From NCBI GenBank assembly GCA_965242865.1, contig CBDETK010000013.1, positions 4,768,001-4,832,000 of the forward strand: a stretch of DNA of 64,000 bases, written 5' to 3'. Source of the DNA: Candidatus Latescibacterota bacterium. GTDB lineage: Bacteria; Latescibacterota; UBA2968; UBA8231. This document shows positions 1-64,000 of this stretch, one piece after another. How positions within the stretch are numbered: position 1 is the first letter of the stretch; each line of letters begins with the position of its first letter. A program made the translations under genes and the position numbers. The notes beneath the pieces are model-generated. The model was not told where the DNA came from. It was given only the letters and a program-made list of their open reading frames with translations, and searched no databases.

Positions 1-8282: not shown

Positions 8283-9182
8283 ATGGATAAAACGCCCCAC
8301 AAAGAGAAGCTCACTGCGGCACTCCACAATCCAAAATGCAGTACCGAGGATCGATCTCTGCTCACAGAGATACTTCGATATTACGAGCAATGGATTTCGG
8401 CCATGCGGGAACTCACCGCGCAAGGCTCGGATCGCGTCAGACAGATGACAGGACTCTTAAACGAATACAAAGACAGGCTTGAGGTTGATTTTATTGCAAA
8501 AGAAGGCTCGCCATTTATCAAGCGTCAAAAGGGCCAACTAAAGATAGACAACTCCGTCTTAGAGGAGTTTTTAATCCACCTAGTGCATCCAGCGATTATT
8601 TCAGGGTTGCCGGATGACGATCTCGCACTTACCATAGGACCAACACGTGTATTTATGTCGCTGTCGTTTAATCCGCGAAATCTCGCTGCACTAGCAGAGA
8701 AACCAAACGTCGCCATTAAGACAAAAGACCAAGACTTCATCATTGGGAAAGAGATCTATTACAAGTTTTCACCAGATTTGAACTTCCCGGCGACAACAAC
8801 TGCCGCTGGAACTATTCCGCTAGCTATTCTCGCGGCAGAGTGTAAGATGAACTTGGACAAGACCATGTTTCAGGAAGCATCTGGAACAGCCGCTCGCCTC
8901 AAGCAAGGATGTCCATACGCGCAATACTATGTCCTGAACGAATATCTCGATATGTCACCAGAAGACTGTCGCCTTACTGCGGTCGATAATGTGTATTTGC
9001 TGCGTCATGCCAAGAGACTTCCCACTGATAAGCGGAATGACTACGATGAGATTCGCCGGCAACGTGAAAAACACCCGATAGATCCCAATGTAATACTTAA
9101 ATTTGTGGAAAATCTCGAAGCTTTTGTGAACGCTGTTTGGTATGATCCTGAAGCGGTGCTGGAGCGTGGCTCATTCGTCTAG
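8283..9182 (+). CDS. Bpu10I-family restriction endonuclease
   Basis: RQKGQLKIDNSVLEEF, KDQDF and AECKMNLDKTMFQEA motifs; adjacent to the MTase. Confidence 0.85.
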   Translation: MDKTPHKEKLTAALHNPKCSTEDRSLLTEILRYYEQWISAMRELTAQGSDRVRQMTGLLNEYKDRLEVDFIAKEGSPFIKRQKGQLKIDNSVLEEFLIHLVHPAIISGLPDDDLALTIGPTRVFMSLSFNPRNLAALAEKPNVAIKTKDQDFIIGKEIYYKFSPDLNFPATTTAAGTIPLAILAAECKMNLDKTMFQEASGTAARLKQGCPYAQYYVLNEYLDMSPEDCRLTAVDNVYLLRHAKRLPTDKRNDYDEIRRQREKHPIDPNVILKFVENLEAFVNAVWYDPEAVLERGSFV

Positions 9183-9193
9183 GGAGAAAATTT

Positions 9194-11527
9194 ATGGTAT
9201 CGAGAGACGCCTTGGTCGTCGGGGCTTTGCTGCACGACATAGGCAAATTTGAGTTCAGGACCGCGGACCGGCGGACGCGCCACTCCACTTACGGGGACTT
9301 TTTCGTCGGTGAGTACTTGAGCCGCTTCCGCTGTATGGAGCCAATTTTGGAGGAGGTCCGTCGGTTGGTGGCCCACCACCACGATTGGGAGGGGGATCCC
9401 TTTTTGCGGGAGGCCGATCATCTGGCCACGGCTGATCGGCAGGTAGATGGCAGCCCCGAGACCTTGCGGTCGCTGGTGAGCGTCCTGACCGCCGTGGACA
9501 TTGGGAAAGGTGCCCCACCGCAAGATGTGCATCGCTATGCTCCGGGGCCGGTGGATTTTGCCAATCCCTTTCCCGAACCCATCCCGGGCGTCGCGCCCGC
9601 CGAGTGGCAGCCCGACCGGGAGCAGGCGCGGGACGAGCATGACCGCGCTTGGCAGCAGTTTTGCGCCGAGGTTGAGGCCATGCCCGATGGCGACTTGACG
9701 AGTTGGATCGAGACGTTCTTGGCGGTGGCTCGCAAGCATCTGAGCCGCGTGGCTTCGGCGGCCTACAAATCGCATCCCGATATTTCGCTCTACGATCACG
9801 CCCGCTCGGTGGCCGCGATTGCGGTGTGCCTGCGCGAGGCCCCTCAGCAAGCCGAGCCTTTCTTATTGATCCAAGGGGATATCTCGGGCGTTCAGTCCTT
9901 TCTCTATAAACTGGCCAGCCCGGACGAGGCGAAAAACACGGCCAAACGCCTGCGCGGACGCTCCCTGTTCTTGGTGCTGTTGGCCGAGACCGCAGCGCGT
10001 TACTACATGTGCGCCTTGAATTTGCCGCCGACCAACCTGCTGTACTGTGGCGGTGGGCACTTTTCAATTTTAGCACCCCACACCGACGAAGTGACAGCCA
10101 AGCTGACCGAGGCCGAGAAGCGGGTCAACCGCTGGTTGATTAAGCAGCATCGCGGCGATCTGGCACTGGTGAGCGCGTCCACCCCGGCCGGTCGGGCGCT
10201 GATGGCCGATTTCGCCGGTTTGATGCAGCAGTCTGGCTACGCGCTCAATCGGGCCAAGCGGCAGAAATTTTGCGCTGTATTGGACGAGTCGCTGTTTGCG
10301 TTGCCAGACTACGAGGAGACAATGGACGTCTGCCCGGTGTGCCAAGCCGATTTCGTCAAAGGCACTGGAGATACTTGCCCGGCTTGTGAACGCCACGTGG
10401 AGACCGGACGCCGGATCGTCCAAGCCCAGTACTTGGTGCGGCTCGAAGGGGGCGATTTGGACCCAGCGAGCGATGAATTCGCCGCACTGGGCGCGGCCTA
10501 TAGATTAGCGGCAAACTGGACCGAGGTGGTCCAACACGTCGAGAATACTCGGGCGGAGCGCATGCACGTGGAACGGCTCAACGACAGTGGTTTTCTGACC
10601 GAGGAAGGCACGGCCCTCGGCAACCGATGCCCCGGGCTCAGCTTCGGGTTCCGGCCCCTCGGCCAGTACGCCCCGCGCGACGAGCAAGAGGGAGGGCCGC
10701 TGGACTTTGAGCACTTGGCCAAGCGGAACGCCGCCAATTACCCGCTGTTGGGGGTCGTGCGCCTCGATGTGGATGCGCTGGGCGCGGTATTCGCGTTGGG
10801 GTTGGGCGAGAAGCGGTCGCTGTCGCGCACGGCCACCCTAAGCCGCGAATTGGAGACCTTTTTCTCCGGCTACGTCAACACGTTGGCCGAAAAGCACGCT
10901 ATGTACATCACCTACGCCGGGGGCGACGACCTGTTCGCCGTAGGCTCTTGGATCAACGCCCTCGAATTTAGCCGCGCCCTGCGGCGGGCCTTTGGCTGCT
11001 TTAGCGGCGGCAATCCCAATCTGACCTTTTCGGGGGGCCTGCTCTTTTGCAAGCCGGATTTCCCCATCGGGCGGGCGGCCGAAGCGGCCGGCGAACTGGA
11101 GAAGCGGGCCAAGGATTTCTCAGGCAAAAACGCCCTCTGTCTATTTGACGAAGAGGTCTCATGGGACCGGCTCGACGAGTTGCTCGCCTTTGGCGACGAC
11201 CTGCTATACTTGGTGACCGAGGCGAAACCGGATGACCGCTTGCCCCGTTCATTTGTTCATCGTCTGTTGAACTTGGAAACTGAGCGACGGGCCGCGCACA
11301 AGGCGGGAAAATTGCACGCCGAGATAAAGACGCAGATGCAGCTCAAGTACATGGTAGCCCGACGCGGGGCCACCAGCGAGGCGATCCATGCCCCTGAAGA
11401 AATGGCGGCGGACCGCCGCAAAATAGGGGCCTTGGGACAGCTTGTTTGCGAGCCGAAACTGATGCGCCAGATCGCCGTGCCGGCGTCTTACGTGCTGTAC
11501 AAGACGCGCAACCTCAACAAGGAATAG
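9194..11527 (+). CDS. cas10: Type III-A Cas10/Csm1
   Basis: HD motif LLHDIGKF, DISLYDH, GDISGVQ, Zn finger, palm motif YAGGDD. Confidence 0.97.
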   Translation: MVSRDALVVGALLHDIGKFEFRTADRRTRHSTYGDFFVGEYLSRFRCMEPILEEVRRLVAHHHDWEGDPFLREADHLATADRQVDGSPETLRSLVSVLTAVDIGKGAPPQDVHRYAPGPVDFANPFPEPIPGVAPAEWQPDREQARDEHDRAWQQFCAEVEAMPDGDLTSWIETFLAVARKHLSRVASAAYKSHPDISLYDHARSVAAIAVCLREAPQQAEPFLLIQGDISGVQSFLYKLASPDEAKNTAKRLRGRSLFLVLLAETAARYYMCALNLPPTNLLYCGGGHFSILAPHTDEVTAKLTEAEKRVNRWLIKQHRGDLALVSASTPAGRALMADFAGLMQQSGYALNRAKRQKFCAVLDESLFALPDYEETMDVCPVCQADFVKGTGDTCPACERHVETGRRIVQAQYLVRLEGGDLDPASDEFAALGAAYRLAANWTEVVQHVENTRAERMHVERLNDSGFLTEEGTALGNRCPGLSFGFRPLGQYAPRDEQEGGPLDFEHLAKRNAANYPLLGVVRLDVDALGAVFALGLGEKRSLSRTATLSRELETFFSGYVNTLAEKHAMYITYAGGDDLFAVGSWINALEFSRALRRAFGCFSGGNPNLTFSGGLLFCKPDFPIGRAAEAAGELEKRAKDFSGKNALCLFDEEVSWDRLDELLAFGDDLLYLVTEAKPDDRLPRSFVHRLLNLETERRAAHKAGKLHAEIKTQMQLKYMVARRGATSEAIHAPEEMAADRRKIGALGQLVCEPKLMRQIAVPASYVLYKTRNLNKE

Positions 11528-11536
11528 GAGACCATT

Positions 11537-11989
11537 ATGGCTAACGAACGCAGAGGATCCGACCGCCGGCGGGACCAGCCCACCCGGACGCACGAACCGC
11601 CCATTGATTTGAACGCCATCACCGCCAAGGAATTGGACCGCCGGGGTGAGGAATGGGGCAAGAGGCTGGCGAGGGAAGTTAAGACCAACCAGATCCGCAA
11701 TATCTACGGAGCGGTCCAGCACATCCGCGTCCGCGCCAGTCGGCCCCAGCCCGATACGGCGGACATCAACCGCCGCCTGATCTTCCTCAAGCCGAAACTG
11801 GCTTACGCCAGCGGCCGGCAGGGTGCGCTGAAACCCCTGCGGAATTTCTTGGTGCAGGCGATTGACAGCGTAGTGAAAAACTCCGACCCGAAAAAGCCGG
11901 AAAAAGCCGAAAAAGCGCGGGAGAACTTTTTCTTTTTGATGGAATCCATCGTGGCCTACCACAAATTCTACGGCGGCAAAGATTCATAA
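11537..11989 (+). CDS. csm2: Type III-A small subunit Csm2
   Basis: TNQIRNIY, LKPKLAYASGR, ESIVAYHKFYG. Confidence 0.95.
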   Translation: MANERRGSDRRRDQPTRTHEPPIDLNAITAKELDRRGEEWGKRLAREVKTNQIRNIYGAVQHIRVRASRPQPDTADINRRLIFLKPKLAYASGRQGALKPLRNFLVQAIDSVVKNSDPKKPEKAEKARENFFFLMESIVAYHKFYGGKDS

Positions 11990-12010
11990 CCAGAGGAGGA
12001 CGCTACCATC

Positions 12011-12793
12011 ATGGCCCAATTCATCGGCAACATCATCGTGCGCGGCAAAATCGAGTGCCTCACCGGCCTGCACATCGGCGCGGGCAAAGACTCCGCGGAA
12101 ATCGGCGGGGTCGATAGCCCGGTGGTGCGCGATCCTCATAGTCGCCGGCCCTACATCCCCGGTTCGTCGCTCAAGGGCAAGATGCGCTCCATGCTGGAGT
12201 TTGCCACCGGCAAGGCGAAGGGTGGGAAGGAACACACCTGCGACAAGGCTGACTGCGAAGTGTGTCGGCCTTTCGGGGCGGCCGCAGAGGAGCGCAAATG
12301 CGGCCCGACGCGGCTGCTAGTGCGGGACGCCTATCCCGACGCGGCAACCGTGGAAATGTGGGGGAAGCTGAACTCGGACCTGCCCGACGCGGAAATAAAG
12401 TCGGAGAACTTCCTCGACCGCATCACCTCGGCGGCCAATCCCCGCTTCATCGAGCGGGTGGTCAAGGGATCGCGCTTCAACTTGGAAATGATCTACGGGG
12501 TCTATCGGGTGGACGGAGTAAACGACCTCGACTTTTTCGCTCATGTAGAGACTGCGCTACGCCTGCTCGAAGACGGGACTTTGGGCGGCAACGGCAGCCG
12601 CGGCTACGGCCAGATACGCCTGAAGCTGGCCGCGCCTGTTTTCTTGGACCGGCAGGACTACCGCGGGGGCAGCGACAAGTGGAAGCGAGCCAGACAGTGG
12701 CCCGAAGAAGAAGCCTTTTCGCTGGGCATGGGCGATTTCAAGCTGGACCGGGGGGATGCTACCTGCCAAGCATGGGATAAAGCCCTCGCATGA
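12011..12793 (+). CDS. csm3: Type III-A RAMP Csm3
   Basis: TGLHIG, GGVDSPVVRD, PYIPGSSLKGKMR, LGGNGSRGYG. Confidence 0.96.
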   Translation: MAQFIGNIIVRGKIECLTGLHIGAGKDSAEIGGVDSPVVRDPHSRRPYIPGSSLKGKMRSMLEFATGKAKGGKEHTCDKADCEVCRPFGAAAEERKCGPTRLLVRDAYPDAATVEMWGKLNSDLPDAEIKSENFLDRITSAANPRFIERVVKGSRFNLEMIYGVYRVDGVNDLDFFAHVETALRLLEDGTLGGNGSRGYGQIRLKLAAPVFLDRQDYRGGSDKWKRARQWPEEEAFSLGMGDFKLDRGDATCQAWDKALA

Positions 12794-13740
12794 AAGCGAT
12801 CTACTTGGAATCCCGAGGGGCCTACCGCAACGAGCTGCATTCGGACACCCTGTTCGGGCTGATCTGCTGGGCGATTCGCGAGGTCTTTTCCGAGGCGCGG
12901 TTGGTGGAACTGCTCGAAGCCTTTGCCGCGGGCCAGCCTCCCTTCCTGATCAGCTCGGCCTTTCCCCTCGCCCAAGACGGGAAGCCCTTTTTGCCGCGTC
13001 CCCAGCTCCAGCCGCCCCAGCCGGTGGGCGAACAAGAAGAAGCGCAGCGGCTCAAACGGTACAAGCGTCTCCGCTACATTCCCGCCGAGCACTTCAACCA
13101 GTTTGTGCAGGGCGGCTATTCCGAGCGTTCGTACTATGCGTCCGGCGACTGGGAAGACTTGAAAGCACCGGTTCCCCAGCGCACTGACCGCTTGCGTAGC
13201 ACCATTGACCGCTTGAGCGGCACCACGGATGGCGAGGGCACCCTATTCGCCGGGACTGAATACCGGGCCGGTAGCGGCCTCTACTTCCTCCTCGACGGGG
13301 CCGAGGCCGAGCTGGTGGAAAACGCGCTCCGTTTTTTAGAGGACTTCGGCTGGGGCGGCGGCAATAGCGTGGGCTATGGCCACTTTGCCGCGACGGTGGG
13401 TGAGAGTCCGCTTGGGGAGCCGGTAGCCGCGCCGGACCGCTTTGTCACCCTGTCCCTGTACCATCCCCGACCCGAGGAACTGACGCATTTTCGCACGGGC
13501 GAGGCGTGGTATGAGTTGACGGTGCGCAAGGGCAAGGTGGGCGGCCATTTCCTAGCGGCGGGCGACTTCTGGAAGCGGTCGGTATTGATGTTCGCGCCCG
13601 GATCGACCTTTTCAGCCATGGCGGAACAGCAAGTGTACGGACGCAATCCCATCGTCAAAGGGCGGCAGGATGGGTTGCCTTTTGATGTGCAGCAGTTCGG
13701 CTATGCTTTTGCCGTCGGGATGAGGGTGGCTAGGGAGTAG
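12790..13740 (+). CDS. csm4: Type III-A RAMP Csm4
   Basis: LHSDTLFG, ISSAFP, GGGNSVGYGHF. Confidence 0.94.
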   Translation: MKAIYLESRGAYRNELHSDTLFGLICWAIREVFSEARLVELLEAFAAGQPPFLISSAFPLAQDGKPFLPRPQLQPPQPVGEQEEAQRLKRYKRLRYIPAEHFNQFVQGGYSERSYYASGDWEDLKAPVPQRTDRLRSTIDRLSGTTDGEGTLFAGTEYRAGSGLYFLLDGAEAELVENALRFLEDFGWGGGNSVGYGHFAATVGESPLGEPVAAPDRFVTLSLYHPRPEELTHFRTGEAWYELTVRKGKVGGHFLAAGDFWKRSVLMFAPGSTFSAMAEQQVYGRNPIVKGRQDGLPFDVQQFGYAFAVGMRVARE

Positions 13741-13989
13741 AATTGCCGCTATGCGCTATAAGGGGGACGGCACGGGGGCCGTCCCTTACAGCATTTTGCG
13801 TTGGTGTGGAGCGGTCGCTGTACGGGACGGCATGGAGGCCGTCTCGCACAGCACTTTGTCGTCAGGTATGAAGTGGCCGCTGTACGGGATGGCCCCCGTG
13901 CCATCCCGTACCCAATCACCAATCCAATCAGAAAACGGAGGCAAAAAAATGCCGCTGTACGGGACGGCCCCCGTGCCGTCCCGTACAGC
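13741..13989. repeat. Cluster of four REP-like palindromes flanked by 21-bp direct repeats (13720-13740, 13990-14010)
   Basis: gctGTACGGGACGG-cccccgtg-CCGTCCCGTACagc variants in both orientations; flanks atgagg(g/c)tggctagggagtag. Confidence 0.85.
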
Positions 13990-14013
13990 ATGAGGCTGGC
14001 TAGGGAGTAGGAT

Positions 14014-15756
14014 ATGGAACGGATTGCACAGTGTCTGTCGCCGGTACACATCGGGACGGGTACGGATATTGACCCTTTTGACTATATCGTCGATGGGCCG
14101 CGCTATATTCGCATTGACCTCGACGCGGTACTCGAACAGATGACGCCCGAACAGGCCGATGCGCTGGCTAGTTGGCTCAGCGAGCGGGCCGACCGGATCG
14201 TAGAAGCGAGCGGGGGCCAACGCGACGATATCCGGCGGGAGATGCAGCTATTGAATTTCCCTGGGGCCGACGCCGCGTTGAAAGAGGCCCTCCGCAAGGA
14301 TGCGGCCCTGAGACGCTACTGCGGCGACCGGGGTTTTGGGCGCAACTTGCAGGTGCGCGAGCAGATCAAGGACGCGGATGAGACGCCCTGCATTCCGGGC
14401 AGTTCGCTCAAGGGTGCCCTGCGCACGGCCCTCGCTTTTGTCGCGTTGGAAGAAATGGGGCCGGACGAGCGGCAGACGGTGGGGCGGCGGCTCGAACAGA
14501 AGGTGCAGCAGGTCGAAGCGGCAGAGGCGCGGGGATGGCAACGGGACCTCCGCCGCCTGCAAGAATCCATCGGCCAAGAAATAGAACAGGCCGTCTTTCG
14601 CTGCGGCAAGAAGCAGCGAGATGGACGGGTTAGCTACGGCGACATCCACTACGACTTGATGCGGGCCGTTTCAATATCGGACACCTACAATGCCCAAGCG
14701 GAATTGATCGTGCCGCAGATATACACCTTTGTCGAGCAGCGCAACAAAGATGGAAGGACCCGGCTGGACTCCCAAGCCCCGCTCATTGCCGAGGCGCACG
14801 CGCCGGGCAATACCTTCCGCCTGCGGTTGCAAGTCAACGGTGCGCTCCTGCGGGCGGCGAGCCACAACCGGAGCAATAACGAGTGGATCGACTTTGATCG
14901 ACAGGTGCAACGGGCCTTTGGTCCCGAGGTGGCGCGGCTGTTGCCAAACGCTTCGGGCGAGCAAATTGAGCAGGCCGTGATCGCCCGGATTGAAGCGGCG
15001 GCCCGACGCTTTGCCCAAGCGGTTGTGGCGGCCGAACAGGGCTGGACGGACGCGCACGGACACGGTTCGACCGACGCCCTAAAGGACTTTTACAACCGGC
15101 TGGGTGGTCTGATCGGGGAAGGACAGGTGCCGTTGCGGCTGGGCTGGGGCAGCCACTTCATGGCTACTACGCTGCTGCTGGTGCTGAAGGAGGATGCGAG
15201 TTGGCGGCCTCTACTGGAGCGGTGCTTCCGGGCGTTTAAGTTGGGCCTTCCGCCGCGCAAAGGACCAAGCAAAAGACCGTACGCGATTGATCTCGACGAT
15301 TTCCCCCGCTCTCGCCGACTCGTTGCGTCCGGCAAACGGCCAATCGCGCCGCTGGGCTGGATCGCATTGGTGCCGACGGGCGAGGCGTTGCCCGGAGCAC
15401 TGGTGGAAAAGGAGCGGCTGCTCGCCCGAACTCAGGCGGAGGAACCGAGGCGGGCGAGCCGGTCCCAAGGCCGCGAGCCCCGATCGACGCCGCGCCCCGA
15501 ACGGCCTCTCCAGCCGATAAAAATTCCCAAGCCGGCCCCGAAACCGCCGCCCCGCAAAGGGCCTCAGCCGGGCGACCGCGTCAACGTGGAAATTGTGGCC
15601 AACGACAACGCTCAGGTCGTGGTAAAGGTGCTGGACAATCAGGGCGAAGAGGTGCGGTTTCGGCAGAGCTACTACCCGGGGCGGCCCGGAACGAGGAAGA
15701 AGATGAAGGTCAGGAAGGTGGACGCCCAAGGCCGGATAACGCAGGTGGCCCCTTGA
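14014..15756 (+). CDS. csm5: Type III-A RAMP Csm5 with Pro-rich linker and C-terminal beta-rich extension
   Basis: LSPVHIGTG, IPGSSLKGALRTA, LRLGWGS, PLGWI. Confidence 0.9.
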   Translation: MERIAQCLSPVHIGTGTDIDPFDYIVDGPRYIRIDLDAVLEQMTPEQADALASWLSERADRIVEASGGQRDDIRREMQLLNFPGADAALKEALRKDAALRRYCGDRGFGRNLQVREQIKDADETPCIPGSSLKGALRTALAFVALEEMGPDERQTVGRRLEQKVQQVEAAEARGWQRDLRRLQESIGQEIEQAVFRCGKKQRDGRVSYGDIHYDLMRAVSISDTYNAQAELIVPQIYTFVEQRNKDGRTRLDSQAPLIAEAHAPGNTFRLRLQVNGALLRAASHNRSNNEWIDFDRQVQRAFGPEVARLLPNASGEQIEQAVIARIEAAARRFAQAVVAAEQGWTDAHGHGSTDALKDFYNRLGGLIGEGQVPLRLGWGSHFMATTLLLVLKEDASWRPLLERCFRAFKLGLPPRKGPSKRPYAIDLDDFPRSRRLVASGKRPIAPLGWIALVPTGEALPGALVEKERLLARTQAEEPRRASRSQGREPRSTPRPERPLQPIKIPKPAPKPPPRKGPQPGDRVNVEIVANDNAQVVVKVLDNQGEEVRFRQSYYPGRPGTRKKMKVRKVDAQGRITQVAP

Positions 15757-15775
15757 TCGGCCAAAGGAGATACTC

Positions 15776-17524
15776 ATGACGACGGAGCACATTCTACTGA
15801 CCAGTCTGGGGGTGAGACCTCAGGAAACGAAATACCAGTGGGGCGAGCGAACAGTTACCGCATCGTTTACCCCACTGGCATTAGTGCAACTTCTCGACCC
15901 GTCGCAGCAGCCCAATCGCGTTGTCGCGGTGGTCACGCAAGAGGCGAAAGCCAAAACGTGGCCGCTCTTTGAGAAGGGAATTCATCAAACGCTCGGTTTC
16001 GCGCCCGCAGGGATTGATATTCCCGACGGAAATAGCTCTGACGAAATTCGCCAGATTCTCGAATCCGTAGCCGCGTGCGTTCGAGAAGGCGCGGAACTCA
16101 CGCTCGATGTCACGCAAGGGTTGCGGCACTTTCCATTCATCTTTTACGCTTTGGCACTCTACCTTAAATCGCTTCGCAACGTAAAAATTCGCGGTGCTTA
16201 CTACGGCATGATAGAAGGGCTTTCAAAAGACGCGCCCAAGCCGATCATTGACCTTCGACCATTACTCGAATTGCCGGAGTGGTTCCATGCGGTGCGCATG
16301 TTCCGCGATCAGGGGACGACCTTGCCCATAGCAGAACTGCTTGAGCCGTTGGGATGTAGGCTAGAGAAGGAAACCGCGGAACTGTTCAAGGCTGGTAATC
16401 ATGCGGAGGGTCTAGAACGCAGAGCCCAAGTCAAGCAAGTCAAAGATGTCGTTGGTTGGCTTGAAAAGCGTTCGTTTGCTTATGAGTCTGCCTTGCCGCT
16501 CGAATTGGGAAGAGCGAGTCGGCTACTCAGCGATTCGATTAAGAACCTCACCTCTATGAAATTCGACGCGATCCCGCCACTTGCTAAAGAACTAACGGAT
16601 ACCATCGCCAGCGTGGCTGAAGACGCGGCCTTAGCAGGTAATCTGGCAAGAAAGAAGGGGGAATGGAAAACGAAAGCCTCTCTAGATACGGCGGAGTTAG
16701 AGCGTCAGGCTCAGATGATTGATTTGTACTTGGACCGGGACCAACTGCCGCTGGCGGCTGGTTTAATGCGCGAGTGGGTGGTCTCTTGGGCCGTATGGAA
16801 AGATGGAAATCAGCAGTGGCTAGACCGCAAAGTGCGCCGGCGGTATGAGCGTCGCCTCGGTGCTATTGGAGCCTTTGCCAGAGATAAGGCAAGCACACCA
16901 GCGCAGCAGGAGTTCGGCAACTTCTGGAATCAGTTGACCGATGATCTACGCAATGCCCTGCACCACCATGCCATGCGTGAAAAAGCACTTGAAGAGCCAC
17001 CCAAATCCCTTGAATCGGTGCGGTGCTTTTGGAACCGGCTGAGAGCGGGAGAGATCGACCTACCAGTGTTAGGCAGCGGTGGAGGTCGGCTGCTGCTCTC
17101 GCCGCAAGGGACGAAACCGGGTGTGTTGTTTTCAGCGTTAAAGGTCGCTCAACCCGATACCTGTCTGGTAATATGCTCAGCCACATCGAAAAGCAGCATT
17201 GGTGAAGCCAGCGAGCATGCTGGCTTTCAAGGTTCCATTGAGCAGATTGAACTGACCGATCCGCACGGCGATTTTAATAAAATCAAGGCGTTCGTGGAAC
17301 AGGCCCGTTGCCATCTGTTGAATGCTTACGAGGTGGTGGCTAACGTGACCGGCGGCACGACCCTGATGGGCCTGATTGTGCAACGGCTGGTTGAAGAGGC
17401 CCAAAAGCTGGATCGCCCGGTGCGACGCTTTGCCCTCATAGATCGTCGGCCTCCGGCCGAACAGGACCGCGATCCGTTTGTACAAGGCGAGCACCACTGG
17501 CTTGACGACCCACTAACCAAATAG
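15776..17524 (+). CDS. Csx1/TM1812-like effector: CARF - HEPN - second CARF-like domain
   Basis: LLTSLG and LDVTQGLRH (CARF); RNALHH (HEPN RxxxxH); LLLSPQGTKPG and VANVTGGTT (CARF). Confidence 0.8.
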   Translation: MTTEHILLTSLGVRPQETKYQWGERTVTASFTPLALVQLLDPSQQPNRVVAVVTQEAKAKTWPLFEKGIHQTLGFAPAGIDIPDGNSSDEIRQILESVAACVREGAELTLDVTQGLRHFPFIFYALALYLKSLRNVKIRGAYYGMIEGLSKDAPKPIIDLRPLLELPEWFHAVRMFRDQGTTLPIAELLEPLGCRLEKETAELFKAGNHAEGLERRAQVKQVKDVVGWLEKRSFAYESALPLELGRASRLLSDSIKNLTSMKFDAIPPLAKELTDTIASVAEDAALAGNLARKKGEWKTKASLDTAELERQAQMIDLYLDRDQLPLAAGLMREWVVSWAVWKDGNQQWLDRKVRRRYERRLGAIGAFARDKASTPAQQEFGNFWNQLTDDLRNALHHHAMREKALEEPPKSLESVRCFWNRLRAGEIDLPVLGSGGGRLLLSPQGTKPGVLFSALKVAQPDTCLVICSATSKSSIGEASEHAGFQGSIEQIELTDPHGDFNKIKAFVEQARCHLLNAYEVVANVTGGTTLMGLIVQRLVEEAQKLDRPVRRFALIDRRPPAEQDRDPFVQGEHHWLDDPLTK

Positions 17525-17532
17525 CGAGGATA

Positions 17533-17648
17533 TAGTAATCCTACATCGTTTAAGGCTGGATTCCCGCCCCGTGTCGAGGCACGGGGTGACGTTCTTTCGC
17601 GGGAATGACGCCTCCTAGACAAAAAAGACGGTGCCGATGAACATTCCA
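17533..17648 (+). repeat. Intergenic repeat element with ATTCCC...GGGAAT core, copy A
   Basis: Aligns with 26868-26955; carries an extra internal hairpin. Confidence 0.8.
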
Positions 17649-17744
17649 TGCTTTCAAGTCATTTAGGACGACTATAAGGTCTCTTCGGCGGTACGTTGAA
17701 TCCGATCTACAGCTCGAGATATACAGAAAGGAAACATTTACATT

Positions 17745-19358
17745 ATGAGTAGCGAATCGTTTGTCATTGTAGTTGATACCCCTTCTATCAAGCGGTATGT
17801 ATTTGGTACTGATTCCTTGAATGAGGTACGGGGTGCCAGTACTTGGCTGGATCGGCTAAATCGCGTCGAGATGAAACGGCGTTTGTGCGAATATCTCGGC
17901 GTGGAGCACGTGGAACAGATCTACGCCAACGGTGGATCGGCGCAGTTTGTAGTCTATCAATGCGACGAAAATACCGTGGAGAAGGCTTGCAAGAACATGG
18001 TCCAGTATGTCCGTGAGCAGACGAGCGGCGAAGTGCGAGTAGTTTACGGTATTGCGCTGCTCGAAGACGAGACATCCTATCAGGCGGCAGTGCAGATGGC
18101 GCATTTCCAGTTGCGCTGCCAACGCGAGATCGCAACTGGCCATCGCAGTACATCCTTGATGCCGATTATGATGGAATGCAAGTCGGCTTCGCATCTGCCG
18201 GCAGCTCATATTGCTGCTCGGGGCGCAGACGGTATGGCTATGTTGTCCAAGGCGAGTTATGAAAAGGATCGACATGGTCGCAACGCACATCGCCGTGGAC
18301 TCTGGGCCAAGTGGATGCAGCATTTGGCGGAGGTGGAGCCATGGCCAACGGAAGAGCAGTGGGACAAACTGCGGTGTTCGGACGTAGAGGAGATTGGCGA
18401 GCACTCGCGTGGCTACATCGGCGTGGTCTATGCCGATGGGAATGCCATGGGAAAAATCGTTCAAGCACTGGACCGACCAGAGACATTCCGCCAATTTAGC
18501 AAAATCGTCGATGAAAGCATTCGGAAGGCGTGTTTCACCGCACTCAGTCAAATCTCCCAACCGGAAGTTGAGCAAGTTCGGGAAGCTCTTGAGCATTCAG
18601 ACCCCCACTTCGAGCCCCTTGCCGCCGACATCTTGCTACTGGGCGGCGATGATTTGTTGGTAGCCGTTCCGGCCGACCGCGCCCTCGATTTTGCCTTGCA
18701 GGCCACAGAAGCGTTTGAACGCCTGACACGAGAGAAGGTTGCCGCTCTGCCAGATGCAAAAACTCAGCAGTTCTTCCGCGACCGCCTCGGCGATCAAGGC
18801 TTCACGATTTCTTGCGGCGTTGCCATTGCCAAAAGCAATTATCCGTTCTACCTTTCGCGGGACTTAGCCGAGCAACTGTTGAAAAACGCCAAGCGACAAG
18901 ACAGCCATGATCCGCAAAAAGCACAAGGGGCTGCACGCATTGATTTTCACGTCGTGGCCGGGGCCAATAGCCATGTTCTCAAAAAGGTGCGCGAGGACAC
19001 TTATCAAGAACTGACTAATGCACCGCGTACCCTTCGGCCTCTATCTCGTTCTCAGTTGGATACATTGCGCGGCACTGTACAGGAACTGCACAAAGTCGGG
19101 TTTCCGCGCAACAAATTGCACGAACTTCAGGAGGCGGCCTTGATAACGGAAGCAAAGCGGGCGGACTGGCACATTCGCAACATTTTCGTCCGTTGCCGCC
19201 ATGGGCAAGAGCGATCAGAACGCCGGGCGTTGTGGCAAGCGGTCGCCAATCTGTGTCCCGACGGGTATGAGTTTGATTTTCCGTGGTTGAAAAAAGAAGA
19301 CCAACGCCTTTTGTGCATAGCGGATCTGGTGGAAGCCTACGATTTATTCCAAAGGTAA
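17745..19358 (+). CDS. cas10: Type III-D Cas10 (no HD domain)
   Basis: DTPSIKRYVF, YANGG, YADGNAMG, LLGGDD, KNAK. Confidence 0.92.
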   Translation: MSSESFVIVVDTPSIKRYVFGTDSLNEVRGASTWLDRLNRVEMKRRLCEYLGVEHVEQIYANGGSAQFVVYQCDENTVEKACKNMVQYVREQTSGEVRVVYGIALLEDETSYQAAVQMAHFQLRCQREIATGHRSTSLMPIMMECKSASHLPAAHIAARGADGMAMLSKASYEKDRHGRNAHRRGLWAKWMQHLAEVEPWPTEEQWDKLRCSDVEEIGEHSRGYIGVVYADGNAMGKIVQALDRPETFRQFSKIVDESIRKACFTALSQISQPEVEQVREALEHSDPHFEPLAADILLLGGDDLLVAVPADRALDFALQATEAFERLTREKVAALPDAKTQQFFRDRLGDQGFTISCGVAIAKSNYPFYLSRDLAEQLLKNAKRQDSHDPQKAQGAARIDFHVVAGANSHVLKKVREDTYQELTNAPRTLRPLSRSQLDTLRGTVQELHKVGFPRNKLHELQEAALITEAKRADWHIRNIFVRCRHGQERSERRALWQAVANLCPDGYEFDFPWLKKEDQRLLCIADLVEAYDLFQR

Positions 19359-19373
19359 AGAGGAGTTTTGCAG

Positions 19374-20117
19374 ATGAAACCCCAACGCTTGGACTTGTGT
19401 TACCGCATTGTTTGGAACGGACGTTGGCACGTCGGCAGTGGCTATCAATCGGCAGTGGCGGATCGCTTGTTGCGACGACTGCCTGATGGATCCTCCTTTG
19501 TTCCCGGCTCCCAGATCAAAGGCGTTCTGCGCCACCACTGCGAACGGTTGGCTTTAGCCTTGGACCTCAAAGCAGTTGACCCACATGCGAGTAGCGAGGA
19601 ACACAACCAGCATCTGGTAAAGCATTTCGCTCCATTGGCGAAGTCAAAGCTGATGGTCGATCGGCTGTTTGGCAGCCGCTACCAAGGAGAATGCTTGTTT
19701 GTAACAAACGCCGCGCCCGCATCGTCTGATAAGAAAAACACTACCTCCGTACAGGCGCGGACAGCCATAGATCGCGTCACGAGAACTGTGATGGAGAAAC
19801 ATTTGTTCACTACCGAACTAACGGAAGGCGACATTGCGTTACAGGGAACGATTCGCGCTCGGCATCCCGCTGATGTTCTGACGCAGGAGGACGATGGGTT
19901 TCCGTATGAATATAGTCTCCTGATAGCTGGCCTGCTGTCTCTCGATGCCTTGGGCGGCGACAAGAGCGTTGGCTTGGGGCGGTGTAGGATTGATTTCGAT
20001 GAGGAATCATTGCGTTGGAACGATGAGAGCGTCTCCAAAGAATATGCCCTTCAGAGCTTTGAAGATGAAGATTGGAACGATTGGGTGGATATTCTACGCG
20101 AGGAAGCAACGCCATGA
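19374..20117 (+). CDS. Type III-D Cas7-group RAMP
   Basis: WHVGSG, VPGSQIKGVLR, LGGDKSVGLG. Confidence 0.9.
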   Translation: MKPQRLDLCYRIVWNGRWHVGSGYQSAVADRLLRRLPDGSSFVPGSQIKGVLRHHCERLALALDLKAVDPHASSEEHNQHLVKHFAPLAKSKLMVDRLFGSRYQGECLFVTNAAPASSDKKNTTSVQARTAIDRVTRTVMEKHLFTTELTEGDIALQGTIRARHPADVLTQEDDGFPYEYSLLIAGLLSLDALGGDKSVGLGRCRIDFDEESLRWNDESVSKEYALQSFEDEDWNDWVDILREEATP

Positions 20118-21358
20118 ACAAAGTGCCCGTAACAGCAAAATTGCTCGCGCCGGTAGTCATCAAACGCTACCGACAATCTGAACGCTCCGAAAGCGTACAT
20201 TCCGTGGCAGGGACGCTAGTGCGTGGCGCTTTGGCTGCCCTCTATTTGCAGCGTCACGGACAGGCCGACGCCACGTTCAATCGCTTGTTCCTGAACGAAG
20301 CCTCGTGTCGCTTTGGGCCATTGGACCCTGGCCCCAAGCACTTTCCCTTGACTGCTGCGTCCTGCAAACGCGAACGCAGAAAACACGCATTCGTGGACCA
20401 ACTGTGGTTCCGCATCGCTCAACACCACCTCGCGGGCCGCGTACCAGAAAACGCTGCCACCGCTTGGCGTCGATGTAGAGAATGCGAGGCCGATTTGAAG
20501 GGACATGACGGCTTTTGGCAACAACGAGAAAACGGTCATCTGTGCGACATGAGCATTGACACTCAAGTCGCCGCTCATGTCGGCATTGATCGCCAGACCG
20601 CCACCGCCGCCGAATCTATATTTTACACGCTTGAATCTATGTCGCCTTCTTGCAAGAAAGTAGATCTGCACGGCTGGCTCATGGCCGATGCCGAGGCACT
20701 CGCCGCCTTGGAGCAACTCTTGCAGGATGAAGACAGCAGCATCTCGGTCGGCCATCACCGCACACGCGGCTATGGCGATGTGCGCTTAACATTAGGTGAA
20801 CCTGTTGACAGAGACGATTCGCCGGTGCGCACGGAGGATTGGAAGCAATGGAGCCGCGATCTGATCGCCGATCTCGGCTCTCCACCGATCTCGGTTCCCG
20901 ACCTCGATCCAGAGGATTTTTACTTCGGTCTGTCATTTCCGACGGGTGCTGTGTTCGTCGATCGTTTTCTGCGCTATACCACGGATCCGGCCGACGTGAT
21001 TCCTTGGTTGCCCACTATGCCTTCTGTTGACGTTGCGTTTCCGCTAAAAGACCGCCCTGCTCGGCAACTTCCAGCGGGGGGCACAGTCCGCTGGATTACT
21101 GCTGTAACTCGGCACGAACGCCTGCGCGGCTGGAATGCGGCTCACGGCTTGCCGCGTCAGGATGAGTGGGTCGTAGCACGTGGTGCGGTCTATGTCTATT
21201 GCTTTCAGGGCACTGCCGAAGAGCGCGAAGCACTCATTGAGCGACTCGCTACTTTGTCCGAAGACGGCGTCGGGCTGCGGCGCAATGAAGGCTTTGGCAC
21301 GGTGATGGTGTCGGATGATTTCCATTGTCGATTTCACAAACAGGAGGTGCAGTCGTGA
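20114..21358 (+). CDS. csx10: Type III-D RAMP Csx10
   Basis: GTLVRGALA, GHHRTRGYG, GVGLRRNEGFG. Confidence 0.85.
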   Translation: MNKVPVTAKLLAPVVIKRYRQSERSESVHSVAGTLVRGALAALYLQRHGQADATFNRLFLNEASCRFGPLDPGPKHFPLTAASCKRERRKHAFVDQLWFRIAQHHLAGRVPENAATAWRRCRECEADLKGHDGFWQQRENGHLCDMSIDTQVAAHVGIDRQTATAAESIFYTLESMSPSCKKVDLHGWLMADAEALAALEQLLQDEDSSISVGHHRTRGYGDVRLTLGEPVDRDDSPVRTEDWKQWSRDLIADLGSPPISVPDLDPEDFYFGLSFPTGAVFVDRFLRYTTDPADVIPWLPTMPSVDVAFPLKDRPARQLPAGGTVRWITAVTRHERLRGWNAAHGLPRQDEWVVARGAVYVYCFQGTAEEREALIERLATLSEDGVGLRRNEGFGTVMVSDDFHCRFHKQEVQS

Positions 21359-21777
21359 CCGTTTTGAACAACGACCTGATTCAAAAAACCGATCGCTATA
21401 TTGACGAGAATCACGAGGCGTTTTCCGAGTTGGGAAAGCGTTTCTTTGAGGTGTTTGACTACGACAAGGGGAACAACCGCATCAGCACACAGATCCGCAA
21501 TCTGCAACAAATTACCTGCTCAGCCACGCGCTTTGCGGATATTGAAGATTTCGTGGAAAATCAGATGGGTAAGGAACAAAAAGAACATAAGTGGAAAAGA
21601 CTGGGCGGCGACATTCTGAAACAGTTGGAGGAATTGCGTAGCAAGAGTCAAAAGCTCGATACCGACCCTGCCAACCAGATGGCTCTGCGGTTGCGTCTCG
21701 CCCGCGGCTGGGTGCGGGCCGTGGTCAGCGAATACCTCTACCAAGTCGCGTGCGATCAGATGGGAGGTGCCAAATGA
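21355..21777 (+). CDS. Putative small subunit (Cas11/Csm2 group)
   Basis: Short helical protein, STQIRNL motif, operon position. Confidence 0.7.
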   Translation: MTVLNNDLIQKTDRYIDENHEAFSELGKRFFEVFDYDKGNNRISTQIRNLQQITCSATRFADIEDFVENQMGKEQKEHKWKRLGGDILKQLEELRSKSQKLDTDPANQMALRLRLARGWVRAVVSEYLYQVACDQMGGAK

Positions 21778-22262
21778 CGCTTGTGGACTTACTGTCTGAT
21801 ACGACCTATCGACAACAGGGCAAGGAGCAACTGGATAAACTATTGGGTGACGGCAATCGATTCCCTGTGGAGCGTACCCAGATTTACGGCCTTCGCCAGA
21901 TCGCTCGCCAGCAGCCCGGAAAGGTCAAAGAGTTTGCCAACCATCAGCGCGAGCGTGCCCGACTTAAAGAGAAACAAGCTGAAGTTGAGTTTTGGACTTT
22001 GGTGGCGGACTTGTGTAGCGACTCGACCTCTGATTGGTCCGTGCTCAAAGAAGGCCATTCCCATCTTCCCGAAGAACTACGAGAAGAAAACATCCCCACA
22101 AAACAAGAATGTAAAACGAATGAAGATCGGGGTCGCCGCAATAAACTCAGGAGACAGCAACGGGAGTGGCTTGCACAGTGGGAAAACGAGCACATTCCAG
22201 CGTTTTTTGAGCGTTTCTGTACGCACGCTTCGTTCCGCTTAGGACTGGCAGAAAAGGAGTAA
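21774..22262 (+). CDS. Second small helical protein in the III-D operon (possibly Cas11-like)
   Basis: RTQIYGLRQIA; overlaps the upstream stop codon; RBS ggagg. Confidence 0.55.
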   Translation: MTLVDLLSDTTYRQQGKEQLDKLLGDGNRFPVERTQIYGLRQIARQQPGKVKEFANHQRERARLKEKQAEVEFWTLVADLCSDSTSDWSVLKEGHSHLPEELREENIPTKQECKTNEDRGRRNKLRRQQREWLAQWENEHIPAFFERFCTHASFRLGLAEKE

Positions 22263-22265
22263 GAC

Positions 22266-23108
22266 ATGATGAATTTCAGATTACAGCAAAAGAACCGGAT
22301 CACCGCGTCCCTCGTGTTCGATACCGCGTGGCGCATCGGCTCCGGTAGAGAGGGCGAGACCATGGGCGATTTGGGTGTGATGCTCGATCCCAAGGGCCAA
22401 CCCATCCTTCCCGGATCCTCGCTCAAGGGTAAATTGCGGAGCACCTGCGAAACCCTATCGCATGCCTTGGGGCTGAATGCCTGCATGTTGAATCACGAGG
22501 CAAGCCGCGTCAAATGCACCAGCGATGTCAACTACTATCACAAGGTCAGGGAAGCGTATCAGGAGACGCTACAAAAGGAAAAGGGACTCCAAGCCCGTCT
22601 GAAATGGATTGACGACCACACCTGTGACGTGTGCAAGCTGTTCGGCTCTCCCGTACAGGCTGGTCGGCTGTGGGTCAGCGACGGCATGTTGCAAGAGTGG
22701 GCGTCCGTTGTGCAGGTGCGCGATGGCGTGGTGATCGACCGAGACAGCCAGACAGCGGTCAATGGTCTCAAATACGACTACGAAGTCGTCCCGCCCGGTA
22801 GCAAATTTGAACTTTGCGTTGATCTCGAAAACCCGACCGATCGAGATATGGCCTTATTCGGCGCGGCTCTGTTTGAATGGCATGCTGGCAGCAGTATTGG
22901 TGGGTTTACGAGCCGTGGGCTCGGGCGTTTCCGCTTGGAAAATATCAAACTTTCCGGTGTTGACCTGAACGACACACAGCAGCGAGTGAGGTTTTTGACG
23001 GCAACAAAAGCGGAAGATCGCCTTTCCTATCAGGATGATTGGGAGACTTACTTTACCGAGCGCATCCAACGGCAACTAAAACCTACTACCGAAATTGAGG
23101 AGAGCTAA
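22266..23108 (+). CDS. Cas7-group RAMP (Csx7-like)
   Basis: PILPGSSLKGKLRS, CDVCKLFGS, RDGVVIDR, GGFTSRGLG. Confidence 0.9.
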   Translation: MMNFRLQQKNRITASLVFDTAWRIGSGREGETMGDLGVMLDPKGQPILPGSSLKGKLRSTCETLSHALGLNACMLNHEASRVKCTSDVNYYHKVREAYQETLQKEKGLQARLKWIDDHTCDVCKLFGSPVQAGRLWVSDGMLQEWASVVQVRDGVVIDRDSQTAVNGLKYDYEVVPPGSKFELCVDLENPTDRDMALFGAALFEWHAGSSIGGFTSRGLGRFRLENIKLSGVDLNDTQQRVRFLTATKAEDRLSYQDDWETYFTERIQRQLKPTTEIEES

Positions 23109-23110
23109 CC

Positions 23111-24073
23111 ATGTTGCGGAAATGGCTCTGTCAAGCTGACGTAAAGATCGCCATCGAGCCGGTTGACCCGGTGCTGATCAAAAGTGGCTACGCGACCATC
23201 GATGGCGCAGACATGGTGCCCGTATCGACGTTCAAGAACGGCAAGCGCATGTATTACTTCCCCGGCACATCGCTCAAAGGCGTACTCCGCAGCCATCTGG
23301 AGCGCATCGCCCGCACCTTGAAACAAGGCAGCGTGTGCCTTCCCTACTACGATTCCAAGAAGACCATTGCAATACCCGTTGCGGAGGAACAAAACTCTTA
23401 TGGCTGCGGGTATCGTTCACAGGGTGGCCGGGGCGAGGATACGGCGTCGGTCGCCTACGCCGATTCGTGCGCTGCGTGTCGCTTGTTCGGCTCGCTCAAG
23501 TTTGGCGGGCGTTTCAGCATCGGCGATGCTTACCCGCTAAAGGGGCATGAGCCTACGCCGCCGGAATCGCGCAATGGCGTGGGGATTGATCGCTTTACGG
23601 GTGGAACGGTGCCCGGTGTCCTGTTCGATTTGCAAGTACTGGTCGACGGAAAATTTGAAGCTAGCTTGCGGCTGACGAATTTTGAACTCTGGCAACTGGC
23701 CGCTCTCAACCTGTTGTTGGTCGATTTGCAAGACGAAATGATCGCCATAGGTTCGGGACGCAGCAGAGGGCTTGGTCGCGTCCGCAGCACCGTCACTTCG
23801 TATCGCCTGACTTATGTGCGGACCGTTGAGCATCTCGTGGGTTTGTACCAACTCGCGACTTCACAAGAGCAGGACGCCTATTCTTTGCACGACTGGACTC
23901 CTTCCACCCCTATTGATCTACCAGATGCTCAGGTACACGGCCTGCGCCGACAGTACGATCTGAAGGACGATTGGGACCAAAAATTGCAGGTGCTCACCCC
24001 GGCCTTTGAGTCCTTTTTGCAGTGGCATGGTGGACCTCAAGGCGACATCGCTAATCAGGGGACCCGATCATGA
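23111..24073 (+). CDS. Cas7-group RAMP
   Basis: FPGTSLKGVLRS, CAACRLFGS, GVGIDRFTGG, GSGRSRGLG. Confidence 0.9.
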   Translation: MLRKWLCQADVKIAIEPVDPVLIKSGYATIDGADMVPVSTFKNGKRMYYFPGTSLKGVLRSHLERIARTLKQGSVCLPYYDSKKTIAIPVAEEQNSYGCGYRSQGGRGEDTASVAYADSCAACRLFGSLKFGGRFSIGDAYPLKGHEPTPPESRNGVGIDRFTGGTVPGVLFDLQVLVDGKFEASLRLTNFELWQLAALNLLLVDLQDEMIAIGSGRSRGLGRVRSTVTSYRLTYVRTVEHLVGLYQLATSQEQDAYSLHDWTPSTPIDLPDAQVHGLRRQYDLKDDWDQKLQVLTPAFESFLQWHGGPQGDIANQGTRS

Positions 24074-24666
24074 TGGCTTTCTTGAAAGCGGCGGATTTAA
24101 CACAGAATAGCTTTCTGTCTCTGCTCGAAAATCTCCGCCCGCCCGACGCCGACAAATCCCGGGGGCACATCTGGCTGGAAGCCCCGGATGGCTGGGCTTT
24201 GGATTGGTGGGATTGGCAATCCGGCCTTAACGGCGATCTCCGTTGGTGTGGGGCGGGCCGCGAGCCAGTTCACGAATGTGCCAAGGACTGTCTGCGTCGC
24301 TCCACTGCCGGCCGGTTGTTTGCCCCCGATGGCGAGTTGCGTTGGCGCGTCATTCCCTCCTTGGGTCAATCGTGCTGGCGTGCGGTCTTTCTCGGCACGA
24401 CCGATTGGGTGAATGCGGTTCTGGAGGATCACTCTGACAGCCTGCATGATTTGAAGCCGCATCGGGACCGCTTTTTCCTTTGGGGCCAGCAAACCGCTGA
24501 GACGCCGGACGAATGGATCGAATTACGCATTCCGCATCGCTTCCGCTATCCGGTGAGTGGCAATCCTCGCAGCGTAAAAGTTGTCGTTGAACAGTGGAAC
24601 GACGAGATCGGCGAGCCTCACTTTGTCCGTCTGTGTGCCCTCGAACCTTATCAGGAGCAAGAGTGA
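24070..24666 (+). CDS. csx19: Type III-D Csx19
   Basis: GRLFAPDGELRW, FLWG, ELRIP, HFVRL; position before the last RAMP. Confidence 0.75.
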   Translation: MMAFLKAADLTQNSFLSLLENLRPPDADKSRGHIWLEAPDGWALDWWDWQSGLNGDLRWCGAGREPVHECAKDCLRRSTAGRLFAPDGELRWRVIPSLGQSCWRAVFLGTTDWVNAVLEDHSDSLHDLKPHRDRFFLWGQQTAETPDEWIELRIPHRFRYPVSGNPRSVKVVVEQWNDEIGEPHFVRLCALEPYQEQE

Positions 24667-25763
24667 TGCCTCAAGGCGAGACCTTCTGGAACCCCTATCG
24701 CTGGGTTACTGTCAGTAACCAACCCATTGAACGCGATGAGCCGCGTTATCATCATACCTCAAGCGGCCTTTCCGGCCGCCTCTGGTGCGAACTTGAGGCA
24801 CTGACCCCGTTGATTATCGGCGATGGTCGCGGCGAACTCATCAACTTTGTTCGCCACCGACATAATGAGCGTCCCTATATTCCGGCCACGTCGCTCAAGG
24901 GCGCAATGCGTTCCTTAGCCGAAGTCGTCGGCAACGCCGCCGTTCCGTTTTCAAAGGTTTCGGTTGATGCCCAACATGCATTGGCGCAGGCGCGAAAAAA
25001 TTCTCATTTCGACACCGTAGCCAGAACATTCGGCTACTTGGACGCTAGCCATGTCTTCGCTGGTTTGATTCGCTTCAGCGATGCGGAGATCTCTACGGAA
25101 GTGATGCCACCGAATAAGTGGCCGCAGTACAAAGTAGCTGTCGGCCAGCCCAAGCCGAGCCACAACGCATTTTATCGCCAAAAGAATCAACGCAAATTCT
25201 ACCATCATCACCCAAGAGTTCAGCAGCTCATCGAAGCACCTCCCAACATCAAGCAAATCGCCAACCTAAGACCCGCTCCACCCGGCACCTGTTTTAGCTT
25301 TACGGTGGACTTTGCAAATCTACGCGAGGCCGAACTCAATTTGCTGCTCTACTGCTTGGTGCTTGAAGAGGACGTCACCATCAAACTCAGCCCAGCGGCA
25401 TTGGATCCTGACGCTCAAGGGCCTGTCACATTACCCGGTCCGCTGCGTCATAAAATAGGCGGTGCCAAGCCGCACGGGGCTGGCTCTGTCCACATTTCCA
25501 TTGCGAAGATGGAACTACGCACGGACGCGATGGCACGCTATCGCGGCAGCGACCCTGTCGAGACATGGGAAGCAGAAGTTCTCAGCAGTGAACTCGACCG
25601 GCGCACCGCATCGTTTCGGGAGCGTGCCGATCAAACCATGCGAGAGTTGCGTTCTATGTTGATCTATTCTACTGACGATCCCAGAAAGCCTATTCGCTAT
25701 CCAACCTTTGGATGGTTTCAGAATACAAGCAATTCAAGCAGGCAGTTAAAACCTACGATTTAG
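24666..25763 (+). CDS. Type III-D RAMP (TIGR03986-like)
   Basis: FWNPY, LTPLIIG, PYIPATSLKG, RKFYHH, KIGGAKPHGAG. Confidence 0.88.
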   Translation: MPQGETFWNPYRWVTVSNQPIERDEPRYHHTSSGLSGRLWCELEALTPLIIGDGRGELINFVRHRHNERPYIPATSLKGAMRSLAEVVGNAAVPFSKVSVDAQHALAQARKNSHFDTVARTFGYLDASHVFAGLIRFSDAEISTEVMPPNKWPQYKVAVGQPKPSHNAFYRQKNQRKFYHHHPRVQQLIEAPPNIKQIANLRPAPPGTCFSFTVDFANLREAELNLLLYCLVLEEDVTIKLSPAALDPDAQGPVTLPGPLRHKIGGAKPHGAGSVHISIAKMELRTDAMARYRGSDPVETWEAEVLSSELDRRTASFRERADQTMRELRSMLIYSTDDPRKPIRYPTFGWFQNTSNSSRQLKPTI

Positions 25764-25802
25764 ATCGCAGAACACTTGATCTCCGAAAGGAAGTTGACGC
25801 GC

Positions 25803-26870
25803 ATGCCACGTTTACTCGTCACCACGGTCGGCACATCTCTGCTCACCAACCGCGATGATCGCCCGTGGGCGGGATGGAATGGACGGGGCGGTGACCCACT
25901 GCCCGAGGCCGCGGCTGTAGATGATTGGTTGGCTGGTGCAGATGCGGTTAAAGCCAGTGCCGAGACCAATACCTTACGAGCTATTGAAGCCCAAGCCTCG
26001 GATCATCTGCTCTTTCTGCACTCCGACACGCCGGAAGGACGCTTCTGCTCGGAGCGACTGCAACACTTCTACGCTGAGGTGGTGAAGTGCCGCGACATCG
26101 CCGGGCGTTCGCTAACCGCTTTGGGGTATGCCCACCCCAGTTTCTCGCAAAAGGGATTGAAAATCTTGGTGCAAGAGGCTATCGAAGCCGTGAAGCAGGC
26201 GCGTAATAAAACGCTTCAACCCGTGTTTTGCGCCACGGGTGGCTTCAAGGCCGAAATCGCCTTTCTCAATCTATTGGGTGCCTTGCTTGAAGTCGAGGTG
26301 TACTACATCCACGAGCAATTTCGAGAAATTGTTCGCTTACCTCGCTTGCCCTTGGGTTGGAATACGGAATGGGTGCTGCAACGCCAAAAATTTTTTGAAT
26401 GGATCGATGAAGAGCCGCGTCCGAGTGCGGAGGTGGCGAGCCGACTAAGAGCCGATCCAGAACTCCAGCCGCTCGTCGAAGATGCTGGCGATGGCTACTC
26501 GTTCCTCAATGCTGCTGGCGACTTGCTGTTTCGCGCTGCCAAAGAACTTGGCCCCCGTGCGACTTGGCCGGCTGCGGTGGCGAGTCCACCGGACGAAAAG
26601 GACGGCCTCTCCAGTGAGGGACACCACCGTCCGAGAGGTTGGGAGAATTTCGTCCAGCGTCTTTGTCAGATCGATTGCGTAAGCCGGGTTTCTTACGAGG
26701 AGGCCGCTTATGGCGGTCAAGAGGTTAAGATACTCGACCGTGCCAACGGCGTCATCGCGGTGCGATATGGCCCAAGGGGCGAGGAGTTGCCCTTGCGTGT
26801 TGAAACGTCTGCTCGCGGGGCGGCCCAAACGGAATTGGTTGAGGAATACATTGCACAGCGTATCCTATAG
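25803..26870 (+). CDS. APE2256-family CARF protein with C-terminal extension
   Basis: TTVGTSLL, SAETN, HSDTPEG, ATGGFKAE, YYIHEQF. Confidence 0.85.
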   Translation: MPRLLVTTVGTSLLTNRDDRPWAGWNGRGGDPLPEAAAVDDWLAGADAVKASAETNTLRAIEAQASDHLLFLHSDTPEGRFCSERLQHFYAEVVKCRDIAGRSLTALGYAHPSFSQKGLKILVQEAIEAVKQARNKTLQPVFCATGGFKAEIAFLNLLGALLEVEVYYIHEQFREIVRLPRLPLGWNTEWVLQRQKFFEWIDEEPRPSAEVASRLRADPELQPLVEDAGDGYSFLNAAGDLLFRAAKELGPRATWPAAVASPPDEKDGLSSEGHHRPRGWENFVQRLCQIDCVSRVSYEEAAYGGQEVKILDRANGVIAVRYGPRGEELPLRVETSARGAAQTELVEEYIAQRIL

Positions 26871-26955
26871 CAATCCTACATCATTCAAGACTGGATTCCC
26901 GCTTGCGCGGGAATGACGCCTCATAGGTAAAAAAACTGTGCCGATGGGCGTTCCA
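26868..26955 (+). repeat. Intergenic repeat element with ATTCCC-N8-GGGAAT core, copy B
   Basis: Aligns with 17533-17648. Confidence 0.8.
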
Positions 26956-26983
26956 GCGGATTTACTAATGGAATTTTCCCCCC

Positions 26984-28015
26984 ATGCCTACCCTATACGT
27001 CACCGAACCTAGATCGGTCGTCCGGCGGTCAGTCGGCTCGGTCGTGGTAACGCTCACTGAGGACCCCGACGGGCCGGGGCCGCTGCCAGAGCGGCGGCGG
27101 CGTTTGCTCGAAGTCGAGCCGCACCGGCTAGAATTGATCGCCTTGGTGGGCCGCGTTCACATCACGGCCGACGCGCTCCAACTCTGCCTAGAGCAAGGGA
27201 TTGCGGTCGCTTGGCTGCGGGCCAATGGGAGCTTTATGGGCCGCCTCGTGCCGGAGCTGTCGCGCACGGCCGACCTGCGCTTGGCGCAGTTTCGCATGGC
27301 CGACGACGAGCCGCAGGCCCTAGCGCTGGCTCAGACTTTTGTCGCGGCCAAGCTCCACAATGCGGTTGGCCTGCTGACGGCTTTGCGCTCCAATCGCCGG
27401 GCGCAGCCTGCTTTGGGGCAGGCCATCGGCGCACTCAAGGCCATGGTCGATGGGGTGTCCGAGACGAAGAGCCGGGAGGTGCTGCTGGGTTTTGAGGGCG
27501 ATGCGGCTCGGCGTTATTTTACAGCACTGCGGCTTGGTTTTACCGGTTCTATCGCCTTTACGGGTCGCGCTCGCCGTCCGCCGCCGGACCCGGCCAATGC
27601 CTTGCTGTCGTTTGGCTACGTGTTGCTGGCCAATGTCTTGGCGAGCCTGCTGGAGGCCAGCGGCTTTGATCCCTACTTGGGTTTTATGCACGCGGTCCGT
27701 TCCGGGCGGCCCAGCTTGGCACTCGACCTTTTGGAGGAACTGCGGCATCCCGTCGTGGATCGCTTTGTGCTGCGAGTGTGCAACCGAGGCCAGTTGCGTC
27801 CCGAGCATTTTGAGACCGATGCCGAGCGGGGCGGTGTGCGCCTCACCCGTGCGGGGCTGCGGATTTTCTTTCGCACGTGGGAAGCCTTTATGGACGCCCC
27901 GCTACCGGGGATTGGCGAAGAGTTGTCGCCGGAAGAATTGCTGCGCCGTCAGGTTGACCGCTTGGCGGCCCATCTGCGCGACCAAGTGCCGTACCAACCG
28001 TTGCTGTTGCGCTGA
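26984..28015 (+). CDS. cas1: CRISPR integrase Cas1
   Basis: LLGFEGDAARRYF, RRPPPDPANALLSFGY, DPYLGFMH, LALDLLEELR. Confidence 0.97.
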   Translation: MPTLYVTEPRSVVRRSVGSVVVTLTEDPDGPGPLPERRRRLLEVEPHRLELIALVGRVHITADALQLCLEQGIAVAWLRANGSFMGRLVPELSRTADLRLAQFRMADDEPQALALAQTFVAAKLHNAVGLLTALRSNRRAQPALGQAIGALKAMVDGVSETKSREVLLGFEGDAARRYFTALRLGFTGSIAFTGRARRPPPDPANALLSFGYVLLANVLASLLEASGFDPYLGFMHAVRSGRPSLALDLLEELRHPVVDRFVLRVCNRGQLRPEHFETDAERGGVRLTRAGLRIFFRTWEAFMDAPLPGIGEELSPEELLRRQVDRLAAHLRDQVPYQPLLLR

Positions 28016-28025
28016 GGAGTCTTGC

Positions 28026-28313
28026 ATGTCTCGCTTTGTCGTGTGCTACGATGTGGCCAACAGCACCCGCCGCTACAAGGTGGCCGCCTGCTTGGATGGG
28101 TATGGCGACCGCGTGCAGGACAGCGTATTCGAGCTGCCAGTCAATCGCCTCCTCTTGGATCAATGCCTAGCCGAGGTCGTTGGCCTAATCAATGCGGCTG
28201 AGGACAGTGTGATCATCTATCGGCTCTGCGCGGCCTGCGAGAAAGAGCGGGTCTATTTGGGCGTGGGCGAACAAGGCGCCCATATTGGCGAGGAGGATGT
28301 ATTCATCGCATGA
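28026..28313 (+). CDS. cas2: CRISPR-associated Cas2
   Basis: VVCYDV, YGDRVQDSVFE, EDSVIIY. Confidence 0.95.
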   Translation: MSRFVVCYDVANSTRRYKVAACLDGYGDRVQDSVFELPVNRLLLDQCLAEVVGLINAAEDSVIIYRLCAACEKERVYLGVGEQGAHIGEEDVFIA

Positions 28314-28506
28314 ACAGTCGTAACCTCGGATGGCCCGTCTATTTCCTCGGAGTTACGAATTTGGCTAACCGATTGAAATTTCTGCAATTCGGTATCATCA
28401 GCCGGATCGAAGACCGCCGTGATAGGCGTTGTTCGTCGCGCTGGCCACTCGATTACGAAAAGTGTTCCCGTAACCTCTTGCAAGACAAGGAGAACTATGG
28501 CATACT
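28314..28506 (+). promoter_or_regulatory. Probable CRISPR leader
   Basis: Relatively AT-rich segment between cas2 and the first repeat. Confidence 0.7.
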
Positions 28507-31500
28507 ATTTGAAGTGTTGACCCGATTTCTAGGGGATTGAAACTCAATGAAAAAGTAATGCACCAAAGAGCAACGGTATTCAGATTTGAAGTGTTGACCC
28601 GATTTCTAGGGGATTGAAACTGCTCGCCATCGACCAAGACGGCGGACAACCCGAAGCGATTATTTGAAGTGTTGACCCGATTTCTAGGGGATTGAAACTC
28701 ATGGGGGCGTTGATGGGGGATGGGATTTAATGGATACGCATTTGAAGTGTTGACCCGATTTCTAGGGGATTGAAACGAAGAGAGGCATGACGCACCCAAA
28801 GAGGCAGAGCTAGCCCATTTGAAGTGTTGACCCGATTTCTAGGGGATTGAAACGGGTGTGATTGGATTTTGCTTGCCGCGCCGCGCCTTGACAATTTGAA
28901 GTGTTGACCCGATTTCTAGGGGATTGAAACTATCCGCATCGCGGATTGGCACATTCAAATTCGCAACATTTGAAGTGTTGACCCGATTTCTAGGGGATTG
29001 AAACCGGTGGGCGACTTCGACCGCGCGGCTGAGGAGATGCTCGAATTTGAAGTGTTGACCCGATTTCTAGGGGATTGAAACAAATATGCACTTGACGCTC
29101 TAAATCAAATGCCGCGCACAAATTTGAAGTGTTGACCCGATTTCTAGGGGATTGAAACGAAAAGGCAAAAACCGCTTGACCAACGTGAGAGGGTTGTTAT
29201 TTGAAGTGTTGACCCGATTTCTAGGGGATTGAAACCCCTTTTTTTTAACGTATTGCGGGGCAATCGTTTATGCCATATTTGAAGTGTTGACCCGATTTCT
29301 AGGGGATTGAAACAACACGCCGCCGCGCCCCAAACTCCGAAGTCCTTAGGATTTGAAGTGTTGACCCGATTTCTAGGGGATTGAAACCCGGCACCACCAT
29401 CAGCGTAGTGGTGCTCATTGGCCTTAATTTGAAGTGTTGACCCGATTTCTAGGGGATTGAAACGGCTGCGCCCGCATTTTTGCGATCAATTCTTTGTGCG
29501 TCATCATTTGAAGTGTTGACCCGATTTCTAGGGGATTGAAACTAAGGGAGGGGTTATCCAGCAGTAAGGAACCAGCGTCGAATTTGAAGTGTTGACCCGA
29601 TTTCTAGGGGATTGAAACGGTTCATCTCCCCCTTGCGCGCCATCCTCACGGGTTTGCTATTTGAAGTGTTGACCCGATTTCTAGGGGATTGAAACCTTAA
29701 CGTAGTGGCTCGCCGTCTGGTCCAAGTGGACATAATTTGAAGTGTTGACCCGATTTCTAGGGGATTGAAACGGTCCACGCCAGCAGACTGGGCTTCCACG
29801 CTGGCGGCGCAATTTGAAGTGTTGACCCGATTTCTAGGGGATTGAAACTGTTCATCCTCCGCACCGTCCGCGACGCGCGGAGCGCGACATTTGAAGTGTT
29901 GACCCGATTTCTAGGGGATTGAAACGGCCCTATTTTTGTGCTGTTGACTTACACTCTTTAGTGTAATTTGAAGTGTTGACCCGATTTCTAGGGGATTGAA
30001 ACCGGCGGATCAGTGGCGGCCACCGTTGGTTACATCGTGGTATTTGAAGTGTTGACCCGATTTCTAGGGGATTGAAACATAGACGCCGGCCCGACACGCG
30101 CACACGGAGAATTGAGATTTGAAGTGTTGACCCGATTTCTAGGGGATTGAAACATGATGAGAGCAAAGCCGCCCCCGAGCGCGAGTACCATTTGAAGTGT
30201 TGACCCGATTTCTAGGGGATTGAAACCACAAACAAGCCCTTCGGGCTTGTCTCCAGCCCTGTTGTTATTTGAAGTGTTGACCCGATTTCTAGGGGATTGA
30301 AACATACTTTCAAAGTTTCCTGCCTTGAAATTCTGAGCGTGGTATTTGAAGTGTTGACCCGATTTCTAGGGGATTGAAACTCGAATACCTTGAATGCGAT
30401 GACGGCCATGACGAGAGATTTGAAGTGTTGACCCGATTTCTAGGGGATTGAAACTTTCTCAGATTCATGGAGTGACGCTTCGAATGTGCTATTTGAAGTG
30501 TTGACCCGATTTCTAGGGGATTGAAACAAGGAGCGGTTCCCGTGGAGCAAAGCCCTTTCTCAGAACCATTTGAAGTGTTGACCCGATTTCTAGGGGATTG
30601 AAACCGAGGAGCTGCTGGGGGCGAAATTGATTTAAATACGCATTTGAAGTGTTGACCCGATTTCTAGGGGATTGAAACGACGTATATGATGGCCGAGTTG
30701 GCGCACCGTGTGGTCGAGCGTGGCGGCATTTGAAGTGTTGACCCGATTTCTAGGGGATTGAAACCCCGATCAGCGCATGGCTATCCGCATCCTGCATCCA
30801 AATTTGAAGTGTTGACCCGATTTCTAGGGGATTGAAACATAGATCCGCCGGCCGCGGCGATAATGGGTGATCGGCTCCATTTGAAGTGTTGACCCGATTT
30901 CTAGGGGATTGAAACATCCCGATGGATGATGGCTATCTGCGATTCGGGGATGCGATTTGAAGTGTTGACCCGATTTCTAGGGGATTGAAACCCACACGTT
31001 CCCGATAGCGATCTCCGCAGCACCGCTGTTGTATTTGAAGTGTTGACCCGATTTCTAGGGGATTGAAACATCTGGTTGCCCATAAGCATAATCAGACTCG
31101 CAGCCGACATTTGAAGTGTTGACCCGATTTCTAGGGGATTGAAACCGTGTGAGTGTGAGTGGGTTATTCAAAGCATCGATATTTGTTATTTGAAGTGTTG
31201 ACCCGATTTCTAGGGGATTGAAACTGGGCTTTAGGCCGGATGAGGCGAGGCCATCGGACGACATTTGAAGTGTTGACCCGATTTCTAGGGGATTGAAACT
31301 CGCCCTTTGGTTTGCCGCCACGCCCGCCAGCGCGGTCAACCCATTTGAAGTGTTGACCCGATTTCTAGGGGATTGAAACGGTCGCAGTGCTGTTCTCGCC
31401 AGCGATCCATCGGTTCACATTTGAAGTGTTGACCCGATTTCTAGGGGATTGAAACCGGACGAACACGACGACCTGATCGAGATAGCCGCCCGCTGTCTGG

Positions 31501-32849
31501 TCAATTTGAAGTGTTGACCCGATTTCTAGGGGATTGAAACCGGGACAGGTCGTCGGCGGCAAACTGTCGCCGCAAGTAGAATTTGAAGTGTTGACCCGAT
31601 TTCTAGGGGATTGAAACACAGATGCTGAGAGCCGTTGCAGCCAACTAATCGACATTCGATTTGAAGTGTTGACCCGATTTCTAGGGGATTGAAACCACCG
31701 CCTGTGCGCCTTGTGGAACGATGCGGGCCCGTGGGATTTGAAGTGTTGACCCGATTTCTAGGGGATTGAAACTCGGTCGATCCCGAAACCTACGGCAAAC
31801 TACAGCCGTACATTTGAAGTGTTGACCCGATTTCTAGGGGATTGAAACTTCGAGCACCCATCTTTGTCCATTCGATCTTCTGCACTTCATTTGAAGTGTT
31901 GACCCGATTTCTAGGGGATTGAAACTGGGCGATCCGATAGACCCCACCAACACAAACTCCTCTGAAAATTTGAAGTGTTGACCCGATTTCTAGGGGATTG
32001 AAACCAGCGGCCGGCCGGATGGGCGAATGTGCTCGCTGCTAGACATTTGAAGTGTTGACCCGATTTCTAGGGGATTGAAACTGCATTTCTTCAATCCGCC
32101 GCGCTACATGAAGTTGGTCGATTTGAAGTGTTGACCCGATTTCTAGGGGATTGAAACCGCGATCGGTGCTTGGGACAACGGCGCGCTCTTGGCCGCATTT
32201 GAAGTGTTGACCCGATTTCTAGGGGATTGAAACGCGTCACCCCGTCCGCATCCCGCGCCGGTGCGCGTTTGATTTGAAGTGTTGACCCGATTTCTAGGGG
32301 ATTGAAACATGTGGACCCGGGCAGCGACAGGGTCATTCACGGGCAGGGATTTGAAGTGTTGACCCGATTTCTAGGGGATTGAAACTTGAAGTGCGTGCGG
32401 CAAATCAGGCCGCCCGGGTGCTCTAATTTGAAGTGTTGACCCGATTTCTAGGGGATTGAAACACCCTGCATGGCGCGTGGAAACGAGGGGAACAATTCAC
32501 GGATTTGAAGTGTTGACCCGATTTCTAGGGGATTGAAACCGCGCCAAAAGCGTCTTCAATCCGCTGCAAGTTCGTCTCAAATTTGAAGTGTTGACCCGAT
32601 TTCTAGGGGATTGAAACCCGATAACCCATCCGACAACATCGCCAACACAAACGGATAAATTTGAAGTGTTGACCCGATTTCTAGGGGATTGAAACCCGAC
32701 CGCGACCCTTACTGGGCAGCAAAACCGCCATCTGCATTTGAAGTGTTGACCCGATTTCTAGGGGATTGAAACCGAACCAACTACGCATCCTCGAATCGAA
32801 ATCGGAAAATCCATTTGAAGTGTTGACCCGATTTCTAGGGGATTGAAAC
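28507..32849 (+). CRISPR. CRISPR array: 57 repeats of 37 bp and 56 spacers (about 36-49 nt), manual count
   Basis: Identical repeats ATTTGAAGTGTTGACCCGATTTCTAGGGGATTGAAAC; the ATTGAAAC 3' tag sets + orientation. Confidence 0.99.
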
Positions 32850-33460
32850 GATTAGGGGGCGAACGCCTCGCTCAACACCTGTTCGGCGACGATGCCTTGA
32901 CCTTGCTCGCAGAGAATGGCGGCGACACCCACTGGCGTCTGATCCACCTCGAAGCAACCCTCGCTATTGAGCGCGGCGATCCAGTGCTGCTGCCGCCCGG
33001 CCAAACGTGGGGCCAAGCCCTGACCGAGGCTCTCACCGCCGCGCTCGCCGCTCTCAAAGAGCCCCTCGGCGACGACATGCGCCAATGGCGTTGGGGCCGC
33101 TTGCATCGCACCCAACCCCAACATCCGCTCTTCGCGCTTTTCCCGGAGGCCGCTTCCTTCCTCGACCCCCCTTCGCTCCCGGTCCACGGCGATGGCGACA
33201 CGCCCCTCGCCGGCAGCTACGCCTTTGACGACTTCGCGGTTACGGGTCTTTCGGTCAACCGCTATGTCTTCGATCCCCCCGACTGGACCCGCTCGCGCTG
33301 GATCGCACCGCTGGGGGCCTCTGGCCACCCGGCCAGCCCGCATTACGCCGACCAAGCCCGGCTTTGGGCCGATGTGGAGTTTATACCTCAGTTGTGGGAT
33401 TGGCAGGAGATTGGCGACCGGACGGAGACGACGCAGTTCCTAGGGCCGCCGGAGAGGTAG
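32850..33460 (+). pseudogene. C-terminal fragment of a penicillin acylase family gene
   Basis: WRWGRLH, GDGDTP, GASGHPASPHYADQARLW; the N-terminus is missing at the array edge. Confidence 0.85.
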
Positions 33461-33470
33461 TCCTAGCACT

Positions 33471-34093
33471 TTCAGACCCATCTTCACACTAGGTGAACAG
33501 ACGCTCCTCATGCTGTTAAGCAGAGGAGATACATACGAAGTCACAAGGGCTTTCCGCTTTGCCCCGCGCCCTGTGCTGCGCCATAGCTTGTCCCGCGTAT
33601 CCACATCCACGAAAATGCCCTCGTCCTCAACGGGCACTTCCACAATATGGACTGGGTTTTTTGCTAAGACCGGCCGCGCTCCTCGGTCGCCCGTCAACGC
33701 GAGCAAGGCGGCTCGATAGACCCGGCCGATGGCCACGGGGTGGCCGCGTCGTCCAGCACACATCGGCACGGAGATCGCGCGTCTGCTTTTTAACGCCCCG
33801 GCGACCTTTTCCATCGTCTCCCCAGCGACCTGCGGCATATCCCCCAGTGCCAACAGATACCCTTGCTCGCCGGCGGCTGCTTCCACGCCCACTCTGATAG
33901 AGGCGGCCATCCCCGCGGCAAAATCTGGATTGTGTGCCAGCCGCACGGGGATCTGGTGACCTCAGTAGAGCAGACGAGTTGGGGTCGAATTAAAGCATCT
34001 CTTGGTCGTCGCTCTATACCAGCAAGCAGGGCCTATAAAGGCCGTTAGTAGAGGCTTCAAGCGGTTGGGATCGCGCCTCTAGTCAACACTCAT
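33471..34093. other. Mosaic of duplicated fragments of downstream genes
   Basis: 33471-33557 ~ 35484-35570; ~33578-33950 ~ 38707-39078; ~33952-34093 ~ 34995-35154. Confidence 0.85.
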
Positions 34094-34113
34094 ATCAGCG
34101 TTTTCTCGAAAAA

Positions 34114-34164
34114 ATCAGGTGATCACCTGATAAGAATCGGCGAAAAATCAGGTATTTACCCGAT
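34114..34164. promoter_or_regulatory. Two tandem 18-bp palindromic operator-like sites
   Basis: ATCAGGTGATCACCTGAT (perfect palindrome) and ATCAGGTATTTACCCGAT, 33 bp apart, upstream of a secreted-protein gene. Confidence 0.55.
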
Positions 34165-34239
34165 ACAAAAGCCGGGCGGTGGTCGCTATCTTTGTAACAA
34201 AGGGGATGTAACGAGGTATCTTGATCATATGCTTAGGCC

Positions 34240-35064
34240 ATGAGGAGTCAGAAAATGGTACTTAAATGGATCGCATTGGGAGCCTTAGTTACAGGTAGTA
34301 TGGGCACTGCCCACGCCGAGGAAGGCGATTTCTTTCCGTTAGAAGTAGGCAACCGTTGGATATTTCAGAAATATAACTCAAACATAAAATACCCAGAAAT
34401 CGTCCGCCTTGAGGAGACTGCCTCAACGGAGGTAATTGGCCAAGTTCAGTTGAAGGATCAGTCGTATTTCGTCGTGCGACAGGACTGGAGTTGGCTTCTA
34501 CTTGATACGCTCTATCTGCGAGAAGCAGGAGCTCAAGTCTTTCGCTACATAGAGCAGCCAGACACCGTAGCGTTTGGTAGCCTAGCACAGAATTGGGACA
34601 GACCGGACCCGCACCCGCTGCACCCGCTAGACCCCAATCAGACGGATTGGTTGATGTATGACTTTGGGGCATCTCAAGGAACTTTTTGGGACTTACCTCT
34701 ACCAGAAGACACTCCTTTGTCATACGTGAATATATGGTGGGTACTCGTCAATGCCCGTTGGCCGGGCGATACCGATCCGCCGAATTCGGGGTGCTGTTGG
34801 AATATTCCTTTTCAATTAGCACCCTCTCAGAGGTTTTTTCGCTTTTCAGCAACGTCCTTTGCGGCGGAATGGGATGAAGTATTTGAGGTCGGGATAGGAC
34901 CGGTCTATATCACGCATCTTACAGATGAGACTGAGAGTTGGGACTTTGGCCTTCTCAAAGAAGCTCATATAGGCGGTCAAACCATCATAAGGGCTCTGGC
35001 GACCTCAGTAGAACAGACGAGTTGGGGTCAGGTTAAGACGTCTTTCGAGGGGAGGGTTAGGTGA
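34240..35064 (+). CDS. Secreted hypothetical protein
   Basis: Signal peptide (..AHA-EE), FFPLEVGNRW, C-terminal TSVEQTSWGQVK. Confidence 0.8.
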   Translation: MRSQKMVLKWIALGALVTGSMGTAHAEEGDFFPLEVGNRWIFQKYNSNIKYPEIVRLEETASTEVIGQVQLKDQSYFVVRQDWSWLLLDTLYLREAGAQVFRYIEQPDTVAFGSLAQNWDRPDPHPLHPLDPNQTDWLMYDFGASQGTFWDLPLPEDTPLSYVNIWWVLVNARWPGDTDPPNSGCCWNIPFQLAPSQRFFRFSATSFAAEWDEVFEVGIGPVYITHLTDETESWDFGLLKEAHIGGQTIIRALATSVEQTSWGQVKTSFEGRVR

Positions 35065-35173
35065 TCGCTCCACGTCAGCCTAGCGGCCTATAAAGGCCGT
35101 TAGTAGAGGCTTCGAGCGGTTGGGAATCGTTCCGCGCCGCTAGTCAACACTCATCACCTATAAGGAGAAGAAA

Positions 35174-36863
35174 ATGAAACGGCAAATGCAGTTGATCATA
35201 GTGACCCTTCTTATATTAGTAGGGTCAGTGCCTCGTTTTGCTGAGACCTATGAACCTCAGCCCATTGAGACCATGATCGAGGAATCCGATCTCGTCGTGA
35301 TCGGCATGGTAGAGAAAACGTCTGTCTATGAAAATGAAAAAGGAGACGTTAGAAGGAAAACGACGATAAGCATTAAAGAGGGTCATCAAGGGTGGAGATA
35401 AAGACAGCGGTGAAACCATCGTCGTGGACCACCTTGAAGGGACCCCAGGATCAAAGGGCGGAGCAGTCGAGCAGTACTCCTACTTCAGACCCATCTTCAC
35501 ACTAGGTGAACAGACTCTCCTCATGCTGTTAAGTAGAGGAGATACATACGAAGTCACAGGGGCTTTCCGCGGTAAAATCGATATAACCGGAGATAAGGTA
35601 GAGGGAATCGATACTAATCTTACCGCCTTCAAAGAAGCCATAAAACGAGTCGATAGGAAGGAGGTCTCGCAGTTGGAAGTCGAGCTGGTTCCTATTGAGT
35701 ACCAGTTGGATAAGGTCCGTGCAGCAAGTGGAAAGCGTGCTGCGAAAGCCACCTCTGTAAGAGGGCTTCACTTGAATGGCCGATTTAATGCTCAGGTAAG
35801 GTCTCGCCATCACCCGCCACCTCTTACCATTACCTTCCACATCAATCCAGATGGTGCTATAGATGGAAATGGCAATCCGATCCCATTCAGTGACTTGAAA
35901 ACAGCCATGGATGCCTGTGTCGCCGAGTGGAATAGCATTGAAGATGGCCATATTAGGTTTCGAGTAGCCAGTACTTCGACCAACAGAAGGCGCAATCGAT
36001 CTGATTCGTGGAGTACGGTGACGTTTGAAGCTTTCGGGAGGCCAGGAGGTACCGCAGCTTACGCAAGTTATCCGCGAGTAATCGGTGGAGTGGTTGTCTC
36101 GGATATCTACCTCAGTACGCGCTACACTTGGACTACGTCTGCGACGTATCCAAGATCAAGTTCTTGGACCGTAGCTCAGCCCAAAGATTTCAGGGATGTG
36201 ATGACCCACGAGCTAGGTCATTCTACGGGGCTTGGACATAGCGATCGGACATACCGTAATAACACCATGTACTACACCTCGGTCAGAACGGCAACAAAGC
36301 GCCGTACGCTAGCATGGGGGGACAAGGCTGGCGGCGTCTATATGACTACATCACCCGGTAGAGCTGGAGACGGCGTTTTAGATTTTAACCAAGATTGGTC
36401 CGCCTTCACCGGTAGCAGCGAAGCAATCACCCTACACCAAGATATAACCGTTCCCTCGGGGAGAACGCTAACCATAGAGTCAGGTCTCTCCATCAATATG
36501 AATGGATATACGATCACATCTACAGGGGGCACAATTAACGGGAGAGTACCTGCCAAATCCGTAACTGTAACCAGTCCGCCCGCCGACCCAGCTACCCTAA
36601 GTGTTGCGCCCAATCCCTTTAACCCTTCTACAACCATTCGATTTAATCTCCCCCAGCCGATGGCGGTCTCCCTCTCGGTCTACGATCTGTTGGGGCAGCG
36701 AATCCGGACGCTTATTTCTAGCGAATATCGCCGAGCAGGGAATTACTCTGCGGTGTGGAACGGACGCGATCTATTGGGGCAACGGGCCGCATCGGGAGTC
36801 TATTTTATCAATCTTCATGCCGGTAAGCAACTATATCGAGAAAAACTGACTTTAGTGCATTGA
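35174..36863 (+). pseudogene. Secreted matrixin-like zinc metalloprotease with FlgD/T9SS-like C-terminal domain, frameshifted near 35380
   Basis: Signal peptide in 35174-35401; HELGHSTGLGH zinc motif, Met-turn, PNPFNPSTTI tail in 35424-36863. Confidence 0.8.
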
Positions 36864-36893
36864 ACTCAGGGCGTGGGGGAGGAGGGTGGCTTC

Positions 36894-37541
36894 TTAGAGC
36901 GGCTCGTCCTCCTCCATCAGTCCTTCTCTGATCGCGTACGCTGTCAATGCGGTCGCACTGTGCAAGTCGAGCTTATCCATTATGTGCTGGCGATGAGTGC
37001 TGATGGTCTTTTCACTCACGTGGAGTGCCTCGGCTATTTGCGCGGTTGTCTTTCCTTCGGCGACGCAGCGCAGCACCATGCGCTCGCGTGCCGTCAAGGG
37101 AGACGGTTTGCTGGGAATGGTAGCGTTATGTGCGTGACTGGCGACGATGGGGTTGGTCAATTGCGAACTCACGTACTCGCGGCCGGCCTGGACCTCCCAT
37201 AGTGCTTCTACCAACTCGTTGACGAAATTCGTTTTCAGCAGGTACGCCGATCCACCCGCCTCGAATAGGCCGTCCACAAAACGCTTGTCCGCGTGTTCCG
37301 ACAGCGCGACGAACTTCATACGCGGATACGTAGCCCGTATCTGGCGCGCCACCTCGATGCCGCTCAGATCGGGTAGCCCTATGTCCACGATCACAATGTC
37401 GGGTTGATAGGCAGCGATCAAGTCGATGGCCGTGCGACCATCGGCAGCCTCGCCGATTACCTCGATCCCGCTTTCTCGTTCGAGCTGCGCGTACAATACT
37501 TGGCGCACTATAGTGTGGTCTTCCACCAGAAAAACCTTCAT
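36894..37541 (-). CDS. NarL/LuxR family response regulator
   Basis: VEDH, DIGLP receiver; LTARE..EKTISTHR HTH. Confidence 0.95.
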   Translation of the reverse strand: MKVFLVEDHTIVRQVLYAQLERESGIEVIGEAADGRTAIDLIAAYQPDIVIVDIGLPDLSGIEVARQIRATYPRMKFVALSEHADKRFVDGLFEAGGSAYLLKTNFVNELVEALWEVQAGREYVSSQLTNPIVASHAHNATIPSKPSPLTARERMVLRCVAEGKTTAQIAEALHVSEKTISTHRQHIMDKLDLHSATALTAYAIREGLMEEDEPL

Positions 37542-38611
37542 GAGGAATGGCCCTCCTCTTCAGCCAAGGTACTCGGAAGCGTTATCAGGCAGCGCGTGCC
37601 TTTTCCGGGCGTCGATTCGATCGTCAAATGACCACCGATATGGAGCAGATGCTCTTGAATACTGAACAGACCGAAGTGATTGCCTTGGATCATCTGGTCC
37701 AGATGCGCGACATTAAAGCCCGCGCCCGCGTCTTCCACCACCACCTGCAACTGGTCTCCAGCTCGACGTAGGGAAACGGTGGCTTGGTCTGTGTTGGCGT
37801 GCCGGGCGACATTGACCAGTAACTCGCGAATGGACCTGTACACTAAGCCGCGTATGTCGTGGCTGTGTATTTCCCATTTATCCTCGACTTCCACGCGCAC
37901 GGTCAACCCGTTCTGGGAATGGATGAGGTCGCCGAGAGCCTCTAGGCCTGGTGCGAACCCTATGCCGTAGAGCACGGGCGAACTGCTGTCGAATGTCATG
38001 CCCCGGATGATGTGAGCCATCTCGTCAATTTTTTTCTCTAATGCATCAATCAAGGCTTCGCGCTCTGTGTCGTCAGCCTGCCGTAGTGCAGCGATATTGA
38101 CCTTCGACAGCACCAGCATCTGTCCGATGGAATCGTGGAGAGCACTCCCAAGGCACACCCGCTCGTGCTCTCTGTCGATTAAGAGCTTGGCCGCCAGCGT
38201 CTGCAACTTCTGGATATGTCTCTCCATGCGCTTGTGCTGGCTGATTTTGCGGATAACGCCTTGATAGTATATGGGGGTGCCGTCCGCGGCTCGCCAAATT
38301 GAGGCCGTTATTAGCGAATCGAAGTGGTGCCCGGTGCGGGTTCTAAACGTCGCGGCAAAGTCGCGCACGAACTCTTCCCGCTCAATCGCTTCCCGAAATC
38401 GCTCGTACTCGTCTAGACTTGTGCAGAGGCTGCGGATGTTCGATCCGAGCAAACCGGCGCGTTCGTAGGCAAACAGGACGTTGGCGGCCTTGTTGGCATC
38501 GACGATGGTCCCGTCCTGCTCGGCGATGACGAGAGCGTCGGGAGACGCTTCAAACAGGCCGCGATAGAGGGCCGGGGCGCGTCTCATTTTCTTTAGCTTG
38601 GGCTTGCACAT
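37538..38611 (-). CDS. PAS-domain sensor histidine kinase (HisKA_3 type)
   Basis: LHDSIGQ, ELLVNVARHA, DAGAGF, GKGT. Confidence 0.92.
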   Translation of the reverse strand: MCKPKLKKMRRAPALYRGLFEASPDALVIAEQDGTIVDANKAANVLFAYERAGLLGSNIRSLCTSLDEYERFREAIEREEFVRDFAATFRTRTGHHFDSLITASIWRAADGTPIYYQGVIRKISQHKRMERHIQKLQTLAAKLLIDREHERVCLGSALHDSIGQMLVLSKVNIAALRQADDTEREALIDALEKKIDEMAHIIRGMTFDSSSPVLYGIGFAPGLEALGDLIHSQNGLTVRVEVEDKWEIHSHDIRGLVYRSIRELLVNVARHANTDQATVSLRRAGDQLQVVVEDAGAGFNVAHLDQMIQGNHFGLFSIQEHLLHIGGHLTIESTPGKGTRCLITLPSTLAEEEGHSS

Positions 38612-38669
38612 AGATGCTCCTTTTATGAATTCGAGTGTCCTGCTGCTAGTCCCGCTAGCTGCTTCAAAA

Positions 38670-39284
38670 CTATGTCGGTGCTTCTTCCGCCGCCAACTCT
38701 TGCGCCGCGCCATAGCTTTCCCGCGTATCCACATCCACGAAAATGCCCTCGTCCTCAACGGGCACTTCCACAATATGGGCTGGGTTTTTTGCTAAGACCG
38801 GCCGCGCTCCTCGGTCGCCCGTCAACGCGAGCAAGGCGTCTCGATAGGCCCGGCCCATGGCCACGGGGTGGCCGCGTCGTCCAGCACACACCGGCACGGC
38901 GATCGCGCGTCTGTTTTTTAACGCCCCGGCGACCTTTTCCATCGTCCCCCCAGCGACCTGTGGCATATCCCCCAGCGCCACCAGATACCCTGTCTCGCCA
39001 GCGGTCGCTTCCACGCCCACTCTGATAGAGGCGGCCATCCCCTCGGCAAAATCTGGATTGTGTGCCAGCCGCACGGGGTAGCGGCTCAATGCTTCCTCGA
39101 CCGCTGCCCGCTGATGCCCGGTCACCACGACCACCTCCCCCAAACCCACCGCGCAAATTCGCTCCACCACGACTTGGAGGACGCATCGCTTCAGCCAAGG
39201 CAGCAGCAACTTATTGGCCCCCTCCATCCGCGCGGAACGCCCGGCCGCCAGTACGATCCCGCTAAGGTCTGGGAATTTGGTCAT
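38670..39284 (-). CDS. MocA/MobA-like nucleotidyltransferase
   Basis: LAAGRSARM, GMAASI, LGDMP, RRGHP, DVDT; next to a molybdenum hydroxylase. Confidence 0.9.
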   Translation of the reverse strand: MTKFPDLSGIVLAAGRSARMEGANKLLLPWLKRCVLQVVVERICAVGLGEVVVVTGHQRAAVEEALSRYPVRLAHNPDFAEGMAASIRVGVEATAGETGYLVALGDMPQVAGGTMEKVAGALKNRRAIAVPVCAGRRGHPVAMGRAYRDALLALTGDRGARPVLAKNPAHIVEVPVEDEGIFVDVDTRESYGAAQELAAEEAPT

Positions 39285-39385
39285 CCCAAATTGGCCCGGC
39301 CGGCTGTTCAATTGACAAGGATAGACAGAATTTTTTAATATCCATCGCGTCATCCGCTTCTGGCCCTCAACCACAGCATCGGCCC

Positions 39386-39820
39386 ATGCAGTTTGCAGGC
39401 TCTCATACCTTTAGTGCCCCGCGGCAAATCCTGTGGGACTTGCTCAACGACCCCGAGGTCTTGGCGCGCATCACGCCCGGCGTCGCCACCTTGGAGCAAA
39501 CCGGCCCCAGCCAATACCGAGCCGTGCTGCACATCAAAATGGGGCCGATCAACAGTCCCTTCAACGGGGCCCTGCAAGTCGTCGATAGCAAGGAGCCGGA
39601 GAGCTATCGCCTGCTCATCGATGTCGATGGCAAGATCGGCCAGATCCGGGCCGAAGGCCGCGTCCGGCTGGCCGACCAAGGGGGCGAGACCACAGTGGCG
39701 GTCGAGGGCGGGTCCCAGTTGACGGGCCGATTGGCGAGCATGGGCCAGCGCCTGCTCTCGGGCGTGGCGCGGATGTTTACCAACCAGTTTTTCAAGGCGC
39801 TGGAGCGCGAGATACCTTAA
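39386..39820 (+). CDS. coxG: CoxG/SRPBCC family protein
   Basis: LWDLLNDPEVLARITPG, GRLASMGQRLL. Confidence 0.88.
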   Translation: MQFAGSHTFSAPRQILWDLLNDPEVLARITPGVATLEQTGPSQYRAVLHIKMGPINSPFNGALQVVDSKEPESYRLLIDVDGKIGQIRAEGRVRLADQGGETTVAVEGGSQLTGRLASMGQRLLSGVARMFTNQFFKALEREIP

Positions 39821-39843
39821 TTCGAATTCGATAGGAGGCGACT

Positions 39844-40308
39844 ATGGCAGTAGCGATCAAGGTCACTGTCAATGGCCAAACCCACGAGCACGAGGTGGAG
39901 CCGCGCCTTATGCTCGTCAGCTATTTGCGCGAGGAGCTGGGCCTGACCGGCACCCACGTCGGCTGCGACACGAGCAATTGCGGTGCCTGCACCGCCATCG
40001 TCGATGGCCAAGCCGTCAAGGTCTGCACCATGCTCGCGGCGCAAGCCGATGGCGCGGACATAACGACCATCGAAGGGCTGGCGGCCAACGGCGCACTGCA
40101 TCCGTTGCAGGAAGCCTTCCGCGAGACCCACGGCTTGCAGTGCGGCTTTTGTACGCCCGGCATGATTATGGCCGCTTGGCAGTTGTTAGACCGCAATGCA
40201 ATGCCCAGCGACGCGGAGATCCGCCACGCGCTCGAAGGCAACTTTTGCCGCTGCACGGGCTACGACAACATCATTAAGGCGGTCAAACGCGCCGCCGAGA
40301 GTGCCTAG
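39844..40308 (+). CDS. 2Fe-2S small subunit (CoxS-like)
   Basis: GCDTSNCGAC, QCGFCTPG, CRCTGY. Confidence 0.95.
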   Translation: MAVAIKVTVNGQTHEHEVEPRLMLVSYLREELGLTGTHVGCDTSNCGACTAIVDGQAVKVCTMLAAQADGADITTIEGLAANGALHPLQEAFRETHGLQCGFCTPGMIMAAWQLLDRNAMPSDAEIRHALEGNFCRCTGYDNIIKAVKRAAESA

Positions 40309-40317
40309 GAGGCCGCT

Positions 40318-42690
40318 ATGGGAGTCATAGGACAGTCCGTCAAGCGCGTCGAAGACCAGCGCTTTATCACCGGCAAGGGCCGCTACACCGACGACATTGC
40401 CCTGCCCAACTCGACCTTTGCGGCCATCGTGCGCAGCCCGCATGCCCACGCCGCGATCCAAGGCGTTGACACGACGGCCGCGGCCGCAGCCTCTGGCGTC
40501 GTCGCCATCTTTACGGGGGCCGACCTCGAAGCCGCGGGCGTCGGCGGCCTGCCCTGCGGTTGGCAGGTGGATTTCAAAAGCGGCGATACCATGAAGGAGC
40601 CGGCCCATCCGGTGCTGGCCACGACCAAGGTGCGCCACGTTGGCGACCCGGTTGCCATCGTCCTGGCCGAGAGCCGCGAGCAAGCCGCGGATGCCGCCGA
40701 GTTGGTGGCCGTGGAATACGAGGTCTTGGACGGGGTCGTCGCGGCAACTCAAGCCATGGCCGAGGGCGCACCGCAGTTGTTCGACGATGTGCCCAACAAC
40801 ACATCCTTCGACTGGGAGCTCGGAGATCAAGCGGCCACGGACGCGGCCTTAGCGAGTGCCGCACACGTCACCACTTTGGAGTTCGACAACCAACGCCTCA
40901 TTCCCAACGCGATTGAGTCGCGCTGCGCCTTGGGCGATTACGACGCGGCCCGCGACCACTACACGCTCTACACCTCGTCGCAGAACCCCCACGTCATTCG
41001 CCTGCTGCTGACGGCGTTTGTCCTGAATTTGCCCGAGCACAAGGTGCGCGTGGTGTCGCCGGATGTGGGCGGTGGCTTTGGCTCCAAAATTTTTCACTAT
41101 GCCGAAGAAGTCCTCGTCACGTGGTGTTCCCGCCAGATTGGCCGCCCGGTCAAGTGGACCGCCAGCCGCAGCGAGGCCTTCCTCACCGACGCCCACGGCC
41201 GCGACCACCACACCAAGGTCGAGCTCGGGCTCGACGCCGATGGCCACTTCGTGGGCCTGCGGGTCAAAACCGTCGCCAATCTCGGCGCGTACCTCTCGAC
41301 CTTCGCGCCCTGCGTACCCACGTATCTCTACGGCACGCTCTTGCAAGGGCTGTACACCACCCCGGCGGTCCACGTCGATGTCACGGGCGTTTTCACTAAT
41401 ACGACCCCGGTTGACGCGCTGCGCGGCGCGGGCCGCCCCGAGGCCACGTACGTCCTAGAGCGCATTGTCGAGCAGGCCGCCTTGGAGACGGGCCGCGACC
41501 CGGCCCAACTGCGGCTCCAAAACTTCATCTCGCCCTTTGACGGCGTCGCGCAGGAAGGCTATCAGACCCAAGTGGCCCTGCAATACGACAGCGGCAACTA
41601 CGAGGCCGCGCTCGAAAAAGCACTCGCGGTCGTGGGGTACGACGAACTGCGCCAAGAGCAGGCCACGGTGCGCGCCGCCGGCAACGGCCGCTATCTCGGC
41701 ATTGGCTTTTCGACCTATATCGAAGCCTGCGGCATTGCGCCCTCGGCCGTGGTCGGGGCCTTGGGCGCGCGCGCCGGCCTCTTTGAGAGCGCCGGCGTCC
41801 GCGTCCAGCCCACCGGCAAAATCACCGTCTTCACCGGCAGCCACTCGCACGGACAGGGCCACGAGACGACCTTCGCCCAAGTGGTAGCCGATGGGTTGGG
41901 CGTGGCGATCGAAGATGTGGACATCATTCACGGCGACACCGAGTCTGTGCCCTTTGGCATGGGCACGTACGGCTCGCGCTCGCTGGCCGTAGGCGGCACG
42001 GCCATCGTCAAGAGCATGGACAAGATCAAGGAGAAGGGGGCTAAGATCGCGGCCCACTTGCTCGAAGCCGCCGAAGAGGACCTCGAATTTGCCGAAGGAC
42101 GCTGGGCGGTCAAGGGCACCGACCAGTCGATTGCCTTTGCAGAGGTCGCGCTGGCCGCGTATGTGCCGCACAATTTTCCCGAGGGATTGGAGCCGGGGCT
42201 GGAGTTTACCAGTTTCTACGACCCGGCCAATTTTACCTTTCCCTTTGGTGCTCACATAGCGGTAGTGGAAGTGGAGGCCGAAACGGGCGTGGTCGGGGTG
42301 AGGCGCTACGTCGCCGTTGACGACGTGGGCAACATCGTCAATCCCATGATCGTCGAAGGCCAAGTCCATGGCGGCATTACGCACGGCATTGGCCAAGCCC
42401 TATTTGAGGAGGCCGTGTACGACGACAGCGGCCAGCTCATCTCTGGCTCGTATATGGATTACGTCCTGCCGCGCGCCGACGACCTGCCTTCCTTTGAAAC
42501 CGATCACACGGTCACGCCCTGCCCGCACAACCCCCTCGGCGTCAAGGGCGCTGGCGAGACCGGCACGATTGGCTCGCCGCCGGCCATTGTCAACGCCGTG
42601 CTCGACGCCCTGTGGCCTTTGGGCGTGCGCGACCTGACCATGCCGCTGACGCCGCAGAAGGTGTGGCGGGCCATCCAGCAAGTTAGCTAA
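40318..42690 (+). CDS. Molybdenum hydroxylase large subunit (CoxL form II-like / xanthine dehydrogenase family)
   Basis: [15 protein letters not shown] active-site loop (not AYXCSFR), GQGHETT, KGAGE. Confidence 0.92.
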
Positions 42691-42703
42691 GGAGAAGCCG
42701 ACC

Positions 42704-43519
42704 ATGATACCTGCCGCGTTTGACTATCACCGCCCCTCTTCAGTAGATGAGGCGATTCAGCTCCTCGCGGGCGACGCCAAGCTCTTGGCGGGCGGCCACA
42801 GCCTGTTGCCGGCCATGAAGCTCCGCCTGTCGGCGCCGGATGCGCTGATCGACATTGGGCGGCTCGCCGAGTGCAACTACATCCGCGAGGATGGCGACGC
42901 CGTAGCCATCGGTGCTGTCACCACCCACCATCAGATTGCGACCTCGCCCCTGACCAACGGCCGGGTCGCCGCGCTGGCCCAAGCGGCCGGGGTCATCGGC
43001 GATCCTCAGGTTCGCAATAAGGGGACCATTGGCGGCTCCTTGGCGCACGCCGACCCGGCGGCCGACTACCCGGCGGCGATCTTGGCACTCGGTGCTGAGA
43101 TCAAGGTCAAGAGCGAGGCGGGCGAGCGCGTGATTCCCGCGGCCGAGTTCTTTATCGACTTGTTTTTGACCGCCCTCGCGCCGGACGAGATCATCATTGA
43201 GGTGCGAGTCCCGGCCGCGGAAAAGTCGGCGTACTGCAAGTTTCCGCATCCAGCCTCGCGCTTTGCGGTCGTCGGCTGCGCCGCGGCCGCGGTCGGAGGC
43301 GCGGTCCAGGTGGCCTTTACGGGCGTGGCCAATGCGGCCTTCCGCGATACAGAGGTTGAAGCGGCCCTCCGCGGCGGCTTGAGCGAGGACTCGATCGCCG
43401 CAGCCGCGGCCCGGGCGGCCGACGGACAGGATGTGCTCGCCGACCACTTTGCTGGCGAAGAGTACCGCCGCCACTTGGCCAAGGTTTTCGCCCGCAAGGC
43501 GCTGACGGTCATCGCCTGA
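42704..43519 (+). CDS. FAD-binding medium subunit (CoxM-like)
   Basis: AGGHSLLP, QVRNKGTIGGS, DPAAD. Confidence 0.93.
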   Translation: MIPAAFDYHRPSSVDEAIQLLAGDAKLLAGGHSLLPAMKLRLSAPDALIDIGRLAECNYIREDGDAVAIGAVTTHHQIATSPLTNGRVAALAQAAGVIGDPQVRNKGTIGGSLAHADPAADYPAAILALGAEIKVKSEAGERVIPAAEFFIDLFLTALAPDEIIIEVRVPAAEKSAYCKFPHPASRFAVVGCAAAAVGGAVQVAFTGVANAAFRDTEVEAALRGGLSEDSIAAAAARAADGQDVLADHFAGEEYRRHLAKVFARKALTVIA

Positions 43520-43537
43520 GCACCCATCGCGCCTAAG

Positions 43538-43580
43538 CAGGATAGCCCCCGATGCCGGTTGAGCGTCGGGGCTATCCTGT
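43538..43580. terminator. Hairpin after the cox cluster
   Basis: caggatagcccc...ggggctatcctg. Confidence 0.6.
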
Positions 43581-43732
43581 CTAAGAACGTCAGTTCCCGG
43601 TATATCGCCTCGCGTCGGGTTTGGCCTTGGGATCATTATCCACTATATATAATATATACTTTATACCTTATACCTTATACCTTTGATACATTGGCTAACT
43701 AGTGTATGAATTCACCCCAACAAGGGGGTTGT

Positions 43733-43888
43733 ATGCTCAGAGGACCTAACGGCGAGGTTCGGCCCGCCGACATGAACCAATTGGCCAAGTGTGTCGTTGA
43801 TCTAGCGGCTAGGGCGACCTCTGCGAAGGAGCTCAAGCGAGTTACTCAGGCCAAGAGCCGCCCTATCGTCCGCAAGGGCAACTCATGA
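43733..43888 (+). CDS. Small basic hypothetical protein
   Basis: MLRGPNGEVRPADMNQLAK..VDLA; its stop codon overlaps the next ATG. Confidence 0.5.
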   Translation: MLRGPNGEVRPADMNQLAKCVVDLAARATSAKELKRVTQAKSRPIVRKGNS

Positions 43889-44388
43889 TACGTGACGAAA
43901 TCTGGGATCAGATGATAGAGGCGGAATGCCTCGTTCGATACTATGACGCTTTGACCCAGCGATACCGCGTCTACCACAAGATACTGAGGGCTGTCATTCT
44001 TCTGTCCTCTATGATGGCCATAGGGGCGCTGTTGGAGCAATTTCCTCCAAATGTATACCTCGTAATAGGTGCTTTGTTAGCCGTTGCCGTTGTTTGGGAT
44101 ATGCTCGCCGACTATTCTGCGAAGAGTGCTCTCCTAAGCGTCATTTGTATGGAATGTATGGGTCTGCTAAACGAGTGGCGTACCTTGTGGGAGGATGTCA
44201 ATCAAGAGGAGATAAATGAATCGTCGCTTAGGCAGAGAACTCGTGAACTAGCAAAAAGACTGACTGACGTGACTAGTCGAGCCATTCCTGCCAATATTGC
44301 CGGCAATAAGAGTCTTTATGAAAAAGAGGCCGAAGCCGCATATCAGGTTGTAAAGGATCGTTATTATGTCGAAGAAACCACTGTCTGA
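43885..44388 (+). CDS. Two-TM membrane protein, SLATT-like
   Basis: Two N-terminal hydrophobic helices followed by a helical soluble domain. Confidence 0.55.
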   Translation: MIRDEIWDQMIEAECLVRYYDALTQRYRVYHKILRAVILLSSMMAIGALLEQFPPNVYLVIGALLAVAVVWDMLADYSAKSALLSVICMECMGLLNEWRTLWEDVNQEEINESSLRQRTRELAKRLTDVTSRAIPANIAGNKSLYEKEAEAAYQVVKDRYYVEETTV

Positions 44389-44492
44389 GCGGATAGGAGG
44401 TTATCCCCCACGGACTCCAAGTCCCCGCCGACCCAAGCCGCCACCTAAACCCCTATCCAAGCCGCCACCTAAATCGCCACCTAAAACATAGA

Positions 44493-44702
44493 TCAAAAGC
44501 CATTCGCGCCCAGTACGGCAACGTCAAACTCGGCACTTCGCACGACGCTGTCTTCCACGTCGTGAAACCCATCGAGGTCCTCGGAAAAACGCGGACTATC
44601 GGGGAATTGGTGCAAAACCGTAGCACCCGCTACATAGCTCTCTGGGCTGCGGTTTTGTGCTAACAAACGCAGGATAGATTGCTGAAACGCGCTTAGGGGC
44701 AT
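44493..44702 (-). pseudogene. Truncated AbiEii-like nucleotidyltransferase
   Basis: SYVAGATVL, PRFSEDLD motif, only 69 aa. Confidence 0.65.
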
Positions 44703-44878
44703 AGCCGGGCGGCCAAGATGAATCCCGGCCGGCCTCCGTGTAGCCGCAAACCTCGGGCGATCTCGGGTATATCTTCGACGCCAATTTCCAAATCCCGGCG
44801 CAAATACCAGAAACAGCGGGCGTAGTAATCGGCAAAGGCTTGGCGGGCGAGTTGCAGCCGCTCGGTGTCGCTCAACAT
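44693..44878 (-). CDS. Small protein upstream of the AbiEii-like gene (putative antitoxin)
   Basis: AFADYYARCFW...LRLHGG; overlaps the next gene. Confidence 0.55.
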   Translation of the reverse strand: MLSDTERLQLARQAFADYYARCFWYLRRDLEIGVEDIPEIARGLRLHGGRPGFILAARLCP

Positions 44879-45284
44879 CTTTGGGTTTTGTTCCACTTGC
44901 AAGGTTAGCGTCTTTTGGGAGGGTACGCGAAAAACAGCGATTGGGTGTAAGCCTTTCGGTTTCATCTCATACGCTGTCCTAGCCTCTTGCTGATTTCCAC
45001 TGCCGCAAAATGGTTGGAGATCGTCCTGACTCTCTCGCAAGCCGCTCTGCTTTATCATTCTTAATACCCATCTCGGCGCTTGGTCTCGTTATGGGGTCTC
45101 CAGTTGGTGAGTTTGGCTCAAGCCTGAACTTGATTTAGGGGTTCGCACGGGCATTGGGACGCGAGGGATGGCTAACCAGACGCACACGCGCTCCCGGTCG
45201 TCACTGGGTGCGGGCGTGTAGGAAGACCATGAGCGAAGAGATGTCGGCGGGCGAGACCCCGGAAATGCGCGACGCCTGTCCTAA

Positions 45285-46208
45285 GAAGCCTTTTTAAAAC
45301 TCCTTTTTTGCTTGGATTTGACGTTGGCGTATTCACCGCACCCCTTCAGGTTTCGCCTAAGACCCCTGAACGAAAGGTCTCCGATGAGTACGCCCTATCA
45401 ATATCCGACCGACCTAACAGACGCGCCATGGCAGCGGCGGTCTCCCCTCGTACCCTCTCGTCGTTGGCGTCGGGGGGGTCCGGGTCGTCCTCCCCGTACT
45501 CTACGTTTGGTGCTCAATGGGATTCTCTATCGAGCTAAAACCGGTTGCCCGGGGCCGATGCTACCGCCGACGTTTGGCCCTTGGCAAACAGTGTATGGAT
45601 ACTTCAACCGATGGCGGCGAGCCGGACCCTGGCAGCGGATATTGGACGCCTTGACCCGCCAACAGCGCACCCGTCGATGCCGCCGGCCAACCCCTTCGGC
45701 CGGCGGCATCAACGCTCAGCGTGTCAAGACCGCCACGCAAGGCCGAGCTATAGGGTATGACGCCGGGAAACGGGTCAAAGGACGCAAACGCCACCTGTTC
45801 GTCGATAGCCAAGGCTCGATCCTGCAAGGCAAGGTCACCGCCGCCCACATCTCCGACGCCGACGGCTTAAAGGCCCTGTTGAGGGACTATTTCGCCGCCG
45901 GCGTCCAACGGCTGAGAAGCGTGTGGGTCGATGCCGGCTATCGAGGCGAAGCCCTCAACGCATGGGGCGCCGGATTAAAACAAACCTATAAAATCCGATT
46001 GGAGGGCAGCGAAAAACCACGACCCGGCTTTACTCTACTCAAACGCCGGTGGGTCGTAGAACGAACCTTTGCTTGGTTGGGCAACTATCGTATCCACGCC
46101 AAAGATTATGAGATCGTAACCGACAATAGCCAAGCCTTTATACATATCGTTATGATCCATCTGTTGCTCAAGCGAAAAAACAAAAAAAAAGAATTTTAAA
46201 AAGGCTTC
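45285..46208 (+). mobile_element. IS5-family insertion sequence (IS1031/IS427-like), transposase 45384-46199
   Basis: TIRs gaagcctttttaaaa(c/t)tc, TAA on both flanks; YPTDLTD, KGRKRH, RWVVERTFAWL; several conserved residues look altered. Confidence 0.92.
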
Positions 46209-47057
46209 TAAGCGCGTCGCGGCAAGACACTGCGGCGACTAGACAAGAGATTGCCAATAGCCCGCTGCTGGTAGGTGCTGCTCAAAGACTGCACCGCTTT
46301 TTCGAGCAAGTCGTTGTATCGCGTCATGTCAGCACCGTCGTTCGTCTGCGCGTCGAACAGGGCGCACAATTCCTCATGCGGACTTTCCTCCCCTGCACAC
46401 AACAGCCGATACAACTCTAGTATCTGCTGGTTGGGCAAAAGTAAAGCGCACCTCGCCGCTCTTGCGGACATAGACGAGAAAATAGGGATGCAGCGGGTTT
46501 ATCTGCTCATTGCCCGTTGAATCGCCTTGCTGCCGGAGACAGAAAACAACGCCGGCCGTGATCATTGGATAATCCGCGTACGGTGGAACAACAGCATAAA
46601 GCCCCAAAGGAGCGTCTGCAAGGATTTGCCGATTGCTCTCGAATCGGCGGCCCTTCGTATTGTGAACGGTATTGAGGGAGGACGTACCGCGAAGGATTGA
46701 ACAGGGAAAGCTGGTACTTAGAGATTTCGTCGTTCAGATCGTCGTACGACATAAATCCACCTTGCCGCAAGTCAATGTTCGCATAGACGGCCTGCGGCTG
46801 ACCGCGCTCGGGGAATCCACCCAGTTCCGCCAGCGAGTCCGGGTAGTATCGCTCGATGTGCTTGCGGGAACGGGCAATGGTCAACTCGTCGAGCAGCTTA
46901 AAAAAAGTGGAACTGAGCCGTTCCAAGAGCTCGCGGGTTTGGCGAGCGTCCGACCGCTTGGCCCATTCCGTAAAGGTGCGTTGAGCCGTGGCCAGGGTCT
47001 CTTGCAGGCTGGCCACGCCGAGCGATTCGCCGAAGGCGTCATCGCGGCCTTCGGTTT
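46208..47057 (-). pseudogene. Fragments of a large helicase-like (SNF2/restriction-associated) gene between two IS elements
   Basis: FFKLLDELTIARSRKHIERYY and NPLHPYFLVYV in broken frames. Confidence 0.6.
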
Positions 47058-47058
47058 A

Positions 47059-48252
47059 GGAAGCTTCTGATTAAGTCTCACTTTAGAAGGCTTGTATCTT
47101 CTGTTTGTTTTTGTTGGATTCCACTCTGTCAAAAAGGCTCTATTTCGTGGTATATTTTTTGCTCTTTGTTTCCTCGCTATCGATTCGGGACGGATTCGTC
47201 CCTAGGCTGCCCGAAGTGGTCTACGGACGAGGTATAAGTTGGCTAGCGCAAACAAGATAACGAGTTGAGCGGCATTGTTGGCCAAGCCTCGATAGCGTAC
47301 CTTACGATAGCCCCAGCGGTGCTTGATGATGCCAAAGACGTGTTCGACCCGGGCTCGGACGCGGTGGCTCTTGCGGTTAAACGAGCGGTCGGCACAGGTT
47401 AGTTTTCGATGGCGGGTTGCCTTGCGATGGACCTGCCACTTGATGCCTTGGGCTTGGGCTTCCTGCGGCCATTGGGCATCGGCATCGGCTTTGTCGCCAT
47501 AGATAACCTGTTCGTCGCCATGCAAACAGTCGGCCATGACTTGCGAATCATGGACGGAGGCCGAGGTCACTACCACGCGATGCACCCGTCCATGCGGATC
47601 ACGGCCAATATGTGCTTTGAGGCCAAAGTGCCACGTCGTCCCCTTCTTCGTCGTCCCCATCTCCAGATCCCGGGCGCGATCCCGATTCTGGGTCGAAGTC
47701 GGGGCCGCCACAATCGTCGCATCTACAATCGTCCCTGCGCGCATCAGCAACCCGCGTTCCGACCGATGCTGTACGGTGCGCTCAAACAACACCTCGGTCA
47801 AACCATGTGTGCGCAAAAAATGACGAAATTTGCCGATCGTCGTCTCATCTGGGATGTCGTCCAACGACACCCCCGCAAAACGCCGCATCGATTCCACATC
47901 ATACAGACTATCCTCCATCGCCGGATCACTCAGATTATACCCTTGTTGCATGAAGTAAACACGCAACATCACGTCCACCGCCATCGGACGACGACCCCGG
48001 CCGGGTTTCGGATACTTCTGCAAAATGGGTTGCAGAAGGCAATCCCAAGGTAAGACATCATTCATCTCTGAAAGAAAACGCTCTTTGCGAGTGATCTTCT
48101 TTTTTTGGGTGTACGCAACATCGGAAAAATGCATGGAAGTCATCGCTTTTTCACTCCTATCTCATTATTTATGTAGAATACATTATGATATATATCATAT
48201 AACATATAATATCGAAGAGCAAGACACACAAAGAGACTTAATCAGAGCTTCC
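47059..48252 (-). mobile_element. IS5-family insertion sequence (IS5 subgroup), transposase 47202-48143
   Basis: TIRs ggaagc(t)tctgattaagtctc; IPDETTI, GTIVDAT, WHFGLKAHIG, RARVEHVF, RYRGL. Confidence 0.92.
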
Positions 48253-48283
48253 TGTATATACTTTTAACCATTATAGTGAGGAA

Positions 48284-48363
48284 ATTTGTAATCGCCCAAG
48301 ATTGCATCTAAATCCTAAACATAGGATCCGCACCATGCTTATTTATATACAAAAAAAGCACTC
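48284..48363 (+). repeat. ~80-bp imperfect direct repeat, second copy at 49625-49706
   Basis: atttgtaatc.cccaagattgcatctaaatccta.aca.agga.ccgcaccatgcttatt. Confidence 0.85.
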
Positions 48364-48722
48364 ACGCAAGGGCGGGTAGTGGCCACCTAGGCTGCTCCCA
48401 CAGAAAGGATAACCATGCTTGACCCATAAATTCGCAGTCGGCGACCAGCCAGCACACCCCTCGGTCGAAGTAGGACAACATTCGGGCCAGCAGGTGCATA
48501 CGTTGCTAGGTGTGCTTGATTTGCTTGACAAGACTCAGTATGGGAATTAAAATATAAAAATCGCTAGCCAAGGAACCCATTTGGGAGCTTCTCAAGGACA
48601 CCACGTCTGGAAATAATCTGGCAAAACCTGACTATAAAATAGAGGCCGCGAAGTACGCGACCGGAGAAGCCGCGCCGGAGCCAATCGCGGACCGCGTCCT
48701 CGCCAAACAAAAGGAGAGGAAA

Positions 48723-49502
48723 ATGACCCGATTCAAGGTTTGTCTTAGTATGATTTGTCTTGCTGCTTGTATGAATAGTTACGCCGAGTCGGAGAATGGG
48801 AATGCGTCATCCCATTCCGAACAGGCCGAATGGGGCTACGGCATCGAGAACGGCCCCGCCGTTTGGGGACAACTCAGCCCTGAATATGCCCTTTGCGCTG
48901 TGGGGATACACCAATCGCCGATTGATCTGGTGAATCCCACATCGGCAGCACTGCCTGCCATCGCCTTCAACTACCAGCCAACCGCCCTGCGTATTCAAAA
49001 TAATGGACACACCGTTGTCGTGGCGTCCTCGCAAGAAAACTGGATTGAGGTGGATAGTACCAGATACGAGCTGCTCCAGTTCCACTTTCACGCCCCGAGC
49101 GAACACACCGTGGCCGGTCAATCGTTTGCTATGGAAATGCACCTCGTCCATCAAAACGAGGACGGCGCGTTGGCGGTCATTGGGGTGCTCATTGAGCGCG
49201 GTAGGGAGCACGCCGCATTCAACTCGCTCTGGGCGCATTTACCAAGCACCCCAGGGGCTGTACAACAGATTGAGCAGGTCGCCGTTGACGCGGGCGACTT
49301 GTTGCCGAGCGCGAGGTCTTACTATCGCTACGATGGCTCGTTGACGACTCCGCCTTGTTCGGAAGGGGTCCAATGGTTTGTGCTGACGACGCCTATTACA
49401 TTGTCCGAAGCGCAAATCGCCGCATTTGCCGCTATCGTCCATGGCAACAATCGGCCCGTGCAGCCGCTCAATGGACGCCAACTCCTCGTTGATGTCCAAT
49501 AG
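48723..49502 (+). CDS. Alpha-class carbonic anhydrase, secreted
   Basis: WGY, QSPID, NNGHT, QFHFHAPSEH, EMHLVH, GSLTTPPCSEGV, NNRPVQPLN. Confidence 0.96.
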   Translation: MTRFKVCLSMICLAACMNSYAESENGNASSHSEQAEWGYGIENGPAVWGQLSPEYALCAVGIHQSPIDLVNPTSAALPAIAFNYQPTALRIQNNGHTVVVASSQENWIEVDSTRYELLQFHFHAPSEHTVAGQSFAMEMHLVHQNEDGALAVIGVLIERGREHAAFNSLWAHLPSTPGAVQQIEQVAVDAGDLLPSARSYYRYDGSLTTPPCSEGVQWFVLTTPITLSEAQIAAFAAIVHGNNRPVQPLNGRQLLVDVQ

Positions 49503-49979
49503 CAATAGCTTCGCAGCAGGTAAGTGCTTGCAGCCGAAGTCGTGCAATTTTATAGATCGCCACCTAAGTACACGACAGTAATCTCAAGTGATCGTACGTT
49601 GTGGTACGGCCCTGCTTTAGGTTTATTTGTAATCACCCAAGATTGCATCTAAATCCTACACACAGGAGCCGCACCATGCTTATTCATAACGTTAAAAAAA
49701 GCTCTCCGGCAAGGGGTCACCTTCGACGACTTCCTCGAACGACAAATTCGGTTCAGCCTCCCGCTCGTCGAAGGCACTTAAATCCTCAGAGTCCTCAGAA
49801 GCGTTCTTAAAACTATTTTTGTTTTTCGATTCTGCGGACAGCGACGGCGATGTCGATTTGGTGGTGTTGGCTCCGGTCTTGGGCGGTGTGCATCTGCTCA
49901 AGAGTTCGCTGAGCGCTGCCGCTAACAGCAGTACTGACGCCAGCGGCAACGCAACCAGCGCAGCATCGGCTGGGCGCCA

Positions 49980-50315
49980 GCTATCCCAATCCGTTCAATC
50001 CGGCGGTGGTGCTGCCGCTTGATTTGGCAACGGACGCGGCGAGCGTGTCGCTGACAGTGCATGACGTGTTGGGTCGTCGAGTGCGGCAGGTATGGCAGGG
50101 GCCGCTGGGGGCGGGTAGCCATCGGTTTACTTGGGATGACCAGCACTTGCTCCGCTCCATAGCGCTCGACCAGTCGGGCCGCTGGGGGCGGGTAGCCATC
50201 GGTTTACTTGGGATGGGCGCGACGAGGAGGGTAAAGACATGGCGGCGGGCGTGTACATCTATCGGGTCGAAATCGACGGACGGGTAGAAGCGAAAAAGAC
50301 GACGAAGCTGCCTTA
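49980..50315 (+). pseudogene. FlgD/T9SS-like C-terminal domain remnant interrupted by a 40-bp duplication and 37-bp insert
   Basis: PNPFNPA..DVLGRRVR..FTWD / WDGRDEEG..GVYIYR; identical 40-mers at 50099-50138 and 50176-50215. Confidence 0.8.
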
Positions 50316-50444
50316 GAAGTTGTCTGCTCCGCAAATTCTACCTTGGGGCGTGTTGAACAAGCCGTAGAGCCGGTCTGCTCGGCCTTAGCCCGTTCTGCCG
50401 CGTCGCCTCAACGCCATGCAAGCCGGGCAGGTGAACCTCCATGA

Positions 50445-51719
50445 CTACCGCATCTCCAGCGCGATGTGCGATGGAGCATCTAATCCCGTGGTGATGAGGT
50501 CTTCGACCGATGAGCCATTTAGGTTGGCACGCTGAATTTTATCCGAGCCAAAGTCTGTCCAATACATCTTTCCGCCCGCCACATCCAGCGCGATGTGCGA
50601 TGGCGTTAGCAATCCCGTGGTGACGAGGTCTTCGACCGATGAGCCATTCAGGTTGGCACGCTGAATTTTATTCGAGCCAGCGTCCGTCCAGTACATCTTT
50701 CCGCTCGCTACATCTAGCGCGATACCCAATGGATTACTCAATCCCGTGACGAGGTCTTCGACCGATGAGCCATCCGGGTTGGCACGCTGAATTTTACCCG
50801 TGCCCCAGTCCGTGTAGTATAGGGCGTTCAGTACGACGGGTGGTTCCGTCGGTTCCTCTGGTTCCGGTTGGACGGTTTCGACGCGGGGGTATTTTTCTAT
50901 CACCGCTTGGACGCGGAGGCCGCTTGCTATCGAGGCGGCGAGTTGTTGGTTGGCCGCATGCTCGCCGAGGCCGTTTTCTACCACGCCCAGCCATTGCAAG
51001 TTCGTCAGGCTCGCCAACGGACTTATATCCGCAATCTCGTTGTCCCCTAGCTGGAGCCATTGCAGGTTGGTTAGGCGGGCTAACGGCTGCACGTCCGTAA
51101 TCTCGTTGCCCCACAGATCCAGTTTGCGCAGGTTGGTCAGGCTCGCCAGCGGACTCACGTCCGTAACCTCGTTCCCCCATAGCGACAGCGTGTGCAGATT
51201 GGTCAGGTTCGCCAACGGACTCACGTCGGTAATGGCGTTGTCCCGCAGATACAGCGTGTGCAGTGCCGTGGCGTGTTCGAGGCCGGCCACGCTCTCAATG
51301 TTTTTATAGCTGGCGTCAAGTTCGGTCAGGGACGCCAAGTCTGCCGGGGTCAGGGTCCCTTGCGGGTGATCTAACGCCTCCCGCACCGCCCGCTCCAAAT
51401 TGGCGTCGGCGAACTCCACGGTGGCCGATTGGGTGCTGTCAGCGTCAGCGTCAGCGTCGGTCTCGGCCTGTGTACTTGGAAGAGGGGCATGACGCACCGA
51501 AAGAGGCAGAGCTAGCCCTAGGGCGATACTTGGAGCACTCGGTACGCGCCCCTTGCTGTGGGTGCGCCTTTGCTGGTGTTCTCGCGGCGTCCGGGTCGAG
51601 GGGATTCCGCCCTCGGTCCTTAGCAGGCTGATTGCGGAGGTCGTGCAGTAAACGTGGATCAGCATAAAGGCCGCACGGTCGCGTGCGCTTGGGTTTAGGA
51701 CTGCCATATCATCCCGCAT
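50445..51719 (-). CDS. Internalin-like LRR protein with YWTD/LDL-receptor class B repeats (start uncertain)
   Basis: FADANLERAVR, repeated ITDVSPLANLTNL, repeated KMYWTD..KIQRANLNGSSVEDLV. Confidence 0.85.
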   Translation of the reverse strand: MRDDMAVLNPSARDRAAFMLIHVYCTTSAISLLRTEGGIPSTRTPREHQQRRTHSKGRVPSAPSIALGLALPLSVRHAPLPSTQAETDADADADSTQSATVEFADANLERAVREALDHPQGTLTPADLASLTELDASYKNIESVAGLEHATALHTLYLRDNAITDVSPLANLTNLHTLSLWGNEVTDVSPLASLTNLRKLDLWGNEITDVQPLARLTNLQWLQLGDNEIADISPLASLTNLQWLGVVENGLGEHAANQQLAASIASGLRVQAVIEKYPRVETVQPEPEEPTEPPVVLNALYYTDWGTGKIQRANPDGSSVEDLVTGLSNPLGIALDVASGKMYWTDAGSNKIQRANLNGSSVEDLVTTGLLTPSHIALDVAGGKMYWTDFGSDKIQRANLNGSSVEDLITTGLDAPSHIALEMR

Positions 51720-52881
51720 CGGCGTTCATCAGCACATCCTCGTACAGCGCGTGGATTCGCGCCGCCACCCGGCGATAGTCGTAACGCGCCTCGGCCTGCT
51801 GGCTGATGGCCTCGCGGTCGTAGCAATCGTATTGGTCTAGGACCGCGAGAATACCGGCGGCCAAATCCTCTGCGTCGCCGACCGCCACGAGCCGACCGAC
51901 CTCCGCATGGACGACCTCTTCCGGCCCGCCGCAGCGCGTGGCGACGACCGGCAGGCCGCAAGCCATGGCCTCAATGAGCGACGTGGTCAGGCCCTCGCTG
52001 AAGCTGGGCAGGACGAACAAATCGGCCGCGGCCATGTACTGGGGCAGGTCCTCCCAAGGCACCGCGTCTGCAAACGACACATGCGCGGACAGGTTCAGGG
52101 CCTCGACTTGCGGCAGGAACGGATGAGCCGTCCCGGTCGCCGGGTGGCCGCCGATCAAGGTCAGGGAGACGTCGCGGCCTCGACTCCGCACTTTGGCCAG
52201 CGCCGCCAGCAAGACGCGCAAGCCCTTGGCCTCGACAAATCGGCCCACATAAAGCAGACGCCACCCACCTTTGCCGGGCGGGCGCGACCCAGTCGCCGAA
52301 AAGAGCCGACAATCCACGCCATTGGGAATGCAGAAAACCCGGTCGGCCGGGACGCCCAACTGCACGACCGCACAGCGCAGCTCTTGGCTGACGGCCACGA
52401 CGGCCGCGGCGCGCGTTAGAGCTTCGACGATCAATTGCCGCAGTTGGGGCTTGAGCTGGGGCAGAATTTTAATGTCGGAGCCGTGGACCGTGATGACTAC
52501 GGGCCGGCCGGTTTGCGCGCCGTACTCAACAGCGGCCCGGCCATCGGGATAGGCGCAGTGCGCGTGAATGATGTCCGGCACACCCGCACCCGAGCCGAGC
52601 AACGCCTTGAGGTGAAAACGCCACAGCTTGGTAAAGAGCAGCCGGCGCGGCAGGGCAAAGCGGCGCGGATACCGCACCCGGATGCTGTCTAGCCCATCGA
52701 CGCGGGGAATGCGGCGGTAGGCACTCCACAAACCAAACCCGGGCAAGGGAAACCAAGGCACCGGGGCGACGACCTCTATCTGACAATGGTCTTTGAGGAG
52801 GCGCAACTGGTTGTGGACGAAACGGCCGGACATGTTGGCAATGGGGTTGGGATACAGGTGCGACAGGACTAAGACCTTCAC
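51709..52881 (-). CDS. Glycosyltransferase family 4
   Basis: HGSD, IPNGVD, VGRFVEAKG, PSFSEG..EAMACG. Confidence 0.93.
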   Translation of the reverse strand: MKVLVLSHLYPNPIANMSGRFVHNQLRLLKDHCQIEVVAPVPWFPLPGFGLWSAYRRIPRVDGLDSIRVRYPRRFALPRRLLFTKLWRFHLKALLGSGAGVPDIIHAHCAYPDGRAAVEYGAQTGRPVVITVHGSDIKILPQLKPQLRQLIVEALTRAAAVVAVSQELRCAVVQLGVPADRVFCIPNGVDCRLFSATGSRPPGKGGWRLLYVGRFVEAKGLRVLLAALAKVRSRGRDVSLTLIGGHPATGTAHPFLPQVEALNLSAHVSFADAVPWEDLPQYMAAADLFVLPSFSEGLTTSLIEAMACGLPVVATRCGGPEEVVHAEVGRLVAVGDAEDLAAGILAVLDQYDCYDREAISQQAEARYDYRRVAARIHALYEDVLMNADAG

Positions 52882-54302
52882 GTAGGGGCCTCGCGTTTTT
52901 CTAGGGCGGGCACGGCAAACGCAATGCCCGTGAACATCCACAAGAAATTGTTGGCAAACTCGCCGGTGAAGGTGAGGCTGACCTGAAAGGTGACAAACGT
53001 CGAGACGAGCGCGATCATCACCCCGCGCAAGTACTCGTCCTGTGTATGCCTGATGTGGTAAAGGGAAAAAGCCAAGATGCGCCAGACGACCCAAGCCGCG
53101 GCCAGCAGCCCCACGAGCCCGAGCTCGGCGATGATCGTGGCAAACAGGGTGTGCGACTCGCGCGTCGGCAGCCAGTGGGGGAACCCTTCGGGCTTGTAGT
53201 CTTCAAAGACTACCGGAAATGCGCGCCAGCCGACCCCGAGCAAGGGATGGGCCAAGAACATCTTAAACCCGGCGATGGCAAAGTAAACCCGCGCCGTACT
53301 CGAAGCCCGGCTGTCGGCCCCAAACTCCACAAACAGCGAGAAGATCGAATAGAACCGCTCGAAAATGTACGCGGCAAACGGAACGTAGTTTTTTACGATC
53401 AACACGGCCGCGCAAAACGCTATTGAGACGTAGAAGAGATAGCGCAACTTACCGGCCAAAAACAGCAACACGACCACGCCGACGAACAGCGCGACCCAGT
53501 TGCCGCGGCTGAAGGTGATGACCAACGCCGCGGCCCCCAGCCCCATCGCCAGCAGCAACAAGAGCCGCTTCCACCAGCGCAGCTTGGGCACGAGAAAAAT
53601 CCCGGCCATGAAGAGAATGCCCACGGCGAGAAAGGTGCCGAAGATGTTGGGGTTGTGATACGTACCCGAAGCGCGCGGCATATTGGCGCCCACGCTAGAG
53701 ACCACGCTCGCCGGCAGGTAGAACCGCTCCGAGATGATCTGGAACACGGCCAGAATGGAGGCCCCGGTCAGGACGATGCCCAGCGACGCGATCGTCAGGT
53801 TGAGAACGCGACGCGAGTCAATGAGAATTTGGGTTATGTAGAGAAACAAGGCTAGAAAGGCGATGCGAAAAAAACTGATCGTGGCTTCGGGTTGATTGGG
53901 CGAATAGGTCAGGGAGACGGCCATACAACCGAGAAACAGCATGAGGGGGGCTTGGATTTCGAGGGGCGGGAACGCGCGGCGCTTTTGTAGGAAAATGTGG
54001 CCGGCCAACGCCGCGCAGAGCAGGACAAACGACAGGTGAAAGCCGGTTACTGGCAGCCCGAGGGCCGTCGTTTGGATGACGCGGCCGGCCGAATCCAAGG
54101 CCGTAGTCGCAATGATTACCGGGAGCACGAGCCAAGGATATACGGTCAGGAGCAAGAGCACGAGCAAGAGCACCGCGCCCCCCAAGCCCCACAATACCTG
54201 TTCGCGTGGCACAAAGAGCACACAGACCAAAATCGCCACTTGGACCAGCAGGAAAACGGCAAACCCTTTGTACCCTAGTAGGGGTTGGACCAATTGCTTC
54301 AT
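52878..54302 (-). CDS. O-antigen ligase family membrane protein
   Basis: Multiple TM helices, RASGTYHNPN, TFSRG, HPLLGVG, SHTL..AELG. Confidence 0.88.
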   Translation of the reverse strand: MKQLVQPLLGYKGFAVFLLVQVAILVCVLFVPREQVLWGLGGAVLLLVLLLLTVYPWLVLPVIIATTALDSAGRVIQTTALGLPVTGFHLSFVLLCAALAGHIFLQKRRAFPPLEIQAPLMLFLGCMAVSLTYSPNQPEATISFFRIAFLALFLYITQILIDSRRVLNLTIASLGIVLTGASILAVFQIISERFYLPASVVSSVGANMPRASGTYHNPNIFGTFLAVGILFMAGIFLVPKLRWWKRLLLLLAMGLGAAALVITFSRGNWVALFVGVVVLLFLAGKLRYLFYVSIAFCAAVLIVKNYVPFAAYIFERFYSIFSLFVEFGADSRASSTARVYFAIAGFKMFLAHPLLGVGWRAFPVVFEDYKPEGFPHWLPTRESHTLFATIIAELGLVGLLAAAWVVWRILAFSLYHIRHTQDEYLRGVMIALVSTFVTFQVSLTFTGEFANNFLWMFTGIAFAVPALEKREAPT

Positions 54303-54306
54303 GGCG

Positions 54307-55647
54307 TCACGAGCGAATAAAGGCCAGCACCTCGTCCCGCTTCTCGGCCATGCGCTCGGCCGAGCGGGCCTCTAGGTTGAGGCGCAACAGGGGCTCGGTA
54401 TTGGAGGGCCGCACGTTGAAGTGCCAGTCGTCGTAGCGAACCGAAATCCCGTCGAGGCGCAGGATGCGGCCGTCTTGGTAGCGGTCGGCTAGGGCCGCGA
54501 TTTTGGCGGCGGGGTCCGCGACCGTGGAATTGATCTCAGAGGACGTAAAGTACTGGTGCTCTAGCGGAGCGAGCAGCTCGGAGAGCGTAACCCCCCGCTG
54601 CGATAGCAACTCCAGCATCACCAGCGACGGCACGATGCCGGAATCCGCGCCAAAGAAGTCGCGGAAGTAGTAATGACCGCTCAGCTCGCCGGCAAACACA
54701 GCGCCTTCCTCAAACATCCGCGGCTTGAGAAACGAGTGGCCGACGCGCTCGATCAGGGGCGTGCCACCGGCCGCTTTTACGAGGTCGGGCACGGCCCACG
54801 AGCAGCGCAGATCGTACACGATCTTGGTGCCGGGATGGCGTTCTAGCAGGTAGCAGGCCATCAGCGCGGTCGCAAAGTCGCCGGGCACAAAGCGGCCCCG
54901 GTCGTCGATGATGAAGAAGCGGTCGCCGTCGCCGTCAAAGGCAAAGCCCACGTCGGCGCCTTCGGCTAGGACGCGGCGCTCCAAGTCGGCGCGGTTTTCC
55001 GGCTGCATGGGATCGAGGCCGTGGTGGGGCAGGTGCCCATCCGGCTCTAGGTACAGGCCGACGAACTCAATGGGCAACCGCTCGTACACGGCTTGTAAGA
55101 CCGGCCCCACCATGCCGTTGCCCGTGTCAGCCACCACCTTGAGCCGCTCCATGCGGGCCGGGTCCACGAGGCTCAACACCTTGTCGATAAAGCCCGACGT
55201 CACCTCCGCGGTCCGAATCGCGCCCCGCCGTTGCGCGGTGCCCCAGCTTTCGGCTGCCACGAGGCGGCGCAGGTCTTGGATTCCGGACTCGCCGCTGAGC
55301 AGATAGGGCATTTGGCGCACCATCTTAAAACCGCAGTATTCGGGCGGGTTGTGCGAAGCGGTCACCATCGCGCCCGGGCGGTCCAACGTCGCGCAGGCAT
55401 AGTAGTACTGATCCGTGCCGACCATGCCGATGTCGATGACGTCCGCGCCTTGATCCACTAGGCCGCGCACGAGGTGTTCTTTGATGGCCGGGCTCGAAAG
55501 GCGCATGTCGCGCCCCACGACGACTTCCGCACACTGGAGCAGGGCCACAAAGGCGCGGCCAATGGCATACGCTGCTTCTTCGCTCAGGGGGTCGGGATAG
55601 ATGCCGCGGATGTCGTACGCTTTGAAGATGGAAGGATCGACCTGCAT
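54307..55647 (-). CDS. Phosphomannomutase/phosphoglucomutase
   Basis: FKAYDIRG, TASHNP, FDGDGDR, GELSGH, RPSNTEP. Confidence 0.96.
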   Translation of the reverse strand: MQVDPSIFKAYDIRGIYPDPLSEEAAYAIGRAFVALLQCAEVVVGRDMRLSSPAIKEHLVRGLVDQGADVIDIGMVGTDQYYYACATLDRPGAMVTASHNPPEYCGFKMVRQMPYLLSGESGIQDLRRLVAAESWGTAQRRGAIRTAEVTSGFIDKVLSLVDPARMERLKVVADTGNGMVGPVLQAVYERLPIEFVGLYLEPDGHLPHHGLDPMQPENRADLERRVLAEGADVGFAFDGDGDRFFIIDDRGRFVPGDFATALMACYLLERHPGTKIVYDLRCSWAVPDLVKAAGGTPLIERVGHSFLKPRMFEEGAVFAGELSGHYYFRDFFGADSGIVPSLVMLELLSQRGVTLSELLAPLEHQYFTSSEINSTVADPAAKIAALADRYQDGRILRLDGISVRYDDWHFNVRPSNTEPLLRLNLEARSAERMAEKRDEVLAFIRS

Positions 55648-55649
55648 GC

Positions 55650-56720
55650 TCAGACGAAGCGACGCAGGGTGACGTCGAGGGTCCGCACGCCGGCCACGGC
55701 CGGTTGGTGCTGCACCAGAATCGGGCTTTGATACGTGCCCTGTAGGATGCGCTCGGCCCCGGCTCCGGCGCGGTCTGAGACCAGCAGCCGAATGTGGCGC
55801 TTGAGGCGCAAGATGCGCTGGGCGGGCGTCGATAGGACCGAAAAGATGCGGTCGATGACCGACCGCCCCACGGGAACTTGGTCGAGCAATTCGTTGTAAA
55901 AGCGGAGGGAATCGTAGGTGGCGTAGGCGTGCATCTTGCCGGGGATGGAGGCGGGGTCTTGCAGGAGCCGCTTGCCGCGTTGGAGCACGTAGCGCAACGG
56001 GTCGCTGAGGGCCTCGGGCAAGTCGTTGCGCATCAGCAGGGTCTCGTACTCGTTGACGGTCATGCCGACGTGCTTTTCCTCCGGGGCGAGGCGAATGTCG
56101 ATGCAGCCTTTGTCGATGCCGCATTGCCGCAGCCAATCGGCGAGCGTTGCAAAGAGGCCGTAGTGCGGGTCCTTGAGGTTGAAAGCGTCGATCGCATGGC
56201 TGCCGACCACTGGAATTTCCACCCGACCGCGATGCACGATTTCGGCGCGGTTGTAGGCCATGACTGCGGTGCAGCGGCTGCGCACGTAGTGCTTGTACAT
56301 GCCGTCTAGCTCGATGAAGTACACCGGCTCTTCGGGACGGTGGATGTAGGTCACGCAGTTTTTGAGCCCCGCGGCAATAAAGGTCAGGTGCGAGTCGGCG
56401 TTGACCGGCTCCTTTTTCTTTTCGCCCTCGCTGAGCTCGGCGCGCAGCTGCATGCGGTCGTGAAAATAGCCTGCGTTGTGGGGAAATATCTTTTTAATGG
56501 CGCGAATGAAGGGGTCAATTTGCTTGCGGCTGTGGCCCAAGCGCCGACACGTGCCTTGCTCCATATAACCGGCCGTGGTGTGCAACGAACAGTACGCGGC
56601 CTTGCGAAAGGGGCGCAGTTGGTCGCCAACTTGCTGGCGGATTAGCTCGGCGATGTCAATGATGGCAAAGCGCCGCTGGGGGCGGATGGTTAGGTTGAGC
56701 TCTACGGGTTGCGGAGCCAT
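55650..56720 (-). CDS. Hypothetical protein with YjbQ/UPF0047-like motifs (apparently tandem)
   Basis: SLHTTAG, YFHD, NADSHL, FIELDG; second unit HVGMTVNE..GTYQS. Confidence 0.55.
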   Translation of the reverse strand: MAPQPVELNLTIRPQRRFAIIDIAELIRQQVGDQLRPFRKAAYCSLHTTAGYMEQGTCRRLGHSRKQIDPFIRAIKKIFPHNAGYFHDRMQLRAELSEGEKKKEPVNADSHLTFIAAGLKNCVTYIHRPEEPVYFIELDGMYKHYVRSRCTAVMAYNRAEIVHRGRVEIPVVGSHAIDAFNLKDPHYGLFATLADWLRQCGIDKGCIDIRLAPEEKHVGMTVNEYETLLMRNDLPEALSDPLRYVLQRGKRLLQDPASIPGKMHAYATYDSLRFYNELLDQVPVGRSVIDRIFSVLSTPAQRILRLKRHIRLLVSDRAGAGAERILQGTYQSPILVQHQPAVAGVRTLDVTLRRFV

Positions 56721-56865
56721 AAATAAAGTCCTGAGTCGCGTTTGTATCGAGTACTGGCCTACGCTATCTTGTTGACGATAAAAATACCCGCTAGCAAACG
56801 CCCACGCAACCAAGACGTTCCCAATTCCTAAACGGACGGTACGCAACGGAAACCCAAGGCTATCC

Positions 56866-57771
56866 ATGGCCGAATACGATACCATTTCCAAGCACCTGAT
56901 CCAAGCCTACCCCGCCGACTTCGTCCGCTTCACCCTCCAACGCGACGACGTGGCGGCCTGCGAAGTCATCAACCCAGAGCAATCCACCGTCGAAACCCGC
57001 CAAACCGATAGCCTCATGCGCGCCCAGATCGCCGGCGAACAGGCGTTGGTCCATCACGAGTTTCAAACCACCGACCGCACCGACCCGCCCATGCCGCTCC
57101 GCATGGCCAGCTATATCATCCGCGCCATTGAACAACATCGCCAGCCGGTCTATTCCAGCGTGATTTACCTACGGCCCCAAGCCGGGCGGCGCGATCCGGG
57201 CTATTACGCCCAAGACCTGCCCGGCCACCGCATCTTGGTGCAATACAAGGTCATTCGGTTGAGCGAGATCGAGGGACAAGCGGTTGTCCGCGCCGGTCCG
57301 TCGGGCTTGCTTCCTTTCACACCCTTGATGAAACCGCCAGCGGGCATGGGTGAGGAAGCGTGGTTGCGCCAGTGCATTCAGGCGACCCAGGCGATGCCAT
57401 TGGATCCGGCCGTCAAGGTTGACTTTTTGGGCGGCTTGGCGATACTGAGTGGGTTGGCTTACGAGTGGACCACCATTCAGCGCATTATTTCTCAGGAGGG
57501 TCTTATGGACGCGATCATGCGCGAATCATCCTTTGCCCAACACCTCACCCAGCAGGGCATTGAGCAGGGCATTGAGCAGGGGGGCCGAAACCGCGCCGTT
57601 GAAGATATTCTCGACGTGTTGGAAATTCGCTTTGGGGCGGCCTCCGCCCATTCATTGGCTGCCCGCATTGCCGCGATTCACGATTTGCACCGGCTCAAGC
57701 AGTTGCATCGCATGGCGGTGCAAGCAGCCGATTTCGAGGGATTTCAGCGGCATTTGGATACCGCCGAGTGA
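56866..57771 (+). CDS. Rpn/putative transposase-like PD-(D/E)XK family protein
   Basis: YD..K, TDSL..HHEFQT, MPLRM, QQGIEQGIEQG tail. Confidence 0.7.
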   Translation: MAEYDTISKHLIQAYPADFVRFTLQRDDVAACEVINPEQSTVETRQTDSLMRAQIAGEQALVHHEFQTTDRTDPPMPLRMASYIIRAIEQHRQPVYSSVIYLRPQAGRRDPGYYAQDLPGHRILVQYKVIRLSEIEGQAVVRAGPSGLLPFTPLMKPPAGMGEEAWLRQCIQATQAMPLDPAVKVDFLGGLAILSGLAYEWTTIQRIISQEGLMDAIMRESSFAQHLTQQGIEQGIEQGGRNRAVEDILDVLEIRFGAASAHSLAARIAAIHDLHRLKQLHRMAVQAADFEGFQRHLDTAE

Positions 57772-57813
57772 CGCGAGGTGTCGGGCCGGCCAGCGGCATG
57801 TCAAAAGGTTGTC

Positions 57814-58314
57814 ATGAAAACGTTGCTGATCATGCGCCACGCCAAGTCGGATTATCCCCCCGGGATAAGCGACGATTTCGACCGTCCGCTCAACAAGCGC
57901 GGCCGCGCGGATTTGCCGCGCATCGCCCACCTACTCGCCGCTTATGGTCCGCGCCCCGAAGTCGTGCTGGCCTCGGCCGCGCACCGGGCGCACCAGACAG
58001 CCTCCGGCTTGGCCGAATCCCTCGGCCTGCCAGCGAGCGTCCTGCACTTGGACGACGCGCTTTATCTCGCGTCCCCCAGCACCTTGGCCCAAGCAGCGAC
58101 CGGCTTGCCAGACAGCGCACAGACTGGCCTCATCATCGCCCACAATCCAGGGTTAGAGGAGTGGATCCGCCAGCTAACGGGGGCGCACCTCCGCCTGCCG
58201 ACCGCCGGCCTAGCCGCGGTCGAATTGGGCAGCCACTCTTGGGCAGCAATCGGCCGCGGCCGCTTGCTCTACTTCGTGGTGCCGCGGCTGGTAAAAGCCC
58301 TAGTTCGCGATTAG
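57814..58314 (+). CDS. sixA: SixA-type phosphohistidine phosphatase
   Basis: MRHAKS, DFDRPLNKRG, RAHQTA, AHNPG. Confidence 0.88.
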   Translation: MKTLLIMRHAKSDYPPGISDDFDRPLNKRGRADLPRIAHLLAAYGPRPEVVLASAAHRAHQTASGLAESLGLPASVLHLDDALYLASPSTLAQAATGLPDSAQTGLIIAHNPGLEEWIRQLTGAHLRLPTAGLAAVELGSHSWAAIGRGRLLYFVVPRLVKALVRD

Positions 58315-58415
58315 TCCCTACTGCTCATCGCCCCAGTGGGTGGGGATGGGACTTAGGTTGACGAATGTCGCGGGGATGGCTTATTTTTCAGCAAATCACC
58401 TTGGAGATAACGCCC

Positions 58416-58889
58416 ATGAACCTGTTGGACATTCTGTCGCCCGCATCGACCATAGTTGACCTCAAAGGAGAATCCAAAGAGGACATCATCGCCGAATTGG
58501 TCAACTCGCTCGCAGTCGGCGACGCCATCACCGACCGCGACCAAGTGCTACAAGCCGTCCTCGACCGCGAAAAGATCATGAGCACGGGCATCGGCGACGG
58601 CATTGCCATCCCCCACGGCAAGTCGGCCGCGGCCACCGAGCTCGTTGCCGCTATGGGCACTCAGCGGCGCGGGGTTGATTTCGACGCCCTCGATGGCGAG
58701 CCAGCCTTTGTGTTCTTCCTGCTGGTCTCCCCGGCCAATGTCTCTGGCCCCCACATCAAAGCACTGGCGCGGATTTCGCGGTTGCTCAAAAACGACGCGT
58801 TCAAAAAGAAGCTCATCCAAGCGAATTCAGCCGAGGAAATCATCGCTACCATCGAAGTTGCAGAGCGCGATATTCCTTCTGCGAACTAG
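58416..58889 (+). CDS. PTS IIA domain protein (fructose/nitrogen-regulatory type)
   Basis: REKIMSTGIGDGIAIPHGK, FDALDG. Confidence 0.93.
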   Translation: MNLLDILSPASTIVDLKGESKEDIIAELVNSLAVGDAITDRDQVLQAVLDREKIMSTGIGDGIAIPHGKSAAATELVAAMGTQRRGVDFDALDGEPAFVFFLLVSPANVSGPHIKALARISRLLKNDAFKKKLIQANSAEEIIATIEVAERDIPSAN

Positions 58890-58907
58890 CGCGGCCCCTT
58901 CCCCATC

Positions 58908-60977
58908 TTGCAGTTTCTCAACCCCGCGATCCTCGTCGGACTAGTCGCGGCCGCCTTACCTCTAGCCATCCACCTGCTGCATCGAGGGCGCACCCAACCC
59001 CATCCGTTCAGCGATTTCGCCTTTCTGCGCCAACTCCAGCAAAACCGCATGCGGCGGCTCCAACTGCGCCAGTGGCTGGTCCTCTTACTGCGGACGCTGA
59101 TCATCGCGCTCATCGTCTGCGCCTTTGCCCGCCCGACTTATCAGGCCGGCCGCGGCTGGGGCGGCGGCGATCGCCCGGTGGCCGTTCACGCGCTCTTGGA
59201 CTTGTCGTACAGCACCCGCTACCAACGGCCGGCGGGGTCCCTCTTCGACCAACTCCAGCGTCAGCTCGGCGACCTGCTGGCCGTTTTACCTTCGCGCGAT
59301 CCAGTGACCGTCCAGCCTTTTGCCCAACGGCCCCATCCTCCTTTTGCTGGCGATCGCACCTACTTGGCCGAGCGCGTTGCCGAACTCGCGCCGACGCAAG
59401 AGGCGACCGACTTACGCGCGGCCTTGCACGCGGCCGCCCAGCACCTAAACCAAGAATCCGCCCTAGCCGCGCACGAACTTTTTGTTTTTACCGATTTGGC
59501 CGCATACAACTGGGATTCGCTCGAGCTCGACGATGCGCTCCCGTCCTTTGCGTACGTCTATATCGCTGGCCCGCGCGTTCAGCCCCGGCCAAATGCTTAT
59601 GTCGAGCGGGTCGCGGCCCCAAGCTGGATGCTCGCGCCCGACGCCAAGGTCACCGTGCGAGCCGACATCGCCCACAGCGGCGCGGGCACGGCCCTCGACC
59701 TGTTTGTCGCTGGCCAGCGCATGGGCCGCCACAGCGTGGACCCCGGTGCGCCGGGCACGACCCAAGTTGCACTCCGCTTTTCGCCGCGCCGGCCCGGGCG
59801 GCTGAGCGGACACGTCGCGCTCGCCGACGATGGGCTCGCGCTCGACAACCGCCGCTTTTTCACCCTCGACCTGCCCACCGCCATCACCGCGCTGCTGTTG
59901 GGCGAGCAGCCCGAGGACGCGTACTATGCGCGTCGAGCACTTGGGGCCGCCGCGCTCGCCGATCCAGTCGTGGAAATTCGCACCGGTCTGTTTGCCGATC
60001 TCAACGCCAGTGCCCTCGCCGGCGTCGATGTGCTCGTGCTCTGCAACCTCGCCCGGCTGAGCGCAGCGCAAAAGGCGGCCTTGGCCGAGTTCGTCGCCGG
60101 CGGCGGGGGCGTAGTGCTCTTTCCCGCGCCGCACAGCGACCTCGGCTACTACAACCGCGCCCTCTTGACCGGCCTGACCCCGGGACGTTTCAAAGAGCGG
60201 ATCGGCACTCCCGGCAACGCAGCCGCCTACCAAGTCCTCGACGCCGACGGGCCGCACCACCCGCTTTTCAACGACCTCTTGGCCCGCGACAGCGATCAAC
60301 CGCGCTTTTACGCTTATTTCTCCCTAGTCCCCGCGCCCGACCTGCGGCCCTTGGCCCGCTTTGACGACGGCCAGCTCGCCATGGCCCTATCTTGGCAGGA
60401 GCAGGGGCGCGTCGCGCTCGCGGCGTTCCCCATTGACCCGCAGTGGAACGACCTGCACCGACGCGGCCTGTTCGCGCCCCTGCTGCACCGCTTGGTGCGC
60501 GAGTTGAGCCTGCCGCCCGACCGCCACGCCCCCTATTTGGTCGGGGAAACGGTCTATCGCCGCTTGGCCGAGGTGCCCATGGAAGCGGTCGTAGAGGCCG
60601 AGACGCCGTCGGGCGAGCGCCTGCGCTTGGGGCCGGAGCGCGTTGGCGGCCAATACTTGTGGAAAATTCCCCGCGTCGGCGAGGCCGGGATCTGGCGTCT
60701 GCGCGTTGCGGGTGCAGCGGTCGATGCATTCGCCGTCAATCTCGATGTCCGCGAATCCGCGCTCGCCCCCGTAGCACCCGAGCGCGTCCGGCGCGTTTTC
60801 GCGGACGCAGAGGTCCATTTCCTCGGCCCGGACGACGACCTGCGCCTCGCGGTCTTGGGCAATCGCCACGGCCGTGCGTTGTGGCGCGAATGCCTGCTTT
60901 TGGCCCTCGTCCTCCTGCTCGCCGAACAGTGGATCGCCCGCGCCCCCCGCGATGTGCCGGCGCGTCAGGCGGCTTGA
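58908..60977 (+). CDS. BatA/vWA domain membrane protein
   Basis: MQFLNP..LPLAIHLL N-terminus, LLDLSYS, DNRRF, FAVN..ES, C-terminal TM. Confidence 0.85.
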   Translation: MQFLNPAILVGLVAAALPLAIHLLHRGRTQPHPFSDFAFLRQLQQNRMRRLQLRQWLVLLLRTLIIALIVCAFARPTYQAGRGWGGGDRPVAVHALLDLSYSTRYQRPAGSLFDQLQRQLGDLLAVLPSRDPVTVQPFAQRPHPPFAGDRTYLAERVAELAPTQEATDLRAALHAAAQHLNQESALAAHELFVFTDLAAYNWDSLELDDALPSFAYVYIAGPRVQPRPNAYVERVAAPSWMLAPDAKVTVRADIAHSGAGTALDLFVAGQRMGRHSVDPGAPGTTQVALRFSPRRPGRLSGHVALADDGLALDNRRFFTLDLPTAITALLLGEQPEDAYYARRALGAAALADPVVEIRTGLFADLNASALAGVDVLVLCNLARLSAAQKAALAEFVAGGGGVVLFPAPHSDLGYYNRALLTGLTPGRFKERIGTPGNAAAYQVLDADGPHHPLFNDLLARDSDQPRFYAYFSLVPAPDLRPLARFDDGQLAMALSWQEQGRVALAAFPIDPQWNDLHRRGLFAPLLHRLVRELSLPPDRHAPYLVGETVYRRLAEVPMEAVVEAETPSGERLRLGPERVGGQYLWKIPRVGEAGIWRLRVAGAAVDAFAVNLDVRESALAPVAPERVRRVFADAEVHFLGPDDDLRLAVLGNRHGRALWRECLLLALVLLLAEQWIARAPRDVPARQAA

Positions 60978-61110
60978 CGAGTTCCGTCTTATCAGTACCA
61001 TAAATTTAACCCCTAGTGAGGAGCGGCGTTTTAGTTCGTCTGATTGTGCGAATCGGGCCTTTTTCGCTTTTTAGGGGTCGATTTTAACCCTTCAGAAAGG
61101 AGTTTGACCT

Positions 61111-61378
61111 ATGAGCACACCGACGATAGACCCAGATCGCGACCTTGAAGCAGATCGCCCGCTGCTTGGATGGGCTTGAAAGGCGGGTCGAGGCCCTTGA
61201 ACAAACCATGGCGACCGGATTTGCCGAACTGCGGCAAACCATCGCCTCGACCAATGAAGCCACCAACAACCGCATCGAGGCCACCAACAGCCGCATGGAC
61301 AAACAGTTTCGCTGGCTCATCGGCATTCAGTTTGGCATCATCGGTTTGCTTGTGACCATCCTCTTGAAAGGCGGCTGA
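61111..61378 (+). CDS. Small coiled-coil protein with C-terminal TM (start uncertain)
   Basis: Heptad-rich region then FRWLIGIQFGIIGLLVTILL. Confidence 0.55.
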
Positions 61379-61523
61379 ACTATCGCTGCACCGGCCCAAC
61401 ATGGAATCGAGCGAAAGACCGCGAGCGGAACGTCGCCTAAAGACGAGATTATGAAAGATATCAACCGGAGCGACACATATTACACGTCGTCGCTCTTGAA
61501 GATCTAAGCCCTAGGATAGCAAG

Positions 61524-61916
61524 ATGGAGTCAAGCCCCCCTTACTTACTACACTCGGTCAGCGTCGTTACGGACGTTTACTCTATTGTAAGCGAAGCCAA
61601 GAAGCGCATATTGCATTTAGAAGAAGATTGGGACGCCGAAGGATGGCCGGCATACGAAGAAAAGACATTGGACGATGCTGCCGCATTTCTCTATAGGTTA
61701 GATCCTATGGAAGCGAAAAAGGTGCGAATCTTGCCAGCGAGTGGAGGCAGTATAGATCTGCACTGGAAGACGGAGGAGTTCGAGTTCTTGATCAATTTTA
61801 GTCCTGACGGCTCAGTTGACTACTACGGGGACGACTATAGCGGGAACTTAGTCCAAGGTGAAGCTCGTCCCAAGCCAGAGTTCATTGCCTGCTGGATGAA
61901 GTATACCAGTGAATAA
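61524..61916 (+). CDS. Hypothetical acidic protein
   Basis: Open ORF with LEEDWDAEG and PASGGSIDLHW; overlaps the next gene. Confidence 0.6.
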   Translation: MESSPPYLLHSVSVVTDVYSIVSEAKKRILHLEEDWDAEGWPAYEEKTLDDAAAFLYRLDPMEAKKVRILPASGGSIDLHWKTEEFEFLINFSPDGSVDYYGDDYSGNLVQGEARPKPEFIACWMKYTSE

Positions 61917-62283
61917 GTGGCCTGTAGAAGAAATACCGGATGGCGATGCGCTATACCATCGCGTCCACAGGAATGCGTTGCGCAAGATGCCTGCGGATAT
62001 GCCCAAAAACAAGGTGCCCCCCAATGCCTTCAGGATTGACGATGGGGATATGTCAGTTGATTGGTCGAGGTACGCAACCCCTCAAGAAGCTAAGAATCGA
62101 GCTAAAGTCCCTGCCAAAAATGGAATAGTTGAATTCACGGCTGGTGATGTGCGCGACGATGGCCATAGAGTAGTGCATTCCCCTTCCCGACATAATCAAG
62201 CCCATAGCTCTGTGCGCGGTGCTAAGGCTAGATTGCGGACTACCTTAAGTCGCGTCGCTCAATGGACGATAGAAATAACTTGA
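61909..62283 (+). CDS. Hypothetical basic protein
   Basis: Open ORF with LYHRV, MSVDW, NQAHS; coupled to the previous gene. Confidence 0.6.
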   Translation: MNKWPVEEIPDGDALYHRVHRNALRKMPADMPKNKVPPNAFRIDDGDMSVDWSRYATPQEAKNRAKVPAKNGIVEFTAGDVRDDGHRVVHSPSRHNQAHSSVRGAKARLRTTLSRVAQWTIEIT

Positions 62284-62313
62284 TAGCCATTGAGCTTCCC
62301 TAGCGGCCTTCCC

Positions 62314-62631
62314 TCACCCACCCGCGTCTAGCCCGCGAAAAAATTCAAACGTATAAATGCCGTGATCGTGTCCGTCGGCCCATTCGATGCGAAGGCCGTA
62401 GCGTCCGACGTAGCCAACCCCTCGCACTTCGGCCGTAGCCGACGCGGCCTCGGGCTGCAAAAGCGTCAACCCGCCCTCGGCTGCGTCGCGCAATTCCCGG
62501 CAGTGGGCGCAGGGACAGGCGCGCCGCAATCCCGCCAAGTCGTAGCGGCTCTCGCGGCCATTGCTCCACGCGATGACCAATTCACCGGCCCGGCCATCCA
62601 CGGCGATTTCGCGCGGCTTTGGCTTGTTCAA
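62314..62631 (-). CDS. DUF971 / GBBH-like N-terminal domain protein
   Basis: LRRACPCAHC, VGRYGL..WADGHDHGIY. Confidence 0.88.
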   Translation of the reverse strand: MNKPKPREIAVDGRAGELVIAWSNGRESRYDLAGLRRACPCAHCRELRDAAEGGLTLLQPEAASATAEVRGVGYVGRYGLRIEWADGHDHGIYTFEFFRGLDAGG

Positions 62632-63947
62632 CGCGGCACTCCCACCACTTTAGCACTCAGCTCGTAGGGCGCGGCCGCGGTAATTTCCACCTCCACGAAA
62701 GAACCCACCGGCGGCGTACCCTCGGCGATGACGACTTGGCCATCGATTTCCGGGGCGTCGCGCTCCATCCGCCCGTAGCACACCGCCCCCTCGCGTGCGT
62801 CAACCAAGACGACCTGCCGCGTGCCCACGAGCCGGTCGTTTTTCTCCGTGCCCACGCGCTCTTGCAGTTGCGTCAGGCGGCTGTAGCGCTCCTGCTTGAC
62901 CTCCTCGGCGACCGGGTCGCCCAGCGCGTGCGCGGTCGTGCCCTCTTCCGGCGAGTAGAGAAAGCCGGTTGCGTAGTCAAAGCGCGTCTCGGCCACGAAC
63001 TCCAGCAGGGCGGCAAAATCCGCTTCGGTCTCGCCGGGGAAGCCCACGATGAACGTCGAGCGCAGCCCGGCCCCCGGCAGCCGCGTCCGCAGGCGCGCCA
63101 GCAAATCGAGCGTCTTTTGGCGGGTCGTCGCTCGCTTCATGCGCTTGAGCACTGGGTCGGCAATGTGTTGCAGCGGCATGTCGATGTACCGGCACATTTT
63201 GTCGCAGGTGGCGTAGAAGTCGATCAGTTCTTCGGTCCAGAACGCTGGATAGGTGTACATCAGGCGCAGCCACGCAATGCCTTCCACTTCGGCGAGCGCG
63301 GTTAGGAGGCGCACGAGTTGCGGCCGGCCGTAGAGATCGGCTCCGTAGCGCACGGAATCCTGCGAGACCAAAACCAGCTCCCGCACGCCATTCGCGGCCA
63401 GCCGCTCGGCTTCGGCCACGAGTGCTTTGATTGGCTCGCTTGCGTGTCGCCCGCGAATGGCGGGGATGGCGCAAAAGGCGCATTGGTGATCGCAGCCATC
63501 GGATATGCGCAAGTACGCCCAGTGCTGGGGCGAGAGCAAAGCCCGCGGCAGATCGGTTTGGTAGCCGGACCGAGCCGTGCCCAGCGCGTCGTCCACGTGG
63601 CGGACGATGTCGGCCTCGTCGGCTATCGTCAGCAGCTTGTCGGCCTCCCACAGCTCCTGTGCTAGCTCTTCGCGGTAGCGCGTCGCCAAGCAGCCGGTGA
63701 CAATGACGCCTTTGCATTGGCCGGTTGCTTTGAGGCGATGGGCGTCCATAATTGCGGCGAGGGACTCTTCTTTGGCTGGCTCGATGAAGCCGCAGGTATT
63801 GACCACCACTACTTCGGCTTCTTCTGGGGCGTCGGTTAGCTGATAGGCGTGGCCTTGGAGGAGGCCGAGCATGCGCTCGGAATCGACCGCGTTTTTGGGG
63901 CAGCCTAGGCTGACGAGGTGAACTTTGTGGGGTTGGTTTTTGTTCAT
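62628..63947 (-). CDS. rimO: Ribosomal protein S12 methylthiotransferase RimO
   Basis: SLGCPKN.VDSE, NTCGFI, CDHQCAFC radical SAM motif, DAPEIDG TRAM domain. Confidence 0.95.
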   Translation of the reverse strand: MNKNQPHKVHLVSLGCPKNAVDSERMLGLLQGHAYQLTDAPEEAEVVVVNTCGFIEPAKEESLAAIMDAHRLKATGQCKGVIVTGCLATRYREELAQELWEADKLLTIADEADIVRHVDDALGTARSGYQTDLPRALLSPQHWAYLRISDGCDHQCAFCAIPAIRGRHASEPIKALVAEAERLAANGVRELVLVSQDSVRYGADLYGRPQLVRLLTALAEVEGIAWLRLMYTYPAFWTEELIDFYATCDKMCRYIDMPLQHIADPVLKRMKRATTRQKTLDLLARLRTRLPGAGLRSTFIVGFPGETEADFAALLEFVAETRFDYATGFLYSPEEGTTAHALGDPVAEEVKQERYSRLTQLQERVGTEKNDRLVGTRQVVLVDAREGAVCYGRMERDAPEIDGQVVIAEGTPPVGSFVEVEITAAAPYELSAKVVGVPR

Positions 63948-64000
63948 TATGGATTCGGTGTGGATGGCTAGTAGTCGCCGTAACGGCGCAACAACTTTGC

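Follow-up and report, generated by a model that had tools for sequence, protein, structure and literature searches.

The type III CRISPR array in the 64,000-nucleotide stretch of DNA analysed here (the window) is unusually rich in copies of its own host: 18 of its 56 spacers match the host chromosome, 12 of them perfectly, and spacer 4, the spacer under study, is one of them. We consider it reasonably probable, judging from gene sequences, that spacer 4 is a self-derived spacer that is tolerated through lost crRNA maturation, and that it is an inert passenger rather than a regulator. It is most likely tolerated because the only detectable cas6 gene is frameshifted, and its being just one of 18 self-copies in an array with a broken cas6 makes a harmless leftover the most likely interpretation.

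The repeat of this type III-A/III-D array ends in ATTGAAAC, and spacer 4 is flanked by two perfect copies of it. A spacer was counted as a self spacer when it had a chromosomal match of at least 28 nt outside the array, and all 18 such matches were reproduced with a second tool. The array, its leader and the self spacers are as follows:

28314..28506, + strand: leader, between cas2 and the first repeat
28507..32849, + strand: CRISPR array of 56 spacers, with a 37-nt repeat present 57 times
28777-28816, + strand: self spacer S4 (spacer 4)
28931-28967, + strand: self spacer S6
29082-29121, + strand: self spacer S8
29388-29426, + strand: self spacer S12
29464-29505, + strand: self spacer S13
29543-29581, + strand: self spacer S14
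29619-29658, + strand: self spacer S15
29696-29734, + strand: self spacer S16
29772-29811, + strand: self spacer S17
29849-29888, + strand: self spacer S18
31225-31262, + strand: self spacer S36
31541-31580, + strand: self spacer S40
31696-31735, + strand: self spacer S42
31773-31811, + strand: self spacer S43
32005-32044, + strand: self spacer S46
32082-32120, + strand: self spacer S47
32158-32196, + strand: self spacer S48
32386-32425, + strand: self spacer S51

Such a load is out of the ordinary. With the same method, four congeners together gave 5 self spacers among 290 (G019, 0/65; G022, 1/54; G044, 1/140; G007, 3/31), which differs from 18/56 at p = 8e-12 in Fisher's test, and in a 2010 survey cited in the review PMC6990116, of which we used excerpts, self spacers made up 0.4% of spacers. 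The leader sequence is also conserved in congener G019, without any common spacer, and no spacer is shared among the arrays of the window genome, G019 and G008. The genome's own type I-C array, whose repeat has the same GATTGAAAC ending as the type III repeat, contains no spacer with a full-length chromosomal match among its 40. A genome-wide array finder picked up this type I-C array together with tandem protein-repeat regions, the latter not being CRISPR arrays.

The initial annotation had pointed to a 38/40 match between spacer 4 and the window at 51479-51518, and this match on the + strand is real, since a second match turned up in 0 of 100 shuffles. It is a secondary hit of the spacer, however, as better ones exist elsewhere. 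At least 20 full-length chromosomal sites carry 0-6 mismatches, one of them with a single mismatch (39/40) and two with none, which bears out the suspicion that the true source might be a paralogue; an independent pattern search allowing at most 3 mismatches found 10 sites outside the array. At 19 of the 20 sites the common flanks run into a ribosome-binding site, an ATG and a lipoprotein signal peptide, with the protospacer lying at -76 to -37, i.e., 36 nt before the start codon. The sites belong to the conserved 5′ leader of a family of LRR-YWTD lipoprotein genes with approximately 25-30 copies, and the leader is conserved for another ~500 nt upstream of the protospacer. The 8 nt preceding the window site (tgtacttg) agree with the ATTGAAAC tag at 1 of 8 positions, so that the tag would stay unpaired, as had been claimed.

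G000:C13:1078832-1078871, outside the window: perfect (40/40) spacer-4 site in the window genome
G000:C13:1921832-1921871, outside the window: second perfect (40/40) spacer-4 site
51479..51518, - strand: degenerate protospacer copy (38/40), whose - strand RNA would pair with a spacer-4 crRNA
50445-51719, - strand: mechanically called ORF of 424 aa with LRR_4 and Ldl_recept_b (YWTD) domains
50445..51455, - strand: LRR and YWTD coding part of a 5′-truncated paralogue, with its stop codon at the homologous position
51477..51693, - strand: leader fragment of about 217 nt at 88% identity, limited to the leader's middle module

The LRR/YWTD ORF of the window calls for one correction. An ORF does cover the site, and the crRNA would be antisense to a - strand gene, but the protospacer is leader read-through (residues 67-80) and lies outside the LRR/YWTD coding sequence. 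The homology of the mechanical ORF to paralogous proteins is confined to residues 86-423, its first 85 residues having none, and positions 1543-1807 of the reference paralogue L016 are missing from the window copy, which is without ribosome-binding site, ATG, lipoprotein signal peptide and the family's first ~74 residues. It sits directly after - strand genes for a glycosyltransferase, Wzy and PGM/PMM, and is probably co-transcribed with them. For the leader itself, an Rfam scan of the perfect-match loci L016 and L017 (E up to 1) returned only a chance snoRNA match of 18 bits, the fold of the 291-nt leader is indistinguishable from shuffles (z = -1.2), and a scan for sigma-70 promoters and terminators gave nothing usable on the gene strand. 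The possibility that the leader module with the protospacer is a MITE was rejected, because each copy has the same place and orientation before a family gene. The target is the leader of a chromosomal gene family, and this leader is never seen alone. The family expansion is specific to this genome, however, and because of this the target of spacer 4 may be a recently amplified cassette; in the 30 other genomes of the genus that were searched, the protospacer is absent at up to 3 mismatches.

The remaining 17 self spacers match ordinary chromosomal genes. Two pairs come from the same neighbourhood, S42 and S47 from one gene and S15 and S16 from sites 3.4 kb apart. The match of S16, in a gene for a DNA methylase-HNH protein, has 5 mismatches, and S12 and S15 are imperfect as well. 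The flanks of 21 protospacer sites (17 for the remaining self spacers and four for spacer 4) contain no conserved PAM motif, and in none of them does identity to the tag exceed 4/8.

The orientation of these spacers is skewed. Among 17 genic self spacers, 13 have mRNA sense and 4 are antisense (p = 0.049), the orientations of S6 and S46 being taken from ORF length and GC3 as their Pfam matches are below cut-off or absent. The bias is stronger in the genic self spacers from S12 to S51, where 12/13 are sense (p = 0.003), and the 13 sense self spacers are harmless. S4, S6 and S8, all perfect antisense spacers, lie closer to the leader than any other self spacer (p = 0.006, a post hoc value for a pattern that was noticed afterwards), which also upholds the description of spacer 4 as a leader-proximal self-matching spacer in a type III array. 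S8, located four spacers further from the leader than S4, is 40/40 antisense to the essential tRNA-synthetase gene pheT inside its coding region, and another antisense spacer near spacer 4 targets the gene of a large T9SS-type protein. Replication strand may contribute to the bias but does not account for it, the GC skew being noisy and orientation agreeing with its sign in only about 11 cases against 6. In the congeners, the genic self spacers are sense in 4/4 cases, with Pfam support for three of the genes.

The gene that would be needed to turn this array into crRNAs is damaged:

6126..7056, + strand: cas6, from which 2 bp (TT) are deleted after 6785

The frame of the N-terminal part of cas6 reaches a stop at 6830, and a different frame encodes the last ~90 residues with the glycine-rich loop. 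The Cas6 domain of Pfam is divided between the two frames, and the PADLOC Cas6 profile of 296 positions is covered only over 2-207. The TT is missing relative to three congeners, in which cas6 has an open frame of 319-326 aa. The deletion recurs in independent assemblies: contigs of the public runs X1, X2 and X3 equal the window sequence over 6246-9500 without gaps and have the same deletion. In run X4, by contrast, the dominant strain, a related one, has the TT behind 6785 and thus the intact allele; neither of the two spacers listed for that strain is in the window array. Among the 8 repeat-flanked spacers listed for run X1 are S7 (in part) and S42, a self spacer. The cas6 allele and the array content, 22 kb apart, are unphased. 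No further Cas6 was detected in the genome by PF10040 or PF01881. Cas6-independent crRNA maturation is known elsewhere, by RNase E in a Synechocystis III-Bv system. The second CRISPR system of this genome is of type I-C, and type I-C systems use Cas5c. The repeats of both arrays have the same GATTGAAAC ending, and cross-processing of the type III array by this Cas5c may occur.

The rest of the locus comprises the following:

9194..17524, + strand: type III-A module with csm1/cas10, csm2, csm3, csm4, csm5 and a CARF-HEPN-CARF effector
15776-17524, + strand: Csx1/Csm6-like CARF-HEPN-CARF effector
17745..26870, + strand: type III-D-like module with a short cas10 containing GGDD, csx10, two csx7, a csx19-like gene and a TIGR03986 RAMP
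25776-26870, + strand: CARF-RelE/DUF2103-type effector in the type III-D-like module
26984-28015, + strand: cas1, full length (343 aa), matching Cas1 models only
28026-28313, + strand: cas2, full length

Csm1/Cas10 matches TIGR02578 (E = 1.6e-160) and has HD at residues 14-15 and GGDD at 576, and Csm2, Csm3, Csm4 and Csm5 match TIGR01870, TIGR02582, TIGR01903 and TIGR01899, each past the cut-off. The effector genes look intact, and therefore a processed antisense crRNA against pheT should be harmful.

We thus propose that Cas1-Cas2 of a PAM-less type III system took spacer 4 from host DNA, its source presumably being the conserved leader of the multi-copy LRR-YWTD family, of which two copies still match it at 40/40, with the 38/40 site in the window representing a truncated paralogue that retained a piece of the leader. 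About 20 family transcripts, provided that these are made, would pair with a spacer-4 crRNA while its tag stays unpaired, and therefore an active type III system should trigger Cas10 and the CARF effectors. The cas6 frameshift removes the C-terminal glycine-rich part, which is predicted from the gene sequence to leave pre-crRNA unmatured and would switch interference off. As to the order of events, only mRNA-sense self spacers (S12-S51) would have survived while the system was working; selection may have favoured the loss of cas6 as a way out of autoimmunity caused by a spacer, e.g., S8 against pheT, and thereafter the antisense self spacers S8, S6 and S4 could have built up at the leader end. 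The array might then be a natural two-phase record, sense-only while policed and antisense after the escape through cas6 loss, a tentative scenario to which we give somewhat less than an even chance. A recent loss of cas6 does not account for the 13 sense self spacers here as compared to the 0-3 self spacers in congeners with open cas6. That cells can survive self-targeting spacers by mutating or losing cas genes is documented, according to excerpts of the review PMC6990116.

It is conceivable, though unlikely, that interference had been lost before any of the 18 self spacers was acquired, the sense bias stemming from acquisition itself, for instance from the direction of transcription or replication; spacer 4 would be inert in this case, too. 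The self load of 32% fits unselected type III adaptation, which is mostly host-derived in the excerpts of PMC8860593 and PMC13575424 that we used, and self spacers reach only 0-10% in congeners with open cas6. Likewise, the loose tracking of the GC-skew sign would agree with such an origin, and the S42/S47 and S15/S16 pairs suggest bursts at local hot spots. However, the same excerpts of PMC8860593 attribute the coding-strand bias of wild-type Streptococcus thermophilus III-A to counter-selection, and the interference-null csm1-6 deletion strain is without strand bias (53/47), as opposed to the strong bias of S12-S51. Furthermore, the four genic self spacers of the congeners are sense as well, and the grouping of antisense spacers at the leader end speaks against this reading. 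An origin of spacer 4 from a foreign element with a homologous leader or gene, the chromosomal matches being incidental, was also considered at the outset, and the imperfect S16, S12 and S15 would fit DNA of a related strain or a mobile element. We give this hardly any credence in view of the two perfect chromosomal copies and of the leader module, which always precedes family genes in the same orientation; moreover, exact scans of IMG/VR gave 0 matches each for spacers 4, 1 and 2, and no self spacer matched the assembly's 12 small contigs.

The reading that would give spacer 4 a function is that the system is active, with maturation by a host RNase or Cas5c, and that spacer 4 represses the LRR-YWTD family or causes ongoing autoimmunity, as the initial annotation had supposed. 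A leader that about 20 genes have in common would be complementary to the crRNA at 0-6 mismatches, leaving the tag unpaired; Cas10, Csm3 and the CARF effectors are seemingly intact, and the window copy is probably transcribed. Nonetheless, we find this improbable, because spacer 4 is nothing special next to 17 other self spacers, the spacers are unshared with congeners and hence show no sign of conservation, the sole detected cas6 is frameshifted with the identical deletion in contigs of three runs, and a spacer against the essential pheT is present, along with the one against the T9SS-type protein. In an active system, S8 in particular would be difficult to explain. The absence of the protospacer from the other genus genomes searched and the lack of significant RNA structure or an Rfam match in the leader speak against regulation, too. 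A Cas6-independent crRNA from spacer 4 that would act as a single switch silencing the whole surface-protein family is very improbable. Type III interference requires target RNA, and an active system could thus leave antisense self spacers harmless if the protospacers were not transcribed; spacer 4 might lie before the transcription start of the family, since no promoter or start could be placed in the leader and -76 to -37 could be promoter DNA. We strongly doubt this as well: S8 lies within the coding region of pheT, which is necessarily transcribed, the conservation of ~500 nt upstream of the protospacer suggests that the transcript starts further upstream, and the cas6 frameshift would be left unexplained. 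This leaves tolerance of an inert self-derived spacer after loss of crRNA maturation as our preferred reading.

What we describe is a striking natural case of biology that is already known. From laboratory work, type III adaptation without a PAM is expected to draw chiefly on host DNA, with autoimmunity removing transcript-antisense spacers, a prediction that is rarely visible in natural genomes because self spacers are well under 1% of spacers. The array appears to display both halves, a sense-biased self set and perfect antisense spacers at the leader end, next to a frameshifted cas6. The locus therefore is a natural test of what promiscuous adaptation costs a type III system and of system loss, and it also calls for caution: regulation should be claimed for a lone self-targeting spacer against an attractive gene only in the context of the entire array and the entire genome.

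The closest parallel is the III-A system of S. thermophilus (Zhang, Garrett, Graveley, Terns, NAR 2021/22, PMC8860593), where, in the excerpts used, acquisition is PAM- and orientation-independent and draws mostly on the host genome, with promoters, 5′ UTRs and the initial bases of ORFs as hot spots; Cas1-Cas2 are sufficient, and adaptation goes on without the genes for crRNA biogenesis. Both cases share PAM-less host acquisition in either orientation, with a coding-strand bias among the survivors, whose crRNAs are non-functional. There, however, the spacers were seen in deep-sequenced transient lab populations, whereas here 18/56 have become fixed in a natural genome's consensus array, together with a naturally frameshifted cas6 and with three antisense spacers near the leader. 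The RT-Cas1 type III system of Marinomonas mediterranea, which takes spacers from host RNA (excerpts of PMC5576922), likewise illustrates that a type III array can be filled from the host's own transcribed genes; in contrast to it, no reverse transcriptase is fused to or beside Cas1 among the ORFs of our locus scanned against family libraries. A literature search on sponge symbionts and CRISPR self-targeting, which covered titles and the beginnings of abstracts within that field, returned no such array. Several genome-matching spacers beside a disabled CRISPR-Cas function are also found, going by excerpts of PMC6990116, in Lactobacillus acidophilus NCFM, with six genome-targeting spacers (Stern et al. 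2010, cited there), and in III-A escape mutants of Staphylococcus aureus, where self-targeting is tolerated via cas loss or mutation. Compared to those cases, the defect here is one 2-bp frameshift in the crRNA-processing gene with all effector and adaptation genes seemingly intact, the unbroken cas6 allele persists in a close strain, and the self-spacer load is three times higher.

Spacer 4 of the type III array (S4, counting from the leader; window 28777-28816) is identical to window 51479-51518 at 38 of 40 nucleotides, with no second match in shuffles, and the site lies within a minus-strand LRR/YWTD ORF (mechanical ORF 50445-51719, with LRR_4 and Ldl_recept_b domains). The 8 nt adjoining it agree with the tag, i.e., the last 8 nt of the repeat carried at the crRNA 5' end, at one of eight positions, which bears out the mismatch claimed in the initial annotation. 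The observation made there is correct as written, while its interpretation, a self-targeting spacer acting in autoimmunity or regulation whose true source might be a paralogue or mobile copy, is supported in part.

When all spacers were compared with the whole genome by BLAST, spacer 4 matched the chromosome over its full length at 20 sites (0-6 mismatches), one of them at 39/40 and two at 40/40, the kind of match that the initial annotation had proposed to look for (contig C13:1078832-1078871 and 1921832-1921871); a pattern search returned the same 10 sites with at most three mismatches outside the array. Flanks on both sides are common to 19 of the 20 sites, and on the opposite strand they lead into AAAGGAG, a start codon (ATG) 36 nt past the protospacer and a signal peptide of lipoprotein type; the gene encodes an LRR and YWTD protein of about 500 aa. 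The shared flanks and these downstream elements place the protospacer within a 5' leader that is conserved among the members of a paralogous family. About 19 full leaders (84-91% identity) and about 10 further copies with a replaced middle module are found in the genome; scans of the leader gave neither an Rfam match nor a significant fold nor a recognisable promoter. The protospacer is absent, at up to three mismatches, from 30 of 30 other genomes of the genus searched, 8 of which contain only the distal and proximal leader parts in diverged form. Hence this is a chromosomal family, expanded specifically in this genome as compared with those 30.

The window copy retains only about 217 nt of the leader's middle module (51477-51693); the part that carries the RBS and the start codon, together with the signal peptide and the initial ~74 residues, is missing. 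Its ORF aligns with a paralogue over residues 86-423 only (77% identity), with the stop codon at the homologous position. Since it lies directly behind minus-strand glycosyltransferase, Wzy and PGM/PMM genes, putative read-through transcription from these is plausible. Close to this truncated copy are also a carbonic anhydrase gene of eukaryotic type (48723-49502) and two genes for IS4/IS5-type transposases, at 45312-46199 and 47202-48143.

Some further repeats were noted. The final 5 nt of the CRISPR repeat, GAAAC, also occur 2 nt upstream of both perfect spacer-4 protospacers (C13:1921872-1921878 and 1078825-1078831), in a register other than that of the tag and probably by coincidence. The csm4-csm5 interval (window 13749-14010) contains GC-rich palindromic REP-like units of the GGGACGGCCCCCGTGCCGTCCCGTACAGC type, which are also present in the distal part of the LRR-YWTD gene leader (980-1056 of L016, a locus with a perfect match). 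Tandem units of ~99 nt reported by the array finder some 60 kb upstream of the window (C13:4706319-4708986) were rejected as a CRISPR array; judged by eye, they resemble protein repeats of the ankyrin type and would then belong to a further eukaryote-like repeat protein.

Spacer 4 is one of many. The array is laid out as follows, its crRNA strand (+) being set by the ATTGAAAC end of the repeat and the leader position.

Type III array and adaptation genes (window coordinates)
26984-28015: cas1, upstream of the array
28026-28313: cas2, upstream of the array
between cas2 and the array: leader, 193 nt
28507-32849, +: CRISPR array, 57 repeats of 37 nt ending ATTGAAAC, and 56 spacers

Eighteen of the 56 spacers match the chromosome outside the array over at least 28 nt, all reproduced with a second tool. 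Twelve are perfect and full-length (S4, S6, S8, S13, S14, S17, S18, S36, S43, S46, S47, S48); the others carry one mismatch (S40, S42), one indel (S15), two mismatches (S12, S51) or five (S16). The protospacer flanks show neither a PAM nor tag complementarity, and the targets other than that of spacer 4 are ordinary genes.

Targets of the other self-matching spacers
S6: 1113-aa protein, CHU_C match below cut-off
S8: pheT
S12: acrB-type pump
S13: intergenic site
S14: DUF790 gene, spanning the stop codon
S15: DUF6785 gene, spanning the start codon
S16: DNA methylase-HNH gene
S17: SLFN/AlbA_2 protein
S18: MFS/HEAT protein
S36: MacB/FtsX permease
S40: ion channel
S42 and S47: one fadB-like gene, sites ~550 nt apart
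S43: serA
S46: ORF without family
S48: sulfatase
S51: GNAT acetyltransferase

The sources of S15 and S16, both imperfect matches, are 3.4 kb apart; this pair and S42/S47 suggest local acquisition bursts or DNA from a near-identical strain.

The same search on congener arrays of the same repeat family served as control.

Self matches in congener arrays
G019: 0 of 65 spacers
G022: 1 of 54 (92% identity)
G044: 1 of 140, the tested spacers being part of a larger array
G007: 3 of 31
pooled: 5 of 290

The load of 18/56 exceeds the pooled 5/290 (Fisher's test, p = 8e-12). The array leader sequence is conserved in G019, and the two arrays have no spacer in common. A second array of this genome, with 41 repeats and a complete type I-C system (cas3, cas5c, cas8c, cas7, cas4, cas1c, cas2; C13:3522935-3535982), has no full-length chromosomal match among its 40 spacers. 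Its spacers B3, B4, B5 and B15 partly match the small contigs C9, C12 and C6, and the matches in C9 and C12 repeat at ~10.4-10.5 kb spacing, which looks as though each of these two contigs comprised two rounds of one circular element (roughly 10.5 kb), perhaps of plasmid or phage nature.

Among the genic self spacers, 13 are sense and thus unable to pair with the mRNA, and four are antisense (S4, S6, S8 and the mismatched S16). Twelve of the 13 from S12 to S51 are sense (p = 0.003), and the three nearest the leader, S4, S6 and S8, are all antisense (post hoc p = 0.006). The congener genic self spacers are sense in 4/4 cases (genes for a transketolase, a T9SS-type protein, a TonB-dependent receptor and an ORF without family), the fifth being intergenic. 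This is the pattern of S. thermophilus III-A, for which PMC8860593 describes PAM- and orientation-independent acquisition, chiefly from host DNA, with counter-selection producing a coding-strand bias in the wild type that is missing from a csm1-6 deletion strain.

Csm1 has its HD and GGDD motifs, and Csm2-5, a III-D-like module and the CARF-HEPN-CARF and CARF-RelE-like effectors are seemingly intact. In cas6, the Pfam domain is divided between two frames: alignment with three congeners, whose frames are open for 319-326 aa, reveals a TT deletion after window 6785 that puts the C-terminal ~90 residues, glycine-rich loop included, out of frame, and coverage of the PADLOC Cas6 profile ends at position 207 of 296. 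We compared public contigs over window 2000-9500. Those of runs X1 (depth 157), X2 (14.5) and X3 (3.9) are identical to the window over 6246-9500 without a gap, so the deletion did not arise as an error in assembling this genome. X1 also contains at least S23, S25, S34, S42, S50, S53, S54 and part of S7. The dominant strain of X4, at depth 199, shows 15 substitutions over 801 nt and carries an additional TT behind 6785, i.e., the intact cas6 allele; two repeat-flanked spacers among those listed for X4 are absent from this array. No second Cas6 was found in the genome with PF10040 or PF01881.

We interpret spacer 4 as captured from the host's own multi-copy LRR-YWTD leader, a proportionally large acquisition target because the family has many copies, and one that falls in the 5'-leader class among the acquisition hot spots (promoters, 5' UTRs and ORF starts) summarised in PMC13575424. 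Its crRNA, if matured, would be antisense to about 20 transcripts. The perfect antisense spacer against pheT ought not to be tolerated either if a system equipped with HEPN and RelE-type effectors were active, and the persistence of the antisense spacers is most simply explained by the cas6 frameshift; adaptation would go on while interference is off, because Cas1-Cas2 suffice. Escape from self-targeting by losing or mutating cas genes is documented (PMC6990116). From these small numbers we infer a history in two phases, in which only sense self spacers survived at first and antisense ones were added once cas6 had been lost. Acquisition of all self spacers after the loss would fit their high load better, but leaves the strand bias unexplained.

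Regulation of the LRR-YWTD family, the other meaning initially offered for spacer 4, is conceivable, because Cas6-independent crRNA maturation exists in other systems, but it is unlikely and supported by nothing here: spacer 4 is unconserved, cas6 is not intact, and no specific feature separates this spacer from the 17 other self-matching ones. We regard the array as a new natural case that shows known type III biology with unusual clarity, rather than as a new mechanism.

A restriction-modification pair lies between cas6 and csm1 (N6_N4 DNA methylase, 6957-8279; Bpu10I-like endonuclease, 8283-9182). Upstream of cas6 there are a cas6 fragment with stop codons (2078-2317) and four stand-alone copies of the CRISPR repeat at 2796-2833 (92%), 4243-4279 (100%), 5471-5508 (92%) and, partial, 5990-6015, separated by AT-rich segments of 1.2-1.4 kb with ORFs, one of which (4570-5448) matches the PADLOC candidate defence family PDC-S31. 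Together, the features in 2078-6015 resemble gene cassettes flanked by repeats, or else what is left of an array after rearrangement.
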